Source: Escherichia phage LPEK22. Taken from it: 64,000 bases of DNA. Positions 1 to 64,000 of the stretch are shown here, one piece after another. The stretch lies in the sequence record OK283619.1. One strand, written 5' to 3'. A program made the position numbers and the translations under genes. Below the pieces are notes generated by a model that ran no database searches, was not told the DNA's origin, and worked only from the letters and a program-made list of their open reading frames with translations. How positions within the stretch are numbered: the stretch's first letter is position 1; every line of letters starts with the position of its first letter.

Positions 1-1121
1 AAGCGTTCCAAGTTCGGATAATCGCCTTTTAATGCCAAAGCCAAAATGCGTTTGGCAACGGAAGTTCCGGTGATATCATAGCCACCCCAGCGAACACGAT
101 TGTCTGAAAGGTCAACCATGCCTGTGGTGAATTGTTTGATGGCTTCACGCGGTTTCATCAGAGTGTACGCTGTTTTGACGTCACGATTTTTAATCGCTTC
201 AACAATACGGTCATACGCCTGGTGGCTCGTTGTGATCGTTTCCGGTTTACCATCAACCACGATTACGATACTTTCCGGCAAAATCATGATCTGGTGTTCG
301 TTCAGGAACACAGACAGATCTTTTTCATTAAATGAATTCTGAGTTTGCTTGTCGCCTGTTTCTCCAACAACCGCAACAGTCTTGACCACGAATAATACGG
401 ATGACAATGCCAGACGAAGTGTACGGCCTAAAATTACATCAAAGTAACCCACGCGCCGACGGGCATCAAGGGAACCGCGCATCGGGTATGTTTCGCCGTC
501 ATGTTGTACACTGATTACCACGCCATCATTGACTTTGGTAACGCCATCAACCAGTGCTGTCGCCAATTCGGCCAACGGCGAAATATTTTCTTCATTGAAG
601 CGGCTTGACCGAGTTTCTAACGGTTTCAGTTCTTCGCTTCTGAAAAGTTTGGCCTGAATAGCAGCAGAGCTATCGTAACGCATACAGATAAACACTGTTT
701 GGTTTTCCAGGAAACGGCCAACATACCATTCTTCGCCTTCAGAATCGACAGACACCGAACCTTCCAGAACTTCATAGGTGTCGGGGATTTTCCCTTCTTC
801 AGTCAATTCTTTAATTGGCGAAATCACGACCACGTTATTAGATTCTTTGATGATACGAACCATCAGGGCGCGGGCAATTGTTTTGGCACTGACGCCATAA
901 ACTGATGCCAGAGAAGAATTGCTTTCACCTTTGCTGCTCTTGGTTTGTATTTCTTGAATCTGTTCAGTGGTCAGAGACTTAATCGAAGCTGGATCCACTC
1001 CCAGTTCTTTATCCGACACGCGTTGTATCATTGAGCGCGGTACGCCCAATTCACTGGCTATTGAACTTTGACTTCTGTTCTCATTCAACAGCTTGAGAAT
1101 ACGTTTTTCTATAGCATTCAT
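1..1121 (-). CDS. rIIB-like protein, 3' end beyond window (partial)
   Basis: ATG at 1121 (minus); reverse translation MNAIEKRILKLLNENRSQSSIASELGVPRSMIQRV stays open to position 1; two HTH-like repeats; lies directly downstream of the rIIA-like gene as in T4. Confidence 0.45.
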   Translation of the reverse strand, partial: MNAIEKRILKLLNENRSQSSIASELGVPRSMIQRVSDKELGVDPASIKSLTTEQIQEIQTKSSKGESNSSLASVYGVSAKTIARALMVRIIKESNNVVVISPIKELTEEGKIPDTYEVLEGSVSVDSEGEEWYVGRFLENQTVFICMRYDSSAAIQAKLFRSEELKPLETRSSRFNEENISPLAELATALVDGVTKVNDGVVISVQHDGETYPMRGSLDARRRVGYFDVILGRTLRLALSSVLFVVKTVAVVGETGDKQTQNSFNEKDLSVFLNEHQIMILPESIVIVVDGKPETITTSHQAYDRIVEAIKNRDVKTAYTLMKPREAIKQFTTGMVDLSDNRVRWGGYDITGTSVAKRILALALKGDYPNLER

Positions 1122-1153
1122 CTTGTAGTTCTCACTGTGGGGTAATGGGGCTA

Positions 1154-3895
1154 TTATGCCCCGAGAATACGTTTTGAAATAGCCTTCACAAATCTAGTGG
1201 CATCTTCAATCGCGTTGTGTGCCGAAGGCTGATATGTTGACATCATGAATTTCACCAAACGATGACATTCAACTCGGTATCGGTTTTTGGCCTTTTGCTT
1301 TTGAGATATAGTGCTAGTGACCTTTATCTCATCAAATCCTTCAGCAGTTAATTTTTCATTCAATAAATCAACAACTTGAGTTAACTGGTTACAGGCGCGG
1401 AAAAATCTCGTAGTTGAGAAAGGCATTTCTATATGATAATGTAATTCCTCAACAGCCTTGCGGAAATAACCGTACCCCGATCCAGACGGATTTCGTTTGG
1501 CCAGCATACGAACAATCTTCCATTCTTCTTCAGTGATTTGTTGTTTCGCATAACTGATGATTGCTTTTGCCCTGTGTTGATGATGGGCATAGCCATCCGT
1601 AACTTTTCCATGGGAATCAATCAACAGCTTGGCACCATAATCAATGCGATGAGACATGATGTTTATGCCCTTGCGAAGTTTCAGGAGTTTCTTAGATTCA
1701 AGCGCCTGAAATTCATCTTTATAATGCTCAAGCAACATATCAAACACTGCGTCAATGGGGATGAATACTTCTGGGAATTTCTTCATCATCGGAACAGATT
1801 TACGACGCGCAAGAACGATTGTTGGATGTGCTCCCAGCAAATCAAACAGGTTTTCGTTTCCATTCTCGCCGAACTTCGTTCTTTCCATCGCTTCACGCAA
1901 ATGTCCAGCCGCGGATTGTCGTAAGGTAATACCATGAATTTTATGGATACCTTCTCGGCCAGATACTTCGATATATACGATCTTTTTGCCCGAATCAATA
2001 ATATCTGAAACGGTTTTTCCATCTAATTCATAAACGCTGTCGAAGTTAAATGAATTGTAATGGAAACTAAACATCCCAGGATCTTTTTCAACGGTCGGGC
2101 GAACATATTCCATTTCATGCATGAAATAGACTTCATCCGGATTGAATAAATCGCCAAAAACCTCGATCAGTTTATCGGCAAAGACCAGGTAGTCCGGCGT
2201 TGTTTCTTGTACACCGATCCATGATTCAAAATAAGACTTCAATTCCTCATGGTTGGTAAATGATTCTTTATGTGCCGCCAGCTGATTCCGATTACTGAAA
2301 TAATTTTCATTCGGTTTGACGACGATAACGACATTGAAGTTATTGCGTGCTGTTTGTATCTTCAGGTTTCGAGCACGATTCGAGTTATCAATAATAACAG
2401 CAATTTTTGATTTAGATTTCAACCAATTTCCGACAGAGTTCACATAAATGCTGTCGTGTACTACACCGTTGTCGTGTACTTCAATTTCGTAAGGACTACC
2501 AATAGACCGGAAAGGTGCATCCAAAGAGTAATCGCGCACGACGTCCGGCGCTCCGATATAACGGAACGTGCCTTTGTAGAAACGGTTATCTGCAGGAAAT
2601 TCTCGCTCCACTAATTTACGGAAACCACTACCGAACATATCAGTCAGCTGAGTCTTTTTCATATACAACATAAGAGGACCCATTGACTCCGCTTGGCGAA
2701 GTTCATACATCTTCGCTTGCATGATATTTTCGGCCACATGCTTGAACACGCGGTTCAGGCTTTCACGAGTGAATTCGTCGTATGACAAGTCTTCGCGTGA
2801 AGGCGGTACATTCAGTTCCCCAAGTTCGAAGAAGGTATAGGAACTCGGGAATTTTTCCAGCACGGTGCATATTTCAGAGTCCAATTGGTCGAGATCTATC
2901 GGGTAAGAAACCCCGCCCATGACAGCATAGTGGATGTTGTCGGAATCTGACTTCGGTTGGATATATGTGTTGCCTACACGGTTTTCGAAGTTGATGTCAG
3001 ACCAACGGAAAGCATAACTGGCGTTTTCAACCTTCGGACGCATTGAAGGTCGCATCACTCGACCCAAACGGACCAACTCTTGTTCAAAGGCGGTAAAACG
3101 CTGATTCTTTACAGGAACTTTAACAGTCAGGCCGTTGAACTCATCAGTGTCCTCCGGTTTAGGATCACGGGTATCTAAATCCTTGGTAATGAGATCCACA
3201 GTTGGGATTCTGTCCGCATTCAGATACATCAGGAAGCGATACAGTTTCCCTTCATAGCGACTTTCTACTGTAAATGAATCAGATACCGCAAATGGGGATT
3301 TAGAACCTAGCCCAAACGCCCCTATTTGCCCGTCGTCGTCCTCTTTTGTACTATGGAAGAGTGTTGTATACAAACCAGGACCACGAATGATCTCGCCATC
3401 CTCAGCGCGGAATACCAGTACCCCATTATAATAACCAGGTGTACCAATAACAGCAGTGCTATCAGGGATTTCGTCTTCCTTCACGACGATATTACCTTCA
3501 ACCAGCACTTCATCTTCACGCGCTGTAATAGGCTCGCCGATGATCATTTCTAATGGAAGACCAACCCCATAATCTTTAATTTCCAGCCAGGGTTCCATAA
3601 CATCCGGTAAATGTACAACAACAGGAGTTCCCTTGGGGGCAAGATGTTTGCTGTATCGTTGAGGCATAGGAGTGAGAGGAGCATAATGCGATGGCATCCA
3701 GCGTTGTTGGCGATCACGCATATTATGTGAGTCTATACCATTACACAACGTCTCACGCAAAGACGCCGCCTCTTTATATTTGTAGAGACTTGAAAATAAT
3801 GTTTCAAATAATTTATCCGTCATCTTGACATTGAATGTCTGTCCGACGATGGTAGAAGAAGAGCGCACGAAATGCTCGGACTTGCGCATTTTCAT
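1154..3895 (-). CDS. rIIA: rIIA-like protein with GHKL-type ATPase motifs
   Basis: 913-aa ORF; N-box-like LRETLCNGIDSH, G1-like DYGVGLP, G2-like GAFGLGSKSPF, and LNVPPSREDLSYDEF resembling T4 rIIA as recalled; AGGAA RBS before ATG. Confidence 0.7.
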   Translation of the reverse strand: MKMRKSEHFVRSSSTIVGQTFNVKMTDKLFETLFSSLYKYKEAASLRETLCNGIDSHNMRDRQQRWMPSHYAPLTPMPQRYSKHLAPKGTPVVVHLPDVMEPWLEIKDYGVGLPLEMIIGEPITAREDEVLVEGNIVVKEDEIPDSTAVIGTPGYYNGVLVFRAEDGEIIRGPGLYTTLFHSTKEDDDGQIGAFGLGSKSPFAVSDSFTVESRYEGKLYRFLMYLNADRIPTVDLITKDLDTRDPKPEDTDEFNGLTVKVPVKNQRFTAFEQELVRLGRVMRPSMRPKVENASYAFRWSDINFENRVGNTYIQPKSDSDNIHYAVMGGVSYPIDLDQLDSEICTVLEKFPSSYTFFELGELNVPPSREDLSYDEFTRESLNRVFKHVAENIMQAKMYELRQAESMGPLMLYMKKTQLTDMFGSGFRKLVEREFPADNRFYKGTFRYIGAPDVVRDYSLDAPFRSIGSPYEIEVHDNGVVHDSIYVNSVGNWLKSKSKIAVIIDNSNRARNLKIQTARNNFNVVIVVKPNENYFSNRNQLAAHKESFTNHEELKSYFESWIGVQETTPDYLVFADKLIEVFGDLFNPDEVYFMHEMEYVRPTVEKDPGMFSFHYNSFNFDSVYELDGKTVSDIIDSGKKIVYIEVSGREGIHKIHGITLRQSAAGHLREAMERTKFGENGNENLFDLLGAHPTIVLARRKSVPMMKKFPEVFIPIDAVFDMLLEHYKDEFQALESKKLLKLRKGINIMSHRIDYGAKLLIDSHGKVTDGYAHHQHRAKAIISYAKQQITEEEWKIVRMLAKRNPSGSGYGYFRKAVEELHYHIEMPFSTTRFFRACNQLTQVVDLLNEKLTAEGFDEIKVTSTISQKQKAKNRYRVECHRLVKFMMSTYQPSAHNAIEDATRFVKAISKRILGA

Positions 3896-4002
3896 AGTAT
3901 AGAATTCCTGTTCAGATCAAAGAAGAACACATTATTGGGTAAGGTTATGATACTGGCGGGTGGTTCAATAGAAAAGCCTCCAATCGGAGGCTTTAATCAG
4001 GA

Positions 4003-4356
4003 TTAACTTCCCTGAACGTTTACAACGGTGGCGTTGAAATTGAATATCGGGTGGGTGGCACCTGGCTCTAACGTCTCTTCCAGATAACCCACAATATTGC
4101 GTGTCACAGATTTCGGCTCTGCGCGGGAAGGCTTCGTTGCGCCGAGGTCAATAATGCTCGAAGTGACTTGTTCAACCTGAGTGTGATTGACAACAAAATG
4201 ATAACGACTACCGAAGGCCGCAACTTCAACTTCTGTTATTTCTAAACCACTCAATTCAGAGCTGTTCAACTGCTTCACATTCAATTGAGAGCGGAGGTGC
4301 TCTACAATATTGCTGTAAACATATTGTGGTGTGATCAGCTGTTCAATAGAACTCAT
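4003..4356 (-). CDS. hypothetical protein
   Basis: 117-aa ORF with GAGGA RBS upstream of ATG at 4356. Confidence 0.55.
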   Translation of the reverse strand: MSSIEQLITPQYVYSNIVEHLRSQLNVKQLNSSELSGLEITEVEVAAFGSRYHFVVNHTQVEQVTSSIIDLGATKPSRAEPKSVTRNIVGYLEETLEPGATHPIFNFNATVVNVQGS

Positions 4357-4525
4357 GACATATCCTCATTTCTTTGGGGGTTTATTGTTACTTAAACGGA
4401 TCACCTCTGCTCGAAGGAAGAGGATTTCATCGGCCATCATTTTACCTTCTTGAAACATAACATGACATCGTGATGATCTGGGTTCACCTTCCGATAATGC
4501 GTGAAGGCGATATTCGGGGATGACA

Positions 4526-4732
4526 TCATTTACGGCGTTTCTTTTTGTTCTTTCCATGGGTCTTGGCCTTTTTAGGACGACTGACGGAAGGACGAGCATG
4601 CCCAGGTTCCCCAGGGGTACACCCTTGTGCATAACGATGATCATCCCAGAGACGACCATTATGCGTCATATCTTCAGCCATGGCGGACAAAGCAAGGGTT
4701 GCTACAGCCGCAGCAGATAATGGTTTAGACAT
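4526..4732 (-). CDS. small secreted-type protein with basic C-terminal tail
   Basis: Second in-frame ATG (MSKPLSAAAVATLALSAMA...) has a perfect AAGGAG RBS 7 nt upstream; signal-peptide-like N-terminus; KKRRK-rich tail. Confidence 0.45.
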   Translation of the reverse strand: MSKPLSAAAVATLALSAMAEDMTHNGRLWDDHRYAQGCTPGEPGHARPSVSRPKKAKTHGKNKKKRRK

Positions 4733-5171
4733 TTGTTTCTCCTTTTGCTGCATACGACAGAGCTTTTACGATCATAACAGCCAAACCGATAGGATCGTAT
4801 GCATTGTCGAATTCTTGTTCTATGTTCTGACGAATTTCATCAGAAGATTGTACTTCAGAGCAGTTCTTACTCTGTCTGCGTTGCTCTTGCTCGACTAGAT
4901 CTTTGAACAGAAGGTCTTTGAAAGAATACTCATCGAAGTTTTCAAGATACCGTTGGATGCTTGGTTGTTTTACATCCATCGTTTGACGCAAATTGCTAAT
5001 AGTTGAACTTGCCTGTTCGCGGTGTTTGTTCATAACAGCAAAGTTAACGGGCTTGCCCCAAGCATTCATCACTGGATTAGAGCATACTTGGCCAAAGAGA
5101 TCTTGGAAGGCATCATCCATGTGGATCAACGCAGTGGCCAATTCCTCATAAGTCGGTTTTTGAGTAGTCAT
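4725..5171 (-). CDS. hypothetical protein
   Basis: 148-aa ORF; GGAG RBS; ATGA overlap with upstream gene. Confidence 0.55.
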   Translation of the reverse strand: MTTQKPTYEELATALIHMDDAFQDLFGQVCSNPVMNAWGKPVNFAVMNKHREQASSTISNLRQTMDVKQPSIQRYLENFDEYSFKDLLFKDLVEQEQRRQSKNCSEVQSSDEIRQNIEQEFDNAYDPIGLAVMIVKALSYAAKGETNV

Positions 5172-5551
5172 TTTCGTTTACTCCGATTTTTATATTTCTT
5201 AGCCTGACGTTTATGTTGGGCGGCTCCATATAGGCGCGGCGGCTTTTGATAACGTTGTGACGCAATTATGTCTCTGTCATCGGCTTCTGCTTCACAATAC
5301 GAAATATCTGCCTTCCGTAACTGAGCCACCGCTTGAGATACCAATGTTTTGCGTTCACTTTCTACCAGATCATCACAAATTATCATGCGTTCACCTGGTT
5401 CACAACGACGTTTAGGAATATCGTCTACACTGATACATTCTACTTCAACACCTTTCAACTTTTCTTGAAGGATAATGGCCATAGTCCGAGCGCCGATTCC
5501 TCCTCCAATAATCGCTATCTTTCTTGGCTTGTCTGTCATGTTCTTGTCCAT
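5168..5551 (-). CDS. hypothetical protein with N-terminal GxGxxG dinucleotide-binding-like motif
   Basis: Track ORF starts with a TTG; first ATG at 5551 (MDKNMTDKPRKIAIIGGGIGARTMA); start uncertain. Confidence 0.45.
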   Translation of the reverse strand: MDKNMTDKPRKIAIIGGGIGARTMAIILQEKLKGVEVECISVDDIPKRRCEPGERMIICDDLVESERKTLVSQAVAQLRKADISYCEAEADDRDIIASQRYQKPPRLYGAAQHKRQAKKYKNRSKRK

Positions 5552-5555
5552 GAAA

Positions 5556-5583
5556 AGGGGATAGAGCAATAATACCCTATCCC
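5556..5583 (-). terminator. putative intrinsic terminator (minus-strand transcript)
   Basis: Hairpin GGGGATAG...CTATCCCC followed by a U-run on the minus-strand RNA, just downstream of gene 5601-6023. Confidence 0.4.
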
Positions 5584-5600
5584 CATTTATTGAAGAATTA

Positions 5601-6023
5601 TTAGTCTTCCGAACCTACAACCCCACCACGCAGATCCTGTGCTGGCTTACCATCAGGTGCCATGACATAGATGGTATTGATGGTCTCAAACCAAGACAAT
5701 AAATCAACTCCTTCAGTGTATGGCGTTACCGGAACAGAAGTTTTGATTTCTTTCTGTTCATCCTTCAAATCCGGATGACTTCCCGATAGGGTTAACCAAG
5801 CGAATCTTCCGTTGGGATAAATAATGCCTTCTTTGAACATTACAATCTTTTTGCGAGGATTATTGGCTTCGCCCAGACACACCACCAAATGATGTATCAT
5901 TTCGGGGCGCGTCAACAACGTGTCATCTTTGATAATGCCCTGCTTGACAGCAGAGATTACCACTTCATCCAGTAACGCCTGTTGCTGTTCCAGCGTCAGA
6001 GATTCGGTTAGTTTCACGCTCAT
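5601..6023 (-). CDS. hypothetical protein
   Basis: ORF trimmed to ATG at 6023 (MSVKL...) to avoid overlap with upstream gene. Confidence 0.5.
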   Translation of the reverse strand: MSVKLTESLTLEQQQALLDEVVISAVKQGIIKDDTLLTRPEMIHHLVVCLGEANNPRKKIVMFKEGIIYPNGRFAWLTLSGSHPDLKDEQKEIKTSVPVTPYTEGVDLLSWFETINTIYVMAPDGKPAQDLRGGVVGSED

Positions 6024-6027
6024 AAGA

Positions 6028-6597
6028 TCAGCCTTTGAAGTTAATCGGAGTCTGGACACCAGAGTCAAATGCGGCCTGGGTACGGGTGTCACTCACCACC
6101 TGACATGTCTTGTCAAGATCGATACGCGGATATCCAAAGATTCCTGCTATCAGAGAACCAGGGAACTGGCCAAGTTTAGTTTCATAGATCGCACATGCGT
6201 CCAATTTTTTAGTTTGGCTAATGCGGAATTCATCCCGACCTGAGCTGATAACAACCTGAATCTCTTTGTACAAAGATGAATCAAACTGAATATTCTGTTC
6301 CTGAATCCATTGCATTACTGCTTTGGAACCGTCTGCACCATAACGGCCTTGGAAAGTATCTTTGATCACTTCCTTCAAACCGTTTTTGTACATGTCAGGA
6401 ATCTGCGCCGTCTCCTGAACTTTGAGCGTGTAGTTGCTCAGGTGGTTTTCAGAATCTTTGTTGAACTTTTTGACCTGTTGTTCAATGCGGTTGAAATCAT
6501 TGAAATAGCTAACCACACTGCCAATCCCAATTACAGCAAATGCTAGAATTGCCAACCCAACGATCCAACCAATTGAAATACCTTTACGTTGTGACAT
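6028..6597 (-). CDS. membrane-anchored protein, possibly LemA-like
   Basis: 189 aa; N-terminal TM helix (ISIGWIVGLAILAFAVIGIGSVV) then soluble domain whose start (YFNDFNRIEQQVKKFN) resembles the LemA pattern from memory; GAGGAAG RBS. Confidence 0.45.
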   Translation of the reverse strand: MSQRKGISIGWIVGLAILAFAVIGIGSVVSYFNDFNRIEQQVKKFNKDSENHLSNYTLKVQETAQIPDMYKNGLKEVIKDTFQGRYGADGSKAVMQWIQEQNIQFDSSLYKEIQVVISSGRDEFRISQTKKLDACAIYETKLGQFPGSLIAGIFGYPRIDLDKTCQVVSDTRTQAAFDSGVQTPINFKG

Positions 6598-6612
6598 CTT
6601 TACTTCCTCTTG

Positions 6613-7722
6613 TTAAAACAAACGTTTGTAAGTGCGACCATTGTACTGCATGCGGCCTAATATGAAAACTGCGGTAAATGGGATACATCCAAACAACACG
6701 ACGATAATCACTTCCCAAGTTTTAAGATCTCGCCATTTCAGATATTCCATTTCCTTCATCTCGACTCGGTTGTATCCCTTACTGATATTGACCGCAACTT
6801 CTTGGAACACGGATATGCCCATTGGTTTCCCAGTCAATGAAAGTCCGTTACGAGAATGGAGTTCCATGTTGTTCATGCCGTCGGCAAATGACGTAGACTT
6901 ACCCCAATTAATTTTCATATCCTTTGAAATATCGGTGACTACAATAACATCGTTCTTTTTACCGCCAGACCATGCATATAGAAGTCCCTGAAAATATTCA
7001 ACAGGCTGGCCAGAAGTCACAACCCAAACGATATTAACCTGACGTGAAGCACCTAATGTTTTCAGAGTATTGTTCAGATAATCATTCCAGTAATCAACAG
7101 GAATGTCCATCCCTGACATATTCAGAACACGAGTTACTCGGTAATAATCATACACCCTCGGATATGAAGGGATATGCTCTTTGAACTTCTCGGCGAATTG
7201 CTGGTCAGATTTAGAGAATAATGAATCTTTGTTGCCCAGCACATAATTCATATATGAATGTTCACGTGCCGCAGGTTCCCCGATTTTAACTTGTGCCCAA
7301 CGCGGAGGCTCTGTAGTACCCTGACGATCAATACGGTCAATGCTCAGATCACCGACGGTTGTTAATACGTCCCAATCAACGTCATAAGAGTGCTCATAGC
7401 ATGTGCTGCAATGACGCGTTTGTGTACAAGATCGGTTATTTCCTGAACCAGAGCAAGATGTTGTGTAATAACACATACATTCATAAGAATGTTCACAACC
7501 CACCTTATTCCGTTGCTTATCAGTTACATATCCATTCAGGATTTCCACGTCCCCAGAACTACCAAGGGAGAAAGCAGCATATAATCCCGACTGGATAAGG
7601 CAAGACAATACGATAACAATGGCCGTGGCGATCAAAGTCTCCTTTGGCTCATGGGTCTTGCGGTGATATATTATAAACAAGATGGCCAAAATTACAGGAA
7701 CCACAAACAGAAGGTAAATCAT
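6613..7722 (-). CDS. membrane protein with Cys-rich extracytoplasmic domain
   Basis: 369 aa; hydrophobic N- and C-terminal segments; Cys-rich stretch GCEHSYECMCYYTTSCSGSGNNRSCTQTRHCSTCYEH; ATGA overlap with next gene. Confidence 0.55.
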   Translation of the reverse strand: MIYLLFVVPVILAILFIIYHRKTHEPKETLIATAIVIVLSCLIQSGLYAAFSLGSSGDVEILNGYVTDKQRNKVGCEHSYECMCYYTTSCSGSGNNRSCTQTRHCSTCYEHSYDVDWDVLTTVGDLSIDRIDRQGTTEPPRWAQVKIGEPAAREHSYMNYVLGNKDSLFSKSDQQFAEKFKEHIPSYPRVYDYYRVTRVLNMSGMDIPVDYWNDYLNNTLKTLGASRQVNIVWVVTSGQPVEYFQGLLYAWSGGKKNDVIVVTDISKDMKINWGKSTSFADGMNNMELHSRNGLSLTGKPMGISVFQEVAVNISKGYNRVEMKEMEYLKWRDLKTWEVIIVVLFGCIPFTAVFILGRMQYNGRTYKRLF

Positions 7723-8105
7723 AACACACCATCCACGAGTTGTTCCTTCGTCATACCAAGAAGTTGATTTTTATGCTCAGATTTAGCCCCATTTTTCAAC
7801 AACAGATCCCAACGTTCTTCATGATACTGTGGAGTCATTGCATCGTCAAAAGAAACATGGTGGCGATGCATAATTGTTGCAACGGTATGAAGAACGATTG
7901 CTGTTTCTCTTTTTAAAGCACGTGTATCCGTGATGTGGTCTTCGTATTCGATTCCCATCAAATCGAGTTCTTTTCGGATATATGCTATAGACAAATCACC
8001 TTCAGAATGCAATTTAACAATAGTCGCTTTCTTAGGATGTAACACGCCGTCTGTTTCTTTCATGAACAGATCGTACAAATATTGTTTGTATTCGGGGCGC
8101 TTCAT
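7719..8105 (-). CDS. hypothetical protein
   Basis: 128-aa ORF; ATGA-type overlaps at both ends. Confidence 0.55.
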   Translation of the reverse strand: MKRPEYKQYLYDLFMKETDGVLHPKKATIVKLHSEGDLSIAYIRKELDLMGIEYEDHITDTRALKRETAIVLHTVATIMHRHHVSFDDAMTPQYHEERWDLLLKNGAKSEHKNQLLGMTKEQLVDGVL

Positions 8106-8323
8106 CTCGTAATCCCTCCGGCACAGATGATATTCAGTTCACCGCGACGGAAACCGCCTTGCCCACCGTTCAATTTAGTCGGAAGCGTATCTTGAACTTT
8201 TTGTGCGAACTCTTCCGACACTACCAGATGACCCTTTTCTTGTTTCGGGGTAGATTCAAAATAGTCGCCAAATGTCGCTTCCATATCGAGCACAGACATG
8301 TCTTCAATTCGTTGCATTGCCAT
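8102..8323 (-). CDS. hypothetical protein
   Basis: 73-aa ORF; GAGG RBS. Confidence 0.5.
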   Translation of the reverse strand: MAMQRIEDMSVLDMEATFGDYFESTPKQEKGHLVVSEEFAQKVQDTLPTKLNGGQGGFRRGELNIICAGGITR

Positions 8324-8334
8324 GATATAGGACC

Positions 8335-8526
8335 TCAGTATAATTTCGTATAAACTTGTTTAACGCCAATATCGGCAGGAGCTGTGCTCTGCTGCATATT
8401 ATAGAATGCCAAATCTGCTTGTTCTTTGTTTTCAAAATCAACTACAACTGTGTGTACTGATATTGCTTCACCCTGTCCATAAGCATAACAACGGCTGGTG
8501 ACCAATATTTTGTATTGAGGTGTCAT
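8335..8526 (-). CDS. hypothetical protein
   Basis: 63-aa ORF; AAGGA RBS. Confidence 0.45.
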   Translation of the reverse strand: MTPQYKILVTSRCYAYGQGEAISVHTVVVDFENKEQADLAFYNMQQSTAPADIGVKQVYTKLY

Positions 8527-8607
8527 AAATCAATCCTTGCAAAAAGAAAGGGGAACGGGCTAATAATAACCCATTCCCCTTTATTGAAGAACGCAATCGC
8601 AATCAGA

Positions 8608-8775
8608 TTACTTTTTCTTCAGCTCGTCCAGTTTGGCTTCGATTTGTTCCAGGATGTCTTTACCCTTCTGAACAATCACTTCACCGTCTTGCGCGTGTTT
8701 ACGAAAGACCAGAGCGCCAGCTACGAAGCCGACAACAACGCCAGGAAGCGCGTACACCAACAGATCTTGTAACAT
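8608..8775 (-). CDS. small membrane protein (56 aa)
   Basis: Hand-translated, below the ORF-track cutoff: MLQDLLVYALPGVVVGFVAGALVFRKHAQDGEVIVQKGKDILEQIEAKLDELKKK; AGGA RBS upstream. Confidence 0.45.
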   Translation of the reverse strand: MLQDLLVYALPGVVVGFVAGALVFRKHAQDGEVIVQKGKDILEQIEAKLDELKKK

Positions 8776-8811
8776 GATAATATCCTCACTTTATAGGTGA
8801 GGATATTTATA

Positions 8812-10047
8812 TCAGCGCTTCAACAAAGACATGAGGTTTACACTGGTCGACTTCGGATTGTCCTCTATCTTTCGGACGGGCATTTTCAGATTAGTGTAAA
8901 CCTCAGATGGTTCCCAACGCGTACCCTGCTGTAAATGCCATATATGTAGAGGAACACCCGTCTCAAAGAACACAGGCATCTTCCACTTCTGGACGCCAGG
9001 AACGTGCCCTGCAGGAGCTTTTTCGCACAACAGGGTATCTGGTAGCCAGAGTGAACGGGCTTCCCATAATGCCTTACAGGAGTATTCAGGCCAAATACGT
9101 TCCATATAATCGATCTCGTCCCATGTACGCTCGGCGTCCCACCCGATGTAACGGGTATTCTTCAGTCGGAAGAATTTCTTCAGCCAACAAGCACCGGAGG
9201 TCTCAAAGTTCAGACGATTGATAAACGTGATGTGGCCAAACTCTTCAACGCATTCCTGAAACGCTTTCTCAAGGTCGGTTTCGAGTATATCACATTCTTC
9301 GTCTGTAATAGGACAACCGTTGATCTTTTTCTTCCCGTGCTTGGTCACCCAGTCGTCACGGTTTGACAAGAATGCCGCGCCGTTGCGGTTGGACTCGCTG
9401 CCATCGCGGTCACGCAGCATGAACCCAGGGACGTCGATCTCCCACATGTTGCCGAATACCATGTTCAGGGCTTCCAGGAAGTTCCAGGCGCTCAGGCGGC
9501 CAAAGTATTTCCAGGACATCGCCGTGTCCCACAGATTCGTGAATTGGTGGACAGGGATATCCAATTCAAGCATCGGTCGGAATGCTTCCATCTGAGTACG
9601 CCCAGCCAGCCAATCAATGTAGGACTGAACACACGGGATCATCTTCGACTTACGGTAACGGCAATCGGTATCGAAGCGCATACGCTCAAAGTTCAGGTTG
9701 TACCAATCAGAAAAGCGCTGCATCTCTTCTTTGGACTGAGGAGGCACAGGGAACTCACTGTAGATTGTCCATGGACCGATGGCGTTATAACAGCAGCCCC
9801 AAAGGAACGACATCCAGATCTTGCGCTCGATCTTCTCAAGCTGTGTGATGCCTTCAGTGACTTCGATCGCATAGTCCATCAGACGCATCTGCTGGTTGTG
9901 CTCTTCGGTGTAGGACAGCGCCTCCACCCAAGCCTTGAGCAGGTACATCCGATTCTCAGGCTTGCGATAGTCAACAGCCAGGTCAATCGGGTACTTCCAT
10001 TCAGCCGGGGGCGCATAGCCAGTCGGCATTTTAGAAATGTTATTCAT
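8812..10047 (-). CDS. hypothetical enzyme (411 aa), candidate amino-acid:DNA transferase of a thymidine-hypermodification pathway
   Basis: 411-aa ORF with GGGAG RBS; functional suggestion rests only on size and proximity to the P-loop kinase and polymerase. Confidence 0.55.
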   Translation of the reverse strand: MNNISKMPTGYAPPAEWKYPIDLAVDYRKPENRMYLLKAWVEALSYTEEHNQQMRLMDYAIEVTEGITQLEKIERKIWMSFLWGCCYNAIGPWTIYSEFPVPPQSKEEMQRFSDWYNLNFERMRFDTDCRYRKSKMIPCVQSYIDWLAGRTQMEAFRPMLELDIPVHQFTNLWDTAMSWKYFGRLSAWNFLEALNMVFGNMWEIDVPGFMLRDRDGSESNRNGAAFLSNRDDWVTKHGKKKINGCPITDEECDILETDLEKAFQECVEEFGHITFINRLNFETSGACWLKKFFRLKNTRYIGWDAERTWDEIDYMERIWPEYSCKALWEARSLWLPDTLLCEKAPAGHVPGVQKWKMPVFFETGVPLHIWHLQQGTRWEPSEVYTNLKMPVRKIEDNPKSTSVNLMSLLKR

Positions 10048-10229
10048 CCGATTTTACTCCCGAGTTCAACACGGAACGCCAGATAGAAGAAAGTGGCGAT
10101 AGATACAGGACATATCACCAAGAATGGGCGCTGTTGCACCCCTTCTGTGACCATGACGCCGACCAGCGAAACCGTAAAGATAACGAACATCAACATCATG
10201 AAGATAAAATCAACCTGCTTGATTTTCAT
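10044..10229 (-). CDS. small membrane protein
   Basis: 61 aa, two hydrophobic helices; GAGGAAG RBS. Confidence 0.45.
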   Translation of the reverse strand: MKIKQVDFIFMMLMFVIFTVSLVGVMVTEGVQQRPFLVICPVSIATFFYLAFRVELGSKIG

Positions 10230-10596
10230 CTTTCACTTCCTCTACAGGAGAAACAACTTCAGGCTCAGCTTCGGGAGCCAGCTGAATTTCTTCGGGGCTT
10301 ACTACGGGCTGTCCCAGAGACCAGATAGGCAGGAAACGACGATCATTCGTCACCAACCAAATTTGCTTGGCGGTTTTCGTCTTTTCGGAAATAAAATGCT
10401 GGGCATTGACTTGGGTACGAGACAAACCCACCTGACGCCAAGAACCGAAATCCTTAGAAGAAGGATTGGTATTCAGTTGAAATTGTGGGACGATTTTATT
10501 CTGTTCCGGATAGTAACGGACAGCGTTAATCATCTTCGCATCACCACGGTAATCAATAGCAACAGCGACAACGTTGCGTGGAATGAGGATTTTCAT
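10210..10596 (-). CDS. hypothetical protein
   Basis: 128-aa ORF; AAGGA RBS. Confidence 0.5.
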   Translation of the reverse strand: MKILIPRNVVAVAIDYRGDAKMINAVRYYPEQNKIVPQFQLNTNPSSKDFGSWRQVGLSRTQVNAQHFISEKTKTAKQIWLVTNDRRFLPIWSLGQPVVSPEEIQLAPEAEPEVVSPVEEVKDENQAG

Positions 10597-10597
10597 T

Positions 10598-10801
10598 TTA
10601 ATTCCTTTTGAAACTCTGAATTATGTTATAGACGAAAGGCGTTAATAAGATAGCACCCCCCAAATAATATAACGCGTAAACGTTCAATATTTCGGTTGAA
10701 TCCAACTCAACGATGCCCAAATATTTCATGACACCGACGAGCACAGCTGTGATACACATCACCAATCCGACGAACACAAAATATTTAGACATCTGTTTCA
10801 T
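10598..10801 (-). CDS. small membrane protein
   Basis: 67 aa, hydrophobic throughout. Confidence 0.45.
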   Translation of the reverse strand: MKQMSKYFVFVGLVMCITAVLVGVMKYLGIVELDSTEILNVYALYYLGGAILLTPFVYNIIQSFKRN

Positions 10802-10803
10802 TT

Positions 10804-11709
10804 CTAACCCTTACTCAACAGGCCGAGAAGGGATACAGAGGACTTTGTTACCTCTCCCTTGGCGCTCGCCTTGGTTTTAGATTTGGTCACCTTCTCAGGG
10901 ACTCGATGCGCTAGAGGATCATCCCCACCGACTTCGCGCGTCATTGGGTCAGTTTCACAGAATCCGTAGAAATCTTTGATGTCCAGACCCATGGCGTGAA
11001 ACTCACCACGCATTTGATGATGAATAGCGTTGCCAATCACCCACAAAGGTGCATCAAACGGCATCATGGCTAATTCGCTATCATTTCCTGTTTTGAATTC
11101 TTGAGTGTTTGTAGGCGATTGACGATACAACACGTCTTGCCCGCTGTAGTCATTGACCACCACTTCCCAACCCAGCACCAGCATTTCAGTCTTCGACTTC
11201 TCAAACTCCTTGGAGTAAGATTCGTTGCGTGACCAGCCGGAGTCCCCTGCTTCCTTACCAGAGCGACCACGGATGCGCGCATCATACTGATAGCGGTCTG
11301 GGTATGCAAAATAAAGCAACGCCAGAGATTCAATCGGATAGTTCTTGAACATCCATTCAGGACGCCATTTATCTGACAGCATGAGGGGTTCACCCTCGCA
11401 CACCAAAGTGTAACCCTGAGCCAGCCAGCCTTTGACCAGATCACGGGCGATATCACCCGAGCCTGTGGCGGCGTGGATGGCGTCCATGGAAGTCCAGGAA
11501 GCCAGACCGGATTTGTTGGACACAGTATACTGGCCGACGAAGATTAACTTCAGCTCTTCGAATTTCAGGCCGAATGGGCGCGTCTTGTCACCAATGGTGT
11601 AGGTGAGTTCAGTAGGCTCCAGCTTAGTGCGGAGCCATTCGATGAACTGGACTACTCTCGTACCCTTGCCCACGCCACTTGTTCCTTTCACTACAATTAT
11701 TTTAGCCAT
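10804..11709 (-). CDS. P-loop kinase, candidate 5-hydroxymethyl-dU DNA kinase
   Basis: 301 aa; N-terminal Walker A GTSGVGKGT; GAGGAAG RBS; sits among small genes beside the DNA polymerase. Confidence 0.6.
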   Translation of the reverse strand: MAKIIVVKGTSGVGKGTRVVQFIEWLRTKLEPTELTYTIGDKTRPFGLKFEELKLIFVGQYTVSNKSGLASWTSMDAIHAATGSGDIARDLVKGWLAQGYTLVCEGEPLMLSDKWRPEWMFKNYPIESLALLYFAYPDRYQYDARIRGRSGKEAGDSGWSRNESYSKEFEKSKTEMLVLGWEVVVNDYSGQDVLYRQSPTNTQEFKTGNDSELAMMPFDAPLWVIGNAIHHQMRGEFHAMGLDIKDFYGFCETDPMTREVGGDDPLAHRVPEKVTKSKTKASAKGEVTKSSVSLLGLLSKG

Positions 11710-12014
11710 TATGCATCTTCCTCAATACGCCAGCTCACACCGCCCAACCAGGGAGACCAGAAAACAGCAACCTGTGGGCGATCGTTTTCTACAAACTTCA
11801 CTTTATACTGGTCGTCGAAGTTATAGAAAATTTCATCGTCATCTGGTGCCATACCGTTTTCTATCAGAACACGCTTTAACTCCAGCGCCGCACCAACGGA
11901 AGTGGGTGTGGTTTGTTTACGAATGAAGTTGTTCACATGGATAATAACGCCATCCATATCGCTATCACCGGAACGCTTGTCTGGGGTTTCCCCAAACTTG
12001 GATTGTTCTTGCAC
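11709..12014 (-). CDS. hypothetical protein (start uncertain)
   Basis: Track ORF begins with TTG; a GTG preceded by GAGGAG gives a plausible start at 12014. Confidence 0.35.
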   Translation of the reverse strand: MQEQSKFGETPDKRSGDSDMDGVIIHVNNFIRKQTTPTSVGAALELKRVLIENGMAPDDDEIFYNFDDQYKVKFVENDRPQVAVFWSPWLGGVSWRIEEDA

Positions 12015-12024
12015 GATGTCCTCC

Positions 12025-12807
12025 TCAATGGACGTATTGATAATGGCCAATCAGGCGGTTCACCACTTCGACAATATTGCGGTTCAGGAAGTCGAAGTGG
12101 TTCTGGCCTTCGACTGGTTTAATATAAAGCATATCTTCCGAGTTCGAAAGATCCAGTTTTTCATAATTTCCCTGGGGAACAAAGATGACAAAAATATTGT
12201 TCATCGCACAGGGTTCAACGTATTTCGGGTTATCATCAATTAAAACATCACCTGCCAAAAGATGCTTTTCGTCGGTGCTGACAAACCCGTTGAAGATGCC
12301 AGGGAACTTGTCATAGACAAACTGGCGCTTGCTGCGCTCGTGTTCTGGCTCACACTTAGATACTGCGATCAATTCAACATTTTCAAAGTCTTCGAGAAGG
12401 ATCTTCTTCAGATTCACCAGGAACTCGTAAGCGCCTGGAAGCGGGTTCATCTTGGCATACAGGTCCGGCATGCGCCACCAATCCATAGGATCACGTCCTG
12501 TAGGTGAATCCATCCATTGACCAGCAACAAACACACGGCGCGTCAACCATGCTGGGTGAGCGCGTTCCCGCATGAGGATCGCCAAATCACCAGCATGAGC
12601 CATATAGCACTCTTTGGTGATACGCTGGAAATCATTGGGATAATCATGACAACCCATGTTTTCAGCAGCAGCTTTTGAATTGGAAATATTAAACCAATCC
12701 ACCCAAGGGGAGAGGCTATCAACCAAAGTCAAGTCTACGTCTACCAGGATACGATACATTCCACCGATTTTAGAATTGGCATCATACAGACCAACATGAT
12801 TATTCAT
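12025..12807 (-). CDS. HAD-like hydrolase/phosphatase-like protein
   Basis: Motif VDVDLTLVD (HAD motif I-like DxDxT) and C-terminal GDVLIDDNP (motif IV-like); start set at ATG 12807 with GGAG RBS. Confidence 0.5.
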   Translation of the reverse strand: MNNHVGLYDANSKIGGMYRILVDVDLTLVDSLSPWVDWFNISNSKAAAENMGCHDYPNDFQRITKECYMAHAGDLAILMRERAHPAWLTRRVFVAGQWMDSPTGRDPMDWWRMPDLYAKMNPLPGAYEFLVNLKKILLEDFENVELIAVSKCEPEHERSKRQFVYDKFPGIFNGFVSTDEKHLLAGDVLIDDNPKYVEPCAMNNIFVIFVPQGNYEKLDLSNSEDMLYIKPVEGQNHFDFLNRNIVEVVNRLIGHYQYVH

Positions 12808-13144
12808 CAGACTTCTCCACTTGATCATAACCAGTTGCGGTGCATTGCTCTTCTGTGCAATCTGCATACAGAACCACAGAAGATTCCTTCACGTAAGTGG
12901 TACAGTGATAGGTTTCATCTTCCTGGATGGAATCGTCATAATTGCAAACAGTTTGCAACGGACCAGGAGTGGTGTTATCCAACGCAGCATGTGCCTTGAT
13001 TGTGTCTTCCATCTTATTCACCGCTTGCTGATTGGTGAACGTCGGCGCATCGAGGTCAACAGTAGACGCAACGTCCAGAAGGGTAGAGCATGCAGTGGTA
13101 GAGAAAGCCAGAGCACACACCAGAAGAATCTTATTGAGTTTCAT
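12800..13144 (-). CDS. putative lipoprotein
   Basis: MKLNKILLVCALAFSTTACS: signal peptide with lipobox-like TTAC; track start is a TTG, first ATG at 13144. Confidence 0.5.
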   Translation of the reverse strand: MKLNKILLVCALAFSTTACSTLLDVASTVDLDAPTFTNQQAVNKMEDTIKAHAALDNTTPGPLQTVCNYDDSIQEDETYHCTTYVKESSVVLYADCTEEQCTATGYDQVEKSDE

Positions 13145-13204
13145 AACAATACCTGTTGTCAAAGGGATAACAGGGGGAATTATATCCCCCTTTGGTTTAT
13201 TGAA

Positions 13205-16201
13205 TCAACCTTTCTTGCCCATCATGGACAACAGATTAACTCGACGTTTATGAGACCAACCAACCACATCCAAGATAGACTGAATTGGCTCTATAAAGGT
13301 CTTTTCAAACGTGGTGTGGTAATCCACCCATTTATCCAATCCCAATTCTGGAGGAAGGAAGTCAGGGAAGGCTATGCGATCATTCCCCACAGGATTGCCA
13401 GGTTTCAGGTTGATGATTTTAACCTTATCGCCAGATTCGATAGGGGGAAGACCGAGATCTTCGTGCTTATCGATCAGCTTGTTGTACATAATACAAGCCT
13501 TGGCAGCAAAGTGCGTACCGCTGATGTAATTCCCGTTCGCGTCTAACCACTTCTCAATATCGCTTACACCAGATGCCTGAGCGATATCATCCACGGTGAG
13601 TTCCATATATTCCTTTTTGTATCCAGCGATTAATTCCTGAACCTCTGCCTCAGTACCGAGCAGGACTTTCTCATAACATTTAACCAGACGCTCACGACAC
13701 CACTCAGGAGTGGTTGATTTACGCGCTTCCAGACCTTTGAATTTGATCTTTGGCTTCTCATACTTGATGCCTTCGCTATCGTATACTGCCATGCAATACA
13801 TCTTCTTGGCTCGCCATACAGCAGACGATGCGATGACCTCACGTTCCCAGACCATGCGCTGCTCAAACCCGTTCATGGTATTACACAACAACTGCGCCCA
13901 TTCACTGGTTTTTGGCTGGTAATTCTCTTTGATCCATTGGTCAATGTTATCAACGAGTTTATGATGATCCTTTTCTTCAGGCCACAATTGCTTGACCAGG
14001 CGTTCAATGCAAATGTAGTTGGAGTCTGTATCACCTGCGATAACAAAATCCTGACCAGTAGTACCACAAAGTTTGTTCAGATAATCATCAGTGTGGCGTT
14101 TGTTCCATTTATTGATCAACTGGCCGGAAGTGGTAATTGCTTCAGCGATGTTGATGTTGAAGTATTCTTTAAACCAGACGTTAGAAATTGCACCATATCC
14201 TGCGTTCATCAAGATCTTCAGACCTTGTTGTAACGTATCTTGGGCAACTCCCAAATCTTCCCACTTGTGCATGACTTCAGTCAGGTGATCAAGGTCGATA
14301 TGCTTGTGTTCTTCATACCATTCAGGATCGTAGAAACGAGACTTCATGGCAGATTCAAGGTGGAAATCACCTTTAGACATTTCCTTACACCAACCAGCCC
14401 ATTGCTCATACTTCAGACCAGTTGCTTTCTCTCCTTTACGGTCAGCGTATATGCCTCGCATAATTTCGGAAAGGAAAGACATCTTCTCATTACTGAAGAA
14501 TTGAACGTTCGGGGTAAACGAAACGTTATATCGGCGTAATGTTTCAAAATGGAATTCACCCAGCGCGACCAATTCATCAACAACTTGTATGCGTTCATCA
14601 ATAGCACGCTGCAGCTTGTCGTGAAGATTTTTGAGATGACGGCGCTTGTTCATAGGCGTTGTCATATCATTCATCGCTTTGGTCAATTCTTCACACATGG
14701 ACTCAATGATATCGCGACGTGTGTGCTTGTCAGAAACGATAGTCTCAGGACCAAGGTTGTATTGCTGTATGATGTGGGGATACAGGGAGTTTAAGTCCTC
14801 AGAGAATACCCAGAAATATATCCCTGGTGCAACCTCCATGACATATGCGCCTTCAAAGTCCGTTGGACCATCATATACACGCTGTATTTTAGGGACAATC
14901 CCCTTTTCATAAAGACGATAGTAACACATCGCCAGCCATGGTGCTACAGTCCCAAGACCGTCTTCATAGTTAGATTTGGTGCGATACGCCAATACGAACA
15001 TCAGCTGTATCAAACGCAGCTTTTGTTCTAAACGCCACACGAGTTTGACGTCTTTGATACCATATCGGGTGTGTTTGCAATAATCATTAAAATATAGATC
15101 ATACAATGACTTGCTTTCACTATAATCCAACTTCTTCTCACCGAGTTCACAATAAGCGATCCAATCCAGTGAGTATTTTTCGCGGGTTGTGTACGTGTGT
15201 TTCTTGTAAACTTGCATGTAGTCCATCATAGGACAACCCACGAATTGATAAGAAGTCACGTCGCCTTTACGGTCTTTGATGAAACGTTTCTTGAGTTTGC
15301 CCCAAGGACTGAGGCGCTCTGCCTGAGTTTCACCGAGAACCTGCGTAATACGTTCAACCAAGTACGGGCTATCAAACGTTTCGATGTTCCAGCCAGTCCA
15401 ACCATCAAATTGACGTTCAGACCAATAATCTAAGAAAGCGCGAAGAAGTTCTTGTTCAGTCGTGTATTCTTTGTATTCAACCTCAAGACCACCTATCTCT
15501 TCATCATTTGGATCATATTTGAATTTATGGCGATCCTTAGAACACGGCATACCCCAGACATAGAACTTGTTGGTGTTCATGTCTTGAAGCTGGATGAGCG
15601 TAATAGGGAAGGCGGCATTCATGTTCTGTGTGATCTTACCATTACTATCAATGATAGGGAACTGGTCAGTCACGTTGTTGGAAATAAAGGAACCTGGGAA
15701 GTGCTCTCGAACGAAATCATGGTTGGCCAACACTTGCTTATGGAATCGGCGAACACGCGCCTCGCTCCCCTTAAACGTGTGGGATTCAATCGTCGCGTGA
15801 GGAAATGGGCCTTTAGTCATTTCTCCATCGCGCCACCCAGCCGAGAAAACTTCGATATCCACGTTGGCGATGTGAATATTTGAGTAATCGGGGGTAATCA
15901 TCCCAGGAAAACTATGCGCTATGAATTGATATGCATAATCCGTTTGTCCGTAAACGGCAGCGCCTTCGACCTCCTTATATTCCTCCAGATAGTTGTCGGC
16001 GTCACGCATTGACGCAAATTTTTTAGACACCAACGGTTCATTGAGGAGGCCAATCTTTTCAACTTTGGAATAATCGGCTGTGGGTAAATACAAGGTGGGT
16101 TCGAATTTCTTACGCAACATACGGCGATTGCCGTTGTCGTCTGCAATACGAATCAGAAGGTCGTTACCCTGTCGGGCAACGTTCGTATAGAAAACAGTCA
16201 T
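13205..16201 (-). CDS. DNA polymerase, family B
   Basis: ORF trimmed to ATG at 16201 (MTVFYTN...; GGAG RBS); exonuclease DIE motif (NVDIEVFSAG), motif B KILMNAGYGA, motif C VIAGDTDSNYI. Confidence 0.9.
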   Translation of the reverse strand: MTVFYTNVARQGNDLLIRIADDNGNRRMLRKKFEPTLYLPTADYSKVEKIGLLNEPLVSKKFASMRDADNYLEEYKEVEGAAVYGQTDYAYQFIAHSFPGMITPDYSNIHIANVDIEVFSAGWRDGEMTKGPFPHATIESHTFKGSEARVRRFHKQVLANHDFVREHFPGSFISNNVTDQFPIIDSNGKITQNMNAAFPITLIQLQDMNTNKFYVWGMPCSKDRHKFKYDPNDEEIGGLEVEYKEYTTEQELLRAFLDYWSERQFDGWTGWNIETFDSPYLVERITQVLGETQAERLSPWGKLKKRFIKDRKGDVTSYQFVGCPMMDYMQVYKKHTYTTREKYSLDWIAYCELGEKKLDYSESKSLYDLYFNDYCKHTRYGIKDVKLVWRLEQKLRLIQLMFVLAYRTKSNYEDGLGTVAPWLAMCYYRLYEKGIVPKIQRVYDGPTDFEGAYVMEVAPGIYFWVFSEDLNSLYPHIIQQYNLGPETIVSDKHTRRDIIESMCEELTKAMNDMTTPMNKRRHLKNLHDKLQRAIDERIQVVDELVALGEFHFETLRRYNVSFTPNVQFFSNEKMSFLSEIMRGIYADRKGEKATGLKYEQWAGWCKEMSKGDFHLESAMKSRFYDPEWYEEHKHIDLDHLTEVMHKWEDLGVAQDTLQQGLKILMNAGYGAISNVWFKEYFNINIAEAITTSGQLINKWNKRHTDDYLNKLCGTTGQDFVIAGDTDSNYICIERLVKQLWPEEKDHHKLVDNIDQWIKENYQPKTSEWAQLLCNTMNGFEQRMVWEREVIASSAVWRAKKMYCMAVYDSEGIKYEKPKIKFKGLEARKSTTPEWCRERLVKCYEKVLLGTEAEVQELIAGYKKEYMELTVDDIAQASGVSDIEKWLDANGNYISGTHFAAKACIMYNKLIDKHEDLGLPPIESGDKVKIINLKPGNPVGNDRIAFPDFLPPELGLDKWVDYHTTFEKTFIEPIQSILDVVGWSHKRRVNLLSMMGKKG

Positions 16202-16280
16202 TGTTTGTCTCCGGTTAACCGTGCCGTTAGCACGTCCCCGTAATTTAGCCGAGGAACGTTCAATGACCAAGGAGTTTATT

Positions 16281-16853
16281 ATGGCAATCCCCTTTGTGAG
16301 TATGATCCCAGGGGCGCTCAAGCAACTCTGGAACCTCGGGACTGATTTGATCCAATACAAGCGGGAAGTTGTTCAGGCCAAACACGATGTCAAGCTAGAG
16401 GCTATCAAGTCCTCCTCAGATTGGGAGCTGTCTAAGATCACCGAAGTCGGCGGGTCTTGGAAAGACGAATTCTGGACTATCGTGTTAGCTGTTCCCGCTA
16501 TCCTCGTCATGACTGCTCCGGTTGTGGAACTAATTCTGTTCCCTGATGAGTATCATAAAGGGGATTTCATCAAAGCAGTAATCGACGGCCTCCAGGCGCT
16601 CGATACCACACCTGAATGGTATACCTATTCGTTATTGACAGCAATTAGTGCATCATTCGGTATCAAGGGGTATAACCATTACAAAAGCAACAGCCGGAAG
16701 GCGCAAGCTGTGGATGCTCTCAAGCAGTTTGGGGTCAAAGTGGTTAACAAAGATCCCACTGTTGTTACTCAGTCGGGTTCTCCCGATCTTGAGTCTGCTC
16801 CCCCAGCTGGGTCTACTGCGACCTCTGGTGCGTGGCCTGATCTGAAGAAATAA
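16281..16853 (+). CDS. hypothetical membrane-associated protein
   Basis: AAGGAG RBS 7 nt before ATG 16281 (MAIPFVSMIPG...); hydrophobic segments. Confidence 0.55.
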   Translation: MAIPFVSMIPGALKQLWNLGTDLIQYKREVVQAKHDVKLEAIKSSSDWELSKITEVGGSWKDEFWTIVLAVPAILVMTAPVVELILFPDEYHKGDFIKAVIDGLQALDTTPEWYTYSLLTAISASFGIKGYNHYKSNSRKAQAVDALKQFGVKVVNKDPTVVTQSGSPDLESAPPAGSTATSGAWPDLKK

Positions 16854-16859
16854 GTTAGA

Positions 16860-16885
16860 GGGGAGGAAACTCCCCTTTCTTTTGG
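16860..16885 (+). terminator. intrinsic terminator
   Basis: Hairpin GGGGA-GGAAAC-TCCCC followed by TTTCTTTTGG. Confidence 0.5.
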
Positions 16886-16894
16886 TGTTAAGGA

Positions 16895-17107
16895 ATGAAA
16901 GTGGTAAACAAGAGATTGCTCGTCACCCAAGGCGGGGCGACGATAGTGAGAGGAAGGATTTACGAACAGATTCAGCTGGGTGATCATAAGACACGCCTGA
17001 CTGTCAAAGCACCGGACGGCGGATGGCCCACAAAGGTGGTTGTCCCCGACGGCCTCATAGAACGAGGGACAGCAGTGTACAAAGGAGCAGAGTTCAAAAT
17101 TTATTAA
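16895..17107 (+). CDS. hypothetical protein
   Basis: 70-aa ORF; start may be ATG 16895 or GTG 16901. Confidence 0.4.
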   Translation: MKVVNKRLLVTQGGATIVRGRIYEQIQLGDHKTRLTVKAPDGGWPTKVVVPDGLIERGTAVYKGAEFKIY

Positions 17108-17124
17108 AATATTTATTGAATAAA

Positions 17125-17153
17125 GTTTACTTCTTCAATAACTGGCGTATACT
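17125..17153 (+). promoter_or_regulatory. sigma70-type early promoter candidate (GTTTAC-N17-TATACT) with AT-rich upstream element
   Basis: GTTTAC 17125-17130, 17-nt spacer, TATACT 17148-17153; preceded by TTTATTGAATAAA; about 50 nt upstream of gene 17204. Confidence 0.4.
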
Positions 17154-17203
17154 TCTAATTGTAGTACGAACAAACAACAATCTGAAGAGAAGGAAATACA
17201 TCA

Positions 17204-17760
17204 TGGCAATCGAAATTATCGCTCAATCCAAATCCGGCAAAACTGTATTGTTCGGCACCGAAGAAGGCCGTGTAATCACCACTTTGGGCACAGTTGACGG
17301 CAGCAACCCCGTAAAAGGCGGTCGCTTCCTGGTTGAGTACGGTTCTCGTGTCGTGATGGTAAGTAAAATTGATGGGCGTGATATCACTGCTCCTCGTCAA
17401 GAATTCTTTGATTCACGTTCTGCCGCCATGCAATTCTTTTTCTTCCAGAAACGTCACGAACTGTTCGTTGAAGCGAAAGACGCAGGTCTGGACGACGCAA
17501 CGGCTGAGCTGATTGCCGAAGGTAAAATGACTCTTGAGACTGCTCTGGGAGACATGGATTACGAAGCCGAAGCGCATTATATTGAATATTCCGCATATCA
17601 GAACGAATGTGAAGATGATCCGGAAGATGATGGATTTGATCCAGATCTTCACGGCGGCGAGGATGACAATACTCCTTCTCTGGAAGTTATCATGGCTGGT
17701 GGTCAGGCCGCTTGGGAATGGCAGAATGAAAAGAACGCATGGTTGGATTCCCGCCTCTAA
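17204..17760 (+). CDS. hypothetical protein with acidic C-terminal region
   Basis: AAGGA RBS then ATG 17204 (MAIEIIAQSKSGK...); acidic stretch ECEDDPEDDGFDPDLHGGEDD. Confidence 0.55.
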
Positions 17761-17769
17761 TATGACAAA

Positions 17770-17790
17770 GCCCCTTCGGGGGCTTACTTT
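17770..17790 (+). terminator. intrinsic terminator
   Basis: GCCCC-TTCG-GGGGC hairpin followed by TTACTTT. Confidence 0.5.
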
Positions 17791-17808
17791 GAACTGAAGG
17801 ACTATATT

Positions 17809-17958
17809 ATGATTTTTATCGTGTGGGTAGTATTCGCATTTCTGGCCATGGCCGACATCGGCAAGTATCACCTAATCCCCAGTGACCTGACTGTCCTGCT
17901 GTACGGTATGGTTTCGTACATCCTGGGTTATGTCCGCGCCCGTCTTCTGTCTGAATGA
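17809..17958 (+). CDS. small membrane protein (49 aa)
   Basis: Hand-translated MIFIVWVVFAFLAMADIGKYHLIPSDLTVLLYGMVSYILGYVRARLLSE; shares the leader GAAGGACTATAT with the next gene. Confidence 0.4.
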   Translation: MIFIVWVVFAFLAMADIGKYHLIPSDLTVLLYGMVSYILGYVRARLLSE

Positions 17959-17969
17959 AGGACTATATC

Positions 17970-18512
17970 ATGAATATACCAAAAACTCCTGTCCGTATTG
18001 CCGTCGAGCCTCTGCTGGTTGATGCTGAGAATGCTGCTGAGCAGTACGCGAACAAAGTCATCAAGAACATAATGGACGATCTGGCATCCAACGGCTGGGA
18101 CGTCGAGAAGTGCGCTCCGTGGCCATCTTCGGTTGGTGTCAAGTTTGGTGATCCAGATTACCAACGAATGAAATCAAAACATGCGCTCTACCGTTCTTTG
18201 ACCCAGGCAGTGAATCCTTCTTACATACCTGGGAAGCCGGATATTGTCAAAGCTGATCCTGAGCGCCATGCTCTGTTTGTCAAAGAAGCACGTCGAAACG
18301 CTGCGATGCAATATGAGTCTTTCATTTGTAAACTGGAAGACAAAATTGGTGGGCACAGCGCGGCTGTGCTGAATGGTTCCCATATATGGGGTTATTCAAT
18401 CCTAACCGTGACTACACCAGAGGGGATCGAGCGCTGGAAGACTCAGACGATTATCAATGTGTCCAAGCTGGGCAAACTCTTTAACCAATATCCAACGAGG
18501 AAGGTGAAATGA
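17970..18512 (+). CDS. hypothetical protein
   Basis: ATG 17970 (MNIPKTPVRIAVEP...) preceded by GAAGGACTATATC. Confidence 0.55.
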   Translation: MNIPKTPVRIAVEPLLVDAENAAEQYANKVIKNIMDDLASNGWDVEKCAPWPSSVGVKFGDPDYQRMKSKHALYRSLTQAVNPSYIPGKPDIVKADPERHALFVKEARRNAAMQYESFICKLEDKIGGHSAAVLNGSHIWGYSILTVTTPEGIERWKTQTIINVSKLGKLFNQYPTRKVK

Positions 18513-18883
18513 TGAAAAACTTCGCACAAGAATTACAGACTACGATTGACCAGGCTCAGATTTGGGAAGCCATGGGGATAGTTGAAAAAGCCGTTGATAT
18601 CTTTGTTTGCAAAATGAAGAAGCAACTCGTTTCCCAAGCAAATCGCGGAGTTGAAATTGATGACATGGTGTACGCTGTTGGTGGCCACAGGTTTGACGAA
18701 ATATTAACCGCATTTCAACAGGCATATAAGTCTCAAAAATACCCAACAGACAAGCAAGTCGAAAAGTTCAAAACATTGTTGGTGGCGAGTCTTCTGAAGG
18801 AAGGTTTGAAGTTCGAATTACACAAGGATGAAAGAACAGATGTCGTAACAATGAGATTCACAGTACACACAAACGATATCTAA
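18509..18883 (+). CDS. hypothetical protein
   Basis: 124-aa ORF; GAGGAAGG RBS; ATGA overlap with upstream gene. Confidence 0.55.
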   Translation: MMKNFAQELQTTIDQAQIWEAMGIVEKAVDIFVCKMKKQLVSQANRGVEIDDMVYAVGGHRFDEILTAFQQAYKSQKYPTDKQVEKFKTLLVASLLKEGLKFELHKDERTDVVTMRFTVHTNDI

Positions 18884-18884
18884 A

Positions 18885-18909
18885 ACAAAGGGGCATTAAG
18901 CCCCTTTGT
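18885..18909. terminator. bidirectional terminator between convergent genes
   Basis: ACAAAGGGG-CATTAAG-CCCCTTTGT hairpin flanked by A-runs and T-runs. Confidence 0.5.
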
Positions 18910-19368
18910 TTATTTCCCATCCCAAAAGTCGTCTTCATCGTCTACTTCATCAAACGCAGAATCCAATTCTTCGTCAGAGTACTCTGGAAGACGACCATTC
19001 TGTTTCAGATATTCAATTTCGTCATCTTCCAATTGAAGATCCGTGGCTATAAACAGCGCCCCTGTTTCTTCATCGTGCTCAATACTGTAAGATGTATATT
19101 CAGCACCCTGGACTGTAATGATGATAGACGTCGGGTCTTCTGGGTCCACATGGGCTTCAAACGGGATACCGTCAATCGGGGCGTCCTCTAAAAATGTAGC
19201 AAGAGCTACGGCGGCGCGGACGACGTCTGTCCCTTGCACGGAAGCATAAATCTCTTCAGCGCCTGTTTCCCCGCGCTCAAAGAATTCAATCGTAGTCCCG
19301 TCTTGAACACCAGTCCAGATAGGCATGTCTGCTGGGGAATCCGCTTCAAATAATTTCGAAATTGGCAT
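18910..19368 (-). CDS. highly acidic protein
   Basis: 152 aa, very rich in D/E (EDDEIEYLKQNGRLPEYSDEELDSAFDEVDDEDDFWDGK); GAGGA RBS. Confidence 0.55.
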   Translation of the reverse strand: MPISKLFEADSPADMPIWTGVQDGTTIEFFERGETGAEEIYASVQGTDVVRAAVALATFLEDAPIDGIPFEAHVDPEDPTSIIITVQGAEYTSYSIEHDEETGALFIATDLQLEDDEIEYLKQNGRLPEYSDEELDSAFDEVDDEDDFWDGK

Positions 19369-19403
19369 GGTAATGTCCTCTTGAATAAACCGCTTTGGAC
19401 TAT

Positions 19404-19853
19404 TTAGGCTTCTCTGGTCGCCAACCCTGGCTTAAACACCACCATTTCCTCAACGTTATTGGCACTCATAGAGGCTATAGAATCGAACCCTTTGTTGATA
19501 AGTTCTTTCACATTATCATGTATCTTACCAGGCTTTATCCCCAACTCTCGCATTTTATTTTCCCACACCGAAACATTGTTGGAATCTATTACAAGAGTCT
19601 TCTTGGCCTTGACACGAAATGCCATGACAATAGGTTCACCAGATTGACGATAGCGCACGGCATTTTCTGCGTAGATCTGTGCCTTTTCTGGATCCCCCGT
19701 CAGGTAAAACCCAGCACCCATCGTACCAGAGTCAGTCTGGCCAAATTTTTCAAAATCAAAGATATCGAATTCAACATTAGACCCATGATACAAAACGATA
19801 TTCGTAAAATCAGGTAACGTTGATTCGCGATAAAATTCTAGAAAGGTTTTCAT
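19404..19853 (-). CDS. hypothetical protein with H-G-S motif
   Basis: 149 aa; LYHGSNVEF, GAGFYLTGD and a later EE pair, weakly reminiscent of H-Y-E ADP-ribosyltransferase/Tpt1-like folds. Confidence 0.5.
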   Translation of the reverse strand: MKTFLEFYRESTLPDFTNIVLYHGSNVEFDIFDFEKFGQTDSGTMGAGFYLTGDPEKAQIYAENAVRYRQSGEPIVMAFRVKAKKTLVIDSNNVSVWENKMRELGIKPGKIHDNVKELINKGFDSIASMSANNVEEMVVFKPGLATREA

Positions 19854-19892
19854 AGATACCCCACACTGGTCGTATGGGGTATTTAGGATGGA

Positions 19893-21086
19893 TTAGCTGG
19901 GGACAAACTCATTCACAGGGACATGTTCAGGTATTGATAATTCAGGACAAGCAGCTTTCATCGCTTCCAGATATGGCTTGCTACCCACGATCCAAAACAA
20001 TGAGTTCTCATTAAGCAATTCTGGTTTGTGTTCCTGTATCCATGTCATCACCTTCCCTTCATAACGAGGATGCAACTCAATATCTCCCCACTGGTAATCC
20101 ATGAGGTCGTTGTAACGAACCCAATTAGTGGTATGAAGATCCCAATGGTGTACCTCAAAGCGAGGAAGCACGATATCCGGCTCGTTCTTTGGCCTGATAC
20201 CACTTAGGAGGCCAGCCAGCGAAACGCTCTTAGAGGCATGCTGAAGATCCTTCTTACCATACACATAATCTGGGTTGTCGTGATAGCGACGAGTGAAATC
20301 AGTTATGTGAGGGAGGTTTGCTTGCTTACCGATAATGCGCAAACGACTTTCAATGAAATCTAATCGGTTAGGTCCAATCCCGATCAGATAGACATTCTTC
20401 AGATTTGGTTTCGGATGCATCGCTAAACCTGTCAGGATACTGGTGCATGAATTACAAGAACCAGCAGGAATGATCAGATCAGTGATATGGTCTGGGATAT
20501 TGGCAACCTGCTCGCCACCCAGCATATGGAATCCAGCAATGCGTTCTGGTGAATGAACGGTATGATCCAATGTAATGCCATATTCCAGATAATACGCCTT
20601 TGGATTTAATTGTTCAATGAGTTTCTTACAGCGCGGCTGAATGGTGCTATTGTAACCAGATCCAACAAAGTTGAACTCACTACCAAACCATGCTGACATT
20701 GAAACCATATCATGATTCATGCATGTGGTTGGTTTAGTGGCACCCAGCACAGTGGTTGTCTTGCCGCCGAAATGCCGTGAGACTGCCGTCGCCATAGGGG
20801 ACTGCGGACTACCAACTACAGTACCATGGATAAGATCTGGGGATCCTCCAGCTTTCAGATGCTCCATCATGAGCCAGATGGCCTGGCGGAGTTTGCTGCC
20901 ATTGATCCCCTGCTTGCCATTCATATAGCATGACAAAGGCGCGAAGTAATCTTCACGTTTGAACCAAACCTGCTGATTGGTTTCTGGATTGGCAATAAGT
21001 TCGCACGGGGTGTGTTTGTAGAGATAGTCTTCCCAGTGAACCAGATTACGGTCGAGGGAAAGGGTATCGAAGATGGTTTTGTTCAT
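19893..21086 (-). CDS. PLP-dependent enzyme (fold-type II, ACC-deaminase-like)
   Basis: 397 aa; N-terminal KREDYFAPLSCYMNGKQGINGSKLRQ resembles the ACC deaminase/D-cysteine desulfhydrase lysine-containing motif; AGGAG RBS. Confidence 0.55.
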   Translation of the reverse strand: MNKTIFDTLSLDRNLVHWEDYLYKHTPCELIANPETNQQVWFKREDYFAPLSCYMNGKQGINGSKLRQAIWLMMEHLKAGGSPDLIHGTVVGSPQSPMATAVSRHFGGKTTTVLGATKPTTCMNHDMVSMSAWFGSEFNFVGSGYNSTIQPRCKKLIEQLNPKAYYLEYGITLDHTVHSPERIAGFHMLGGEQVANIPDHITDLIIPAGSCNSCTSILTGLAMHPKPNLKNVYLIGIGPNRLDFIESRLRIIGKQANLPHITDFTRRYHDNPDYVYGKKDLQHASKSVSLAGLLSGIRPKNEPDIVLPRFEVHHWDLHTTNWVRYNDLMDYQWGDIELHPRYEGKVMTWIQEHKPELLNENSLFWIVGSKPYLEAMKAACPELSIPEHVPVNEFVPS

Positions 21087-21155
21087 TCTATTTCTCCTGT
21101 AGGCATTGGCTTATCATAGCGTATCTACAGGAGTATAGAAAAGGAGAATCTCGGA

Positions 21156-21857
21156 TTACTTCTTGAACAGACGAAGGAACTTCATCATGTTATCCATGAA
21201 AGTCGGCTTCTCGACCTTTTGTTTTACCGGAGCGCCCTGATCATTCAGAACACGACTGGCCGGAGGAGTAGGCGGTGTCGGGATTGAACTGTCATGTTTA
21301 ACAACCGGAGCACCACTGGCCAGAGGAGTTGGCTTCAAAGATTTAATTGCCTGATTCAAATCGGAATTATCCACGACACCCACTTCTTCACCGACCGTAA
21401 CGCATGGTTTGATCAGAACGGATTTCTTAGACTGCTCATACTGATGAGCGATGTCCAGATATTTCTTGCGCTCTGTGTAGAAATCAACATTCTTTACTTT
21501 ACGGCGGCGAGCAGTAGAACTCTCTTCACCATAGAAATCATAACCATTTTTGAATAACCAATTCACGGCTTGCTCAAATGTGTTGAACACCATATACAGA
21601 CCGCGTCGACCATTTACCATGTCGTCTTCGCTGGAATAACCAATGAATACCGCTTGCCCTTTCTTGTTGATATCAAAAGGAGTACACACACCAGTTTCTT
21701 CAAGTGATCGCGGAGCAAGATGCCCGTCCCGATAGATATATGCCGGATACAAGAACTCATTAAGAGTACGTTTGTTCCCTTTGTATGTGTACAGGCGAGC
21801 AAATGGAGGCAGGTCACAAACGACATCGTTGTAATCCCAAATCGTAACATTACGCAT
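21156..21857 (-). CDS. hypothetical protein
   Basis: 233-aa ORF; GAGGAAA RBS; Pro/Thr-rich linker PTPPTPPAS. Confidence 0.55.
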   Translation of the reverse strand: MRNVTIWDYNDVVCDLPPFARLYTYKGNKRTLNEFLYPAYIYRDGHLAPRSLEETGVCTPFDINKKGQAVFIGYSSEDDMVNGRRGLYMVFNTFEQAVNWLFKNGYDFYGEESSTARRRKVKNVDFYTERKKYLDIAHQYEQSKKSVLIKPCVTVGEEVGVVDNSDLNQAIKSLKPTPLASGAPVVKHDSSIPTPPTPPASRVLNDQGAPVKQKVEKPTFMDNMMKFLRLFKK

Positions 21858-21928
21858 GTTGTTTCCTCAAATCAATGAAGGGGTTTATAAACGGTTAAAT
21901 TTTAAACCCCTTATTCTCATTGAACAAA

Positions 21929-22447
21929 TCAAATACTAGTCATATAGAGTGGGACAACCTGCTCAGCGATCAACACGACCTCGGTAATGGTAAAGTCACC
22001 ACCATAAGAGTACAGTTTCATTTGCGCTCCGTTGGTCGCCAGGTTCCCATCCTTGTCAACGCTGAAGAATGTAATGAAAGACAAAGTGTCCGGCGGCGGT
22101 ACGCTAGCATCACGACTTCTTGATAACTGGTTCCCCACAGAACCCACAAAATCTAATATCATGGTTCTATTAGAAGTAGACCCAGACCATGATCCGACAA
22201 TATTAACCTTCACCGGAAGAATAGAATCATAGGGAAACGCATGAAATTTGTGATCTGATAATTTAAAAAACGGGGCTAAACCAGTAGGAGAAGAAGGGTT
22301 CGGAGTCTTCCCATCCAACACAGTTAATAAATCTATTCCAGTTGCCCCAGAAGTTAGCAGTTGTGACAACCCAGAAAATCTGACTTCTGTTTTAATGCGG
22401 TGGGTCTGAAGCATATTCCCCAAATAGGGAGATGTCAAAATAGCCAT
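21929..22447 (-). CDS. hypothetical protein
   Basis: 172-aa ORF; AAGGAGG RBS. Confidence 0.55.
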   Translation of the reverse strand: MAILTSPYLGNMLQTHRIKTEVRFSGLSQLLTSGATGIDLLTVLDGKTPNPSSPTGLAPFFKLSDHKFHAFPYDSILPVKVNIVGSWSGSTSNRTMILDFVGSVGNQLSRSRDASVPPPDTLSFITFFSVDKDGNLATNGAQMKLYSYGGDFTITEVVLIAEQVVPLYMTSI

Positions 22448-22456
22448 ACCCCCTCC

Positions 22457-22690
22457 TTAAGAAACGATAACTGTCGCATCAGAATTAATTGCCTTAACCC
22501 AACCCACCGTCGGCGGGGTTAAAACGACCATATTTCCTTGATATACGATGTGCGCGTTGTTACCCGTTGGAATACTAGGGCTATCGCACAAATACACAGA
22601 ACCGTGAGTCACTTGAAGAGTTTTCAAAGATGTTCCGTCTGAGACTTGTGTCCATGTACTTGCGTTTGGTGTGATCTTAGCAGTTGCCAT
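22457..22690 (-). CDS. hypothetical protein
   Basis: 77-aa ORF; AAGGAGG RBS. Confidence 0.5.
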   Translation of the reverse strand: MATAKITPNASTWTQVSDGTSLKTLQVTHGSVYLCDSPSIPTGNNAHIVYQGNMVVLTPPTVGWVKAINSDATVIVS

Positions 22691-22735
22691 AATAGACCTC
22701 CTTTACAAGTCAGATCTATTTATTATAGACAAAAA

Positions 22736-22760
22736 GAAGCCCGATCTTCCTGATCGGGCT
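22736..22760 (-). terminator. intrinsic terminator closing the tRNA-cluster transcript
   Basis: AGCCCGATC-loop-GATCGGGCT hairpin followed by UUCUUUUUGU on the minus-strand RNA. Confidence 0.5.
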
Positions 22761-22986
22761 ATGTTAAACCATCGTGGGGATGGAAAGACTACTCACAGCA
22801 ATTTCTAGTATTAGGCGTTTGGGAGAGTGCGTCGGGAATCGAACCCGAAACCGTCAGGACAATGAAAAGCTATTGCATTTCACCTTGCATATCCTCCGGC
22901 TTTCTTAACTTCCTTAACCCCAGATTGTTATGAAGTCAGCATGCACACCTTCTTCATCTTCAGGAAGTCACACTCATTATTCTGAT

Positions 22987-23071
22987 TGCTTCAACTGGAT
23001 TCGAACCAGTGACCTCAGGCACCTTGTTCTCTCGAAACTTTCCTGCGCTCTACCACTCGAGCTATGAAGCA
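22987..23071 (-). tRNA. tRNA-like element, atypical (85 nt)
   Basis: Perfect 7-bp acceptor stem (TGCTTCA/TGAAGCA), canonical D-arm (GCTC-GAGTGGTA-GAGC) and T-arm (ACTGG-TTCGAAT-CCAGT), but no standard 5-bp/7-nt anticodon arm. Confidence 0.35.
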
Positions 23072-23074
23072 ATT

Positions 23075-23163
23075 TGGCGGAAGGTGAAGGATTCGAACCT
23101 TCGGGGGCTAAAAGCCCCACTCGATTAGCAGTCGAGTCCCTTAAACCTCTCGGGCAACCTTCC
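23075..23163 (-). tRNA. tRNA-Ser (anticodon GCU), type II with long variable arm
   Basis: Hand fold of reverse complement: acceptor GGAAGGT/ACCTTCC, anticodon stem CTCGA/TCGAG, loop CUGCUAA, variable hairpin GGGGC-TTTTA-GCCCC, T-arm GAAGG-TTCGAAT-CCTTC, encoded CCA. Confidence 0.6.
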
Positions 23164-23989
23164 GTATACTGCGCTTCGGTCAAGAATTTCCAAGCCATGA
23201 CCTAAATCTGGGTTCTTGACCTGACCGAAACGACTTATTGGTGCTCGTTAGAGGATTTGAACCCCAGCACTCTGGTGATCAACCCAGAGAGTCGCGCCTC
23301 ATCCATTTGTTAGCCTAAACGAGTCTTGCAAAACCCGCACCGACCGTCTACAAACAGACTGCTTGACCGAGCGTAATATGGACGGGCTTCACACCCGATT
23401 GTGCATTTGATCTGCCGTAGCCCAACTCCCCGCGCTTATCAGCGCCGATTGGTTAACTGACACCAGTGCCTTCTGGTTCGATCTCCTGGAACTTTACAGG
23501 CTTCGCGCCCGACCATTTCTGGAAGTTGGGGCATCGTTTCCGATGTGGAGTCACCCCATTTTATACACAGCTGGCTGCAACGCTTACTGTGTTTGGTCTA
23601 CCACCACGTGCTGGGCCACGCTTGAGGACATCGGCCATCCTTCCTCAGCTAATCCACGCGGTGGTAGATTTTGTATCAGAGTGTCCGGTGTAGCTTTCCG
23701 TGAGGTGCGCACTACTGTAGCCTCTACACTCTGAATTTGGTGGGCGTTACTTTCGTCGGGTTCAGATTCCGTTCGGCTATTAGACGTCGCTCGAGAGAAC
23801 TTGTCGTTCGCGTACTTCGTGCTTACTTGCTTTCGTTTCACACCCATTGTTTGTCGTCGGGCGGGGGATTCAAACCCCAATCTTTAGTTTGTGTTTCTTC
23901 AAAGCTATCATATGTTCACTTTGAATACTAGACTCCCCTGGACATCAAAACAGAATCTCTATTCCATCCTGCAAGACCCGACATAATCC

Positions 23990-24065
23990 TGGCGACGATG
24001 ACAGGACTTGAACCTGCGACATACGATTTAACAGACCGCCGTTCTACCGACTGAACTACATCGTC
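23990..24065 (-). tRNA. tRNA-Asn (anticodon GUU)
   Basis: Hand fold: acceptor GACGATG/CATCGTC, D-arm GTTC-AGTCGGTA-GAAC, anticodon loop CUGUUAA, T-arm GCAGG-TTCAAGT-CCTGT, encoded CCA; close to E. coli tRNA-Asn. Confidence 0.6.
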
Positions 24066-24480
24066 TCTATTCTTACTTTCGTAAACACTCTTTATTCTGC
24101 ATGAAGATCCAGGGCAGGATCATAACGATCGTAAGTTTTTGGATGAGACCCGTTCTTGATGCTCACCATCCGACCTTCCCAACTAGCGCGAATTCTGTTG
24201 GAAATCACCACCCAAATATTCTTCATAATATAGAACCCTTCAACTATGTTTATTCGCTTCGATCGCCCTTAATTGGGCGTCCGCGTCAGCTTTGGTGCCA
24301 TGTGTCCCAAGAACATTAGTCTTGGTGTGGTCAAGGACAACCCACTTATCGCCTCGCTTTTCAACAAACTCAACAATCTCTTTGTTGTCGGTAGCGAGAC
24401 CATCCCACTCAGTAAGAAAATCACCGAACGTTTTCATCATACTCACCAATTGTTTATTGAACAACTGGTTTATTTAGTGG

Positions 24481-24556
24481 TGACCCTGGCTGGACTTGAA
24501 CCAGCGACCAATCGATTATGAGTCGACTGCTCTAACCACTGAGCTACGGGGCCAAA
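24481..24556 (-). tRNA. tRNA-Met (anticodon CAU; Met or Ile2)
   Basis: Hand fold: D-arm GCTC-AGTGGTTA-GAGC, anticodon stem GTCGA/TCGAT with loop CUCAUAA, T-arm GCTGG-TTCAAGT-CCAGC, encoded CCA. Confidence 0.6.
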
Positions 24557-26144
24557 ATTTGGCGGGGTCTGAGGATTTTCACCTCTCCTTGCTGGTTTGG
24601 CCGCCAGCCTGTTCTCTCTGGGGACTCGCTGTCCGGACAGCTGTCCCTTAAACTATCGCCCCATAATTTATTGTGTGACCAACCAAGGTCTCTCAACCCT
24701 TTATCCCGTTTGTGCATGATCAGTTCATGCATGCCTGTTTGTGCGCCTCACGGCAACGCGCTTCTGTGGGTCTTTGGCTTGCACCGTAGCCTCACCACAG
24801 GCGTTTATTTTTCCAGGGCTTTCCACTTGCAAGTCTTGACCATACAGGGATACGGGCTTGCAAGATCGGGTTGGACACAACTTTGATGGCTCTGGTACTA
24901 AAGATCCCGCGTCACCCATAGACATGGTTTATGAAATCCAGAGCCATCAAAGTTGCAACCAAATGTCACAACTCGCATTCAATGTCTTCGTCACACCGAA
25001 TACTTGTCCTCTATCGCTCGGACCAAACGAGGCTGGCCGACAGAAACATAACACCACTCATCACTAGAGCGAGGATGTGGTTGATGGCCACGATGTAATG
25101 TCTCTATCGAAGAGTGATCACACTTGTCAGATGATCACTGTTTTGCGAACTCGAGAATACTGCGCCTGTCTCGGGTTTCCCCTTAGTTCGGCCTCTCATT
25201 GTTCGTCTAGTCAGGGAGCTACCCTTGATGACCAGCTTATATTGAGATCTTCGCCAGCGCCCACCAGTGTCTAGAATGTGTAGGCGTCGAGGTCTGCAAG
25301 GCATTGCCCTATTTCATACAACGCTCTCTCAAGTACGCAAATCGAAGTTCTCTGGGCTTAACAGGTTCGACCCAACATGTTGTATATCGCCTAACTTACT
25401 CATGGGACGGCCACTTCTGTGTACAGACCTTGAGGGTTAAAAGATATACCCAGAGAACTTCGATTTGCGTTGCCCTTCACTTGCCAGAGATCAGGGCAAT
25501 TGGTAAGACTTCGCTCACATCTTAGAGGACACTGCACGGGACTCGAACCCGCCACGAACATTTGGCGCCAAATGCTTCCACCTGTCAATGTCCTCTAAGA
25601 TGTGGAGCCGTTTTAGGGAGTCGAACCCAAATGCTTGGCCAGCGCTGACCTTACATCCCATCTGACTTAGGCAACCCACCTCTGCCTACTCAGGAGCTTA
25701 TCCCCTTTGGACAGTCAGATATAACGGCTTTGGGATTGGAGGAAGGACTCGAACCTTCTCATGTACGCTCCTGATTTCTCAGAAGTAGTCTGCTCCCATC
25801 GACCTATTAAGTACACGCTCCGCTCATTGTCGGCGGGAGATTATTAATCACACCCTCCCGCCTATTTTAGTGCGCCGAATTTTGTTATGAGGAATCGGAA
25901 GACCTCACTGGTGTATGGCTATTAAGCTACTGCCAGGAACGTGTTATCATTAGCGATTATTTTTGTGGTCAGTTTCTAAAAACCCGCAAAGTCACGCACA
26001 ACGAAAACGAAAACCTGTTTGAGTCCTAAACCTACCTGTCTTGGTCTCACATCGCTATGAGTGGCCAGGACTCAAACAGCTTGCCGTTCAGTGAGTTAAC
26101 TATACTTTGTAACCCGTTATTGATAAAACCTTTTATTTTTGTTG

Positions 26145-26244
26145 ACGAGGGTGTGGAATCGAACCACACTTCTGAGCGCTGCCCCGTGTCACCAATGCAC
26201 CACCTCACCATCGATTTGCCGGAACTTACGCATCCGGCCTCGTC
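26145..26244 (-). ncRNA. tRNA-like element, about 100 nt
   Basis: 6-bp acceptor-type stem (ACGAGG/CCTCGT) plus T-arm GTGTGG-TTCGATT-CCACAC, but about 25 nt too long for a tRNA; inner hairpin CCGGA-N9-TCCGG. Confidence 0.3.
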
Positions 26245-26872
26245 CTGTCGGTGTTCTTCTGAATCCGGGAAGATCAGCAGGAACTATGAATCAAGTTAAT
26301 TCAACCAACAGGAATCCTCTTGTTGCCCTTTGACGCAACATTATGAACCCTCTATGAAGATTCATAATGTTGTCGGCGTGATGGAGATTAGCGCCCCCGA
26401 CCTCCCCTTATATGTTGGTGTCGACTTGCCAACGGGGTGCTCTCGTTTTTCTGAGCTAATCACGCTACAACAGGGAGTTTCGTTCTCCGACGGTCAAGTG
26501 CGTCCACTGACACCAGCGAGGTGGCTATTACGCCTCTATTCACACAAGCCCCTGAGACTAGGGGTTAACTGGTTTTGGGCTGCAAACCCGACTCCCACTG
26601 TGTTATTTCCCTCATGTTTAATACTTTACCGCAGCCCAGCTAATTTGAAAAGTCCTCTCCCCTTTGAGCTACACTGCCCACAGCAGTGCGGACGAACCTT
26701 CACTCAAAACCGGATGCGCCGAAGTGGGCAACTGTTTACCGGACTGATCAGGTAGACCCAGGAGAGAGCAGGTAATCCCGATCAGGAGGATGAGGAGTAA
26801 CATCATGTAAAACATAGTGTTCCCTCCCTTCCATGCAACTAACTTTACTACAATTATTTATTGAATAAAGCG

Positions 26873-27442
26873 TTATTTTAACACTTCTAACTTCACAACA
26901 CGACGCAGAAGGTAAACATATTCGCCAGCAGCTTCATGCGTCATATAATGGGTAGAAGGTGTGGAATGATTGTTCTGGGTTTCTTTTAATCCAACACGTT
27001 CTACCCAACCATTAATAGAGTTCCCATAGAAACCGATAATCGCGCCAAAATAAATGCGCTGGCTTTCTGGCTCTAAAACATAGTTGACAGTGAAGCAAAT
27101 ATCAGAACGAATAGACTCCAGTTTCATACCAACACGACCTTCGGAGAATTCGTTACGAACATATAAATGACGGAAACGATCGCGCCGCGCTTGTGATGAT
27201 TCTTCCAATTCTTGTCGAAGTGAAGAAGTTACGTCAATATTAAATGAAAATGTTGGATTTTGTAAATCAGAACGGGCCAACTCTAACGCAGATTCAACAA
27301 CGCGACGGAAATTGATACTTTTACCTGTCAGGCGTTTCACTTCATCTGTGATTGTTCCAAAAGGGATTTTCGTGGCGCGTTCCCCTTCGTATTTTGCCAA
27401 TAAAGGAATAATGTGTTTCATGATTGCTGTGTTAATGTGCAT
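26873..27442 (-). CDS. hypothetical protein
   Basis: 189-aa minus-strand ORF isolated between the tRNA cluster and the late operon. Confidence 0.5.
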   Translation of the reverse strand: MHINTAIMKHIIPLLAKYEGERATKIPFGTITDEVKRLTGKSINFRRVVESALELARSDLQNPTFSFNIDVTSSLRQELEESSQARRDRFRHLYVRNEFSEGRVGMKLESIRSDICFTVNYVLEPESQRIYFGAIIGFYGNSINGWVERVGLKETQNNHSTPSTHYMTHEAAGEYVYLLRRVVKLEVLK

Positions 27443-27758
27443 TCCGGAGCCTCACCGAATTGATTAAATGTCTCCATTATTATATTGGAGATACGTTTAT
27501 TGAATATAAACGCAGGAATGGCCAATAAAATAATGACAGTGATTATTAATAGGTAAAAACTACTTTTCTACAACATCAAGAAACTGTATCTTAACGCGGT
27601 GCCCTTCGAGTTGTGAGTGTTAACGAACAACGAGAAGCAGCCTCCATGGCTGTGGAATGGGACTGCCTGTCAAGGCGGTGTTACGAGCGAGGGCGTCAGC
27701 CCCCTCGCGAGTATATTCGAATAAATTAAACGCGCGCGAGCGTTTTGATTCCCGTTGG

Positions 27759-27766
27759 CTAAATAT
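27759..27766 (+). promoter_or_regulatory. late promoter motif CTAAATAT
   Basis: CTAAATAT about 40 nt upstream of the first late gene; same motif recurs before other late genes. Confidence 0.45.
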
Positions 27767-27805
27767 CTTCAACACCATATTCAAACTCAGGTGATGGAGA
27801 TTATC

Positions 27806-29587
27806 ATGGCCACGCAAACAGTTCCTTCACTCGACGTCAGAGCATTTGAATACATTATTAAACAGCGAATGAAAGCTGATCCCACCTTTAAAGATTATGA
27901 CTTTGAAGGTTCTGGTCTTAGTGCGATTATTCGTTTGTTGGCATCTGACGCGAACGCCATAGCCTTTATGCAAAACATGCTTAATGGTGAAGGCCATTTG
28001 AAGACAGCAAATCAACGTTCAAACGTCGGTTTATCTGCTGCATTTCTTTCCTACACGCCTGACAACTATCGGGCAGCATACATGTATGTCAACATCAAAG
28101 TTACGCCTTATGACGCCAGCACAGCCCCCAATGAGATCATCATGGATCGGCGCGTAATGTTCGTTGGGGCAAAAGACGGCAGTTCCTACAACTTTACTGT
28201 TGAGAAACCAGTGTCGGCAACGTTGACTGCAGACGGTTATTACATGTTCAACAATGTAAAGTTGGTACAGGGGAATTGGTTGTACAAGACATATGATGTT
28301 GAAGGAAGCGCGATTTCAACATATACGATTCCTTCTGGGAATGTCGATATCAATCATATGGTCGTGCAAGTACAAGAATCAGAGTCTTCCGACGTTTCGA
28401 CGACATATCAACGTTACAACAGTCCATTTGATCTGAGCCAATATGCCTACCTGTATTTCGTAGAATTGGGTATTGATGGTCTGTATGTGTTTGAATTCGG
28501 AGATGGTTATCTTTCGCGTCGAGTAGAAGATGGGAACGTCATATTCCTTCAATACTTAGAAACTTCTGGTGCTGATGGGAATGATATTACAAGCCTGTCA
28601 TCAGCGTCATCCATAGGCGGGTTTAACCAGGTCGACGTAGAATTGGTTTCCGAACGTAGCGCAGGTGGAGACGATCCGGAATCTATTGAGGACACTAAAC
28701 GGTTGGCTCCTTTAGCTTATCAGGCTGATGGTGCGGCGGTTACAGAAACAGATTATGGTGTATTGACTGAAAGGTTATTCTCCAACGTCTCCCGAGCTAA
28801 ATCATATGGTGGTGACACGCTGTCTCCTCCTGATTCTGGCTATGTTTACATCGCTGTTATACCTTCTGTTGGTGAGACACTTTCGGACGCTGAGAAGGCC
28901 GATATCGTTGCTGCTCTGGACAAGTATAATGTGGGATCTATTACCCCCAAAGTGGTAGACTCCGAGATCACATATATCCAAGTCTCAACGACTATATTTT
29001 GGGATCCTACTTCTACAGTCTACGTTGAAGAACAGATGAAAGTTGTTGTTGGAAACAGTATCGTTAAATGGGGTGAAAATAATCTCGGCGGATTTGACCA
29101 ATTGTTTGACAAAGAAATATTGCAGGAAGCAATTACAAAAATGGAACGTTCTATCAACTCGAATATTACTTCAGTTGGTTATAAACGCCATTTTAAACCT
29201 GATTATGGAGTCTTAGACAGTTTCACATTCAGTTATGGACGAAGTATCAAACCTGGTTCTGTGAAAATAACGGGGTTCAAACCGCTTCCTGCCGAGGTGG
29301 ATTTCACTTACTACATGCGCGACAATAATGGCGATTTGAACATGTATAAAGTGAATAACAATGACACGACAAAAGAGTTTTTAGTTCAAAAAACAGGGGT
29401 TGTGGATTATGCAAATGGGGTTGTAGACCTTCAGCAGATCACGGTCTCTAACTATAACCCTGAAGGGGTGACCATAGTCGTGTTACCGGATGGACTGAAC
29501 CAGAACATACAGGCTACACAAAACCAAGTATTCAAGATTGGTGATGTGGTTGTTACGCCAGAGGTGCGCTATGTCCAAAGATCTTAA
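27806..29587 (+). CDS. baseplate wedge protein (gp6/Baseplate-J-like), putative
   Basis: 594 aa from ATG 27806 (GGAG RBS; MATQTVPSLD...); first gene of the late block; size and position fit a baseplate wedge subunit; no motif verified. Confidence 0.45.
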   Translation: MATQTVPSLDVRAFEYIIKQRMKADPTFKDYDFEGSGLSAIIRLLASDANAIAFMQNMLNGEGHLKTANQRSNVGLSAAFLSYTPDNYRAAYMYVNIKVTPYDASTAPNEIIMDRRVMFVGAKDGSSYNFTVEKPVSATLTADGYYMFNNVKLVQGNWLYKTYDVEGSAISTYTIPSGNVDINHMVVQVQESESSDVSTTYQRYNSPFDLSQYAYLYFVELGIDGLYVFEFGDGYLSRRVEDGNVIFLQYLETSGADGNDITSLSSASSIGGFNQVDVELVSERSAGGDDPESIEDTKRLAPLAYQADGAAVTETDYGVLTERLFSNVSRAKSYGGDTLSPPDSGYVYIAVIPSVGETLSDAEKADIVAALDKYNVGSITPKVVDSEITYIQVSTTIFWDPTSTVYVEEQMKVVVGNSIVKWGENNLGGFDQLFDKEILQEAITKMERSINSNITSVGYKRHFKPDYGVLDSFTFSYGRSIKPGSVKITGFKPLPAEVDFTYYMRDNNGDLNMYKVNNNDTTKEFLVQKTGVVDYANGVVDLQQITVSNYNPEGVTIVVLPDGLNQNIQATQNQVFKIGDVVVTPEVRYVQRS

Positions 29588-30425
29588 TAATGGACACAAC
29601 GGGGTTAAGTATGAAACTCCGTTGTTCTACCAGAATGATTTCCCTCTGTTCATAGAATTTATGGACACGTTCTTCAATTGGTTGTATAGACAGCAGGGGT
29701 TCACTCAAGAAGAGATCTTGGCATATCTGGCAGATACGTCTAGTTGGATGAATCCTGAGAGTGAAGATTCTCCGGTTAAACAGCTGATTGATTTAAAGGC
29801 TGACAAGACTCCAGGCTCAGAGGCCAAGGATTATTTGTCTGATAAATTCTTGGTTCGTACCTTTGAGAACATGATGGCTCTGGATGCCGAAGAACTTTTA
29901 GATGCCGACGGAAGGCCGCTACTGTCAATAGAAGATAAGAACAAACAGATAGATGACTGGTATAATGATTTTGGTTTCCAACGAACCGTTGATAAATCAT
30001 TTCAGGAATTTGGTCATTTTATCCCAGTTGGTTCGGATTCTTTGTTGACAACCACGGGCGATACGTTCTCTGTTTATATCGAAGGAACTAAACGAAGAAC
30101 TCTGGATCATCCGCGTTGGCTGAAATTGTTGAAACACATCTATAAAATACGTGGAACAAAGAAAGCGATTGAATTGTTCTTTTGGATATATTTCGGTTGT
30201 CCAGTCAGCGTCTATTTTACGAAAGAAGACATAGGCGGTCTGGACGGAAATTTTGAATGTGACGGCACGACAGGGATGCGTGATGATTACTATTATGATG
30301 AATACACTTATGTTATAGGAGTCCCAGGCGACGTATCTGATTTTGAAGGTGTGTTTGAGCGCGTCTTCCGTCAGCATTTTCATCCTGCTGGATTTACTGT
30401 ATTCCTAGAAAGCACAAGGAGCTAA
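29571..30425 (+). CDS. baseplate/tail-fibre-associated protein, putative
   Basis: About 284 aa from internal ATG (MSKDLNNGHNG...), overlapping the upstream gene end. Confidence 0.4.
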   Translation: MSKDLNNGHNGVKYETPLFYQNDFPLFIEFMDTFFNWLYRQQGFTQEEILAYLADTSSWMNPESEDSPVKQLIDLKADKTPGSEAKDYLSDKFLVRTFENMMALDAEELLDADGRPLLSIEDKNKQIDDWYNDFGFQRTVDKSFQEFGHFIPVGSDSLLTTTGDTFSVYIEGTKRRTLDHPRWLKLLKHIYKIRGTKKAIELFFWIYFGCPVSVYFTKEDIGGLDGNFECDGTTGMRDDYYYDEYTYVIGVPGDVSDFEGVFERVFRQHFHPAGFTVFLESTRS

Positions 30426-30427
30426 AA

Positions 30428-31618
30428 ATGGCCGATTTCCTGAGTCAATATACAGGTCAGCAGATAGATCAGATATTGGGTTCTGTTGACGACAAAGTAA
30501 GTAAAAACGACGTCATTGATGATTTTGAAGTCAGCGACCCATTGTTTCCACCGTCTGCTCGCCTGACATACGAGTTGAAAAGATCTGTTGACACAATCAA
30601 TGATACTTTGGCCAACAAAGTTATTCGGACAGATAGTGGTGAACAAACAATCAATGGCAAAAAGACTTTCAATGCTTTGTTGGTGACCAATGGGGGTATA
30701 CAAGTCCCTGCTGGAAAATCCGTTTCAATCACAGATGAACCAACGAACTCGACAGATGGTGTTAACCTGAGTATGTTGAGAAAGCATGGCGTCAGTGAAG
30801 ACACTACCCCGCCTGGTTCTGGTTTGGCTGGGGAGTTGTTGACATCCGGATATTACAAATTCAATTTGGATTTCACCAGATTGTCTGCGTATACCGGACC
30901 AACGTTGCCGACTTCAGTTCCAGTACAAACAGATTCTGGAGCGCGTTATTGGGCAATGACTGCATTTTTTGATGCGTTGTTTGCAGATAACCGATTTAAT
31001 GGATATGTGACAACGACAGCGTATGATGCAGATATGCTGAGTTTAGAGTCTCAAATTAATAACATCAACACGTCGTTGAACGGGAAAGTCAACACCTCGA
31101 CTTACAACACTAAGATGGCGTCGTTGGATTTGAGTATCTCCAATATCAACACGTCTCTGGGTAATAAAGTCGAGGTCAGCACATATAATACGAAGATGAC
31201 TTCCTTGGACGGCAGTATCAGTTCTCTCACGACTGGTAAGGTCGATGTATCAACGTATAATGCCAAAATGACCACAATTGATAACAGTTTAGGGAACGCA
31301 GTTTATCGCACAAAAACAAACTTGTCGTCATACACGGTTTCGGCTTCTGGAACGACGGCTCTTCCAGATTTTGATTTGGTGAACCTTTGTCAAATACTGG
31401 TAACTGCGCAATGGGGGACGGGTAACGTTGTTGACACATATCGAGTAACCATAACTCGTGACGGAACGATCAAATCAGAGTTGTTGGTTCAGAAAAGTAC
31501 GAGTGGTACAGTGACGTTCACAGGGGCTGTGGTGGGTGGTAAATTGAGAATTTCCGTTGTTAATGCGAATACAACAACCGCTTGTTCTGTCGATTATTCT
31601 ATTGCAGCTTCTTTCTAA
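30428..31618 (+). CDS. tail-fibre-like protein with internal tandem repeats
   Basis: 396 aa; four imperfect repeats of about 26 aa (STYNTKM[AT]SLD.SIS.INTSLGNKV); Ser/Thr/Asn-rich. Confidence 0.55.
   Translation: MADFLSQYTGQQIDQILGSVDDKVSKNDVIDDFEVSDPLFPPSARLTYELKRSVDTINDTLANKVIRTDSGEQTINGKKTFNALLVTNGGIQVPAGKSVSITDEPTNSTDGVNLSMLRKHGVSEDTTPPGSGLAGELLTSGYYKFNLDFTRLSAYTGPTLPTSVPVQTDSGARYWAMTAFFDALFADNRFNGYVTTTAYDADMLSLESQINNINTSLNGKVNTSTYNTKMASLDLSISNINTSLGNKVEVSTYNTKMTSLDGSISSLTTGKVDVSTYNAKMTTIDNSLGNAVYRTKTNLSSYTVSASGTTALPDFDLVNLCQILVTAQWGTGNVVDTYRVTITRDGTIKSELLVQKSTSGTVTFTGAVVGGKLRISVVNANTTTACSVDYSIAASF
31010..31300 (+). repeat. imperfect tandem repeats (about 78 nt unit) inside the fibre-like gene
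   Basis: Repeated DNA coding the YNTKM-SLD-SIS-INTSL-NKV peptide unit; coordinates approximate. Confidence 0.5.
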
Positions 31619-31620
31619 AA

Positions 31621-31631
31621 CTAAATACCCC
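31621..31631 (+). promoter_or_regulatory. late promoter motif CTAAATACCCC with downstream 5'UTR hairpin
   Basis: CTAAATACCCC then inverted repeat TACCCCTA...TAGGGGTA immediately before ATG 31665. Confidence 0.5.
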
Positions 31632-31664
31632 TAGATGACATGAATACATTTAGGGGTATTACAA

Positions 31665-34600
31665 ATGGCCAACAAACCAACACAGCCTCTTTTCCCTTTG
31701 GGTTTAGAAACTTCTGAGTCTTCGAACATAAAAGGCTTCAACAACTCCGGCACTATTGAGCATTCCCCTGGTGCCGTAATGACATTTCCTGAAGATACTG
31801 AAGTTACAGGTCTTCCATCTTCTGTACGTTACAATCCTGATAGTGATGAATTTGAAGGTTATTACGAAAACGGTGGTTGGTTGTCTTTGGGGGGCGGTGG
31901 AATACGCTGGGAAACGCTCCCTTACGCTCCCTCTAGCAATTTGTTAGAAGGTCGTGGTTATCTCATTAATAATACCACAGGGACATCTACAGTGGTTCTC
32001 CCTTCCCCTACGCGTATTGGGGATTCCGTTACTATTTGTGATGCTTATGGGAAATTTGCCACTTACCCATTGACCGTGTCTCCTTCTGGAAATAATTTGT
32101 ATGGCTCCACTGAAGACATGGCTATAACAACTGATAACGTATCAGCAACGTTCACTTGGTCTGGACCTGAACAAGGTTGGGTTATCACATCCGGCGTCGG
32201 TCTTGGCCAAGGCCGTGTCTACAGTCGTGAAATCTTTACACAAATTTTGGCGTCTGAAACAAGTGCTGTCACTCTCAATACTCCACCAACAATCGTGGAC
32301 GTGTATGCTGACGGAAAACGTCTTGCGGAATCCAAATATTCACTAGATGGGAATGTAATCACTTTCAGTCCTTCTTTGCCAGCCAACACAGAACTTCAGG
32401 TGATTGAATATACTCCGATTCAATTGGGTAATGGCGGTGGTTCTGGTTCTTCTACGATTACCTGGGTCTATAATGGGGGTTCAGCGATTGGCGGTGAAAC
32501 CGAAATCACGTTAGACATCGTTGTTGATGATGTTCCGGCCATTGATATAAACGGAAGTCGCCAGTATAAAAATCTGGGGTTCACATTCGATCCATTAACC
32601 AGTAAAATCACTCTTGCGCAAGAACTGGATGCAGAGGATGAAGTTGTTGTAATTATCAATGGAACGCCAAACATCTATAATCAAATTGATTATACTTTGC
32701 GGGAAGTGGCTCGTGTAACCAATGTTAAAGATACAGAGGTCGTTTATTTTAGTGTTGGTGCTGTGTTAAGCGGGTATAAAGTTATCTACGATAAAATAAC
32801 ACAGAGATCATATTTTATTCCAGAGTTACCGACTGGAACCACGGCAGTCAGCCTTAGTTCTTCGGCTGTGCTTGTACATTCTGCTGGTAGTGTTGATCTG
32901 GGCGCATTAGCTGTATCTCGTGAAGAATATGTTACCTTGGCTGGGACATTTGATTCTGGTGCTGTCATCAATACTAAAAATGAATTACTCACCCATACTG
33001 ATGGAAAGTATCGTTGGGATGGTACACTTCCTAAAACTGTAGCTGCTGGCTCAACACCTGCAACAACTGGAGGCGTTGGTTCGGGAGCGTGGTTGAGTGT
33101 TGGTGATGCCACTGCCCGCCAGTGGGTAGCTAATAATTATATCAATAGTAAATTCGAGAAGTTTGGGTCTTTCTTGCAAGGTTCAGTTTTAACCACCAAC
33201 GAGCAAGCTCTTGTTGATTCAAGTGGTCTTTTCTGGGTTAAATATGGTGCTATACAAAGTGGTGGTTATACAGTAGCGCCGGGAACTGTTCCAGACTATC
33301 CCGATTTTTACTGTGTTGGATATTTAACAGATTATGATTGGCAGTCTGTTACAAACTGGGGTGCTGATAACAACTATTCTATCGCAGATAAGATCGGTGT
33401 AGACGCGGTCGATGCTATAAACCTCGCAGGTTATCATGCGGAGAAACGTGCGGAACTATTCGGATCCCAGCAAGTTGTCATGGTTCCTGCTGGCACTTAT
33501 CTGTTGGATAAAACGACTCTTGTGGAAGGCACGGCGCATGGTCTGACTATTTATCGTAATCAGGAAGTTATGATTTTTCTTCGCAACAACGTTACTTTCA
33601 TCGGCGATGGCGACGCAACGTTACTGTATGTTGCCGATGGTGTTGTTGAGCGCAATAAGGAAAACGGGGGCACTAAAGGCTTTGTAGTTTTCGGTGATGG
33701 TATTCGTGAAATTCAGAACGCATATGTCCACGATATGCTAATTGATGAAAATGGTGACAATAACCTTGTCCCGCCATTGAACTGGTCTGGAGCACAAGCT
33801 CATTGTCCAGCAGTAGCTTGTTACGAAGGTAGTAATGGTGTGACTGTTTCTGGAGTTAACGTCAAGAATGCTCCTGGTGCAAACGTAATGGTATTCCAGG
33901 AAGCTCAGGCAGCGTTCAACAGCTACAATACGCGTGTAGAGAATTGCAACTTCTATCGCGTTGCTGACGCTGTGACTGGAAACAGTAACCTAATAGACCA
34001 CTCATCAATAAGAATTCATTCCGATGGCTACGTTATAAATAACGTTAAATGTATCCAGCCAACCATGTCAGACATGTGTACGGTATTTGAGTGTCATGGT
34101 AATGGGATCGTTGATGGATGCATCACCAAAAAAGCTCGCTACCCATTCCTGAAGGCTAACGACGGTGCTACATCGACATCTATAGTCACCTTCACAAATA
34201 ACGTCTGTGAGGACGCAGGTAGTGCTTTGGTTCTGGATACCGTACCTAACGTTACAACTGTTGCCAGATTTATTGGTAATACTGTAACGCTACGATCAGA
34301 AAAGCAAGTTATCGGGTATCCTAATACTGCGGCATTCACAACACAGCAGCCGTCTGTTTTGTCATCTGACCCAACCACTATTAATGCAATTATTTACTCT
34401 GCAAATAATAACATATTGCAAAAAAACAGAGCCGCAGATTGGACAACTGAACAAAAAGCTGCAAACGTTGCTTATGACCTGGACTATTTCAAAGAAGTTG
34501 TTAGTGAAAATAACACTTTCTCAGGTTTTTGGGGGTGTGTTCGCTTGGGTAAACAAAAAACAGGTGCTACTTTCAACAGCAATGACTCTTTTGTCTCTTG

Positions 34601-35168
34601 CGGGACCAACGGTTCACCTCAATTATCAGACAACACAGCCATAAGGTTTACCAATAAATTTGCCAACGATTATCTTGTTCACCTTGATGAAATGCATATT
34701 AAATGGAATATGACAAAATGTCAGTTTGGTGGTGTCCTGGGTTTATTGCAACAAGCAGCAGGAGTGACTGTTGGTGTTGTGCAATTCACTGCTGATATTA
34801 AAACAGATAGATGGATGCATCCAGCGCTTGGGATAGCTCCACTATCCGTACAGGATTACTACTTCAACATTGATGTATACAGTGATGTGAATACCAGTGA
34901 ACCTTTATACGGATACGCTGGTATTCATGGGCAAATTAATGTTGACTCGCCAACTCAACCATATGTTAAACAATTTTACAAATACAAACCAAACACCCAG
35001 AATGGATGGTGGTTTAAAGGCATTTTAGCAACTGACACAACTTCTGTTCCTGACAGGCCTTTTGGTAATGCGTCTGGTGACAGATATGATGTTATTGCTG
35101 GGGCATCAAATATTTTCGGGTATCGACATAATGGTACAACATGGGATGCAATGAAATTTACATCATAG
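31665..35168 (+). CDS. tailspike protein, long form (N-terminal anchor region + shared module + C-terminal catalytic/receptor-binding domain)
   Basis: 1167 aa; shares the module VKDTEVVYFSVGAVLSGYKVIYDKITQRSY...KYRWDGTLPK...GAWLSVGDA with the three downstream genes; Gly/Asn-rich C-terminal region. Confidence 0.75.
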   Translation: MANKPTQPLFPLGLETSESSNIKGFNNSGTIEHSPGAVMTFPEDTEVTGLPSSVRYNPDSDEFEGYYENGGWLSLGGGGIRWETLPYAPSSNLLEGRGYLINNTTGTSTVVLPSPTRIGDSVTICDAYGKFATYPLTVSPSGNNLYGSTEDMAITTDNVSATFTWSGPEQGWVITSGVGLGQGRVYSREIFTQILASETSAVTLNTPPTIVDVYADGKRLAESKYSLDGNVITFSPSLPANTELQVIEYTPIQLGNGGGSGSSTITWVYNGGSAIGGETEITLDIVVDDVPAIDINGSRQYKNLGFTFDPLTSKITLAQELDAEDEVVVIINGTPNIYNQIDYTLREVARVTNVKDTEVVYFSVGAVLSGYKVIYDKITQRSYFIPELPTGTTAVSLSSSAVLVHSAGSVDLGALAVSREEYVTLAGTFDSGAVINTKNELLTHTDGKYRWDGTLPKTVAAGSTPATTGGVGSGAWLSVGDATARQWVANNYINSKFEKFGSFLQGSVLTTNEQALVDSSGLFWVKYGAIQSGGYTVAPGTVPDYPDFYCVGYLTDYDWQSVTNWGADNNYSIADKIGVDAVDAINLAGYHAEKRAELFGSQQVVMVPAGTYLLDKTTLVEGTAHGLTIYRNQEVMIFLRNNVTFIGDGDATLLYVADGVVERNKENGGTKGFVVFGDGIREIQNAYVHDMLIDENGDNNLVPPLNWSGAQAHCPAVACYEGSNGVTVSGVNVKNAPGANVMVFQEAQAAFNSYNTRVENCNFYRVADAVTGNSNLIDHSSIRIHSDGYVINNVKCIQPTMSDMCTVFECHGNGIVDGCITKKARYPFLKANDGATSTSIVTFTNNVCEDAGSALVLDTVPNVTTVARFIGNTVTLRSEKQVIGYPNTAAFTTQQPSVLSSDPTTINAIIYSANNNILQKNRAADWTTEQKAANVAYDLDYFKEVVSENNTFSGFWGCVRLGKQKTGATFNSNDSFVSCGTNGSPQLSDNTAIRFTNKFANDYLVHLDEMHIKWNMTKCQFGGVLGLLQQAAGVTVGVVQFTADIKTDRWMHPALGIAPLSVQDYYFNIDVYSDVNTSEPLYGYAGIHGQINVDSPTQPYVKQFYKYKPNTQNGWWFKGILATDTTSVPDRPFGNASGDRYDVIAGASNIFGYRHNGTTWDAMKFTS
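32700..33125 (+). repeat. shared tailspike N-terminal module, copy 1
   Basis: DNA/protein similarity to 35325-35750 and 40360-40790; approximate coordinates. Confidence 0.6.
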
Positions 35169-35174
35169 TAAAAA

Positions 35175-35195
35175 CCCCGCTTCGGCGGGGTTCTT
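35175..35195 (+). terminator. intrinsic terminator CCCCGC-TTCG-GCGGGG
   Basis: Hairpin followed by TTCTT; same stem-loop reused at four other sites. Confidence 0.6.
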
Positions 35196-35231
35196 ATTAT
35201 ATCCATGTTTATAAAATTTTGTTAATTCAGA

Positions 35232-35242
35232 CTAAATACCCC
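35232..35242 (+). promoter_or_regulatory. late promoter motif CTAAATACCCC
   Basis: Motif followed by hairpin CCCCATA-N12-TATGGGG that ends 7 nt before ATG 35272. Confidence 0.5.
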
Positions 35243-35271
35243 ATATTGGTCATCCTTTATGGGGTATTATC

Positions 35272-37368
35272 ATGATTTCTCAATTCAATCAACCACGCGG
35301 CTCCACTTCCATAGAAGTTAACAAACAATCTATCGCTCGAAATTTCGGTGTCAAAGAAGACGAAGTCATTTATTTCACTGTCGGTATTGATCTCAGCGGA
35401 TTTAAAGTAATTTATGATGAGTCTACCCAACGGGCTTATTCTCTTCCTTCAGGTATTGTTTCAGGAACGACTGCGATAAGTCTGAACGAACAAGCCATCC
35501 TTACTCATTCTTCTGGCTCTGTTGATCTCGGGGAATTAGCAGTAAGCCGCGAAGAATATGTGACTTTACCTGGTTCTTTTAATTTCGGCCATACTATTAA
35601 TGTGAAAAATGAACTTCTTGTTCACGATGATGAAAAATATCGATGGGATGGTGCATTACCTAAAGTTGTTCCTGCTGGTTCAACTCCAGCATCAACTGGT
35701 GGCGTTGGTTTAGGTGCTTGGGTTAGTGTTGGTGATGCTGCATTTAGGCAGGAAGCTAATAAGAAATTCAAATATTCAGTAAAGTTATCTGATTATTCTA
35801 CATTACAGGATGCAGCGACAGCAGCCGTAGATGGATTGCTTATTGATGTTGACTACACTTTTACTGCAGATGAGAATGTAGATTTTAGCGGTAAAGTTTT
35901 AATCATTGAATGCAAAGGAAAATTCATTGGCGATGGTATGTTGGTTTGGAATGGTTTGGGTGCGGGCTCAGTAATTAAGAAACCGCACATGCATACTAAA
36001 ACTACGCCGTATACTGTTTACCGATTCGATGCAAACGGTAATTGGGTTACAGACCCAACACAAGTTCTGGCATCTGTTCAGCAGCGTTTGGATGTTGGAT
36101 ATAAGCCAAATATTAACGATTTAGATATTTGGGACGACCTTCCTGATAATGTAAAAAATCAGGTTGCTGGTGCTACTTTGCGAATAATGAGCGGCGATAA
36201 TATCATCGTAGAGAACCCAGAAGCTACATTTGGTGGTTATCTATTTACTTTATGTAATAGGATTCTTGTTAAGAATCCACGCAATTTTATTGCTTTGGAA
36301 TCGGGCATTACATTTGAGAACCATCATACAACTGCATGGGGTACTGGCAACTGGGTTGTTGGGGGTGAGATAAAATATGGCTCTGGTTCCGCTGTACTGT
36401 TCATTCGCAATGATGGTGGTACAGACCATGATGGTGGAGTAAGGGATTTAATCTCATACCGTGTTGGAGAATCAGGTATTAAAACCTATCAGAACGAAAT
36501 TGGAGGTCGTTCAGCCAGGAACTACCGTTTAGTGTTCGACAATATAACTACAATCCAGTGTTACTATGATGGTATTGATGTTAATGCTGACACAGGGTCG
36601 CCAACTGAACGTGTGGATGACTACTCACTCGCAGAGTATCCATGGTTCCACCTACCTACTCAACATATCATCCGTAATATTATTACTCGTGATTGTATGG
36701 GGATTGGTGCTTGGTGGGATGGTCAGAAAAATATTATTGATAATGTTGTTACTTATGAGGCCCATAAGGAAGGCGTCTTCGATAGGGGTACTAACAATGA
36801 TATTACTAACATTACTGTAGTAGGTGCGAATAAGGATTTAACTAACCTAAATCAGCTTACCTGTGAGGGAGGTAGTAGACTTCGTGGTATTAACATCCAT
36901 GCATATACTACACAAGGTTACGCTATATACGCTCCGTCTTCAGAAGTAAGTAATGTTTCCTGTGCTGGTTCCGGTACTAAGAAATTACTATGTACCTATA
37001 TAAGCGATATTCAGGGAGGTAATATCAATGTTCAGCATAGTGCCAACCAAATGACACTTGCAATGCAACCTGCTATGGGTGGTACTACAAACCCATCTTT
37101 GCTTATGACGGCAGATTGCCAGGTTGCTACACCAGGGGGTGAGGCAAGTATTGTCAAGCTTTCGGCAATTCAGGAGGGTGTACGTGTAGGTGAGTTTCAG
37201 CTTAACCGCTTAGGCTTTAAGCATATGAGTATACCTGCTGCCCCTTTACAATTACCAGAGAGCGCTCTGGAACATAATTCATCTATAGGATTCTTCTTCG
37301 GAAGTGACGGAGCATTGAGGTTGCTTGCTAAAAAACCAGATGGAAGTTATGTAACATACACACTTTAA
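35272..37368 (+). CDS. tailspike protein, short form (shared module at extreme N-terminus)
   Basis: 698 aa; begins directly with VKEDEVIYFTVGIDLSGFKVIYDESTQRAYSLP...KYRWDGALPK...GAWVSVGDA; distinct C-terminal domain. Confidence 0.75.
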   Translation: MISQFNQPRGSTSIEVNKQSIARNFGVKEDEVIYFTVGIDLSGFKVIYDESTQRAYSLPSGIVSGTTAISLNEQAILTHSSGSVDLGELAVSREEYVTLPGSFNFGHTINVKNELLVHDDEKYRWDGALPKVVPAGSTPASTGGVGLGAWVSVGDAAFRQEANKKFKYSVKLSDYSTLQDAATAAVDGLLIDVDYTFTADENVDFSGKVLIIECKGKFIGDGMLVWNGLGAGSVIKKPHMHTKTTPYTVYRFDANGNWVTDPTQVLASVQQRLDVGYKPNINDLDIWDDLPDNVKNQVAGATLRIMSGDNIIVENPEATFGGYLFTLCNRILVKNPRNFIALESGITFENHHTTAWGTGNWVVGGEIKYGSGSAVLFIRNDGGTDHDGGVRDLISYRVGESGIKTYQNEIGGRSARNYRLVFDNITTIQCYYDGIDVNADTGSPTERVDDYSLAEYPWFHLPTQHIIRNIITRDCMGIGAWWDGQKNIIDNVVTYEAHKEGVFDRGTNNDITNITVVGANKDLTNLNQLTCEGGSRLRGINIHAYTTQGYAIYAPSSEVSNVSCAGSGTKKLLCTYISDIQGGNINVQHSANQMTLAMQPAMGGTTNPSLLMTADCQVATPGGEASIVKLSAIQEGVRVGEFQLNRLGFKHMSIPAAPLQLPESALEHNSSIGFFFGSDGALRLLAKKPDGSYVTYTL
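35325..35750 (+). repeat. shared tailspike N-terminal module, copy 2
   Basis: See copy 1; approximate coordinates. Confidence 0.6.
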
Positions 37369-37385
37369 TTTATCTTGAGCAAAAA

Positions 37386-37406
37386 CCCCGCTTTGGCGGG
37401 GTTCTT
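37386..37406 (+). terminator. intrinsic terminator CCCCGC-TTTG-GCGGGG
   Basis: Hairpin followed by TTCTT. Confidence 0.6.
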
Positions 37407-37441
37407 ATTATACCTTTGTTCATAAATTTTATTAGTTCAGA

Positions 37442-37452
37442 CTAAATACCCC
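37442..37452 (+). promoter_or_regulatory. late promoter motif CTAAATACCCC
   Basis: Same arrangement as upstream of gene 35272. Confidence 0.5.
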
Positions 37453-37483
37453 ATATTGGCAAATCCTTATGGGGTATTTTCAA

Positions 37484-40249
37484 ATGACCAGAAATGTAGA
37501 AGAATTATTCGGCGGCGTAATCACAGCTCCCCACCAGATTCCTTTCACGTATAAATCAAATGTCGGTGGAGAAACTTTCCTTTCTTTGCCGTTCCATCCC
37601 GTCACTGGTGTTATCACAATCAACGGTGGTATGCAAGTTCCGTTAGACAACTTTGAAATCGAAGGAAATACATTGAATCTCGGACGCGCATTGTCCAAAG
37701 GCGATGTTGTGTATTGCTTATTCGATAAAATTCTTTCGCCAGAAGATACAGCCAAAGGTATCCGCATATACAAATTTCAGGCCGTAGGAGGTGAAACCGA
37801 GTTCACTCCTGATTTCACATCTTATGGAGTCCAATCTCTTTATATCGGTGGCGAGTACAAAACCCCCGAAATTGAATATTCCTATGACAGTACGACAGGA
37901 AAAGTATCTTTGCAAACTGCACTGACTGCAGGCGTTTGGGTAGTCGCTGAAATGTCTGTTAAACAACCGAATATCAGTCCGGCGTTTGACCGAAGTATTC
38001 AAGAAATCGCCCGTTCTGCTAATGTAAAAGACTCTGAAGTCATCGTTAGTACGGACACCATATCTTTGTTGGATGGGAAGAAAGTTGTTTATGACATAGC
38101 GGCGCAAACCAGTTATGGTTTACCAACCATTCCTGATGGTTCTGTCATTTCTTCTGTATCTGCTGGGAAATTGAATTACAATCCAGGTGATGTGCAGGTT
38201 GATTTGTTGCCTTTAGAAGATTCATTTATTAATGTGATAAACACTCTGGGGCGAAATGATGGTGCCAAGTATATTGGAGAATGCCATTCTGTTGCTGATC
38301 TCAGGAATACTGAACCCACTATGGATGGACAACGCATTATTCTTAAGCAACACACTGCGGGTACTCTTCTTGGTGGAGGGGTATTCCGTGCGTTAATTGA
38401 TGGTACAGGAAAGACTGATAATAACGGTACTGTGATCAAAACTGTTGGCGGCGCAGCATGGTTACGTGTTAATGCTGATAGAGTTAACCCATTCATGTTT
38501 GGTGCTTTGGGTGGTTCTAATGATGATACTATTCCAGTACAATCTTGTGTGGATAGTGGTAAGGCCACACAATTAACTGGTGTACATTACGTTAGCAATA
38601 TCCAGTTAAAATATAATACGTCGTCTATTTATGGGTCTGGATTACATTACTCAAGGTTGCATCAGTTGCCTTCTGCTACTGGGAATTGTATTACCATAAA
38701 AGATACATGCTCCCTTATTGTATTAGACGCCTTTGGGGTATATGGCACAGGTGCACAACAAGGCACGTCATTTACTGCGGGCACAACAGGTATCTATGTA
38801 GAAACTCCTTCAGGTCTCTCAGCCGATTATCCGTTCCACACTACCGCAGACCCAAGACGGGACTTGTGTATTTCTAAGGTCCATATAGCAGGTTTTGATG
38901 AATATGGGTTAAATATTGATAGTGGTAACTTTAGTGTTACTACAGATTCTCTTTTAGTCAACCACATCAATCAGGTGGGTGTCCGTTGTGCTACTACTGA
39001 TTGGACTTGGACAAATATCCAGGTTAATACCTGCGGTAAACAATGTCTAGTTCTTGATGGTTGTGGTAATGGTCGTATTATTGGCGGTAAATTCATTTGG
39101 GCTAACTGGCAACCTTATGGTACAGTAGGACAGTTCCCAGGCATTACTATTAATAACAGCCAGAATATGGTTATTAATGGTATTGAGGTACAAGATTGTG
39201 GCGGGAATGGTATTGAGATTAGCGAGTCATATTCAATTTCCATGAACGGATTGAACACCAATCGTAACGGCATCAATGCTAACAACACTTTCTACAACAT
39301 CGTATTTAACAAAAGTGATGCAGTTATCAACGGATTCGTAGGACTCAATTATGCCGCGAATAGTGGTTCAGGTGCTAACTCTAGTGCAGGCAATTTTCAG
39401 TTCCTGTCTAATGATTGTAGTGTCACCATTAATGGTGTGGTTGAGACTGGTTATATGGGCATTAACTTTATTGGTGATAACAATATTATCAACCCCACCA
39501 ATTCCGACCTGAGCATTAACGGATTGGTTAATTATTCCAAGACTGGTTTGCAAACCATGAACGAGACCCCTACATTTGATGGTGTTAGCACTACACCTGT
39601 TTATGTAAGTGTCCCATCTTCTGTAGGGCAAGTAAATGGTCTGAGACTATCACAAGCCAACAAAGATAAATTACTGTATTCAAGAACAGCAGGTCCAGAA
39701 GGTATTACCATGGCTGCTGTTGTAGTACCCACCATATCTGGAGCTGAAGTATTTAACTTCATGGCCATTGGTTCAGGGTTTAGTGATACATCCAACAGTC
39801 TTCATCTTCAATTAGTTATAGACGCTTCTGGAAAACAAACAATTGCTTTGCTATTGGGGGGCGATGGTACAACCCAAATTTTATCTGGGGATTTACCTAA
39901 CGACCTTAAACTACAAAGTGGTGTACCATATCATATAGCTATTGGTGCTAAACCTGGATATTTCTGGTGGAGTATTCTTAATATTCAGACGGGTAAGAGA
40001 ATCAGACGGTCATTCCGAGGCGCTTATTTAGCCGTACCATTTAATTCTATATTCGGATTAACTTCTTCATTAACATTCTTCTCGGATAGCAATGCTGGTG
40101 GGGATGCTTGTTCTGGGGTGGGCGCTAAAGTGTATGTTGGTATGTTCTCTTCCGAGAACGATTATGTAGCTTCACGATACTACAATCTGATTAATCCGGT
40201 AGACCCTACTAAGTTAATTAGTTACCGTATATTGGATTCTTCTATTTAA
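37484..40249 (+). CDS. tailspike protein, long form (diverged copy of the shared module)
   Basis: About 921 aa; start set at second in-frame ATG 37484 (MTRNVEELF) by analogy with the neighbouring gene, track start is 37469; diverged module IQEIARSANVKDSEVIV; Asn/Gly-rich C-terminal region. Confidence 0.7.
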   Translation: MTRNVEELFGGVITAPHQIPFTYKSNVGGETFLSLPFHPVTGVITINGGMQVPLDNFEIEGNTLNLGRALSKGDVVYCLFDKILSPEDTAKGIRIYKFQAVGGETEFTPDFTSYGVQSLYIGGEYKTPEIEYSYDSTTGKVSLQTALTAGVWVVAEMSVKQPNISPAFDRSIQEIARSANVKDSEVIVSTDTISLLDGKKVVYDIAAQTSYGLPTIPDGSVISSVSAGKLNYNPGDVQVDLLPLEDSFINVINTLGRNDGAKYIGECHSVADLRNTEPTMDGQRIILKQHTAGTLLGGGVFRALIDGTGKTDNNGTVIKTVGGAAWLRVNADRVNPFMFGALGGSNDDTIPVQSCVDSGKATQLTGVHYVSNIQLKYNTSSIYGSGLHYSRLHQLPSATGNCITIKDTCSLIVLDAFGVYGTGAQQGTSFTAGTTGIYVETPSGLSADYPFHTTADPRRDLCISKVHIAGFDEYGLNIDSGNFSVTTDSLLVNHINQVGVRCATTDWTWTNIQVNTCGKQCLVLDGCGNGRIIGGKFIWANWQPYGTVGQFPGITINNSQNMVINGIEVQDCGGNGIEISESYSISMNGLNTNRNGINANNTFYNIVFNKSDAVINGFVGLNYAANSGSGANSSAGNFQFLSNDCSVTINGVVETGYMGINFIGDNNIINPTNSDLSINGLVNYSKTGLQTMNETPTFDGVSTTPVYVSVPSSVGQVNGLRLSQANKDKLLYSRTAGPEGITMAAVVVPTISGAEVFNFMAIGSGFSDTSNSLHLQLVIDASGKQTIALLLGGDGTTQILSGDLPNDLKLQSGVPYHIAIGAKPGYFWWSILNIQTGKRIRRSFRGAYLAVPFNSIFGLTSSLTFFSDSNAGGDACSGVGAKVYVGMFSSENDYVASRYYNLINPVDPTKLISYRILDSSI

Positions 40250-40299
40250 AAAATACACCCCTCTTAGGAGGGGCTTACTAGAAAAACAAAGAGGTATGT

Positions 40300-42612
40300 A
40301 TGAACGAGATGTTTAGTCAAGGTGGTAAGGGTTCAACTGGAATCCTAACCAACAAACAAGCAGTAGCTAGACACTTTGGGGTTAAGCAATCTGAGATTGT
40401 TTACTTTTCGGTTGGTGTAGATTTAGGGGGGTATAAAGTTATCTATGACAAGGAAACGCAAAGAGCTTATTCCTTACCTGCTGGTATTGCTTCTGGTACT
40501 ACTGCCGTCAGTCTTAATACTGCTGCTGTACTTGTACATTCAGCAGGTTCTGTAGACTTAGGTGCATTAGCTGTATCTCGTGAAGAATACGTAACCTTAC
40601 CTGGTTCGTTTGATTCTGGCTCTACGCTTAACGTTAAAAATGAATTACTCACTTATACAGATGGTAAGTATCGCTGGGATGGAGCATTACCTAAAGCTGT
40701 CCCTGCCGGTTCAACTCCTGCATCAACTGGTGGTATTGGTCTTGGCGCGTGGGTTAGTGTTGGTGATGCTTCTTTGAGAACACAACTGGCAAACGGCAAT
40801 GGCTCGTTGATTGGAATTCACCCGCAGGGAACGCTAAATAATGTATTAACTGTGCGCACACCTGAACAGTACAATGCGGTAGGCGACGGAATAGATGACG
40901 ATACTTCAAAATTAAAAGAAATGCTTTCAGACATAAACAACGTTCCTGAAACACTTCCTGATGCTGCGGCTGTAAACTCGTACATGGAGCAAGTAGCAGT
41001 AAAAATTAACCTGACCAAGTTATACCGATTCACAGAGACGCTATACATACCCCCAGGTGTTTCAATTGAAATGCCAGCACCAAACTTTTTTACTCGTGAG
41101 TGTAAGCAAGGATTGTTTTATGACCCAGTAGATAAGAATACAGCAGCAATCAGCTTAATGGTGTACCGTAAACAACCTGATGGTTCATACAAACTCAATA
41201 AAGATGTAGATTATTATCCTACTGGGTTAGATATTGATAATGGGTACGCTGTAACATGTGCCAGAAAAATTGATATTAGTAACCTTAACCTGATTACAGC
41301 ACCAGGTGTAAAGGTTGGTGTTAAATGGATAGGTGGGGCAGGTTGCACTACAAAAGGGTTATCTATTGGGGAGAATACAGGGAGCGATATTACAACAGCA
41401 AGACTGCCAAGAGTAGGATTGTTGCAGTCAGCATCATGGGGTTCTGTTCATGAAAATCTACGCATCCTGTATAAAACTCAGGGCGCAGTGTTCATTGACT
41501 CTAATGGCGGTGCTACTGTAAACAATGCTTACATTTCCCGCCTTGGTAATACCAATGGTGAGCTAGAACAAGCGGTGTATAAACCAGCAGGGTTTACTGA
41601 GGTAGGTGATGTTGCCATCACTCAGTTTGCAGGTTCAGAGGTTAAGTTTAATAGCCCAATCATCGAACAAGCATCATTCGACTTTGTTCACGCTGGCCGG
41701 GATACTGATTCCTACGGTTTATTTATGGTTGATAAACCCCACATTGAATCATCTGGTGGGAAGAAAAAACATAGTTTCTACCTGATCAATACCAGTTCAG
41801 ATGTTACGTTGTCAGGGGTAGGTCTTTCCGGACAAGACCCTGATCTAGATAGTATGTACTTCCTTAAAAACTGCCCAGAAACTGCCCGAAATGTTGTCAG
41901 AGGACAAATGCCAGTAGGTGGTTTAAAACTCGTTAGAGGTACTGGTAACTACCCTACATTGGTACTCGACTGTACAAATATGGGAAGTCAATTCCAATTT
42001 GGGGAAGTTGGTGACATTTTCTATATCAAAGATGTTGTTGGTGTAAAAGCAGACACTCTATACATAGATCCTGTAAATGGTAATAACTACAACTGGGGAT
42101 TTAACGGAACCAAACCTATAAGAGAGCTACTTAATATTTCAAAGTTATGCCAGCTATTCAAGTGCAAAAGAGTTTATCTTAACCCAGGTGAGATAGCCAT
42201 TACCTCTAACACGGAGTTGCCGATGGTTAATTTTGAAGGTACTGGTAGCTTGAAGGCAAATTCTGGTAGTAGCTTCCTTATCAAAACCGGTGGGACATTA
42301 TCATTAATTGGGCTTGCTGGTATATCTACAGATGGCGGCCATATGTTTAGAGTCTCCACCACGGAAAAAGTAAACATACATACTAACTGCCCAGTGGATT
42401 CTGGTGCGGCCTATGTTGTACTAAGTGAGATTCAGGGTAATATTGAATACAGGCAATTATTCTATTCTGTAAATTGTTCTAAGTATGTAGGTGCAACAGC
42501 TGGACAAACTATCGCTGGTGTCATGGTTAAGACAGCGTCAAGACCGACAGGAATAGATGCTGATCCAGTTGATGGTAATACTTCTCTAACCTATAAAATT
42601 ATAGGATCATAG
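40300..42612 (+). CDS. tailspike protein, short form (shared module at N-terminus)
   Basis: 770 aa; N-terminus VKQSEIVYFSVGVDLGGYKVIYDKETQRAYSLP...KYRWDGALPK...GAWVSVGDA; distinct C-terminal domain. Confidence 0.75.
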   Translation: MNEMFSQGGKGSTGILTNKQAVARHFGVKQSEIVYFSVGVDLGGYKVIYDKETQRAYSLPAGIASGTTAVSLNTAAVLVHSAGSVDLGALAVSREEYVTLPGSFDSGSTLNVKNELLTYTDGKYRWDGALPKAVPAGSTPASTGGIGLGAWVSVGDASLRTQLANGNGSLIGIHPQGTLNNVLTVRTPEQYNAVGDGIDDDTSKLKEMLSDINNVPETLPDAAAVNSYMEQVAVKINLTKLYRFTETLYIPPGVSIEMPAPNFFTRECKQGLFYDPVDKNTAAISLMVYRKQPDGSYKLNKDVDYYPTGLDIDNGYAVTCARKIDISNLNLITAPGVKVGVKWIGGAGCTTKGLSIGENTGSDITTARLPRVGLLQSASWGSVHENLRILYKTQGAVFIDSNGGATVNNAYISRLGNTNGELEQAVYKPAGFTEVGDVAITQFAGSEVKFNSPIIEQASFDFVHAGRDTDSYGLFMVDKPHIESSGGKKKHSFYLINTSSDVTLSGVGLSGQDPDLDSMYFLKNCPETARNVVRGQMPVGGLKLVRGTGNYPTLVLDCTNMGSQFQFGEVGDIFYIKDVVGVKADTLYIDPVNGNNYNWGFNGTKPIRELLNISKLCQLFKCKRVYLNPGEIAITSNTELPMVNFEGTGSLKANSGSSFLIKTGGTLSLIGLAGISTDGGHMFRVSTTEKVNIHTNCPVDSGAAYVVLSEIQGNIEYRQLFYSVNCSKYVGATAGQTIAGVMVKTASRPTGIDADPVDGNTSLTYKIIGS
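40360..40790 (+). repeat. shared tailspike N-terminal module, copy 3
   Basis: See copy 1; approximate coordinates. Confidence 0.6.
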
Positions 42613-42618
42613 TAAAAA

Positions 42619-42640
42619 CCCCGCTTCGGCGGGGGTTTTA
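42619..42640 (+). terminator. intrinsic terminator CCCCGC-TTCG-GCGGGG
   Basis: Hairpin followed by GTTTTATTT. Confidence 0.6.
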
Positions 42641-42666
42641 TTTCTATCCTGTTTGTTGGCTGTATA

Positions 42667-42674
42667 CTAAATAT
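42667..42674 (+). promoter_or_regulatory. late promoter motif CTAAATAT (TATAAATG nearby)
   Basis: Upstream of ATG 42706; GGAG RBS. Confidence 0.4.
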
Positions 42675-42705
42675 CTCTATAAATGGCACTCTATGGAGCA
42701 TCAAA

Positions 42706-45700
42706 ATGCAATCTACAAATTTAAACCGTCGCCCGTATTGGGATGACTGGAATCCTGGGAAACGTTTTTCACGGATTCTTTTTCGTCCGATGCCTATCAA
42801 GGTTCAGACTCGAGAACTGAACCAGATGCAGACTATTCTTCAGGATCAAATTGAAAAACTAGGCAACCATTTGTTCAAAGATGGTTCTATGGTTATCCCT
42901 GGCGGTCTGACGATTACCAATGCCGCAGTCTCTTTGAAATTCACTTTGGCTGGTGGTACTGAATTCACTGATCTGGAAGGTATTTCTGAACTCTACGTTT
43001 TGGGGAAGGACAATAATGCCAAAGCACGTGTGTTGTCTCTTGAACGTGATCTGTCTGCTCCTGATACGATGCTGGCTATCCTTGAGATGACTGAAGCGGG
43101 TAATGCTGACGGATTCCATGTTAACGATAATCTGTATTTCCAGACTTACGACGTGAATGATAATTTCATTCGTATTGGTTATGGTATCGCAGCTGCAGTA
43201 ACTGGTTCTATCGTCGCTCGTATGACGAAAGGCGTTTACTTCATTCGTGGGATGTTCCTAGACGTTGATGACGCAACTCTTATCGTTGATAAAACTTCTA
43301 ACATCACTTCCCACCGCATCGGATTTAAAGTCACCGAAACTATTGTCACCGAAACAGAAGATGAATCCCTTTATTCAAATGCTCAGGGAACGATTAACTC
43401 CAAAGCCCCAGGCGCTCATCGTCTTCGAATAGATCTGGTCTTATCTCGATTTGATTATGACGCCGTGGTTGAAGATTTTGTTGAACTGGCCAAAGTTCGT
43501 GATGGTAAAATCCAGTCTATGGTGACTCAGTCCACCTATAATATTCTGGAAGACACGTTGGCCCAACGGACGTATGAAACCAACGGCGATTACAACGTTT
43601 CAACGCACCAGATCGACATCCGCGAACACCTGAAAGTCAATAACAATGGCGGGGTATTCAATGCCGCTGATGGCGGTGACGAGAGCAAATTTGTTTCTGT
43701 GATGAAACCAGGCATCTCCTATGTTCGCGGTCGACGTATCGAAAATGTCGGGGAAGAACTGGTTATTGTCGACAAGGCGCGGGATACCGATGTCCTGAAT
43801 AACACCCCTGTTGCGGTGGCCACAGGCAATTATCTGGTCACTAAGAATTCTAAAGGTGTGCCAGTGATATCCCGCACCGTTCGATACAAATTACTGAATG
43901 CTTCAGGCGTTACCCAGGCTACAGCACTTTGTATATCAGCTGAACGTAATTCAACAGAATTTCGTCTGTATATGCGCGACCTGGTCGTTACTGGCGATGC
44001 ATCCACTATCACCAAAGTGTCTTACGAAGAAAGCGGTATCACCATGTTCTCTGCTGAACTGGAATCCAATCAGTTTAACCAGAGTTCTATGATAGATCTG
44101 ATCTTCTCTCTTCCGGTATTCGGTGTCAAGACTTTAGCACCAACTGGCTCCGTGGATATCAACTACACTGTTCTCAGAACGTATAAAGTGACGTTGGACA
44201 ACAGCGGCGCGGGTTCTATTTCTGCTCCATTGGGATATAGTTTTTCCCCAGAATTTTCGTTGTACTCTGCAGCGAAATCTGATGGTTCTGAAGCGCAGTT
44301 CGATATCTCTGGTTCTTTGTCTTTGACTGGTTCTCCGGTCGGTTCGGCGCTGCAGATTTCTCTGGGCAGTGGTAATGCTAACCAGTCAATCAATTTGCTG
44401 GCGCTGATGATTCGTACCACGGCCACAATCAAAACGAAGACCATCACTGAAACAACTGAAACAGTGACATTCACCTCGCAGACTAGCCGTCCTTTGGCGA
44501 ATCACGATGGTTGGAAATTGGTGTCGGTCAAAAACGATACTGGCGCAGACGTGACCTCCAGCTTCGTCCTAGATGGCGGACAGCGTGATGCAGGGTATTA
44601 CAAGTCTAACTTGTTATCCAGCGCTGGAGCAATCTCAGGGACGTATACAGTGGTGTATCAATACTTCGCCCACAGTTCCGGTGATTTCTTCTCTGCTGAT
44701 TCGTATACTTCGATGGATTATAAAGATATCCCGAATTATACATCTTCTACATCAGGCGCGGTGTACGGCCTGGCAGATAGTTTGGATTTCCGTCCGAAAA
44801 TCACCAACGGAACTTCTGACACAGATATGGTTCGTCCAAACACTGCAGTTATTCTGGACACAGAATATTATCTGCCGCGTATCGACGCGATTTATCTGGC
44901 AGACAACGGCGTGTTTGGTGTGGCTCGTGGCATCAGTTCTAATAATCTGGCTTCTCCAGCAATCCCAGCGAACGCCATGCGTTTGTATGAATTGTTGATC
45001 CCGCCGTATACACCGAATATTGATGATATCCAAATTCGAACTATTGATAATCGTCGTTATACAATGCGCGATATCGGTAAACTGGAAACCCGTATTTCCA
45101 ATGTTGAATACTATACCTCTCTGTCACAGCTGGAATCTTCAGCGATGACACAGCAAGTGTTCGACCCCATTACGGGTAATCCTCGTTTCAAAAATGGTAT
45201 CGCAGCTGATCCGTTCAAAGACTTCCGGTTGATTGATGACTTGTCTGAAGATTGGATGGGTTCTATCGATACCGAAAACGGACGTCTGCGCCCGTTTGTA
45301 CAACAAAACGTTGTTGACATGACTCCGGTTGGCTGGAACAAAGTGATGGATGGGATGGTGGTTTGTAATTACACGCCTGAAATCTCGGTGAACCAAGAAT
45401 ATGCGACGACGACGATCAACGTTAACCCGTATGCAGTATTCAATTGGGAAGGTTTCTTGAAGATTAACCCGACCACAGACTACTGGTTCGAAAACTATTA
45501 TGTTGCGCCGCGTATTATCAATGAAACGATCAACACCCGTGGTACTGTACAAGAAGGTTCAGTGTACGGAACATGGCGTACTGTTTCTGTTTCTGATCGT
45601 GTTTGGGAACCGCATGGTGCTGGTGGTGTGTGGTGGGGATATCGTTACCGCACGACTGTTTCTGCCCGTGATGTCACCACATATACATACACGGACAAAA

Positions 45701-47544
45701 CAACCACGACCATGACTGGTGAACAGATTGTGGAGACGCAAGTTATCCCATACATGCGCGAGATCGATATTTCTTTCGACGCATCTGGGCTGCGACCTTT
45801 CACTCGTATGTATGCGTTCTTCTCTGGTCGTGACGTCAATCTGTATTGCAAACCGAATGGTGGTAATTTCGGAGACCCAATCACCACTGATGCCAATGGT
45901 GCTGTTAAAGGTGTATTCCGCGTTCCACAGAACGATACAATCAAGTTCAACACAGGCGACAACGTGTTCCGCTTAACGGATAGCCCTGTTGACAGTAAAT
46001 CTGCGGATGATACACTGACCAATGCAGAAATTGTTCATAAATCTTTCGGTAAGAAACAAGGTATTCAAAAGACCTTTGTCAACACTCGTGTCCTGGGTTA
46101 CACTGCTAGTACTCGCACCGAAACTTCTACTTCTGAAGTGGTTGTTGATCAATGGCGTGATCCGATTGCCCAATCGTTTATGGTGGCGACTAAGATTGGC
46201 GGCGAGTATATCGAAGGCGTGGAAGTATTCTTCTCTACCAAGTCACGTGATGTTCCGATCACTCTGGAAATTCGCGAGATGGAGAATGGCTTACCTTCTC
46301 ATACAGTCATTACTCGTAAAACTTTGAACCCGTCTGAAGTGACGATCTCTACAGACTCTTCCGGCGGTACGAAGTTCACCTTTGATTATCCGGTGTATCT
46401 GCAAGCATCGACTGAGTTTGCTATCGTTTTGTTGGCGAATACTCAGGATTACAACGCGTATATCGCGGAAATGGGCAAGAAAAACCTTCTGTCCAACGAA
46501 TATATCGCCAAACAACCGTATACAGGGGTGTTCTTCACTTCTTCAAACGGTTCTACATGGTCTCCAAACCAAATGGCTGATATGAAATTCCGCATATATC
46601 GTTGTAACTTCGCTGCGGGACAGAACGTTGTAACATTTGATCCGAAGCTCGGGCCAAAACAACGTCCGTTGGGATTGAACACTCTGAACTGCGTAAGCGG
46701 GTCTTCTGTTGTGACTGTGTTTGCAACTGGTCATGGTTTGGTTGCTGGGAACAATGTTACTCTTTCTGAATTGACAGGCGGTTGTGGCTTTACTCCTGAA
46801 CAACTTAACAAAACGTTTACTGTGACAGATGCGAGCTATACTTCATTCAAGATTGACGTCGGTACGGCAGCAGACAGCAATGGACAAATCGGTGGAGATA
46901 ATGCTTCTTTCTTGGGCAATTATCTAGTTGATATGTTCTATGCCAGCGTTACCAATTCGGCTCTGGAAGGTTCAATTCTGAAATTGGAATACCGTTATCG
47001 CGATGCCACTTCAAATTCTATGTCTGATTGGGCTGAGTTTGAAACTGACACTGACGTGGCATTGCCGACTGAAGGTATCTATCGCCAGGTCGGGGATTTC
47101 CAAATCCGAGCCACCATGACGCGTAGTGAAAACAACGTGTACACTGCTCCAATGATTGATGGCGATGACCTGAGCGTAATCTTCAACTCATACGGTGTGG
47201 ATCCATTTGAAGATGTCTTCAAATACGTGACAAAGGACATCGGATTTGATAATCCGTGTTCTACTGTGAAGTTGTTCTTTGGTGCAATGCTCCCATCTCA
47301 GTCTTCGATGAAGGTGCAGGTGAAACTTCTACGAGCAGGGCAAGAGATGGATAGTGTGGCTTGGGAAGACGTCACCCCAACTTCGCCTCTGGTTAACGAC
47401 GGTTCCACATTCTTTGAATATGAGTATGACAAGACTGTGGCGAGCAATAACCCGTTTGTTGGCCTGAAAGTCCGAGCGCTTGTACGGGGGAACCGCGTTG
47501 CTCCTCCATCATTCAAAGACTTCCGTCTTATTGCTCTGGCATAA
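42706..47544 (+). CDS. large virion-associated protein (1612 aa), function unknown
   Basis: Single uninterrupted 1612-aa ORF inside the late operon between tailspikes and neck genes; no motif recognised. Confidence 0.65.
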   Translation: MQSTNLNRRPYWDDWNPGKRFSRILFRPMPIKVQTRELNQMQTILQDQIEKLGNHLFKDGSMVIPGGLTITNAAVSLKFTLAGGTEFTDLEGISELYVLGKDNNAKARVLSLERDLSAPDTMLAILEMTEAGNADGFHVNDNLYFQTYDVNDNFIRIGYGIAAAVTGSIVARMTKGVYFIRGMFLDVDDATLIVDKTSNITSHRIGFKVTETIVTETEDESLYSNAQGTINSKAPGAHRLRIDLVLSRFDYDAVVEDFVELAKVRDGKIQSMVTQSTYNILEDTLAQRTYETNGDYNVSTHQIDIREHLKVNNNGGVFNAADGGDESKFVSVMKPGISYVRGRRIENVGEELVIVDKARDTDVLNNTPVAVATGNYLVTKNSKGVPVISRTVRYKLLNASGVTQATALCISAERNSTEFRLYMRDLVVTGDASTITKVSYEESGITMFSAELESNQFNQSSMIDLIFSLPVFGVKTLAPTGSVDINYTVLRTYKVTLDNSGAGSISAPLGYSFSPEFSLYSAAKSDGSEAQFDISGSLSLTGSPVGSALQISLGSGNANQSINLLALMIRTTATIKTKTITETTETVTFTSQTSRPLANHDGWKLVSVKNDTGADVTSSFVLDGGQRDAGYYKSNLLSSAGAISGTYTVVYQYFAHSSGDFFSADSYTSMDYKDIPNYTSSTSGAVYGLADSLDFRPKITNGTSDTDMVRPNTAVILDTEYYLPRIDAIYLADNGVFGVARGISSNNLASPAIPANAMRLYELLIPPYTPNIDDIQIRTIDNRRYTMRDIGKLETRISNVEYYTSLSQLESSAMTQQVFDPITGNPRFKNGIAADPFKDFRLIDDLSEDWMGSIDTENGRLRPFVQQNVVDMTPVGWNKVMDGMVVCNYTPEISVNQEYATTTINVNPYAVFNWEGFLKINPTTDYWFENYYVAPRIINETINTRGTVQEGSVYGTWRTVSVSDRVWEPHGAGGVWWGYRYRTTVSARDVTTYTYTDKTTTTMTGEQIVETQVIPYMREIDISFDASGLRPFTRMYAFFSGRDVNLYCKPNGGNFGDPITTDANGAVKGVFRVPQNDTIKFNTGDNVFRLTDSPVDSKSADDTLTNAEIVHKSFGKKQGIQKTFVNTRVLGYTASTRTETSTSEVVVDQWRDPIAQSFMVATKIGGEYIEGVEVFFSTKSRDVPITLEIREMENGLPSHTVITRKTLNPSEVTISTDSSGGTKFTFDYPVYLQASTEFAIVLLANTQDYNAYIAEMGKKNLLSNEYIAKQPYTGVFFTSSNGSTWSPNQMADMKFRIYRCNFAAGQNVVTFDPKLGPKQRPLGLNTLNCVSGSSVVTVFATGHGLVAGNNVTLSELTGGCGFTPEQLNKTFTVTDASYTSFKIDVGTAADSNGQIGGDNASFLGNYLVDMFYASVTNSALEGSILKLEYRYRDATSNSMSDWAEFETDTDVALPTEGIYRQVGDFQIRATMTRSENNVYTAPMIDGDDLSVIFNSYGVDPFEDVFKYVTKDIGFDNPCSTVKLFFGAMLPSQSSMKVQVKLLRAGQEMDSVAWEDVTPTSPLVNDGSTFFEYEYDKTVASNNPFVGLKVRALVRGNRVAPPSFKDFRLIALA

Positions 47545-47596
47545 ATAATGTTGAAAGGTGGGCGTAAAGCCCACCAAACCAATAGAGGATAAAGAT

Positions 47597-47845
47597 ATGC
47601 GTGGAGTGAAAGTACAGGGGCACGCATCCATGTTGAGAAGCAGTTCTTGCCCTGGCGCGATTATTTGCACCGATCACGCCGCTGGCATGGCTGCATTGCA
47701 AGCCCGTCAACGCAATGAAACCCGTGAAGCCACCATTGTTGAACAATCAAACCAGATATCTAATCTGGAGGCGACAATCAAAATGATGGCCGAAAAGTTG
47801 GGGATCGAAATCCCCGAAGGAGGTCAGAATGGCGACGCAAGCTGA
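47597..47845 (+). CDS. hypothetical coiled-coil protein
   Basis: Start at ATG 47597 (GAGGA RBS); Ala/Gln/Glu-rich. Confidence 0.45.
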   Translation: MRGVKVQGHASMLRSSSCPGAIICTDHAAGMAALQARQRNETREATIVEQSNQISNLEATIKMMAEKLGIEIPEGGQNGDAS

Positions 47846-48170
47846 AAGAACGGGGCTTGACATCCGTGGTATCTTAACCGCTGTCGTGGCTTCTGCATTG
47901 GTCTCGGCAGCATCGTTCCTTTGGTTCATGGGCGGGATGGAAACGCGCGTGAATGTATTGGAACGAGATTCCAACAAGATGGATCAAGTTCTTCAGAAAG
48001 TGAATGACATGAGTGAACGTATGGCGATCATGAATACTGACCTCGCATATGTCAAACAAAACATGGCTGAGTTAAAACTCAATAGCAGCAGTCTTTCAGA
48101 TGATGTTCGCACACTGCGGATTACTGTATCTGATTTGCAGCAAAAGGGGAATAACAATGGCCGTCAATAA
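47829..48170 (+). CDS. membrane-anchored coiled-coil protein
   Basis: 113 aa; TM-like segment ILTAVVASALVSAASFLWFMGG then heptad-like sequence. Confidence 0.5.
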   Translation: MATQAERTGLDIRGILTAVVASALVSAASFLWFMGGMETRVNVLERDSNKMDQVLQKVNDMSERMAIMNTDLAYVKQNMAELKLNSSSLSDDVRTLRITVSDLQQKGNNNGRQ

Positions 48171-48909
48171 GATTCGAGACAAAAAATCTTTTATGAATTA
48201 TGTCTTGCGTAAATTGGGTGCTCCTGTGATCCAAATTAACCTTGACAGTTCACAAGTCGAAGATGCAGTCGATGATGCTCTGCAGAAATTTTGGGAATAT
48301 CATCGTGATGGTAGCCAAGATGCGTTCTTCCTGTACCAAGTTAAACAAGAAGATATCGACAAGGGATATATAGAATTTCCCGATGATATTGACGATGTGA
48401 TTGAAGTTATCCCTGGACCTCCTATTGAGTCAATCGGAAACTGGGCAACTCCTCAATGGCAAATGGCTCAAGCAATGCTTGTCCCCAAAGCAGCGCTGGT
48501 TTCTATTCGTCTCATTGATTATGTTTCCATGCAACAACGCCTGTCGGATATCACAAGCGTCTTAAATGTTCGCCGTAATTTTGTGTACAAGAAGTTCCAG
48601 CGACGCCTTTACCCGCAGTTTGCTGCCATTGTTGATGAAACTCTGGCTTTTCGTTGTTATCAAAATATCGACCCCGAATCGGAAGAAAACGCTGAAGCAT
48701 GGAATGATATGTGGTTGAAAGCGTATGCGACTGCATTGGTCAAGCGCCGTTGGGCAGAGGTGCTTAAGAAGGCAAGAGGCATCCGTCTCCCTGGTGGTAT
48801 CGAACTGGATGGTGATAGTATGTTCAGTGAGGCCGAGACCGAGATAGAGCGGCTGGAGGAAGAATTGCGTACTGGTCAGCAATACCCCATTGATTTTATG
48901 ATGGGATAA
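48157..48909 (+). CDS. neck/head-completion protein (gp13-like by position), putative
   Basis: 250 aa from ATG 48157 (MAVNKIRDKK...); fourth gene upstream of terminase, matching T4 order 13-14-15-16-17. Confidence 0.45.
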   Translation: MAVNKIRDKKSFMNYVLRKLGAPVIQINLDSSQVEDAVDDALQKFWEYHRDGSQDAFFLYQVKQEDIDKGYIEFPDDIDDVIEVIPGPPIESIGNWATPQWQMAQAMLVPKAALVSIRLIDYVSMQQRLSDITSVLNVRRNFVYKKFQRRLYPQFAAIVDETLAFRCYQNIDPESEENAEAWNDMWLKAYATALVKRRWAEVLKKARGIRLPGGIELDGDSMFSEAETEIERLEEELRTGQQYPIDFMMG

Positions 48910-48911
48910 GA

Positions 48912-48937
48912 GAAGGCGGGTTATCCCGCCTTTCTTT
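48912..48937. terminator. bidirectional terminator hairpin
   Basis: AAGGCGGG-TTAT-CCCGCCTT followed by TCTTTTTA; between convergent genes. Confidence 0.5.
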
Positions 48938-49150
48938 TTATAACTTGATGTCGCGTCCGGAAGGATCTGAATTTGCTAGAATATAACCATCAACCACGTT
49001 CTTTTCGTCCCACCATTCAATAAAATCATTTCCCTTTTCGCCTTTGATAAGACCCACAATGTTATATGAACCATCGGCGATTTTAGCATCTACACAGATA
49101 ATTCTCACACGCCTTCCGTCACGAGTTTCTTTAATATCTTCAACCTTCAT
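48938..49150 (-). CDS. small protein on the opposite strand inside the late operon
   Basis: 70-aa ORF with strong GAGGAA RBS 8 nt before ATG 49150. Confidence 0.5.
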   Translation of the reverse strand: MKVEDIKETRDGRRVRIICVDAKIADGSYNIVGLIKGEKGNDFIEWWDEKNVVDGYILANSDPSGRDIKL

Positions 49151-49181
49151 TTATCAATTCCTCAAAAGAATTAATGATTGA

Positions 49182-49190
49182 CTAAATACC
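49182..49190 (+). promoter_or_regulatory. late promoter motif CTAAATACC
   Basis: About 22 nt upstream of ATG 49212. Confidence 0.45.
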
Positions 49191-49211
49191 TTCAAAATTG
49201 AGGGTAAAGTC

Positions 49212-49853
49212 ATGGCTACTTCAAAATATTTCAACTATACAGCACATCAAGGTACTCAAAAATTAATTGATGACTTGGTGGTCGAGATGATACAATTGCG
49301 TGGGATTGACGTCAAGTATATCCCACGTTCTATTGTTGAAAAATACCCAATTTTAAACGAGGCCGAACACAAATTCGACCAAGCGTTTGACATCGAAGTG
49401 TATATGCAGGATTATCAAGGCTTCAACACACAGATGTGGGAAAAGTTCGGCGGTATCCAATTACAAGATGAAGTGACATTCACTATTGCTCGTCGTCGTT
49501 TTTCAGAAGTTATTGGTAATGGTCCAGGCCTTGAACAAATGCCTCAAGAAGGTGATTTGATATATCTGCCTATGGCTAACAAAATATTTAAAGTGAATAA
49601 CCCGAATAACGATGAAGAATTCATGCAATTTGGGAAATGGTACACATATTCCCTACCATGTACGTTGTTCCAATACGGTAACGAAGATTTCGATACAGGT
49701 GTATCTGAAATAGACGATATTGATAAACGATTGCAGGATCTGGAAGGAGACGGTGTGTACAAAGACGCCAGCCTGCAAACGGATAACCAATTTGCGGACG
49801 AAATAGAGAAAGATCTTTCGCCCAATAAAATGAAGATAGACTTCGGGGAATAA
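49212..49853 (+). CDS. neck protein (gp14-like by position), putative
   Basis: 213-aa ORF; synteny only. Confidence 0.45.
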   Translation: MATSKYFNYTAHQGTQKLIDDLVVEMIQLRGIDVKYIPRSIVEKYPILNEAEHKFDQAFDIEVYMQDYQGFNTQMWEKFGGIQLQDEVTFTIARRRFSEVIGNGPGLEQMPQEGDLIYLPMANKIFKVNNPNNDEEFMQFGKWYTYSLPCTLFQYGNEDFDTGVSEIDDIDKRLQDLEGDGVYKDASLQTDNQFADEIEKDLSPNKMKIDFGE

Positions 49854-49855
49854 TC

Positions 49856-50554
49856 ATGGCCAGACCATTTGAAAAATATTTCTATCATGAATCATTGTTG
49901 AAATACATACATGTGTTCAACGCTATCATGTCAGATTTAAAAGTCAAAACCGAACGTGGCTTGATGGAAATCCCGCTGCATATGGCCATTGGCCGCCGTA
50001 ATGACCTCAACAGGAACGTGCCAGCCAATATGCTGCCATTTGCAACAATGTCCTTTGGTCAGTTCGAAATCAATAAACAGGTGACGAAGTCATACCACAA
50101 CCAAATATCGACCGCTACGGCACGGTCCAAACAACGCATTCCGATCATTATAGATTTTGAATACAATATCAGAACTAAAAAATTGGTCGAAATGTTGCAA
50201 GTATTAGAACAAATTTATTCTGTGTTCACTCCTTCTGTTGACTGTCAGATAAAGGACAACGATACTTTATCTCAAGATCAGAACGTGAAGATAATGTTGG
50301 TAAATCACACGATTTCTGACAACTGGGAAGGGGACGCAACAGAATCACCACACATAGATTGTTCATTCAATTTTCAATTACATGGTCACATCTATGGAGA
50401 AGATTATTGGGTTGATGATGGTTCGGGCGGTGGGGATCCAAACGTCATCAAAGAGATAATTATTGAAATGTCTAATGATTTGAACATGCCATGGTCGGAA
50501 CTTCCTGAGTGGTTCCGAGTTGATAAAGACGGCATACATCATCCGGAGGATTGA
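49856..50554 (+). CDS. tail completion/sheath stabiliser (gp15-like by position), putative
   Basis: 232-aa ORF; synteny only. Confidence 0.45.
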   Translation: MARPFEKYFYHESLLKYIHVFNAIMSDLKVKTERGLMEIPLHMAIGRRNDLNRNVPANMLPFATMSFGQFEINKQVTKSYHNQISTATARSKQRIPIIIDFEYNIRTKKLVEMLQVLEQIYSVFTPSVDCQIKDNDTLSQDQNVKIMLVNHTISDNWEGDATESPHIDCSFNFQLHGHIYGEDYWVDDGSGGGDPNVIKEIIIEMSNDLNMPWSELPEWFRVDKDGIHHPED

Positions 50555-50556
50555 TC

Positions 50557-51237
50557 ATGAGCAATATGTCAGAAAGGTTACTCGCCACGCTTGATGCAGT
50601 GACCGCCCGAGACGAAGTCGGGAAGGAGGCGATGGAGGCTGTCGCCCCTCGTCCAGGTATTGACTTCGATGAAAATACAGGTGAATGGTTTGGTGAACGT
50701 CCGGAAGGGTATCAGCCGATTCCTGAACCTCCTTCATTGGAGGATATTGCTTCCAAGGAATCCAAAGTACCTGAGTTTGCGGACACTGATGCTACAACGG
50801 ATTACAAACGGATACGCGACACAACATATGCCATGCAAGAAGCCACAATGTTCATGATGGGACAAGCCGCTAAATTGGCTGCATCCACAGAAGCTCCGCG
50901 AGCATTTTCTGTTTTCCGTGAATTGGGTGAACTCATGCGCGGTCTGAATAAAGACTTGATGGAAAACCAGAAAACCATCAAGGCAGTAACAGGTGATAAA
51001 GAACCACCTGTTGATGACACGACAGTGGATGTTACAACTTCACCAGACGGAACAACAACAGTATCGGTTGGGAAAAAGGCGCGATCTTCTCGCGATTTAT
51101 TGAAGACGATTGAAGATGCCCGCCGTCGCGCTGAAGAAAGATCACAAGCAAAGGCCGCACAACAACCAGAAGATGAAATCATTGATGGTGAAACAGTTGA
51201 TGTGAAGGAAGAAGACGATGGCGTATCAGAAGCGTGA
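50557..51237 (+). CDS. terminase small subunit (gp16-like by position), putative
   Basis: 226 aa from ATG 50557 (GGAGG RBS); immediately upstream of and overlapping the terminase large subunit; acidic C-terminus. Confidence 0.5.
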   Translation: MSNMSERLLATLDAVTARDEVGKEAMEAVAPRPGIDFDENTGEWFGERPEGYQPIPEPPSLEDIASKESKVPEFADTDATTDYKRIRDTTYAMQEATMFMMGQAAKLAASTEAPRAFSVFRELGELMRGLNKDLMENQKTIKAVTGDKEPPVDDTTVDVTTSPDGTTTVSVGKKARSSRDLLKTIEDARRRAEERSQAKAAQQPEDEIIDGETVDVKEEDDGVSEA

Positions 51238-53428
51238 TATAGAATATGCCCCAATTAAAACGGGGTTCAAAATAGACGATGTGAAATTGCGTATGGACCA
51301 AACGTTCATGCGCAAACCTTCTGTGCGTGCTCCCCGAGTCGAGTTAATGCTGACAGATGAACAAGAAGACGAATTCGTTGAATGTTCAATGGACGCGCAT
51401 TACTTCGCCGCCAACTATTACAAGATAACCACGATCGATAAAGGCTTTATCCTTTTCGATATGCATGATTATCAGAAGCAGTTGTTCCATGACTTTCAGG
51501 ACTATCGATTCAATGCGGTCGTCCAGGCTCGTCAGTCCGGTAAATGCGTCCGTGGTGATACTCTTGTTTATGTCTATGATACAATCAGTCAACAAGAGTT
51601 GCATCTCACCATAGAAGAGCTTCACAAGCGCTTCGAAGGACCTAACCATGCTGTGCCACTGAATACCATTGGCAACCACAATAAGTTTGTAGACAGCCGT
51701 TTCGGGAAACGATATTTTGTTGAGTCCGACACTGGCTGGGTTCCGGTTATTGCCGCTCATAAAACGAAAGAATACGCTGAATACGTTGTCAGGACTGAAA
51801 CCGGACGCACAATTCATGTCGCAGATGAGCACATGTTCTTCAATGAATATGGGCGCGAAGTATTTGCTAAAGACATGGAGGCCGGAGATGCCATAATGAC
51901 CCAGGAGGGAATAGAATTCATCTCTGAGATCTGGGAGACTGGTGAGTACCACCACATGTATGACTTGCAAGTCAAGTCCAGCGATCAACGTTATTACACG
52001 AATGGGTTCCTCAGCCATAATACCACGGTCGTGGCTGCGTTTCTTCTTTGGTATGCGATGTTCCACTCAGACAAAGAAATCGCGGTACTGGCAAACAAAG
52101 AGAAACAAGCGATTGAAATTCTTGACCGTATCAGGAAGGCGTATCAGGACCTCCCATTCTTCCTTCAGCAGGGTTGTGAGAAGTTTGGTTCTACACTGAT
52201 AGAGTTTGAGAACGGCTCTAAGATATATGCTTATGCAACGTCTTCGGACTCTATTCGTGGTCGTTCTGTATCTCTCTTGTACGTGGACGAAGTAGCGTTC
52301 ATCGAAAATGACTTTGAATTTTGGGAATCAACATTCCCAGCGATCGCATCTGCTGATACTTCACGTTGTATCCTGACCAGTACTCCGAAAGGCCAGCGAG
52401 GGTTGTTCTACGATATCGTTACAAAAGCCGACCCACGCCATCCACAATACAACGATTTCCATCTTACCGAAGTCCCTTGGTACAAGGTTCCGGCGTACAC
52501 CAAAGACCCTGATTGGGAAACCAAACAACGCGCTCGTCTGGGGGATGCTCGTTTCGATCAAGAATTTGGCATTAAGTTCCGTGGTTCCGTGGGTTCATTG
52601 ATTCCGGCCAAATGCTTAGATAAAATGACGTCCAAGTTGTATCGGGAACCTAATGAATTCACCAAGATTTATAAGGAATACGACCCACAACGTCTCTACT
52701 TTGGGATTGCGGACACTGGGAAGGGGGTGGAAGGAGATTATTCCGTCTTAACAATTCTGGATATAACTGAATATCCGCATGTCATAGCAGCCAAGTACAG
52801 GAATAACACGATACCTCCTATGATGTATGCATACACGATAGCTGATATGTGCACCGAATACGGGGAATGCCCTGTCCTTGTTGAAACAAACAACGACGTC
52901 GGTGGACAGGTTATCACGATCTTGTATCAAGAAATTGAGTATCCAGAGATCATATTCACGTCGACGGATAACAAAGGGACAGGGAAACGGATTGGTGGTC
53001 GTAAACCAGAGCCAGGCATTAACACCAACAGGAAAGTGCGATCTATTGGTTGTGCTAACCTGAAAGCGCTTATTGAGAAAGAAATGTTGGTGATCGAAGA
53101 CCAAGACACGATAGATGAACTCAGCACATTCGTGTTCCGTGGTGCGCGTTATGAAGCAGATGATGGATGCCACGACGACTGCGTTATGCCGTTGGTATTA
53201 TATTCTTGGGCAGTTAAACAAGAATGGTTCAGTGATCTGACTTCTACCAGTATTTCTCAAGACATGAGAAATAGAATGTCTTCGACTGAGTCACAACAAG
53301 TATTCCCGTTTGGTGGTTTAGTCGTGGGAGACACTCCATCTGGAACTGAGCATCTCCCTGGGTTCGGTGGTGTTCAAGTCTTCGACGAACGTTCAGGGAT
53401 GACAATGGACGAGTGGTTTAAGAATTGA
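51218..53428 (+). CDS. terminase large subunit, interrupted by an in-frame mini-intein
   Basis: 736-aa ORF; Walker A split as VVQARQSGK | intein | TTVVAAFLLWYAMF, which rejoins as RQSGKTT; overall T4 gp17-like position. Confidence 0.85.
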   Translation: MAYQKRDIEYAPIKTGFKIDDVKLRMDQTFMRKPSVRAPRVELMLTDEQEDEFVECSMDAHYFAANYYKITTIDKGFILFDMHDYQKQLFHDFQDYRFNAVVQARQSGKCVRGDTLVYVYDTISQQELHLTIEELHKRFEGPNHAVPLNTIGNHNKFVDSRFGKRYFVESDTGWVPVIAAHKTKEYAEYVVRTETGRTIHVADEHMFFNEYGREVFAKDMEAGDAIMTQEGIEFISEIWETGEYHHMYDLQVKSSDQRYYTNGFLSHNTTVVAAFLLWYAMFHSDKEIAVLANKEKQAIEILDRIRKAYQDLPFFLQQGCEKFGSTLIEFENGSKIYAYATSSDSIRGRSVSLLYVDEVAFIENDFEFWESTFPAIASADTSRCILTSTPKGQRGLFYDIVTKADPRHPQYNDFHLTEVPWYKVPAYTKDPDWETKQRARLGDARFDQEFGIKFRGSVGSLIPAKCLDKMTSKLYREPNEFTKIYKEYDPQRLYFGIADTGKGVEGDYSVLTILDITEYPHVIAAKYRNNTIPPMMYAYTIADMCTEYGECPVLVETNNDVGGQVITILYQEIEYPEIIFTSTDNKGTGKRIGGRKPEPGINTNRKVRSIGCANLKALIEKEMLVIEDQDTIDELSTFVFRGARYEADDGCHDDCVMPLVLYSWAVKQEWFSDLTSTSISQDMRNRMSSTESQQVFPFGGLVVGDTPSGTEHLPGFGGVQVFDERSGMTMDEWFKN
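51545..52021 (+). mobile_element. mini-intein (159 aa, Hint domain, no endonuclease domain) in the terminase P-loop
   Basis: Starts CVRGDTLVYVYD (block A with Cys1), internal TIHVADEH (block B-like), ends YDLQV...YYTNGFLSHN with +1 Thr. Confidence 0.8.
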
Positions 53429-53431
53429 TCA

Positions 53432-53439
53432 CTAAATAT
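53432..53439 (+). promoter_or_regulatory. late promoter motif CTAAATAT
   Basis: About 42 nt upstream of ATG 53481. Confidence 0.45.
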
Positions 53440-53480
53440 CTTTCAAATTGAGCGAAACTCTACCGAGAAGGAATAACATT

Positions 53481-55376
53481 ATGGCAACTCAAAGCTTCAG
53501 CGTTGCGCCGTCCGTTCAGTGGACTGAGCGTGATGCCACGCTTCAGACGTCCCCGTCCGTTGTTGTTCAGGGCGCGACCGTCGGCAAATTTCAATGGGGT
53601 GAAGTTGAACTTCCAGTGCTGGTGACTGGTGGTGAGACAGGTTTGGTGAAGAAATTCTTCAAACCCAACGACAGTACTGCGACAGATTTCCTTGTGATTG
53701 CAGACTTTTTGTCTTACAGCTCTATGGCATGGGTGACTCGTGTTGTTGGTCCTCTGGCCAAGAACTCTGTCACCAAAGGCCAGACAGCCATCACGATCAA
53801 AAACAAGCTGGATTTTGAAACAGCAAGTCCGTCAGCGTCTATCACTTGGGCTGGTCGTTATCCAGGTTCCCTGGGTAATGATATTGCTATCAATGTTTGT
53901 GACTCCGCTGGATTTCCGACCTGGGAATTCCGCAACAACTTTGCGTACGCACCTCAGTCTGGTGAATTCCATGTTGTGGTTGTAGACAAAGTTGGGCGCA
54001 TTACTGACTCTGAAGGCGCAGTCGGTCAGGTTGATCGTATATCTGTTTCTGGCACGGCAACTGCAGCTGGCACCATCAGTGTGGCAGGTGAAGATATTGC
54101 ATATCTGGATACTGATACTCCGGCCACTTTGGCGACCAAAATCGGCGCGGCGCTGACGGCGCTGACAGATGTTTATTCTTCTGTCGTTGTTAAGTCTAAC
54201 ACTGTCATCGTGACCCATAAAGCTATTGGTCCCCAGACAGTTACTGCTATTGTTCCAGATGATAAGGGGCTGACTGCAACCGCCGTGATTACCACTGTTG
54301 GCGCATCTGGTTCTATTATCGAAAAATACGAACTCATGCAGAACACACAGGGTTCCAAAAAGTCCGATGGCGCGAATGCGTACTTCAAAGATGTCATCAA
54401 TGATACATCAAATTGGGTGTACACCTTCGCTACCGCTCTGGCCGCAGGTGTTGTTGAATTAGAAGGCGGCGTAGACGATTATAACATCAACCGCGTGGCG
54501 GCTATCCAAGTCTTGAACAATGCCGAAGCATATGATGCGAAGCCAGTATTTGCATACTGTGAAGAGTTGATTGAGCAACAAGCATTGATCGACTTATCTA
54601 CTGAGCGAAAAGATACAGTATCTTTCGTATCCCCGCTCCGTGATACGGTTGTTGGCAACCGTGGTCGTGAAATGGATGATGTCGTTGCTTGGCGTGAAAG
54701 CCTTGTTCGCGACTCTTCTTATTTCTTCATGGATGATAACTGGGCATATGTGTACGACAAGTACAACGACAAAATGCGTTGGATTCCGGCTTGTGGTGGC
54801 ACCGCAGGTGTTTGGGCGCGAAGCATTGAAATCGCGGGTATCTACAAATCTCCGGCGTTCCACAACCGTGGTAAATACAACAACTATAATCGAATGGCGT
54901 GGTCTGCGTCTTCTGATGAACGTGCTGTGTTGTACCGCAATCAGATCAACAGCATCGTAACCTTCTCCAATGAAGGCATCGTCCTGTATGGTGACAAAAC
55001 TGGCCTGACCCGCCCGTCGGCGTTTGACCGTATCAACGTTCGTGGCCTGTTCATCATGGCTGAGCAGAACATCGCCGCAATCGCCAAATACTATCTTGGT
55101 GAGAACAATGACGCGTTTACACGTAGTCTGTTCAGCAATGCGGTTCGTCCATATATTCGCCAGCTGGCAAATATGGGCGCGATTTACGATGGTAAAGTCA
55201 AGTGTGATGAAGATAACAACACTGCTGATGTCATTGCGGCAAACCAAATGGTTGCTGGTATCTGGTTGAAGCCTGAGTACAGCATAAATTGGGTGTATCT
55301 TGACTTTGCTGCAGTTCGACCAGATATGGAGTTCAGCGAAATCGAATCCGGTGGCGGCATCGTTGCTGCTTCATAA
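53481..55376 (+). CDS. tail sheath protein (gp18-like)
   Basis: 631 aa from ATG 53481 (AAGGA RBS; MATQSFSV...); follows terminase as in T4; size fits sheath. Confidence 0.65.
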   Translation: MATQSFSVAPSVQWTERDATLQTSPSVVVQGATVGKFQWGEVELPVLVTGGETGLVKKFFKPNDSTATDFLVIADFLSYSSMAWVTRVVGPLAKNSVTKGQTAITIKNKLDFETASPSASITWAGRYPGSLGNDIAINVCDSAGFPTWEFRNNFAYAPQSGEFHVVVVDKVGRITDSEGAVGQVDRISVSGTATAAGTISVAGEDIAYLDTDTPATLATKIGAALTALTDVYSSVVVKSNTVIVTHKAIGPQTVTAIVPDDKGLTATAVITTVGASGSIIEKYELMQNTQGSKKSDGANAYFKDVINDTSNWVYTFATALAAGVVELEGGVDDYNINRVAAIQVLNNAEAYDAKPVFAYCEELIEQQALIDLSTERKDTVSFVSPLRDTVVGNRGREMDDVVAWRESLVRDSSYFFMDDNWAYVYDKYNDKMRWIPACGGTAGVWARSIEIAGIYKSPAFHNRGKYNNYNRMAWSASSDERAVLYRNQINSIVTFSNEGIVLYGDKTGLTRPSAFDRINVRGLFIMAEQNIAAIAKYYLGENNDAFTRSLFSNAVRPYIRQLANMGAIYDGKVKCDEDNNTADVIAANQMVAGIWLKPEYSINWVYLDFAAVRPDMEFSEIESGGGIVAAS

Positions 55377-55386
55377 AAATGACCAA

Positions 55387-55410
55387 CCCCGCTTCGGCGG
55401 GGTTTTCCTT
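55387..55410 (+). terminator. intrinsic terminator CCCCGC-TTCG-GCGGGG
   Basis: Hairpin followed by TTTTCCTTT. Confidence 0.6.
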
Positions 55411-55434
55411 TGTCTTATTGATTTGAGTTATTGA

Positions 55435-55893
55435 ATGATATACGCATACAAAATTGAAACGATAACTAATGGAAAGGTCTACATCGGTGTGACCAATCAC
55501 CCACAACGAAGATATGATCAGCATTTTGCGAATGCTTTTCATCATGGAGTCCAAAGTGAATTGTATGATGCTATGCGTAAGTATGGAACATCTGGATTTA
55601 CTTTCGTTGTAATTGCTCAGACCGATGAAGTCCATAAATGGGAATTAGAGAAGCAACTCATCGCTCAATATAATTCTTATGAGATGGGTTACAACATGAA
55701 TAAAGGCGGTAATGATGGAAGTCATATGCTGGGTAAAACTGCAGCAAAATTGACATCCACAGGTGAACACATTGGTCTTGTTTCTCTCATAGATCCCCGT
55801 TGGGAATTGTGTGAAATCGAACCTGTTTCAAGTAATGTTCATCATGGTTTCGATCTTTCTTCCATGAAGATTAAAAGATTGACGACTAATTAG
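55435..55893 (+). CDS. GIY-YIG homing endonuclease (free-standing)
   Basis: 152 aa; N-terminal IYAYKIETITNGKVYIGVTNHPQRRYDQH matches the GIY-(N10)-YIG motif with conserved Arg; inserted between sheath and tube genes. Confidence 0.75.
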   Translation: MIYAYKIETITNGKVYIGVTNHPQRRYDQHFANAFHHGVQSELYDAMRKYGTSGFTFVVIAQTDEVHKWELEKQLIAQYNSYEMGYNMNKGGNDGSHMLGKTAAKLTSTGEHIGLVSLIDPRWELCEIEPVSSNVHHGFDLSSMKIKRLTTN

Positions 55894-55923
55894 AATTGTG
55901 TACTCTTATTTGGAGATATAAAA

Positions 55924-56457
55924 ATGGCGACAGTCAATGAGTTTCGCGCAGCCATGTCACGAGGGGGCGGCGTACAACGCCAACACCGCTGGCGTGTGAC
56001 TGTAAACTTTCCTTCTTTTGTTGCTGGTTCCGACACAATTCGTGACGTGTCCTTGCTGGCTGTAACCACCAACACCCCAACAGGTCAGCTGGGCGAAATT
56101 CTGGTGCCCTGGGGTGGTCGTGAACTTCCGTTCCCAGGGGATCGTCGTTTCGAAGCGCTTCCTGTGACGTTCATTAACGTGGTGAACAACGCTCCATACA
56201 ATGCTTTTGAAGTGTGGCAGCAATTCATCAACGGTAGTGAAAACAACCGCGCCAGCGCGAATCCAGATGATTATTTCCGTGATATCATCATGGAACTTCT
56301 GGACGCGAATGACAACGTGACTAAGACATGGACTTTACAGGGCGGCTGGCCTCAAAACCTCGGCCAACTGGAACTCGATATGTCGGCAATGGACTCTTAC
56401 ACACAGTTCACTGTCGACTTGCGTTATTTCCAAGCCGTTTCTGACAAGTCATTGTAA
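55924..56457 (+). CDS. tail tube protein (gp19-like)
   Basis: 177 aa; position after sheath; C-terminal GQLELDMSAMDSYTQFTVDLRYF resembles recalled T4 gp19 C-terminus. Confidence 0.6.
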   Translation: MATVNEFRAAMSRGGGVQRQHRWRVTVNFPSFVAGSDTIRDVSLLAVTTNTPTGQLGEILVPWGGRELPFPGDRRFEALPVTFINVVNNAPYNAFEVWQQFINGSENNRASANPDDYFRDIIMELLDANDNVTKTWTLQGGWPQNLGQLELDMSAMDSYTQFTVDLRYFQAVSDKSL

Positions 56458-56524
56458 TGTCCTCGGTGCTGGGGGAATGTTATTCCCCCTCACTAATTAC
56501 AAGAAAACGTTGAGGACTTAGATC

Positions 56525-58207
56525 ATGGCTGGATACGGCATGGGGTTCTTCGGTTTGTTTGGTGGCGGCGGTTTAGTCAATGCCAAAGTCGACACCGATA
56601 AGTTAGCCCAAAAACAAGATGAATTGTTGCTCACCAAGGCGACAGTTGTTGCTCTGGACGATGCTCAAGACGGTTCTATAATCCTTCAGGGCGGTGCAAA
56701 CACCTACAACTATGTTGGCGTTGAGAGTGAACTTCTCAGCGTTAAAACAGTTGTGGAAGAATATCAGTCCATGGCTCAACAGCCTGAAATTCGCAAAGCT
56801 GTGGACATTATTGTCAATGATGTTGTCACCTGTGAGGAAGATGAAACTCCAGTGACAGTAAACCTTGACAAAGTTGAAGGGATATCTGATACTGTTAAAG
56901 AATCTATCACCGAATGCTTCAAAGAAGTTATGCACTTGATGGACTTTGACAATACAGCATATCAGAAGATCCGGAAATGGTATGTTGACGGTCGACAAGC
57001 ATATCATGTCATCGTTGATCCCACGAATAAAAAAGGCGGGATCAAGAAATTGGTTATGCTTGATTCTCGTTGCATTCGTCCTGTCTATATCGTTGAGAAG
57101 GCGATGCGTGAAGGCGGTATTGAAGCAATAGAATCTGTAACATTGAAGTATTATTACAACCCGAATTATAATCGAAACCAATTCACTGGCCAATCTGGTA
57201 CTTCTCAAAACTTCCAGCCTTCACAGCAAGAACTCGTATTCGATGACGAAAGCATTGTTTACATCGATAGTGGTGAAGAGCCATTGGCCAATGGTATTGT
57301 CCCAGGCCTTTTAAATCCTGCTATCCGTCCGTTGAACAACCTGGTTACGACTGAAGATGCGACTGTAATTTATGCCATCACTCGCGCCCCTGAGAAACGC
57401 GCATTCTATCTTGACGTCGGTACTCTCGGTAAGAAATCTGCTGAAGAATACATGACCATGATGATGGGTAAATTCAAAAACCGCAACGCATATGACCGCA
57501 CCACTGGTAAGATAACAGGTAATGCCCATCTTATGGGTATTGCAGAGGATTATTGGTTGCCGCGCCGCGAAGGTCAGAATGCTACAGAGATTGCGACTGT
57601 TGGGGGTGGGAATCAATTGGGCGAAATGGATCACGTGAACTATTTCCGTGAAAAACTCTATGATGCTCTAATGATCCCTAAGAGCCGCCTCCAAGAGGAA
57701 GGATCTATTAACATTGGGGGTTCTAACCTTGCGGAGATTACACAGGAAGAGCTGCGCTTCAGCAAGTTCTGTGCTGGGTTACGACGCCGTTACTCCCATT
57801 TCTTTATGGAATTCTTGCGCCGCCAGTTAATTTTGAAAGGCGTTACGGATGAAAAGGATTGGAATGAGAAGATCAAACCGTTTATAAAGTTTGAATTCAC
57901 ATCCGATAGTTACATTCGTGAACAACAAGAAAACGCTATCTTGAATGATCGTCTGGCTTCATTGAACACTGTTGAGCCATTTGTTGGTTCCATTTTCTCC
58001 ATAGACTACGTCATGAGAAATGTATTGCGTATGTCTGATGAAGAAGTTAAAGAACAACAAACGAAGATCGCGGAAGAGAAGAAGAAAGGTCTCTATCCGA
58101 AGGTTCAAGCAGATGAAACTGGCAATTATAGCGGTTCAGATGTTAGTCCGTTGAAGTTTAAACCTGAGACTATCCCATTCTCCGGTTCAACAGACGATAG
58201 TATTTAA
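56525..58207 (+). CDS. portal protein (gp20-like)
   Basis: 560 aa; position between tube and prohead-core genes; size fits portal. Confidence 0.6.
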   Translation: MAGYGMGFFGLFGGGGLVNAKVDTDKLAQKQDELLLTKATVVALDDAQDGSIILQGGANTYNYVGVESELLSVKTVVEEYQSMAQQPEIRKAVDIIVNDVVTCEEDETPVTVNLDKVEGISDTVKESITECFKEVMHLMDFDNTAYQKIRKWYVDGRQAYHVIVDPTNKKGGIKKLVMLDSRCIRPVYIVEKAMREGGIEAIESVTLKYYYNPNYNRNQFTGQSGTSQNFQPSQQELVFDDESIVYIDSGEEPLANGIVPGLLNPAIRPLNNLVTTEDATVIYAITRAPEKRAFYLDVGTLGKKSAEEYMTMMMGKFKNRNAYDRTTGKITGNAHLMGIAEDYWLPRREGQNATEIATVGGGNQLGEMDHVNYFREKLYDALMIPKSRLQEEGSINIGGSNLAEITQEELRFSKFCAGLRRRYSHFFMEFLRRQLILKGVTDEKDWNEKIKPFIKFEFTSDSYIREQQENAILNDRLASLNTVEPFVGSIFSIDYVMRNVLRMSDEEVKEQQTKIAEEKKKGLYPKVQADETGNYSGSDVSPLKFKPETIPFSGSTDDSI

Positions 58208-58214
58208 AGTTCAA

Positions 58215-58222
58215 CTAAATAT
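58215..58222 (+). promoter_or_regulatory. late promoter motif CTAAATAT
   Basis: About 27 nt upstream of ATG 58249. Confidence 0.45.
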
Positions 58223-58248
58223 AGAAAATTAATTCGGAGATCAAAATC

Positions 58249-58419
58249 ATGAGCGCAATTGATATCGTTCGTGCAGTAATTGACGGTGACACTGAAACTG
58301 CTGTTGCAGAATGCAACATGGAACTTGATGCACGTAGTCAAGAACTATTAAACCAAGGCACAGCATATGTTCTGGATTCTATCGCAGCTGATATGAATTC
58401 AAACAACAACGGCCAGTAA
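58249..58419 (+). CDS. small acidic prohead core protein (gp67-like), putative
   Basis: Hand-translated 56-aa ORF (MSAIDIVRAVIDGDTETAVAECNMELDARSQELLNQGTAYVLDSIAADMNSNNNGQ), below track cutoff; GGAG RBS. Confidence 0.45.
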   Translation: MSAIDIVRAVIDGDTETAVAECNMELDARSQELLNQGTAYVLDSIAADMNSNNNGQ

Positions 58420-58427
58420 GGAGATGC

Positions 58428-58745
58428 ATGATGGAAATCACAGAGATCGCCACGTTCGCTGATTTCCTGGCCTCTCGTATGGACGAGCAGCGAGTCATCG
58501 ATAAAGTGAACGCTCGTGGTAAACGCCGCCGCCGCTTGAAATGTGCCCCTGGGTTCAAATTGTCGGCTGATGGTTCACGTTGTGAAGTCATGGATGCCAG
58601 CGAACGTCGTGTGCGCAAAATCGGCAACCGAAAAGCTCTTCGCTCCAAAAAGCGTATGGGTATGGGCTACCAACGAAAAATCGAGCGTCGTAAGAAAAAG
58701 GCTATGAAGTTCCGCAAAATGATGGGACTGAGTAAGAACAAGTAA
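58428..58745 (+). CDS. basic prohead core protein (gp68-like), putative
   Basis: 105 aa, very Arg/Lys-rich; AAGGAG RBS; between portal and protease. Confidence 0.5.
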   Translation: MMEITEIATFADFLASRMDEQRVIDKVNARGKRRRRLKCAPGFKLSADGSRCEVMDASERRVRKIGNRKALRSKKRMGMGYQRKIERRKKKAMKFRKMMGLSKNK

Positions 58746-58752
58746 GGAGTTT

Positions 58753-59421
58753 ATGATGAAACTGTTGCGTGAGATCACAGCGATAGGGAAGGATCTTCAA
58801 ATCGGTGAGGATACGACCTCAACTGGTGGGAAGGCCATGTTCATCGAAGGTCCGTTTGTGATGTGTAACCAAGTAAACCGGAACGGGCGTAACTATGATC
58901 TACAGAAAGTGGGTATCCCTGCTGTCGAAGCATATGACAAAGAGTATATCCAAGATCGTCGCGCAATCGGTGAAGTCACACATCCTGACTATCCTTTCCC
59001 TAATCTGGTGGAAGCAGCGCTCAAAACCGAATCCCTTCGCTGGGAAGGCACCAATGCCATCGGTCGGGCGCGAATTTTAAATACACCAAAAGGCCAAATC
59101 ATACGTGCATTGGCTGAAGCAGACTTCAATCTGGCCGTGTCTACACGTGGTCTGGGTGAGACCAAGTCAGTAAACGGTTATGACGACGTTCAACCTGGCT
59201 TTATGCTCACCGCTGTTGATGCAGTCGACCGTCCTTCTGGACAAGTTTGTTATGTTAAGGCTGTGAGTGAATCTGTTGAATGGCAGCTTGATGAGGCTTC
59301 TGGTATTTGGATGCCTCGGGATGTTAAAGGAAACGTTGTTGATCAGTTGGTGAAAGCCAATATTCAAGTAGAAGACGACTTCCTGCGCCGCCTTGATGCA
59401 GCATTGAATCATCTGGGCTGA
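58753..59421 (+). CDS. prohead core protease (gp21-like)
   Basis: 222 aa; position before scaffold and capsid; GPFVMCNQVNRNGRNY...GEVTHPD...STRGLGE fits the T4 gp21 pattern as recalled. Confidence 0.65.
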   Translation: MMKLLREITAIGKDLQIGEDTTSTGGKAMFIEGPFVMCNQVNRNGRNYDLQKVGIPAVEAYDKEYIQDRRAIGEVTHPDYPFPNLVEAALKTESLRWEGTNAIGRARILNTPKGQIIRALAEADFNLAVSTRGLGETKSVNGYDDVQPGFMLTAVDAVDRPSGQVCYVKAVSESVEWQLDEASGIWMPRDVKGNVVDQLVKANIQVEDDFLRRLDAALNHLG

Positions 59422-59432
59422 AATTCAGCTCA

Positions 59433-59440
59433 CTAAATAC
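59433..59440 (+). promoter_or_regulatory. late promoter motif CTAAATAC
   Basis: About 28 nt upstream of ATG 59468. Confidence 0.45.
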
Positions 59441-59467
59441 TGAAAAATCGTTCAGAAGGAAACTATC

Positions 59468-60307
59468 ATGAAACCTGAATTGCAAAAACTGTTTGAAGGC
59501 GTTAATGGCCTCAGCACCGATTTCTTGGACAAAGTATCTGGTCTGCTGGAATCTAAAGTTGAAGCCGCCCGTCTGCAAGCTATTCAAGAAACTGAAGCGG
59601 CTGGTAACGTTGAGCGCCTGACTCTGGTAGAAGCCCACCAGAAAGAAGTCGCAGACCTTAAAGAAAATTTCACTCTTCAGTTGGCGGAAAAAGTTGATTC
59701 GTTCCTCAACGCGGTTGTTGAAGAATGGGCTAACAAAAATGCTCCGGCTATTGACGCTCAGATCAAAACCGAAGCTGCTGAACGCTTCCTCACTGGTTTC
59801 TCTAATGTTCTGAAAGAAGCAGGTGTTAGTTTCGCCACTGACCCAGACGGTCAGATTGCAGCTCTCACCAACCGCCTGGCTGAAGCAGAGCAACGCGCCA
59901 GCATTGCCAATACTGAATTGGCTCAGCTCAAAGAAAGTGAAACCAAACGCCAGCGCAATGATGTCATTGATCGTATTTGTGAAGGTATGGTTGACACCAA
60001 GAAAGACACTGTTGTCAACCTGCTGGAAGGTATTGAATTCCAGACCGAGTCTGAATTTGAATCCCGTGTGCGCACCTTCCGTAACCTGGTAGAAGGCAAA
60101 GATGACTTCTCTGATAAAGTCGGCAAAGACAATGAAAAAGGCAAGCCGGATGGCGACAAGTCTGAAAAAGACATCAAAGAAGGTAAAAAACCGAAGAAAG
60201 AAGGTGAAGCCGACGATGATGACGATGACGATGATGACAAAGACGAAGTTGGCAAAGAAGTCAACGAAGCCGTCCGTCGCCAGATCAGTGCTTTGCTGAA
60301 CGGCTAA
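59468..60307 (+). CDS. prohead scaffold protein (gp22-like)
   Basis: 279 aa, highly charged, ends in EADDDDDDDDKDE; immediately upstream of the major capsid gene. Confidence 0.6.
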   Translation: MKPELQKLFEGVNGLSTDFLDKVSGLLESKVEAARLQAIQETEAAGNVERLTLVEAHQKEVADLKENFTLQLAEKVDSFLNAVVEEWANKNAPAIDAQIKTEAAERFLTGFSNVLKEAGVSFATDPDGQIAALTNRLAEAEQRASIANTELAQLKESETKRQRNDVIDRICEGMVDTKKDTVVNLLEGIEFQTESEFESRVRTFRNLVEGKDDFSDKVGKDNEKGKPDGDKSEKDIKEGKKPKKEGEADDDDDDDDDKDEVGKEVNEAVRRQISALLNG

Positions 60308-60398
60308 TTTTAGCAGCCACAGCCCTCGAAAGGGGGCTTGATTTTGAACTACTAAGTAATTTCAACTTAACTGAATATCAATGTAAGGAACGAGCATC

Positions 60399-61721
60399 AT
60401 GACTAAGAAACTTGTAACCGAAGAAATGCGCAAACAGTGGCTGCCAGTTCTCCAAAAAGAATCTGAAGCTATTCAACCTCTGTCTGCCGAAAACGTAACC
60501 ATCCGTCTGATGCAGAACCAGGCTGAATGGAACGCAAAAAACCTGGGCGAATCTGACGCACCTGGTTCTGTGAACAGCACTGTCGGTAAATGGCAGCCAG
60601 TTCTGATCGACATGGCAAAACGTCTGGCGCCGATCAACATCGCGATGGACTTCTTCGGTGTTCAGCCGCTGTCTGGTCCTGACGGTCAGATCTTTGCACT
60701 GCGCGCTCGCCAGGGTATTGGTGACAGTTCCAACACCGCACAGTCTCGTAAAGAACTGTTCATGCAGGAAGCCGATTCCGGCTATTCCGGTGATGGTACT
60801 GTACAGGCTGGCGACCCGTCAGGCTTTAGTCAGGCTGAGATCGAAGGTTCCGGCTCTGGCGTGACCACTATCGGTAAAGGTATGCCGTCAACCGACGCGG
60901 AACTGCTGGGTACTACCACCAATCCGTGGGCGCGTGTTGGTATCACCGTTCAGAAAGCGACCGTTACTGCCAAGTCTCGCGGCCTGTATGCTGATTACAG
61001 CCATGAACTGCGTCAGGATATGATGGCAATTCACGGCGAAGACGTGGATAATATCCTGTCTGACGTGATGGTAACTGAAATTCAGGCGGAAATGAACCGT
61101 GAATTCATCCGTACCATGAACTTCAGTGCTGTTCGCTTCAAAAAATTCGGCACCAACGGTGTTGTTGATATCGCGCAGGACATCTCTGGTCGTTGGGCGC
61201 TGGAAAAATGGAAGTTCCTGACTTTCATGCTGGAAGTTGAAGCGAACGGTATCGGTGTTGACACCCGTCGTGGTAAAGGCAACCGTGTTCTGTGTTCTCC
61301 GAACGTGGCATCCGCTCTGGCGATGTCTGGCATGCTGGACTATGCTCCAGTTCTGCAGGAAAACACTAAACTGGCTGTTGACCCGACTGGCCAGACCTTC
61401 GCTGGTGTTCTGTCCAACGGTATGCGCGTCTATGTTGACCCGTATGCTGTAGCAGAATATATCACTCTGGCATACAAAGGCGCAACTGCGCTGGATGCCG
61501 GTATCTTCTTCGCGCCGTATGTGCCGCTGGAAATGTACCGCACCCAGGGTGAAACCACCTTCGCTCCGCGTATGGCGTTCAAAACCCGTTACGGCATCTG
61601 TGCTAACCCGTTCGTACAGATTCCGGCTAACCAAGACCCGCAGGTTTACGTGACTGCTGACGGTATTGCTCAAGACAGCAACCCGTATTTCCGCAAAGGT
61701 CTGATCAAATCTCTGTTCTAA
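60399..61721 (+). CDS. major capsid protein (gp23-like)
   Basis: 440 aa; DFFGVQPLSGPDGQIFALRARQG matches T4 gp23 FDICGVQPMNSPTGQVFALRAVYG as recalled; high-expression-type codon usage; terminator follows. Confidence 0.8.
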   Translation: MTKKLVTEEMRKQWLPVLQKESEAIQPLSAENVTIRLMQNQAEWNAKNLGESDAPGSVNSTVGKWQPVLIDMAKRLAPINIAMDFFGVQPLSGPDGQIFALRARQGIGDSSNTAQSRKELFMQEADSGYSGDGTVQAGDPSGFSQAEIEGSGSGVTTIGKGMPSTDAELLGTTTNPWARVGITVQKATVTAKSRGLYADYSHELRQDMMAIHGEDVDNILSDVMVTEIQAEMNREFIRTMNFSAVRFKKFGTNGVVDIAQDISGRWALEKWKFLTFMLEVEANGIGVDTRRGKGNRVLCSPNVASALAMSGMLDYAPVLQENTKLAVDPTGQTFAGVLSNGMRVYVDPYAVAEYITLAYKGATALDAGIFFAPYVPLEMYRTQGETTFAPRMAFKTRYGICANPFVQIPANQDPQVYVTADGIAQDSNPYFRKGLIKSLF

Positions 61722-61742
61722 TCGACAGGTTTTGATAACAAA

Positions 61743-61768
61743 CCCCGCTTCGGCGGGGTTTTTCTTTA
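61743..61768 (+). terminator. intrinsic terminator CCCCGC-TTCG-GCGGGG
   Basis: Hairpin followed by TTTTTCTTT after the capsid gene. Confidence 0.65.
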
Positions 61769-61815
61769 TAGGGATATGTAAGATAATAAAGCCTCATTTA
61801 TCAAAGGAGGTTAAA

Positions 61816-62052
61816 ATGTCTCATCAATTATCTGGCGGTGCAGTCGATACTCTATTCGTTCTTTTCTGGTTTGGACCTCGTGAAGCTGGGGAAATACCTG
61901 CTAAATCTGGAGAAGCCGAATTGGCCTCCCTGGGGTTTTGTAAACGAGTTGATGTTAAAAACGTACCAAAAGGTCGAGATACACATCTGTGTGTACTCAC
62001 CGAGGAAGGTTACAAATACGCATATCTGAAATATGTTTCTCAAAATGCGTGA
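61816..62052 (+). CDS. hypothetical protein
   Basis: 78 aa from ATG 61816 with AAGGAGG RBS. Confidence 0.5.
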   Translation: MSHQLSGGAVDTLFVLFWFGPREAGEIPAKSGEAELASLGFCKRVDVKNVPKGRDTHLCVLTEEGYKYAYLKYVSQNA

Positions 62053-62139
62053 TTGTTTATCGTAACGATTTAATACGCGAATAGTTCAATAACAATTCCT
62101 GTTGTACGATATAACTTTCTTACAACAGGAGTATCAGTC

Positions 62140-62454
62140 ATGACAACCCGAAATATTACCTCTGAACAATCCGTGTCACAAATCCTCATTAATTCCCGCA
62201 CCCAAAAAGAACGTCTTTTTGACATCCTCACTAATGTGATCAATATTCGTCGACAATTAGATGGTGAATTTCCCGAATCTGATTCTGAAGAAAAATCAAC
62301 ACACAATCCAGGTCTTGTTGGTGCTATCCTTAACATACAAGGAGAGCAGGACGATATCATCGATAGAATCAATGCCCACATGGACGTCATCCATACTAAA
62401 CTGGGAACGTTTTATCACCCAAATTGTGAAGACGAGTCTAAAGATAATTGTTAA
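62140..62454 (+). CDS. hypothetical protein
   Basis: 104-aa ORF; AGGAG RBS sits in the 3' arm of an upstream hairpin. Confidence 0.5.
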   Translation: MTTRNITSEQSVSQILINSRTQKERLFDILTNVINIRRQLDGEFPESDSEEKSTHNPGLVGAILNIQGEQDDIIDRINAHMDVIHTKLGTFYHPNCEDESKDNC

Positions 62455-62515
62455 TGTTTTCAATAAATGGGTAATGAACCATCATTACCCAACTTTCACA
62501 ATAGGAATACAACTC

Positions 62516-62710
62516 ATGGCAAAAGAAACTCTTAACAATGAAAACTCCAACTTTGCAGAATGGCATACCGAATTAGAGCGCGTTGCCCGTTCTCAACATG
62601 GTTCTGCCGCTGATGCAGATGCTTGGCGTGAAGATTATGAATCTGGAAAAACTCCACGTCAGGCTTGGGAAGACGAATGGGGGTGGGATGATGCCGACTC
62701 TAATCCGTAA
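62516..62710 (+). CDS. hypothetical Trp-rich small protein
   Basis: 64 aa from ATG 62516 (MAKETLNNENSNFAEWHTELERVARSQHG...WEDEWGWDDADSNP). Confidence 0.45.
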   Translation: MAKETLNNENSNFAEWHTELERVARSQHGSAADADAWREDYESGKTPRQAWEDEWGWDDADSNP

Positions 62711-62921
62711 GATATATCTGGATAAGAACTATTTGGAATCTAAAATCGAAGTTTTCACGGCTCAAAAAATATTTGAAGACGGTGAAACGAGATATTATCT
62801 GAATCCAGACCTTTATCTCCCAGGAAGTAATTTGAATCGCGACATATCCCAAATAGACGGCACAATCATTCGTTGGGAAATAGCGACGCAAGAAGACAAC
62901 TGTCACAACATAACACTTTGA
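62688..62921 (+). CDS. hypothetical protein
   Basis: 77 aa from ATG 62688; overlaps end of previous gene. Confidence 0.4.
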   Translation: MMPTLIRKIYLDKNYLESKIEVFTAQKIFEDGETRYYLNPDLYLPGSNLNRDISQIDGTIIRWEIATQEDNCHNITL

Positions 62922-62936
62922 AGAGAGAACTACATC

Positions 62937-63383
62937 ATGTCTAAACAAAATTATATCTTTATTAGTCCAGGACGTTCCCAGTTTTTTCGTAGCGACATCG
63001 ATACACCTATCGAAGGTTTTCGCATTTTCAAATGCTATAAATTGGCCAGCGGTGACATTGATTATCAAAGTCACGACAATGACCGCCAAGACTTGGTTGA
63101 TAACGGTTGGGAAGAAATAGATTCTCCTCAATATCTGACCGTCAACCTTTATTATATGAAGGAAAGCGGTAAATATTATTCGACTGGGGAGTTGAAAATC
63201 CGAGTTTCAGAAGCCCAATCCAATCCAGCAAAAAGTTGGTATGACACGCAAGAGTTAGTGCGTGATCTCCTGAAGAAAGGCGAACTGCCTGGCTTGGTTA
63301 AAGGTTCCCGTTTTGATACCTTCATGTCCTGTGAACAACACCCGTGCTATGTTCCGACTTTATTTAAAATCAGCAACATGTGA
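62937..63383 (+). CDS. hypothetical protein
   Basis: 148-aa ORF. Confidence 0.5.
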   Translation: MSKQNYIFISPGRSQFFRSDIDTPIEGFRIFKCYKLASGDIDYQSHDNDRQDLVDNGWEEIDSPQYLTVNLYYMKESGKYYSTGELKIRVSEAQSNPAKSWYDTQELVRDLLKKGELPGLVKGSRFDTFMSCEQHPCYVPTLFKISNM

Positions 63384-63394
63384 GAGATTAATAT

Positions 63395-63769
63395 ATGAGC
63401 AATTTACCACTGCTTCAAGTCGGCGATGTGTTCGTTCTCACAGAAGAAATGACCATTGAAACTCAGGTGCCTAAGCATTTCTTGTATTCTAATTGCAAGG
63501 GAGATTGGCAAACGGACTCTGGTTATATCACCCCTGAGGGATTCTTCGGTTACATGCAAGGGCATTATGTCGTTACCAAAACAGCTCTACAAGGAGGTAG
63601 CGCTGGTCACGACCCATACCCAGACGGTCATCATGTTTGGGCACAGCATACCGAAAATGAACGCATCAGGATCTGTTTTTATCAGACAGGCAGCTTCAGA
63701 AACATGCACCGTAACGTTCCAGTAGTCGGAAAAGCCAAGGCGCAAACATGGACTTGGGAGAAATTATGA
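63395..63769 (+). CDS. hypothetical protein
   Basis: 124-aa ORF. Confidence 0.5.
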   Translation: MSNLPLLQVGDVFVLTEEMTIETQVPKHFLYSNCKGDWQTDSGYITPEGFFGYMQGHYVVTKTALQGGSAGHDPYPDGHHVWAQHTENERIRICFYQTGSFRNMHRNVPVVGKAKAQTWTWEKL

Positions 63770-64000
63770 GAATCAAAAAGATTGGAGCAAGCCCGTTGAC
63801 GGGCACTATCTTCCAAGGTACATTGAATACCAAAACCAGTATGTGGGTAGGTGAGAAGACCGACGTGACTAACGACTGTGTAGCGGCTACGGCTGAACAT
63901 ATGCGCCACATCAAGAAAGACTACTGCTTCCCTACTAAAGACGGCAAGTTCCTGGTGCTGAGCGCTGAGGTTCACGACACTCTTCCTGATCGCTTCAAAT
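63766..64000 (+). CDS. hypothetical protein, 3' end beyond window (partial)
   Basis: ATG 63766 with ATGA overlap; open to the window edge. Confidence 0.45.
   Translation, partial: MRIKKIGASPLTGTIFQGTLNTKTSMWVGEKTDVTNDCVAATAEHMRHIKKDYCFPTKDGKFLVLSAEVHDTLPDRFK

What the first reader, a model, noticed from the sequence alone, without database searches (positions are those of the whole stretch)
30428..31618. Tandem 26-aa repeats in the fibre-like protein
The protein contains four imperfect repeats of the unit STYNTKM-SLD-SIS-INTSLGNKV. Repeat-number variation would change fibre length, and the repeated DNA (about 31010-31300) is a substrate for slippage or recombination.
Basis: seen in the sequence. 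Interest (0 to 1): 0.35.

Follow-up and report, generated by a model that had tools for sequence, protein, structure and literature searches.

The report
Coiled-coil repeats in phage fibre
The four repeats are real. They most likely form the helical shaft of a small virion fibre encoded beside the baseplate genes of a CBA120-like (Kuttervirus) phage, and related phages vary the shaft length by adding or losing units. This is an ordinary way to build a fibre, in a protein nobody has characterised.

Summary
Observation confirmed. ORF 30428-31618 (396 aa) is the orthologue of CBA120 orf215. Residues 197-298 (nt 31016-31321) hold four imperfect units of 27, 27, 24 and 24 aa. The best self-match scores 76, against 30±3.7 in shuffles. 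The repeat is visible at protein level only: the DNA copies are 42-57% identical and TRF finds nothing.

Each unit is predicted as one helix with hydrophobic residues spaced 4-3-4-3. Across the family, unit lengths are 20, 24, 27, 31, 34 and 41 aa, which are heptad half-steps, and copy number runs from 3 to 6. Nearly all length variation (369-441 aa) lies in this region. I read it as a fibritin-style segmented coiled-coil shaft of about 15 nm.

Three singleton variants each have a junction in a short direct repeat: two independent perfect 81-bp duplications (11 and 17 bp) and one 48-bp deletion (7 bp). Slippage or recombination therefore happens, but rarely.

Verdict: a new member of a known kind, of low to moderate interest.

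The parts
30428..31618 (+). Gene for the 396-aa repeat protein. It is the orthologue of CBA120 orf215 and LIMEstone1 ORF161, and belongs to phrog_3838 ('unknown function').
   Evidence: It is 95.5% identical in DNA to CBA120 orf215. It matches phrog_3838 at E 2.3e-218 over its full length.
30416..30421 (+). Shine-Dalgarno AAGGAG, 6 nt upstream of the ATG. The stop codon of the upstream wedge gene (30423-30425) lies between them, which suggests translational coupling.
   Evidence: read directly from the sequence.
30428..30787 (+). Conserved N-terminal module (aa 1-120), the proposed proximal anchor. Helix 42-63 is followed by a 'GEQTINGKKTF...NGG..VP' neck that resembles the N-terminus of the lactococcal phage TP901-1 BppL receptor-binding protein.
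   Evidence: Pfam BppL_N at E 8e-4, below the family cut-off. A PDB profile search matches TP901-1 BPP chains at E 0.02 over aa 51-96. A relative sharing this module, P0136, passes the Pfam cut-off (31.4 against 25.8 bits). The module also occurs on other proteins with different distal parts. Conservation to the reference is 0.71-0.86.
30800..30997 (+). Small beta domain (aa ~125-190), the most variable part of the family.
   Evidence: AF2 predicts strands 130-176. Conservation to the reference is 0.39-0.63.
31016..31096 (+). Repeat unit 1, TAYDADMLSLESQINNINTSLNGKVNT (27 aa). Predicted helix 196-220.
31097..31177 (+). Repeat unit 2, STYNTKMASLDLSISNINTSLGNKVEV (27 aa). Predicted helix 223-247.
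31178..31249 (+). Repeat unit 3, STYNTKMTSLDGSISSLTTGKVDV (24 aa). Predicted helix 250-270.
31250..31321 (+). Repeat unit 4, degenerate, STYNAKMTTIDNSLGNAVYRTKTN (24 aa). Predicted helix 274-293.
31064..31074 (+). First copy of the 11-bp direct repeat ATCAACACGTC. Together with its twin it forms the junction of the 81-bp duplication seen in Salmonella phage BPS5.
31145..31155 (+). Second copy of ATCAACACGTC, 81 bp downstream of the first.
31325..31615 (+). C-terminal eight-stranded beta-sandwich domain (aa 300-396). It has a T4 gp9-like fold and is conserved across genera.

Best explanation
The four repeats encode the shaft of a small virion fibre, presumably a trimer, encoded with the baseplate wedge genes. 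Each unit is one alpha-helical coiled-coil segment. Its core residues Y-M-L-I-I/L-L-V are spaced 4-3-4-3-4. It ends in a 'GKV(D/N)x-ST' break that caps one helix and starts the next, as in the segmented coiled coil of T4 fibritin. The four segments (102 aa) would span about 15 nm. They link a conserved N-terminal anchor (helix plus neck) to a conserved C-terminal gp9-like beta domain. The shaft acts as a spacer, and evolution changes its length in quantised steps in two ways. First, half-heptads or whole heptads are added to or removed from a unit, giving 20, 24, 27, 31, 34 and 41 aa. Second, whole units are added or removed, giving 3-6 copies. New variants arise by rare duplication or deletion between short direct repeats of 7-17 bp that survive in otherwise diverged copies. 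Shown here: the repeats, their heptad pattern, the predicted helices, where the family's length variation lies, the three indel junctions, the fold match of the C-terminal domain, and virion presence of the LIMEstone1 orthologue (from the literature). Inferred: trimer state, an extended parallel coiled coil, attachment at the baseplate, and any functional effect of shaft length.
For: The repeat is significant at protein level. AF2 predicts one helix per unit: 196-220, 223-247, 250-270 and 274-293. In 100+ non-redundant units from homologues, positions 3, 7, 10, 14, 17 and 21 are 100% LIVMFYW, and the 41-aa unit shows an unbroken 4-3-4-3-4-3-4-3-4 pattern. Unit spacings in the family are 20, 24, 27, 31, 34 and 41 aa, which are alternating +4/+3 steps. 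An alignment of 25 diverse homologues places nearly all length variation in this region, with the first and last units fixed. Taipeivirus genes are 1251 or 1323 nt, a difference of one 24-aa unit. BPS5 carries a perfect 81-bp tandem duplication with an 11-bp junction repeat. A221 carries an independent 81-bp duplication in another register with a 17-bp junction repeat. Contig L005 carries a 48-bp deletion flanked by TCTCTGG. The N-terminus is BppL_N-like. The C-terminal domain is gp9-like. The gene starts 2 nt after the PF23786 Baseplate_wedge gene, and its Shine-Dalgarno sits just upstream of that gene's stop codon. The window follows T4 order as 6-7-[this gene]-TSP4 (gp10-like)-...-13-14-15, so this gene sits in the gp8/gp9 slot (with PMC8825819). 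LIMEstone1 ORF161 was found in purified virions at 50.6% coverage with 11 peptides (PMC3296691). In Sajous1, gp135 'putative tail fiber' gave 74 spectra (PMC10892097); its orthology is inferred from gene order only.
Confidence: 0.72

Rival explanations
1. Adaptor version of the best explanation. The protein is the gp9 equivalent of Ackermannviridae. Its N-terminus docks on the gp7-like wedge protein. Its gp9-like C-terminal domain is the socket that holds the anchor domain of TSP4. The repeat shaft would then set how far the branched tailspike 'star' stands from the baseplate.
For: Both fold searches put gp9 first. In T4, the gp9 N-terminus binds gp7 and the long tail fibre attaches coaxially to the gp9 C-terminal domain (PMC3004832). 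The gene lies between the gp7-like gene and TSP4, whose XD1-3 domains are gp10-like. Both ends of the protein are conserved across genera with different hosts while the middle varies, as expected when both ends bind phage partners.
Against: Published work infers that the first ~80 residues of TSP4 bind the baseplate directly, although the partner was never identified. There is no sequence homology to gp9. No complex was modelled. The TSP4 gene appears to have its own promoter-like motif.
Confidence: 0.28
2. Free fibre version of the best explanation. The protein is a short tail fibre or 'prong' anchored by its N-terminus. Its C-terminal knob contacts a conserved cell-envelope component, for example the LPS inner core, after the tailspikes have cleared the O-antigen or capsule. 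Shaft length would then set its reach.
For: The polarity is that of a typical fibre, with the conserved N-terminal module reused on proteins that have other distal parts. Many records annotate it 'putative tail fiber'. The review notes baseplate prongs of unknown composition (PMC11721090). Klebsiella-infecting Taipeivirus phages have the longest shafts, at 5-6 units.
Against: The distal domain is among the most conserved parts of the protein across phages of Salmonella, E. coli, Klebsiella, Dickeya and Serratia, which is unusual for a receptor-binding tip. The review suggests VriC, not this protein, for the prongs. No binding data exist.
Confidence: 0.3
3. Fibritin (T4 wac) orthologue. The protein forms the collar and whiskers at the neck, not a baseplate fibre.
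For: Table 2 of the LIMEstone1 paper labels ORF161 'Fibritin (T4 Wac)' (PMC3296691). The architecture is a segmented coiled coil. These phages have a visible collar. No other fibritin-like gene lies between the gp7-like and gp13-like genes. In T4, wac is itself contiguous with the baseplate and short-fibre genes.
Against: hhalign against T4 wac gives probability 1.7%. There is no match to the fibritin PHROGs 1056 and 9687, or to any Pfam fibritin model. The C-terminus is a ~100-aa gp9-like sandwich, not a foldon. The gene lies upstream of the gp10-like TSP genes, which is the gp8/gp9 slot, not the post-gp12 slot of wac. The GenBank record dropped the label in favour of 'unknown structural protein'.
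Confidence: 0.12
4. The array is a hypermutable contingency locus (a VNTR) that switches fibre length at high frequency by replication slippage.
For: Three in-frame indels lie inside the array at short direct repeats.
Against: The DNA copies are 42-57% identical, and most residues shared between units use different codons. TRF finds no array. The longest shared word is 11 bp. 59 of the 60 closest phage records have the 1191-bp allele (or 1194 bp in one); the only 1272-bp record was the query itself. Each variant occurs on a single contig.
Confidence: 0.04

Closest known systems
T4 fibritin (gp wac), the trimeric segmented coiled coil of the collar and whiskers
   Same: A serial array of short coiled-coil segments with Ser/Thr/Asn-rich surfaces, separated by short breaks and followed by a C-terminal beta domain. 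Family length varies through the segments. The LIMEstone1 orthologue was once labelled fibritin (PMC3296691).
   Different: No detectable sequence relationship. The protein has 4 segments rather than about 12. Its C-terminal domain is a ~100-aa gp9-like sandwich rather than a small foldon. Its N-terminus is BppL_N-like. The gene sits beside the wedge genes, upstream of the gp10-like tailspike genes.
T4 gp9, the baseplate wedge tail-fibre connector (1qex/1s2e; Gp9 of Klebsiella phage KP1, 9f4a)
   Different: No sequence similarity. In this protein the coiled coil is internal, long and repeated, and no gp9 middle (XD1-type) domain was recognised. No long tail fibres exist in this family, and the review states that the family lacks gp9-gp11 (PMC11721090).
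Lactococcal phage TP901-1 BppL (lower baseplate protein, receptor-binding protein), N-terminal helix and neck (Pfam PF18338)
   Same: Residues 51-96 align with the BppL N-terminal helix and the 'G(D/E)xTIxGxKTF' neck.
   Different: The match is weak for this protein itself (19.3 bits against a 25.8-bit cut-off). Everything downstream differs, and the host phage is a myovirus.
Fibre shafts whose length is set by repeat number (for example adenovirus fibre shaft repeats and collagen-like repeats in phage tail fibres). This comparison rests on general knowledge and was not tested here.
   Same: A repeat array acts as a spacer between an anchor and a distal domain, with copy-number differences between relatives.
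   Different: Those shafts are beta-spiral or collagen triple helix. This one is predicted to be an alpha-helical coiled coil with heptad-quantised unit lengths.

Membership tests
Segmented coiled-coil fibre shaft (architectural class, fibritin-like) | Heptad (a/d) spacing of hydrophobic residues within each segment | tested here: met
   Positions 3, 7, 10, 14, 17 and 21 of the units are 100% LIVMFYW. The 41-aa unit shows an unbroken 4-3-4-3 pattern. Unit lengths step by +4/+3.
Segmented coiled-coil fibre shaft (architectural class, fibritin-like) | Alpha-helical segments separated by short breaks | tested here: met
   AF2 predicts helices 196-220, 223-247, 250-270 and 274-293, with 2-3-residue breaks at the unit boundaries. 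Confidence is moderate (pLDDT about 56-79).
Segmented coiled-coil fibre shaft (architectural class, fibritin-like) | Parallel homotrimer, extended | not testable with these tools
   Only monomer prediction is available. Trimer state is inferred from the trimeric relatives of the end domains (gp9, BppL).
T4 fibritin family (gp wac homologues) | Sequence homology to wac (PHROG 1056/9687, Pfam fibritin models) | tested here: not met
   hhalign probability is 1.7%. There are no shared PHROG or Pfam families.
T4 fibritin family (gp wac homologues) | Location at the neck (collar and whiskers) | not testable with these tools
   No localisation data exist. The gene position argues for the baseplate.
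T4 gp9 family (baseplate wedge tail-fibre connector) | gp9-type C-terminal beta domain | tested here: met
T4 gp9 family (baseplate wedge tail-fibre connector) | Sequence homology to gp9 (PHROG 967/677) | tested here: not met
   hhalign E 0.044, probability 1.2%. No PHROG is shared.
T4 gp9 family (baseplate wedge tail-fibre connector) | Binds gp7 by the N-terminus and carries another fibre on the C-terminal domain | not testable with these tools
   This needs complex modelling or experiment.
Pfam PF18338 BppL_N | Score above the gathering threshold (25.8 bits) | tested here: not met
   This protein scores 19.3 bits, E 8e-4. A relative with the same N-terminal module, P0136, scores 31.4 bits. 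The PDB profile match has E 0.02.
DNA tandem repeat / VNTR | Head-to-tail DNA copies similar enough to be detected and to misalign | tested here: not met
   TRF finds nothing. Copies are 42-57% identical, and the longest shared word is 11 bp.

The most novel reading that the evidence does not exclude
The orf215 family is the unrecognised gp9 counterpart of Ackermannviridae. It would be a baseplate-anchored stalk whose gp9-like C-terminal socket carries the TSP4 anchor domain, making it the root of the branched tailspike 'star'. Its coiled-coil stalk would be lengthened or shortened in heptad-quantised steps to match the thickness of the host's surface polysaccharide, with the longest stalks in capsule-targeting Klebsiella phages.
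Probability: 0.22. Interest if true: 0.55.

Novelty: new member of a known kind. Interest (0 to 1): 0.28.

Why it matters
Ackermannviridae such as CBA120, Det7 and ViI are used for biocontrol and detection, and their tailspikes are being re-engineered. How the tailspike complex is fixed to the baseplate, and what the remaining peripheral proteins do, is still unknown. This gene is conserved in every genus searched and its LIMEstone1 orthologue is present in virions, yet it is annotated 'hypothetical' in most records. Recognising it as an anchor, an adjustable coiled-coil spacer and a gp9-like end domain gives a concrete candidate to test, either as the tailspike attachment point or as an extra fibre. 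It also offers a simple handle for engineering reach, by adding or removing 24- or 27-aa units. The repeat itself is a textbook way of building a fibre shaft and is not surprising.

Tried and rejected
- TRF on 30000-32000 found no DNA tandem repeat in the array.
- A sequence search of the PDB with the single protein gave only chance-level hits. The family profile added only the weak BppL N-terminal match.
- NCBIfam gave nothing meaningful. Pfam has no family for the repeat, here or in ten other repeat-bearing or N-terminally related proteins.
- hhalign of the family against T4 gp9 and T4 wac was not significant.
- I asked whether distant proteins that share the N-terminal module (P0131, P0132, P0136) also end in the same C-terminal domain. 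hhalign was not significant (E 0.2-0.4). The best local matches for P0131 and P0136 do fall in register with their C-termini, which is suggestive only.
- A tblastn of the protein against the whole window found no second copy of any module.
- Literature searches for orf215, or for a Kuttervirus baseplate cryo-EM structure, found none.
- Co-transcription with TSP4 was considered. No terminator was detected between the genes, but a conserved promoter-like motif and hairpin lie there, so the question is left open.
- The minus-strand ORFs inside the gene (30422-30703, 30469-30804, 31227-31439) were treated as mechanical by-products. No evidence for them was sought.

Full report
**Identity of the locus**

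The window is from a Kuttervirus (Ackermannviridae, CBA120/ViI-like). The ORF at 30428-31618 (+, 396 aa) is 99.9% identical in DNA to a gene of Escherichia phage 4HA11 and 95.5% identical to CBA120 orf215. It has matches in 211 phage records by megablast and 289 by tblastn. These cover Kuttervirus, Agtrevirus, Limestonevirus and Taipeivirus, plus Serratia, Yersinia and Erwinia relatives. It belongs to phrog_3838, 'unknown function'. Most records call it hypothetical, and some call it a putative tail fibre or structural protein.

It starts 2 nt after the stop codon of a PF23786 Baseplate_wedge gene. An AAGGAG Shine-Dalgarno lies just upstream of that stop codon. A 1167-aa TSP4-like tailspike gene follows it.

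**The observation**

Four imperfect units lie at aa 197-223, 224-250, 251-274 and 275-298 (nt 31016-31321). They are 27, 27, 24 and 24 aa long. Self-comparison gives window scores of 76, 68 and 60 at offsets 27, 24 and 51. Shuffles give 30.0±3.7 with a maximum of 44.

The DNA tells a different story:
- TRF reports nothing.
- Units are 42-57% identical in nucleotides.
- Units 2 and 3 share 16 of 24 residues, but only 6 of those use the same codon.
- The longest word shared between units is 11 bp.

These are old duplications held similar by selection on the protein.

**What the repeats are**

AlphaFold2 (monomer, 34-sequence alignment) predicts one helix per unit: 196-220, 223-247, 250-270 and 274-293. 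The 2-3-residue breaks fall at the 'V-x-S-T' boundaries.

I pooled 100+ non-redundant units from homologues. Positions 3 (Y), 7 (M), 10 (L), 14 (I), 17 and 21 are 100% large hydrophobic residues, spaced 4-3-4-3-4. A 41-aa unit shows an unbroken 4-3-4-3-4-3-4-3-4 pattern.

Spacings between successive unit starts in 120 homologues are 20, 24, 27, 31, 34 and 41 aa. This series steps by +4 and +3, which are the a-to-d and d-to-a steps of a heptad repeat. The only exception is a 35-aa spacing created by a recent deletion.

This is the signature of a coiled coil built from segments of 2-5 heptads joined by a constant linker, the architecture known from T4 fibritin. At about 0.15 nm per residue (a textbook value), the 102-aa array would be about 15 nm long and one unit about 3.6-4 nm. 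The family range is 75-147 aa, or about 11-22 nm. The trimeric state and the extended parallel arrangement are inferred and were not tested.

**Variation among relatives**

Homologues range from 369 to 441 aa. An alignment of 25 diverse members puts nearly all of that variation inside the array. The first and last units are always present, and 1-4 internal units of varying length lie between them, giving 3-6 units in total. Within Taipeivirus the gene is either 1251 or 1323 nt, a difference of one 24-aa unit.

Within Kuttervirus the 1191-bp allele is nearly universal. Among the 60 closest records, only the query itself (BPS5) was 1272 bp; 58 were 1191 bp and one was 1194 bp. Three exceptions were found:
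- **Salmonella phage BPS5** has a perfect 81-bp tandem duplication (+27 aa). Its junction lies in the 11-bp repeat ATCAACACGTC, present in the window at 31064 and 31145.
- **Escherichia phage A221** has an independent perfect 81-bp duplication in a different register, with a 17-bp junction repeat.
- **A metagenomic contig (L005)** has a 48-bp deletion flanked by TCTCTGG.

Each variant is a singleton. The events are rare, and this is not a hypervariable locus.

**The rest of the protein**

*N-terminal module.* Residues 1-120 are highly conserved. Residues 51-96 resemble the N-terminal helix and neck of the trimeric TP901-1 BppL receptor-binding protein. The evidence is a Pfam BppL_N match at E 8e-4 (below the cut-off) and a PDB profile match at E 0.02. 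A relative carrying the same module passes the Pfam cut-off. An exhaustive profile search of 1.84 billion representatives found only 8 clusters at E<1e-30. The N-terminal module recurs on proteins with other distal parts. The repeat module recurs in many other, mostly long, proteins, and the tblastn search also found it in Bacillus phage proteins.

*Middle domain.* Residues ~125-190 form a small beta domain that is the most variable part of the family.

**Genomic logic**

The window follows T4 order: gp6-like, gp7-like, this gene, TSP4, TSP3, TSP2, TSP1, VriC, then gp13-, gp14-, gp15-, gp16-, gp17- and gp18-like genes. TSP4 carries gp10-like XD1-3 domains (PMC8825819). This gene therefore occupies the gp8/gp9 slot, which agrees with the gp9-like domain. 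In T4, the gp9 N-terminus binds gp7 and the long tail fibre attaches coaxially to the gp9 C-terminal domain (PMC3004832).

The 2024 review states that the family lacks gp9-gp11. It treats the three genes flanking the tsp cluster as baseplate genes of unconfirmed function, and it notes baseplate prongs of unknown composition (PMC11721090).

**Virion presence**

LIMEstone1 ORF161, the orthologue at the same position, was detected by ESI-MS/MS at 50.6% coverage with 11 peptides (PMC3296691). That paper's table labels it 'Fibritin (T4 Wac)' without discussion, and the GenBank record says 'unknown structural protein'. In Sajous1, gp135 'putative tail fiber', next to the mis-named 'head closure' gene, gave 74 spectra (PMC10892097). 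Its orthology is inferred from gene order.

**Interpretation**

Best supported (confidence 0.72): a presumably trimeric virion fibre. It consists of an N-terminal anchor, a small variable domain, a four-segment coiled-coil spacer made of the repeats, and a gp9-like end domain. Its length evolves in heptad-quantised steps and by whole-unit gain or loss.

Two versions cannot be separated with these tools:
- An adaptor whose end domain holds the TSP4 anchor, as gp9 holds gp34 (0.28).
- A free short fibre or prong (0.30).

Two further rivals:
- A true fibritin at the neck (0.12). This is weakened by the absence of homology, by the end domains and by the gene slot.
- A hypermutable VNTR (0.04). This is contradicted by the DNA divergence and by the population data.

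**Novelty and score**

Repeat-built fibre shafts with copy-number differences are well known. This is a new, previously undescribed example in an uncharacterised but widely sequenced protein, so I rate it a new member of a known kind, interest 0.28. The most novel reading still open is the gp9-like adaptor that roots the tailspike complex (probability about 0.22, interest 0.55 if true).

Noticed in passing
window 31619-31664 (hairpin 31624-31660); motif also at 35232-35242, 37442-37452 and 19876-19886 (-): The short spacer between this gene and the TSP4-like gene holds a hairpin with a 14-bp stem (RNA -19.1 kcal/mol, z -4.9). It is conserved through to Limestonevirus, although the flanking proteins are only 65% identical. 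It overlaps the motif CTAAATACCCC, which recurs just upstream of the TSP3- and TSP2-like genes and once on the minus strand (4 matches against 0.8 expected). The LIMEstone1 record marks the equivalent spot as a putative late promoter.
   Followed up: partly
window 29538-30425 (annotated start in relatives corresponds to about 29571): RefSeq CBA120 and LIMEstone1, and phrog_3465, label the upstream gene 'head closure Hc2'. Pfam instead matches Baseplate_wedge PF23786 at E 9e-154, and the LIMEstone1 paper calls it gp7-like. The real gp14-like Hc2 gene is at 49212-49853. This is probably a propagated annotation error.
   Followed up: partly
window 27755-29587 and 29538-30425: The mechanical ORF list starts both wedge genes at upstream TTG codons (610 and 295 aa). 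Relatives annotate 592-593 and 284 aa, which implies starts near 27806 and 29571 and a 17-nt overlap between the two genes.
   Followed up: no
phage record MN871475.1 (hits H15 and H50): A record named 'Pseudomonas phage Pa-sanjiao' (host P. aeruginosa PAO1) carries this gene at 97.5% identity to the window and 99.8% identity to the BPS5 allele. One Enterococcus-labelled record also matches. These host labels look inconsistent with a Kuttervirus.
   Followed up: no
phage record MT074469.1, Salmonella phage rabagast, 2819-3208 (hit H156): Only residues 1-130 of the protein are matched (98.5% identity) in this 143-kb record. This suggests a truncated or disrupted copy, or an assembly gap.
   Followed up: no
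proteins P0133, P0138, P0143, P0144 and Bacillus phage G gp255: The same kind of unit, 'KVD-x-S/T-x-Y-x-x-K-(I/M)-x-x-(L/I)-(D/E)', is repeated many times in unrelated, mostly long proteins. About 80 clusters match only the repeat region at E<1e-3. No Pfam family describes it. It looks like a widespread but uncatalogued fibre-shaft repeat.
   Followed up: partly
window 31665-42612: Four consecutive tailspike genes (1167, 698, 926 and 770 aa) follow in the TSP4-TSP3-TSP2-TSP1 order of CBA120. After them come a 1612-aa VriC-like gene (42706-47544) and then the gp13- to gp18-like genes.
   Followed up: partly

Follow-up and report, generated by a model that had tools for sequence, protein, structure and literature searches.

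The window analysed here is a stretch of 64,000 nucleotides from Escherichia phage LPEK22 (OK283619.1), and all positions refer to it. The part used as query, 35100-37600, is 100% identical to Salmonella phage SFP10 (Kuttervirus, Ackermannviridae), in which genes for a late sigma factor, a gp33-like co-activator and the gp45 clamp are annotated. Four tailspike genes lie in a row on the plus strand: TSP4 (31665-35168; 1167 aa), TSP3 (35272-37368; 698 aa, P22-tailspike-like), TSP2 (37484-40249; 921 aa) and TSP1 (40300-42612; 770 aa, with an ordinary AAAGAGGT ribosome site). N-terminal domains are common to TSP4, TSP3 and TSP1. The true start of TSP2 is the ATG at 37484; the ATG at 37469, found in the mechanical list of open reading frames and in the SFP10 RefSeq record, falls within a hairpin described below. 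Kutterviruses and related phages serve widely, also in engineered form, to detect and control Salmonella and E. coli, and their host range is set by the four-gene tailspike locus.

The entire spacer between TSP4 and TSP3 (copy A, 35167-35272, plus strand) is repeated between TSP3 and TSP2 (copy B, 37378-37482, plus strand). A first-pass annotation of this DNA had put the two spacers at about 90% identity over some 100 nt; the repeat is confirmed, but the identity is a little lower, with 91 matches in a 105-column span (86.7%) by global alignment and 86-87% in gapless blocks. Each spacer holds a CCCCGC-TTYG-GCGGGG terminator, the 11-mer CTAAATACCCC and a hairpin with a GGGG(U) ribosome site in its 3' arm, all three being found where that annotation had placed them.

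The terminators themselves are unremarkable in kind. The one after TSP4 (35173-35202, plus strand; -20.0 kcal/mol, z -5.26) reads AACCCCGC-TTCG-GCGGGGTT followed by CTTATTATAT, and the one after TSP3 (37384-37413, plus strand; -15.5 kcal/mol, z -3.3) reads AACCCCGC-TTTG-GCGGGGTT followed by CTTATTATAC; the cores, AACCCCGCTTCGGCGGGGTT at 35173-35192 and AACCCCGCTTTGGCGGGGTT at 37384-37403, both run directly into CTTATTATA. A third copy follows TSP1 (42619-42644, plus strand, with the stem-loop at 42619-42634), and two more follow the tail sheath gene (55387) and the capsid gene (61743); no copies are expected by chance. Those after TSP4, TSP3 and TSP1 start 5-16 nt past the stop codon. With a GC-rich stem-loop followed by a U-tract at gene 3' ends, and with low folding energies, the earlier terminator call is sound. 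The GC-rich stem of 6-8 bp, the UUCG or UUUG tetraloop and the U-rich tail are those of rho-independent terminators at large; the differences are that the U-tract is interrupted here (UUCUUAUUAU) and that the same 16-mer is used five times across the late region. A scan of 31000-43000 against Rfam gave no match at the gathering score, and only weak rsmX, RsmY and Leu-leader matches on the terminators. A sigma-70-like candidate promoter on the minus strand (35225-35196, 11/12 match) was judged to arise from the AT-rich tail of the terminator: copy B does not preserve the -35 part, and the candidate points towards the terminator.

Exact matches to CTAAATACCCC occur four times in the window, before TSP4 (31621-31631), TSP3 (35232-35242) and TSP2 (37442-37452) on the plus strand and at 19886 on the minus strand, before a gene of 149 aa; chance would give 0.79 matches even if one mismatch were tolerated. 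None is present in the remaining 94 kb of the SFP10 genome. The sequence corresponds exactly to CTAAATAcCcc, quoted as one of two motifs unique to the Ackermannviridae ('Viunalikevirus') (PMC7283392), and the family late promoter, cited as known, has driven a reporter (PMC9965104). GenBank record OP991882.2 carries a 'Kuttervirus late gene promoter' before TSP4, TSP3, TSP2 and VriC, in each case as a feature of 7 nt placed 6 nt downstream of CTAAATA, and in SPTD1 the site equivalent to that of TSP4 bears a late gene promoter annotation. The late promoter is thus already known from publication and annotation, with which the first-pass call agrees. What differs is the setting: the published motif is used bare, whereas here it is embedded in a longer repeated cassette. 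In the literature searched, which was without the original description (Adriaenssens et al. 2012), neither the repetition of the longer cassette nor a pairing of the CCCC tail with the ribosome site was found.

The window contains 15 copies of the heptamer CTAAATA alone, where 7.5 would be expected, and genome-wide 19 of the 22 copies lie no more than 110 nt upstream of a co-oriented start codon (33-37 nt at TSP4, TSP3 and TSP2). It often precedes virion genes, among them gp6, the three tailspike genes, VriC (42667-42673, plus strand, as CTAAATA(TCTC) and with no conserved hairpin), 'head closure Hc2', sheath, prohead core and tube cap. The same promoter layout is present in Agtrevirus, Limestonevirus, Taipeivirus and Nezavisimistyvirus; the locus of a more distant relative, Pseudomonas phage Cygsa01, has no CTAAATA.

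This arrangement had led to the suggestion that each tailspike is an autonomous late unit, a claim that fails for TSP1. Between TSP2 and TSP1 there is no CTAAATA, and the CCCCTC-TTAG-GAGGGG hairpin found there (40258-40273, plus strand) lacks a U-tract on that strand; TSP1 is therefore probably co-transcribed with TSP2. TSP4 is autonomous in part: it has its own promoter, 3 nt past the stop codon of the upstream gene (396 aa), but no terminator stands between the two. AV101 and SPTD1 show the same pattern, with TSP1 lacking a promoter and TSP4 an upstream terminator.

A strong hairpin overlaps each of the three tailspike promoters. Before TSP4 (31624-31660, plus strand; -19.1 kcal/mol, z -5.18) the arms AATACCCCTAGAT and ATTTAGGGGTATT, at 31624-31637 and 31647-31660, enclose a loop of 9 nt, the 3' arm carrying GGGG and the ATG following at 31665. 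Before TSP3 (35235-35268, plus strand; -20.9 kcal/mol, z -4.41) the arms are AATACCCCATA (35235-35245) and TATGGGGTATT (35258-35268), with the ATG at 35272 and a Shine-Dalgarno pairing probability of 1.0. Before TSP2 (37444-37479, plus strand; -18.6 kcal/mol, z -4.40) they occupy 37444-37455 and 37468-37479, with the ATG at 37484. These hairpins fold better than 200 of 200 shuffled sequences, and in the full leaders the Shine-Dalgarno sequence is predicted to be paired with a probability of 0.97-1.0. The earlier description of the stem as CCCCATA-N12-TATGGGG is correct as far as it goes, the GGGG ending 7 nt (TSP3) or 9 nt (TSP2) before the ATG, but the predicted stem is longer, at 11-14 bp. 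The Shine-Dalgarno sequence does lie in the 3' arm, as had been proposed.

The position of the 5' arm is the critical observation. It begins at the fourth base of CTAAATA, that is, inside the promoter box (AATACCCC...). In phage T4 roughly one helical turn separates the late box from the start site downstream of it (PMC2988020), and by analogy with T4, the only basis on which we place it, the start site before TSP3 would be near 35243-35246. Leaders trimmed to the inferred start, some 6 nt past CTAAATA, come out as unstructured in the predictions (-3.7 to -5.2 kcal/mol, z >0). Promoter-started RNA should lack the 5' arm, and the hairpin should therefore form only on RNA that reads through from upstream.

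This bears directly on the first-pass model, according to which the hairpin is a 5'-proximal stem-loop in the leader of the late mRNA, stabilising the message and presenting the ribosome site. There is something to be said for it: the hairpin is strong, conserved and ends 5-9 nt before the start codon, 5' stem-loops protect bacterial mRNAs, and no start-site data contradict the model (our search of the literature found no transcriptomes, transcript 5' ends, start sites or leader hairpins for Kuttervirus or Ackermannviridae). Yet AATA from the box and the 7-10 nt after it are part of the stem, and a polymerase using the box as a -10 element cannot transcribe them; moreover, a buried Shine-Dalgarno sequence would hinder rather than help the translation of abundant virion proteins. 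Since the 5' arm overlaps both the -10-like box and the expected start site, a leader hairpin on the promoter's own transcript is unlikely, and the model as a whole appears improbable to us. A further argument comes from T4, where gene e, of identical geometry, works in the opposite way.

A late promoter within a ribosome-site hairpin has been shown experimentally for T4 genes e, soc, 49 and I-TevI; in that phage the long transcripts are silent in translation, and the 5' arm is missing from the late ones (PMC3014915). The leader of gene e, TATAAATACCTTC...AGGAGGTATTATG, folds as AAUACCUUCU/AGGAGGUAUU (-14.9 kcal/mol, z -4.15) with the geometry seen here, where the corresponding arms are AAUACCCCAUA/UAUGGGGUAUU. 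In both phages a pyrimidine-rich arm pairing with the Shine-Dalgarno sequence comes directly after a late box of the gp55 type; a TATT beyond the ribosome site is the partner of AATA in the box; and one of the genes bearing the element encodes a resolvase (gene 49 in T4, a RuvC-like gene here). The features that define the gene e type recur: a late box stands just upstream and gp55, gp33 and gp45 genes are present (promoter activity being taken from annotation and literature), the Shine-Dalgarno sequence of longer transcripts is predicted to lie in a stable helix, and the 5' arm overlaps the late box. There are also differences. The box is CTAAATA here and TATAAATA in T4, and the ribosome site GGGG(U) as opposed to GGAGG; the element serves numerous structural genes here, including three consecutive ones, and often stands right after a terminator; the silenced transcripts are early or middle in T4, whereas here transcripts from upstream would be late; and silencing has been shown in T4, whereas here it is predicted from sequence and folds.

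The same design recurs at other CTAAATA sites. The fourth exact CTAAATACCCC is accompanied by an 11-bp hairpin (ATACCCCATAC/GTGTGGGGTAT; 19856-19886, minus strand; -18.7 kcal/mol, z -5.0) before the 149-aa gene, whose ATG is at 19853. CTAAATA with a hairpin of different sequence (ATCTTCA.ACACC / GGTG.ATGGAGAT; 27759-27801, plus strand; -19.4 kcal/mol, z -3.35) covers the GGAG ribosome site of the gp6 baseplate wedge gene (ATG 27806), and another (TACCTTCA/TGAGGGTA; 49182-49206, plus strand; -14.3 kcal/mol, z -4.3) covers the ribosome site of the 213-aa 'head closure Hc2' gene (SFP_0154; ATG 49212). Hairpins were also found with CTAAATA at the RuvC-like resolvase gene (-15.4 kcal/mol) and at the helicase gene (-14.3 kcal/mol). 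Several CTAAATA sites (VriC, sheath, tube cap, 58215 and 19407) have a weak hairpin or none. Across 18 sites, pairing between the promoter-proximal segment and the ribosome-site region of the same site averages -8.6 kcal/mol, compared to -4.9 +/- 0.58 kcal/mol for swapped partners (permutation test, p about 5e-5), and ribosome sites are more buried in genes with the motif than in genes without it (0.65 vs 0.44; p = 0.023).

The variety of these sites helps to weigh a second explanation, namely that the hairpin is mainly a terminator or attenuator embedded in the promoter, at which read-through RNA stops (CCCCAUA/UAUGGGG followed by a U-rich tail) and to which promoter-born RNA is immune. The tails after the hairpin GGGG are indeed U-rich (UAUUAUCA, UAUUUUCA), and the logic is shared with control at the ribosome site, so that both effects could coexist. 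As the main function it is nonetheless a poor candidate, and we rate it slightly below the leader model: loops of 9-12 nt and interrupted U-tracts are ill suited to intrinsic termination, the hairpins were not flagged in the terminator scan, the U-tract is consumed by the outer AAUA/UAUU pairs, and the 3' arm at gp6, at the 49182 site and in T4 gene e consists of the ribosome site and lacks a U-run.

To examine how the stem has evolved, 30 elements (18 of them distinct) from 9 phages and 5 genera, including Erwinia phage phiEa2809, were compared. The three pairs that lie within CCCC/GGGG are formed in every case, with 2-3 pair types each; RNAalifold gives 10 pairs, 4 of them with changes on both sides, and the gp6 stem covaries too, in other genera. 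Most elements are near-identical across genera, so that a small number of old variants, rather than many independent events, carries the covariation. The distance from CCCC to GGGG varies from 13 to 26 nt.

Two further explanations can be set against these data, and each seems to us very improbable. The inverted repeat might act in DNA, as the site of a dimeric regulator of the late promoter or as an aid to promoter opening; this would suit the fact that the promoter box is itself part of the repeat, and the high conservation of the element, which extends to part of the hairpin loop (TTGG...CC). Against it stand the variable arm spacing, arms that change in compensation and not as a fixed half-site, a 3' arm that is always the ribosome site, and the extension of site-specific pairing to promoters with quite different arms. 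Alternatively, the similarity of the spacers could be free of any function of its own and simply reflect duplication of tailspike genes in a young family. The shared N-terminal domains speak for such a history, as do the many elements that are near-identical across phages. Mere descent, however, does not sit well with the compensating substitutions in the stems, with retention of the element in phiEa2809, whose neighbouring protein is only 40% identical, or with homology between genomes that sets in again precisely at the edge of the motif, immediately after unrelated sequence.

We favor the reading suggested by T4: in RNA that enters from upstream, and in no other, the conserved hairpin probably masks the ribosome-binding site. 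Each boundary would then work as follows. The terminator, a stock rho-independent element, would end the transcript of the upstream tailspike gene. CTAAATA would serve as a -10-type box, read by host RNA polymerase together with the gp55-like late sigma factor and the gp33 and gp45 homologues. The segment AATA-CCCC-ATA, overlapping and following the box, would by its complementarity engage the gene's own ribosome site, TAT-GGGG-TATT, such that RNA entering from upstream folds into the hairpin of 11-14 bp, burying the Shine-Dalgarno sequence and perhaps also weakly terminating. RNA born at the promoter would start some 6 nt after the box, lack the 5' arm and present an open ribosome site. Translation of TSP4, TSP3 and TSP2 would thus be licensed mainly on transcripts from their own promoters, and the same may hold for gp6, the 213-aa gene at 49212, the RuvC-like resolvase, the helicase and the 149-aa protein. 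If the model holds, the 'cCcc' at the end of the published motif would find its explanation as an anti-Shine-Dalgarno arm.

The anatomy of the sequence, the predicted folds, the covariation, the conservation and the positions of homology breakpoints (below) were observed or computed; from there we infer where transcription starts, whether and how much read-through RNA is made and how translation is affected. Taken whole, as a T4-like boundary of the late region in which terminator, late promoter, Shine-Dalgarno-burying hairpin and a framework for exchange are combined, we hold the model to be somewhat better than an even proposition. Several points weigh against it, besides the CTAAATA sites with a weak hairpin or none and the small number of variants behind the covariation. 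Terminators lie just upstream of the TSP3 and TSP2 hairpins, and little read-through may therefore reach them. The gp6 gene lies behind a divergent intergenic region, and transcription into it from upstream is not apparent. Transcripts from upstream within the tailspike block would themselves be late, which makes it less obvious what silencing would gain. Finally, the bases that follow the late box are AT-rich in T4 and CCCC here, and the CCCC could instead serve the polymerase.

The breakpoints concern the second property attributed to the spacers, that they offer homology for exchange, which is supported both by where homology breaks and by natural mosaics. To the right, homology to phages that differ in their receptor-binding domains resumes either at the terminator edge (35169-35172, 37382-37386) or at the promoter edge (35231-35232, 37436-37441); to the left, it extends as far as ...GAW(V/L)SVGDA, a motif of the N-terminal domains. 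Some phages share an identical TSP3 yet have different TSP4, TSP2 or TSP1 receptor-binding domains. A search of related genomes for recombinant tailspike arrangements, as recommended with the first-pass annotation, did find natural mosaics: in SPTD1, AV101, Det7 and Ecl02 the paralogous spacers are mosaics of each other. Exchange of cassettes, as originally envisaged, is upheld as far as exchange itself goes, but the unit is the C-terminal receptor-binding part rather than a whole gene with its promoter. The promoter and hairpin, with or without the terminator, would belong to a conserved framework together with the N-terminal anchor domain of each gene, and could act as the downstream homology arm when the receptor-binding domain upstream is replaced.

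For tailspikes of the Ackermannviridae, it has been proposed that recombination takes place where the N-terminal TD1 domain ends (PMC8432352; PMC11721090). Our data resemble that picture in having conserved N-termini, variable C-terminal domains and left breakpoints at ...GAW(V/L)SVGDA; the difference is that those studies deal with neither intergenic sequence nor promoters, whereas the right breakpoints located here coincide with the edge of either the terminator or the promoter in the spacer.

In lambdoid phages, short conserved 'boundary sequences' lie between gene modules. The spacers are alike in being short, conserved intergenic module junctions that could guide homologous exchange; they differ in having an evident function in expression, which, rather than selection for recombination, may be the reason for their conservation.

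Terminator, promoter motif and domain swapping are each ordinary or already known. The more general proposition is that, in the enterobacterial Ackermannviridae sampled, the late promoter comprises a -10 box and an anti-Shine-Dalgarno arm ('cCcc'), that the tailspike genes and at least five others are translated only from own-promoter RNA, and that this insulation allows domains upstream to be swapped; we regard it as a tentative proposal, with rather less than an even chance of being right. If true, receptor-binding domains with arbitrary 3' ends could be exchanged upstream without disturbing the next gene, and the branched four-spike locus would be a natural plug-and-play system. Should the hairpin act as it does in T4 gene e, the conserved tail of the late-promoter motif would be accounted for, a tailspike or reporter placed behind another gene would be poorly translated unless its own promoter fires, engineers would be told which 40-110 nt to keep intact in swaps of receptor-binding domains, and a device of a handful of T4 genes would be seen in systematic use in a second family of large phages.

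Among six phages no receptor-binding domain was found to have moved between gene positions with its terminator, and the 24 C-termini are nearly all unrelated; the extra DNA after TSP4 and TSP3 in AV101 and Det7 was compared as a possible remnant of other tailspikes, and only its terminators matched any of the sequences used. The terminator may sometimes travel with a receptor-binding domain, and the terminator flanks of AV101 TSP4 and Det7 TSP2 are identical over 29 nt.

Over 35100-37600 the sequence matches Salmonella phage SFP10 and close relatives of it (Ackermannviridae, genus Kuttervirus) with 100% identity, and the annotated relative S117 gives the names of the plus-strand genes in order: the tailspike genes TSP4 (31665-35168), TSP3 (35272-37368), TSP2 (37484-40249) and TSP1 (40300-42612), then VriC (from 42706). 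The spacers between TSP4 and TSP3 (35167-35272) and between TSP3 and TSP2 (37378-37482) are direct repeats, with 86-87% identity in gapless blocks and 86.7% in a global alignment (91 matches in 105 columns), which upholds the repeat described in the first-pass annotation but lowers its identity from the roughly 90% judged by eye. The terminator proposed for each spacer is borne out by a strong stem-loop with a U-rich tail, AACCCCGC-TT(C/T)G-GCGGGGTT (-20.0 and -15.5 kcal/mol). It is an ordinary terminator. The 16-nt stem-loop, CCCCGCTT(C/T)GGCGGGG, of which no copy is expected by chance, occurs five times in the late region, after TSP4 (35175), TSP3 (37386), TSP1 (42619), the tail sheath gene (55387) and the major capsid gene (61743), and has no copy among the early genes of the genome. 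On the minus strand of the TSP4-TSP3 spacer a sigma-70-like match (TTAACA-18-TATAAT, 11/12; 35225-35196) faces the terminator; the second spacer does not preserve the -35 part and, the sequence being AT-rich, the match is probably due to chance.

The sequence CTAAATACCCC occurs exactly at 31621, 35232 and 37442 on the plus strand and at 19886 on the minus strand, with no further copy in the rest of the genome. Its core, CTAAATA, is found 22 times in SFP10, and 19 of these have a co-oriented start codon within the next 110 nt, in many cases that of a virion gene. SFP10 encodes homologues of the T4 late-transcription proteins (late sigma factor, gp33-like co-activator and gp45 clamp). That the motif is a late promoter is a sound call: in the GenBank record of SPTD1, TSP4, TSP3, TSP2 and VriC are each preceded by an annotated 'Kuttervirus late gene promoter', and the literature cites CTAAATAcCcc as one of two regulatory motifs found only in Ackermannviridae (PMC7283392). 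The motif is thus already known. The 7-nt SPTD1 features (L004 3702-3708, 6827-6833 and 9062-9068) lie 6 nt 3' of CTAAATA and cover ACCCC with two more bases, a displacement that looks like a coordinate offset in the record. The major capsid, portal and tail tube genes (regions upstream of 60399, 56525 and 55924) have neither an exact CTAAATA nor a ribosome-site hairpin, and carry CTAAGTA or CTAATTA at the equivalent position. The first 15 nt of the promoter region of gp6 (CTAAATATCTTCAAC) are duplicated at L003 10718, elsewhere in SFP10, on the minus strand some 109 nt before an unrelated early/middle-region gene.

The hairpin reported before the tailspikes is present, with a longer stem than was described: folding predicts 11-14 bp (-18.6 to -20.9 kcal/mol, z -4.4 to -5.2), beginning at the fourth base of CTAAATA. 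Before TSP3, AATACCCCATA pairs with TATGGGGTATT, and the 3' arm holds the GGGG(T) ribosome site, 7 nt from the ATG. T4 late promoters have their 8-bp box about one helical turn before the start site (PMC2988020). By that rule tailspike transcripts would begin about 6 nt after the CTAAATA box, and so would lack the CCCC arm; leaders cut at this point are predicted to be unstructured (-3.7 to -5.2 kcal/mol, z > 0). With the start so placed, we infer that the hairpin can form only in RNA arriving from upstream of the promoter. The hairpin is therefore unlikely to be, as described earlier, the leader of its own promoter, since the 5' arm overlaps the box and RNA from the inferred start is predicted to be unstructured. 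What advantage the device brings is unclear where a terminator lies directly upstream, or where upstream transcripts are also late. At TSP4 the stop codon of the upstream gene lies 3 nt before the box, and a ribosome terminating there could open the hairpin, coupling translation of the two genes.

The start codon first assigned to TSP2 needs a small correction. The SFP10 RefSeq record begins both TSP2 (37469, against 37484) and the RuvC-like resolvase (L002 41844) at an in-frame ATG within the hairpin 3' arm (TATGGG), and begins gp6 at a TTG 5' of the CTAAATA box (27755, against 27806); S117 and conserved N-termini point to the downstream ATG as the probable start in all three.

In predicted folds at other CTAAATA sites the 5' arm likewise starts where the box ends, and the ribosome site is covered by the 3' arm. 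Such hairpins precede the gp6 baseplate wedge gene (-19.4 kcal/mol), a 213-aa gene at 49212 annotated 'head closure Hc2' (-14.3 kcal/mol), a helicase gene (-14.3 kcal/mol) and the RuvC-like Holliday junction resolvase gene (L002 41830-41879, minus strand), where CTAAATACCCA accompanies a 13-bp hairpin (-15.4 kcal/mol, z -4.3). Hairpins of the same layout also precede the sheath gene, a 74-aa gene and VriC, all of them weaker and that of VriC not conserved; none is found at the tube-cap site, at 58215 or at 19407. The layout is general in the genome, not universal. Over 18 sites, pairing between the promoter-proximal segment and the ribosome-site region of the same site averages -8.6 kcal/mol, compared with -4.9 +/- 0.58 kcal/mol for swapped partners (permutation test, p about 5e-5). 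Within the window, gene starts that carry the motif show more structure than starts lacking it (mean z -2.4 versus -0.8, p = 0.026) and their ribosome sites are more often paired (0.65 versus 0.44, p = 0.023). Directly behind the capsid terminator, a 104-aa gene that lacks a CTAAATA box has a 9-bp hairpin, CCTGTTGTA/TACAACAGG (about 62090-62140, z -5.3), over its ribosome site; a promoter-like TTCAAT...TATAAC pair spans the 5' arm.

In related genomes the promoter-hairpin element precedes homologues of TSP4, TSP3 and TSP2 in five genera, in phages including SPTD1, Vi01, Det7 and Ecl02 (Kuttervirus), AV101 (Agtrevirus), JA15 (Limestonevirus) and KpnM-20 (Taipeivirus). In Erwinia phage phiEa2809, where a neighbouring protein is just 40% identical, it stands before four tail-fibre, tailspike and depolymerase genes. 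In all 18 distinct versions the three pairs adjacent to CCCC/GGGG are kept, with two or three pair types each (TA/AT, AT/TA/TG and GT/GC/AT). RNAalifold returns a 10-pair stem with two-sided changes at 4 of the 10 pairs, although most copies are near-identical and the covariation represents a few old variants. In the gp6 stem, T-A becomes A-T in phiEa2809 and U.G becomes C-G in a Klebsiella phage. Across elements the CCCC-to-GGGG distance ranges from 13 to 26 nt, which speaks for a nucleic-acid hairpin rather than a protein-binding palindrome of fixed form.

According to a review of T4, transcripts of genes e, soc, 49 and I-TevI that start further upstream sequester the ribosome site, and late promoters just upstream of these genes yield transcripts without the 5' part of the structure (PMC3014915). 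The gene e leader, TATAAATACCTTCTATAAATACTTAGGAGGTATTATG, folds as AAUACCUUCU/AGGAGGUAUU (-14.9 kcal/mol, z -4.15). Its geometry matches the Kuttervirus elements in three respects: the outer pairs come from the second half of the late box, a run of pyrimidines 3' of the box is paired to the ribosome site, and TATT follows the ribosome site. For this reason the elements are best read as further members of the gene e type of device. The resolvase hairpin of SFP10 also has a counterpart in T4 gene 49 (endonuclease VII), which belongs to the four classic cases. If this reading holds, the 'cCcc' ending of the published motif would be explained. What goes beyond the known parts is a hairpin that, with gene e geometry, would bury the ribosome site in read-through RNA alone; SFP10 has it at further late promoters too, and it is kept at tailspike and gp6 promoters in five genera.

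The proposal that each tailspike is an autonomous late unit holds in part. TSP4 has its own promoter and no terminator upstream. TSP1 has no CTAAATA; it follows a hairpin without a U-tract and has an ordinary ribosome site, AAAGAGGT. AV101 and SPTD1 share this layout. The hairpin of the TSP2-TSP1 spacer (spacer 40258-40299; equivalent spacers in L004, L005, L008, L009 and L014, loci of SPTD1, AV101 and further phages) is present in five phages, with Det7 having the stock terminator instead, and its stem differs in each phage that has one (for example CCCCTC/GAGGGG, CCCTCTC/GAGAGGG and CCCCACCCCC/GGGGGTGG). It may set the TSP2:TSP1 ratio, as a partial terminator or by stabilising RNA. A largely conserved tract follows, TT(T)A(C/T)TAGAAAAAC...GAGG, with TTTACTAGAAAAACAAAGAGG in several phages.

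The spacers had also been suggested to offer homology for exchange of tailspike cassettes. Comparing the locus with seven other phages, we found that conserved blocks stop within each gene at the end of the N-terminal domain (32501-33110, 35741-36053, 37965-38214 and 40772), at 33109, 35741 and 40772 on the protein motif ...GAW(V/L)SVGDA. Direct repeats inside TSP4, TSP3 and TSP1 (32724-33109, 35350-35738 and 40381-40769; 65-78% identity) are a common N-terminal anchor domain, and stop at the same motif. The blocks resume at the 5' edge of the terminator (35171-35172, 37382-37386 and 42614) or of CTAAATA (35231-35232 and 37436-37441), and restarts cluster likewise in a sample of 371 records. 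In alignments with Vi01 and Ecl02 the sequence is unrelated right up to the CTAAATA motif. Recombinant arrangements exist: with an identical TSP3 protein, STP55 has a different TSP4 receptor-binding domain (junctions 33109 and 35169), and a contig of ERR2174815 has different TSP4 and TSP2 domains (junctions 33111/35214 and 38187/40242). Paralogous spacers are mutually mosaic in SPTD1, AV101 and Det7, and in Ecl02 the switch lies inside the hairpin.

Breakpoints and mosaics thus favor the spacers as exchange homology, with the receptor-binding part of the gene, with or without its own 3' flank, supported as the moving unit in place of the whole gene. That the left-hand crossover falls where the N-terminal domain ends is published (PMC8432352, PMC11721090), in papers that make no mention of intergenic sequence. 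The spacers mark the right-hand junctions, and the data support spacer plus next N-terminus as the right-hand homology arm. At the promoter edge the boundary is sharp, which may owe as much to selection for keeping the promoter as to a preference for crossovers there. These features of spacer and hairpin should be useful to engineers of Kuttervirus-type phages. After TSP4, AV101 carries the terminator in two tandem copies 190 nt apart (L005 9797-10000); additional DNA is found 3' of TSP3 in AV101 (about 450 nt, L005 12047-12490) and 3' of TSP4 in Det7 (240 nt, L010 9761-10000). Apart from the terminators, none of these stretches matched the other loci compared.

Follow-up and report, generated by a model that had tools for sequence, protein, structure and literature searches.

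The 1612-aa VriC/VrlC protein of Escherichia phage LPEK22 is a homolog of the phage 812 baseplate tripod protein

The baseplate of Staphylococcus phage 812 (Kayvirus) carries 12 trimers of the tripod protein gp119 (PDB 9EUF, 9EUI and 9EUJ; EMBO J 2026, PMC13433997), the N-terminal part of which docks on the baseplate arms. Upon host binding, the tripods rotate and refold, their C-terminal glycan-binding domains then face the cell, and tripod-tripod contacts stabilise the contracted baseplate. In Listeria phage A511, the 'VrlC homolog' Gp106 was immunolocalised to the baseplate and forms the pyramids of its double-layered structure. The presence of vrlC correlates with large double-ringed baseplates according to published work, and VrlC is abundant in the proteome of phage ΦM12. 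For Sajous1, a Vi01-like Kuttervirus, mass spectrometry (MS) of CsCl-purified virions yielded 311 VriC spectra, a count that puts the protein in the top five (PMC10892097). Downward-pointing "prongs" seen by EM are a published candidate for VriC trimers; this assignment and the resemblance to the A511 and phi812 baseplate proteins were already proposed in a 2024 review. Host range in the Ackermannviridae tracks the variable genes, namely the four tailspikes, and vriC appears in the literature as a conserved landmark flanking the tsp cluster. The name VriC/VrlC goes back to the vrl locus, which is a prophage-like island in Dichelobacter nodosus.

The gene and its neighbourhood

The window analysed here is a 64,000-nt stretch of Escherichia phage LPEK22 (record OK283619.1). 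A single unbroken ORF with an ATG start occupies positions 42706..47544 of its + strand and encodes 1612 aa; a GGAG located 7 nt 5′ of the ATG can be read directly from the sequence. The first-pass annotation had described this 4.8-kb ORF correctly as the largest gene in the window (the runner-up is TSP4, with 1167 aa) and had placed it between the tailspike array and the neck genes, where it indeed lies, with TSP1 on its 5′ side and a gp13-like neck gene on its 3′ side. The region contains the following features:

31665-35168: TSP4, tailspike gene, the first of four 5′ of VriC
35272-37368: TSP3, tailspike gene
37469-40249: TSP2, tailspike gene
40300-42612: TSP1, tailspike gene directly 5′ of VriC
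42619..42634, + strand: terminator-like G+C-rich hairpin plus T-run, CCCCGCTTCGGCGGGG then GTTTTATTT, closing the TSP1 gene
42666..42675, + strand: late-promoter-like motif ACTAAATATC, 31 nt 5′ of the VriC start codon
42695..42698, + strand: GGAG ribosome-binding site
42706..47544, + strand: VriC/VrlC gene, 1612-aa DUF4815 protein, homolog of the tripod (phage 812 gp119 / A511 Gp106)
47597..47845, + strand: 82-aa ORF directly 3′ of VriC, annotated 'virion structural protein', a conserved small partner gene
47829..48170, + strand: 113-aa ORF between the 82-aa ORF and the gp13-like neck gene (PHROG 3961, E 4e-62)

The encoded protein matches Pfam DUF4815 with 206.9 bits (cut-off, 30 bits; E 5.7e-61; best stretch, residues 582-930) and PHROG 358 with E=0, at variance with the earlier statement that it has no recognisable motif. 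It is 100% identical to its counterparts in Salmonella phages Se_EM1 and selz, and full-length copies, usually annotated VriC/VrlC, are present in 231 phage records. VriC is thus an ordinary virion gene, already catalogued and well conserved. That the gene is the Ackermannviridae VriC/VrlC of the DUF4815 "tripod" family and that its product resides in the baseplate of the virion are, as a joint claim, very likely correct. A virion component had been guessed from position, a guess supported by the surrounding baseplate/tail module, by the baseplate relatives in solved structures and by the Sajous1 virion MS.

The hairpin that follows TSP1 recurs after TSP4 and TSP3. The motif ACTAAATAYC occurs six times in the window versus 0.21 expected, a count reached in 0/100 shuffles, and all six copies are on the + strand, 5′ of TSP4, TSP3, TSP2, VriC, the gp14-like gene and the sheath gene; this placement upstream of late structural genes suggests that it functions as a promoter. 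On the 3′ side, two small ORFs precede the gp13-, gp14- and gp15-like neck genes. The first of them, with 82 aa, matches PHROG 4322 (E 2.4e-47) and PHROG 473 (E 2.9e-5), and the ORF right after the DUF4815 gene matches PHROG 473 also in Vibrio phage BX-1 (E 3.5e-8), cyanophage S-MbCM100 (E 1.6e-34) and the metagenomic contig L005 (E 1.3e-9). In Vibrio phage BX-1, an ORF that agrees with the 113-aa ORF in size and location has a weak PHROG 3961 match (E 6.6e-4). The order of wedge genes, variable RBP genes, DUF4815 gene, small ORF and gp13 is found in Vibrio phage BX-1 and a 148-kb metagenomic contig as well, while in S-MbCM100 the wedge genes are followed by VrlC, the small ORF and more structural-protein genes. 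VriC closes the baseplate/receptor-binding gene block, with a late-promoter-like motif of its own and the small conserved ORF next to it.

VriC and the solved tripod protein share end-to-end homology

A phmmer search of VriC against all PDB chains (E<=1) returned only 9euf_0, a 'DUF4815 domain-containing protein' of 1152 aa from the phi812 baseplate (9EUF), with E 8.3e-52 and four colinear stretches; the T4 baseplate and fibre proteins that had been proposed earlier for comparison thus gave no match. In Kayvirus GH15, a 1152-aa DUF4815 gene takes the place that gp119 has in phage 812, where the genes are arranged as wedge, arm scaffold, arm segment, tripod, small ORF, RBP1, coupler, RBP2. When a profile of 38 full-length VriC relatives was aligned to the GH15 tripod with hhalign, residues 3-1606 of VriC were matched to residues 2-1145 of the 1152-aa tripod with a probability of 100% (E 4e-71), 1097 columns and 27% identity across the aligned columns. 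The first-pass annotation had stated in advance which result would speak against its own view, namely clear homology along the full length of a baseplate or fibre protein that is well characterised; such homology was found here, so the protein can be placed by sequence, contrary to its claim. Foldseek with an AF2 model of the N-terminal half found 9eui_Q (E 2.1e-22) and no other PDB entry under E 1e-3. VriC and the tripod protein are therefore homologs with the same fold, and VriC can be divided as follows (all on the + strand):

Residues 1-84, 42706..42957: conserved N-terminal segment, helical at 36-56; tripod 2-71, 39% identity
Residues 85-197, 42958..43296: insertion 1, β-rich, mostly additional versus the tripod (gaps +23, +40)
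Residues 198-360, 43297..43785: conserved DUF4815 core; tripod 99-242
Residues 361-574, 43786..44427: insertion 2, β-rich domain(s), largely missing in the tripod (net ~+170 to +175)
Residues 575-830, 44428..45195: best-conserved DUF4815 stretch with a long helix at 787-815; tripod 280 to ~500
Residues 831-1019, 45196..45762: low-confidence monomer model (pLDDT <50 across much of it); mid-tripod; end of DUF4815
Residues 1020-1314, 45763..46647: β-sandwich domains of the carbohydrate-binding-module (CBM) and lectin type
Residues 1315-1415, 46648..46950: insertion 3, small β domain missing in the tripod (gaps +13, +15, +61; pLDDT ~90)
Residues 1416-1612 plus stop codon, 46951..47544: C-terminal all-β region; tripod 967-1145 (anchor/hook end)

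The three insertions amount to ~460 additional residues, and ~28% of VriC is without a counterpart in the solved tripod. Insertion 1 consists of β-strands (pLDDT 84-90) and shows the lowest conservation among distant relatives (15-25% identity), and insertion 2 is made up of alignment gaps of +43, +19, +22 and +69 residues (pLDDT ~79-92). The N-terminal segment has invariant positions, P10, Q34, R36, E37, Q42 and Q48 among others. The C-terminal half contains CBM/lectin-like β-sandwich domains of the tripod's type, and within it residues 1147-1314, which correspond to tripod 787-954 at 32% identity, are shared more widely within the family than any other part. Residues 1416-1612 gave no LysM and no other Pfam match (E<=1).

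Conservation and possible roles

Identity of VriC is 99-100% within Kuttervirus and 37-39% in Vibrio phages. Compared with its seven closest relatives (58-85% identical overall), 40-residue windows are 58-95% identical, evenly spread and without a variable C-terminal cassette, a pattern more in keeping with a conserved part of the machine than with a specificity determinant. This bears on the reading of VriC as a primary receptor-binding tail fibre and determinant of host range, which we consider improbable. Some relatives are annotated as 'tail fiber protein' or 'adsorption associated tail protein', CBM-like domains are present, and VriC was 'previously associated with host range' according to one paper (PMC10892097). 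However, the source cited for this association employs vriC solely as a conserved landmark for finding the tsp cluster, host range tracks the four variable tailspikes, and copies ~84-85% identical are shared by Klebsiella phages, Dickeya phages and one further Salmonella phage. A fifth tailspike or depolymerase, acting enzymatically on surface polysaccharide, is more improbable still: the Pfam Phage_spike_2 match at residues 1351-1421 (E 0.032) is a weak lead only, as its 15 bits fall below the 25-bit cut-off, endosialidase matches are limited to a small β domain (138/658 residues), the Tail_spike_N domain found in TSP1 and TSP4 is missing, and no glycosidase or lyase family was matched in Pfam. 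We give almost no credence to a 'virulence-associated protein' that acts on the pathogenicity of the bacterial host instead of being part of the phage. It draws on the name only, with VriC/VrlC as the annotation in many records and VrlC listed among the 'putative virulence genes' of Wolbachia WO prophages, and it is already contradicted by structural data, since the homolog is a resolved baseplate subunit; moreover, vriC is located among the late structural genes of a strictly lytic phage and the protein was found in Sajous1 virions.

By analogy with phage 812, VriC probably forms a trimeric peripheral baseplate complex, and the chances that it serves as a secondary adhesin plus contraction trigger appear evenly balanced. 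In such a mechanism, VriC trimers would assemble at the baseplate periphery, the four tailspikes would first bind and cut O-antigen or capsule, the C-terminal β-sandwich domains of VriC might then contact a conserved cell-surface glycan, and rearrangement of VriC could help to anchor the baseplate on the cell and set off contraction. Somewhat unlikely, though the strongest of the alternatives, is a purely architectural VriC, a brace or spacer that shapes the double-layered baseplate and supports the branched tailspike complex with neither receptor binding nor signalling. Its uniform conservation across phage genera with differing hosts is consistent with this, the correlation of vrlC with double-ringed baseplates requires a structural role only, and the tripod-tripod contacts of 812 have a stabilising function. 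On the other hand, the C-terminal half consists of CBM/lectin-type β-sandwiches, which in both 812 and A511 are turned toward the cell wall upon contraction, and the fact that they have been kept across the distance between Herelleviridae and Ackermannviridae points to a ligand. Searches of the PDB and the literature yielded no Ackermannviridae baseplate structure, and location, stoichiometry and trimer state of VriC therefore rest on analogy. The docking partners of the 812 tripod, arm scaffold gp117 and arm segment gp118, had no detectable homolog in the window; its 295-aa and 396-aa baseplate proteins reached only E 0.35 to 1.4 against the GH15 arm scaffold in BLASTP and no PDB match in phmmer.

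Comparison with known systems

Within the Ackermannviridae, the same gene is present in CBA120, ViI, Det7, S117, AG3, Limestonevirus, Taipeivirus and the Vapseptimavirus Vibrio phages; the Vibrio phages are without the four-tailspike array found upstream of VriC in the LPEK22 window, and nothing else is notable in this family. In T4-like cyanophages (Kyanoviridae), VrlC or 'virion structural protein' matches VriC residues 2 to ~1312 in tblastn with ~33% identity. Its representative S-MbCM100_086 shares DUF4815 (E 1.1e-60), the position after the baseplate wedge genes and the small PHROG 473 ORF that follows; however, it is far longer (2442 versus 1612 aa, with an unmatched C-terminal part), and a gp8-like gene precedes it and more structural-protein genes come after, where VriC has the tailspikes and gp13.

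A511 Gp106 was assigned to the VriC family through tblastn matches to Listeria phage relatives (VriC 676-1312), Gp106 itself being compared by description. It reorients to the cell wall upon contraction, and a small gene encoding a putative chaperone (gp107) comes after it, as the small ORF does after VriC, but Gp106 is shorter, serves a Gram-positive host and is attached to the Gp105 fibre with the RBP Gp108.

Phage 812 gp119, which equals GH15 ORF117 in length and position, differs from VriC in its 1152 aa versus the 1612 aa of VriC with its three insertions, in its arm scaffold and arm segment partners, in its neighbours RBP1/RBP2 instead of four β-helical tailspikes and in a downstream ORF of PHROG 1074 instead of PHROG 4322/473. 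The LPEK22 host is Gram-negative, so the peptidoglycan-binding (LysM-like) hook function proposed for the 812 tripod is not simply transferable, and VriC has no LysM match in Pfam. Both proteins combine a DUF4815 N-terminal part with a C-terminal half that carries β-sandwiches of the CBM16/61 and Cwp84-lectin types.

The vriC gene and its surroundings

The gene vriC (also named vrlC) consists of a single ORF with an ATG start, 1612 codons and a stop, preceded by GGAG 7 nt 5′ of the ATG, and no tandem repeats were found within it. As the first-pass annotation had stated, no ORF of the window is longer, the next in length being the tailspike gene TSP4 (1167 aa), and it lies between the tailspike and neck genes. 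We assigned the gene order from Pfam scans of the window ORFs and from the annotated genome of Salmonella phage S117, which is nearly identical: four tailspike genes (TSP4, TSP3, TSP2 and TSP1) are located 5′ of vriC, while two small ORFs, the gp13-, gp14- and gp15-like neck genes, the terminase and the sheath gene follow on its 3′ side.

Features of the window (coordinates, strand where assigned, description)
29538-30425, + strand, gene of a 295-aa 'Baseplate_wedge' protein
30428-31618, + strand, gene of a 396-aa protein between the wedge gene and TSP4
31620-31629, + strand, ACTAAATAYC 5′ of TSP4
about 35180-35200, hairpin 3′ of TSP4
35231-35240, + strand, ACTAAATAYC 5′ of TSP3
about 37390-37410, hairpin 3′ of TSP3
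37441-37450, + strand, ACTAAATAYC 5′ of TSP2
42619-42634, terminator-like hairpin 3′ of TSP1 and 5′ of vriC
42666-42675, + strand, ACTAAATAYC as ACTAAATATC 5′ of vriC
42706-47544, + strand, vriC
47597-47845, + strand, small ORF following vriC
49181-49190, + strand, ACTAAATAYC 5′ of the gp14-like gene
53431-53440, + strand, ACTAAATAYC 5′ of the sheath gene

The vriC DNA is 99.8% identical to that of Salmonella phages Se_EM1, Se_EM3 and BPS7, the protein is 100% identical to those of Se_EM1 and Salmonella phage selz, and the full-length gene occurs in 231 phage records. Because of this near-identity to Salmonella phage copies, the window is assigned, on sequence grounds, to a Kuttervirus (Ackermannviridae). 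The records label the gene variously as 'virulence-associated VriC protein', 'VrlC protein', 'structural protein', 'tail fiber protein' or 'hypothetical protein', and the Ackermannviridae literature treats it as a conserved landmark flanking the tailspike (tsp) cluster.

Six copies of the motif ACTAAATAYC stand in the window where 0.21 would be expected; all are on the + strand and just 5′ of a late structural gene, and TSP1 is without one. The motif is likely the late-promoter element of the LPEK22 phage, judging from its placement, and it resembles the late-promoter consensus of CBA120-like phages. The T4 late promoter TATAAATR, also considered, was not enriched (4 found versus 5.1 expected), and sigma-70 promoters in and around vriC occurred at chance level (12 versus 10.8). 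We further noticed a near-identical hairpin, AAAACCCCGCTT(C/T)GGCGGGG followed by a T-run, 3′ of TSP4, TSP3 and TSP1. The tailspike genes are thus each flanked by one and the same pair of terminator and promoter sequences, a cassette-like arrangement that could favour the exchange of tailspike genes by recombination.

Homology to the tripod protein of the phage 812 baseplate

The first-pass annotation had found no recognisable motif in the protein and could not place it by sequence. Neither statement holds. VriC contains the Pfam domain DUF4815 (PF16075; 206.9 bits versus a cut-off of 30, E 5.7e-61), broken into three stretches by insertions, and matches PHROG 358 with E=0. In a phmmer search against all PDB chains (E<=1) it matched one sequence only, in four colinear stretches (E 8.3e-52): a 1152-aa 'DUF4815 domain-containing protein | ORF65' in entries 9EUF, 9EUI, 9EUJ and others, 9EUF being the baseplate of Staphylococcus phage phi812. 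Homology to this solved baseplate protein is full-length in the profile alignment given below, and such homology is the result which that annotation itself had named as refuting it. The suggested comparison with T4 proteins returned nothing, as the same search detected no sequence similarity of VriC to T4 gp7, gp8, gp9-gp12 or gp34-37, the phi812 chain being the only match.

[quoted passage not shown] In the Kayvirus GH15, the baseplate-J wedge gene is followed by genes for proteins of 1019 aa, 173 aa and 1152 aa (DUF4815), a 52-aa ORF, and genes for proteins of 609, 123 and 458 aa. From this gene order and the 812 component list it follows that the solved DUF4815 chain is the tripod protein. 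The GH15 tripod was aligned by hhalign to a profile built from 38 full-length proteins of VriC type, which are 31-85% identical to VriC, with a probability of 100%, E-values of 4e-71 and 1.7e-70, and 27% identity over 1097 aligned columns. The aligned span joins VriC 3-1606 with tripod 2-1145 of 1152 and thus remains colinear past DUF4815 to the C-terminus. Approximately 460 residues are additional in VriC and form three insertions: one at 85-197, one at 361-574, which is the largest with a net gain of about 170 to 175 residues, and one at 1315-1415. LysM had no match in VriC at E<=1, and likewise no Pfam LysM was found in the GH15 tripod at E<=0.1, so that the Pfam search does not separate the two proteins on this point.

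Structure prediction, also proposed earlier, led to the same family. VriC was modelled as two overlapping segments, each with an 81-sequence alignment: residues 1-1060 (model m65931c79cf34; mean pLDDT 75.4, good for 1-780 and poor for 831-1019) and residues 700-1612 (model mf23287ceaf77; mean pLDDT 80.1). In Foldseek searches against the PDB both halves matched phi812 tripod chains. For the N-terminal half only phi812 baseplate chains were below E 1e-3 (9eui_Q, 2.1e-22; 9euj_G, 9e-15; 9euf_0, 1.3e-7), and the C-terminal half matched 9euf_0 (E 5.7e-34, TM 0.50 over 919 columns) as well as a CBM22 tandem (probability 1.0). No T4 baseplate chain was among the top fold matches of the models. The predicted models thus have the tripod fold, with C-terminal β-sandwich domains of the CBM16/61 and Cwp84 lectin-like types. 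These are the folds reported for the 812 tripod, with CBM16/61 in the base and fin domains and Cwp84 in the leg (PMC13433997); our VriC domain labels follow alignment blocks and are not the domain names of that paper. CBM folds have also been described in homologs of A511 Gp106 in the Deep-Blue/Vp4 study.

The tripod family has two very different conformations. The N-terminal model fits best to the post-contraction phi812 tripod (E 2e-22, versus 1e-7 for pre-contraction), and the C-terminal model to the pre-contraction form (E 6e-34, versus 2e-21 for post-contraction); these opposite preferences are probably an artefact of modelling a monomer in two parts.

Distribution, a two-gene module and candidate docking partners

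Relatives of VriC were found in 1692 phage records, with Synechococcus (377), Staphylococcus (342), Bacillus (246), Salmonella (164), Vibrio (73), Enterococcus (70) and Listeria (54), among others, as hosts. Full-length matches were restricted to Ackermannviridae-like phages, cyanophage proteins matched residues 2 to about 1312, and Herelleviridae proteins matched about 677-1313 (tblastn). The gene belongs to the baseplate/receptor-binding module of a contractile-tailed phage. In the window, the Vibrio phage BX-1, the 148-kb metagenomic contig L005 and the cyanophage S-MbCM100, the DUF4815 gene is located 3′ of the gp6-like, wedge and receptor-binding protein genes; in the first three it is also 5′ of gp13/gp14/gp15. 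The order of wedge genes, variable receptor-binding genes, DUF4815, small ORF, second small ORF and gp13 recurs in BX-1 and L005, and in S-MbCM100 the wedge genes are followed by VrlC, two small ORFs and further structural-protein genes.

L005 (GCA_033721355.1, JAWWAS010000001.1, 148,459 bp) is filed under a 'Nitrosopumilaceae archaeon' MAG. Its order of gp25, gp6, wedge, gp8, DUF4815, gp13, gp14, gp15, terminase and sheath is that of a T4-like or Ackermannviridae-like phage, so that the contig probably is a bacteriophage genome that was mis-binned. The gene for its large terminase appears to be split, with a weak LAGLIDADG match, which may reflect a homing endonuclease or an intein.

In all four lineages (Kuttervirus, the Ackermannviridae phage of Vibrio, the T4-like cyanophage and the metagenomic phage contig), the product of the ORF directly 3′ of the DUF4815 gene has 67-82 aa and a coiled-coil tail, and it falls in PHROG 4322/473 ('virion structural protein').

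ORFs directly 3′ of the DUF4815 gene
Window, 47597-47845, + strand: PHROG 4322 (E 2.4e-47) and PHROG 473 (E 2.9e-5)
BX-1 (L003:13918-14121): PHROG 473 (E 3.5e-8)
S-MbCM100 (L004:14323-14571): PHROG 473 (E 1.6e-34)
L005:13014-13223: PHROG 473 (E 1.3e-9)

The DUF4815 gene and the small ORF thus constitute a conserved two-gene module. Pairwise BLASTP between the window and cyanophage small ORFs found nothing; the two are linked by shared PHROG 473 profile matches, modest for the window protein (E 2.9e-5), whose start is GTG 47558 in the mechanical ORF list and ATG 47597 in annotated records. A511 has a tiny ORF in the same place, Gp107, called a putative chaperone, and GH15 has its 52-aa ORF there, neither being linked by sequence to the PHROG 4322/473 ORFs. 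The small module protein could be a chaperone or a component of the tripod tip.

Tripod homotrimers dock on the arm scaffold (812 gp117, A511 Gp105) via flap-domain loops, and no arm scaffold or arm segment homolog was detected within the window. The 295-aa and 396-aa baseplate proteins gave no significant BLASTP match to the GH15 arm scaffold and only chance-level phmmer matches to the PDB. In the 295-aa wedge protein, 56 residues (174-226) resemble GH15 arm scaffold 64-116 at 34% identity without significance (E 0.37), and this stretch may be a wedge-embedded counterpart of the tripod docking partner. The PHROG 3465 profile has 978 positions, of which the wedge protein covers just 1-272, and its relatives elsewhere are therefore much longer. 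The 396-aa protein has a weak, below-cut-off match to BppL_N (lower baseplate protein N-terminal domain; E 8e-4) and repeated 'TYNTKM..LD.SI' segments, and may be a short fibre or adaptor.

Possible role of VriC in attachment

The guess of a virion component, made from gene position, was right: in published mass spectrometry of purified virions of the Kuttervirus Sajous1, VriC gave 311 spectra and was among the five most abundant proteins (PMC10892097). A 2024 review, whose figure rests on the ViI and AG3 proteomes, proposed that VriC forms prong-like structures beneath the baseplate. The feature is real but holds little surprise, and little of this is new: hundreds of phage genomes list vriC, a known and well-conserved gene of the baseplate, and that its product resembles the A511/phi812 baseplate proteins is already in print. 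'Baseplate tripod-family protein (DUF4815)' would be a better label than 'virulence-associated protein', 'hypothetical protein' or 'tail fiber'. A virulence role is an annotation relic, the use of the label in prophages showing how the name is applied.

In contrast to the tailspikes, whose genes vary and determine the host, VriC is evenly conserved: its seven closest relatives (58-85% identical overall) show 58-95% identity in every 40-residue window, with no variable C-terminal cassette in this comparison. It is unlikely to be the primary host-range fibre, being conserved across host genera. A depolymerase is likewise improbable. Phage_spike_2, the sole Pfam signal besides DUF4815, lies within the third insertion but is sub-threshold (15 bits versus 25), and the endosialidase fold matches cover only about 138 residues; Tail_spike_N or another tailspike anchoring domain together with a catalytic domain was not found in VriC, Tail_spike_N being carried by TSP1 and TSP4. 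That VriC is purely architectural we regard as less likely than a role in attachment, though with an appreciable probability.

By analogy with the tripod, VriC most probably forms peripheral trimers on the baseplate; the tailspikes would first process O-antigen or capsule, the C-terminal β-sandwich domains of VriC would then contact a conserved surface glycan, and its rearrangement would contribute to irreversible attachment and triggering. A more far-reaching reading, to which we give somewhat less than even odds, is that in Ackermannviridae of Gram-negative hosts VriC trimers are the baseplate prongs and act as a second-stage sensor, on a docking partner that has no relation to the arm scaffold of the Herelleviridae: once O-antigen or capsule had been cut through by the tailspikes, the lineage-specific insertions (85-197, 361-574 and 1315-1415) and the C-terminal CBM-like domains would bind a conserved outer-membrane glycan such as the LPS core, and tripod refolding would trigger spike release and sheath contraction. 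Tailspike engineering of Kuttervirus for diagnostics or therapy presumes that the remaining baseplate parts are host-neutral.

Our literature search found no published baseplate structure of Kuttervirus/CBA120 or other Ackermannviridae; the solved 812 structure provides a template for the protein of this family, bar the inserted residues. In phage 812, 12 tripod trimers, two per baseplate arm, are docked through loops of the N-terminal flap domain; upon attachment the outer tripods rotate about 170°, and every tripod refolds to turn its base, fin and leg domains and its C-terminal anchor/hook to the cell wall (PMC13433997). A LysM-like C-terminal hook domain has been reported for this tripod. 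In A511 the pyramids of the double-layered baseplate are formed by Gp106, which also turns toward the cell wall. If the reading of VriC as a second-stage sensor is true, the mechanism of phage 812 would extend across the Gram divide and to cyanophages with the same two-gene module.
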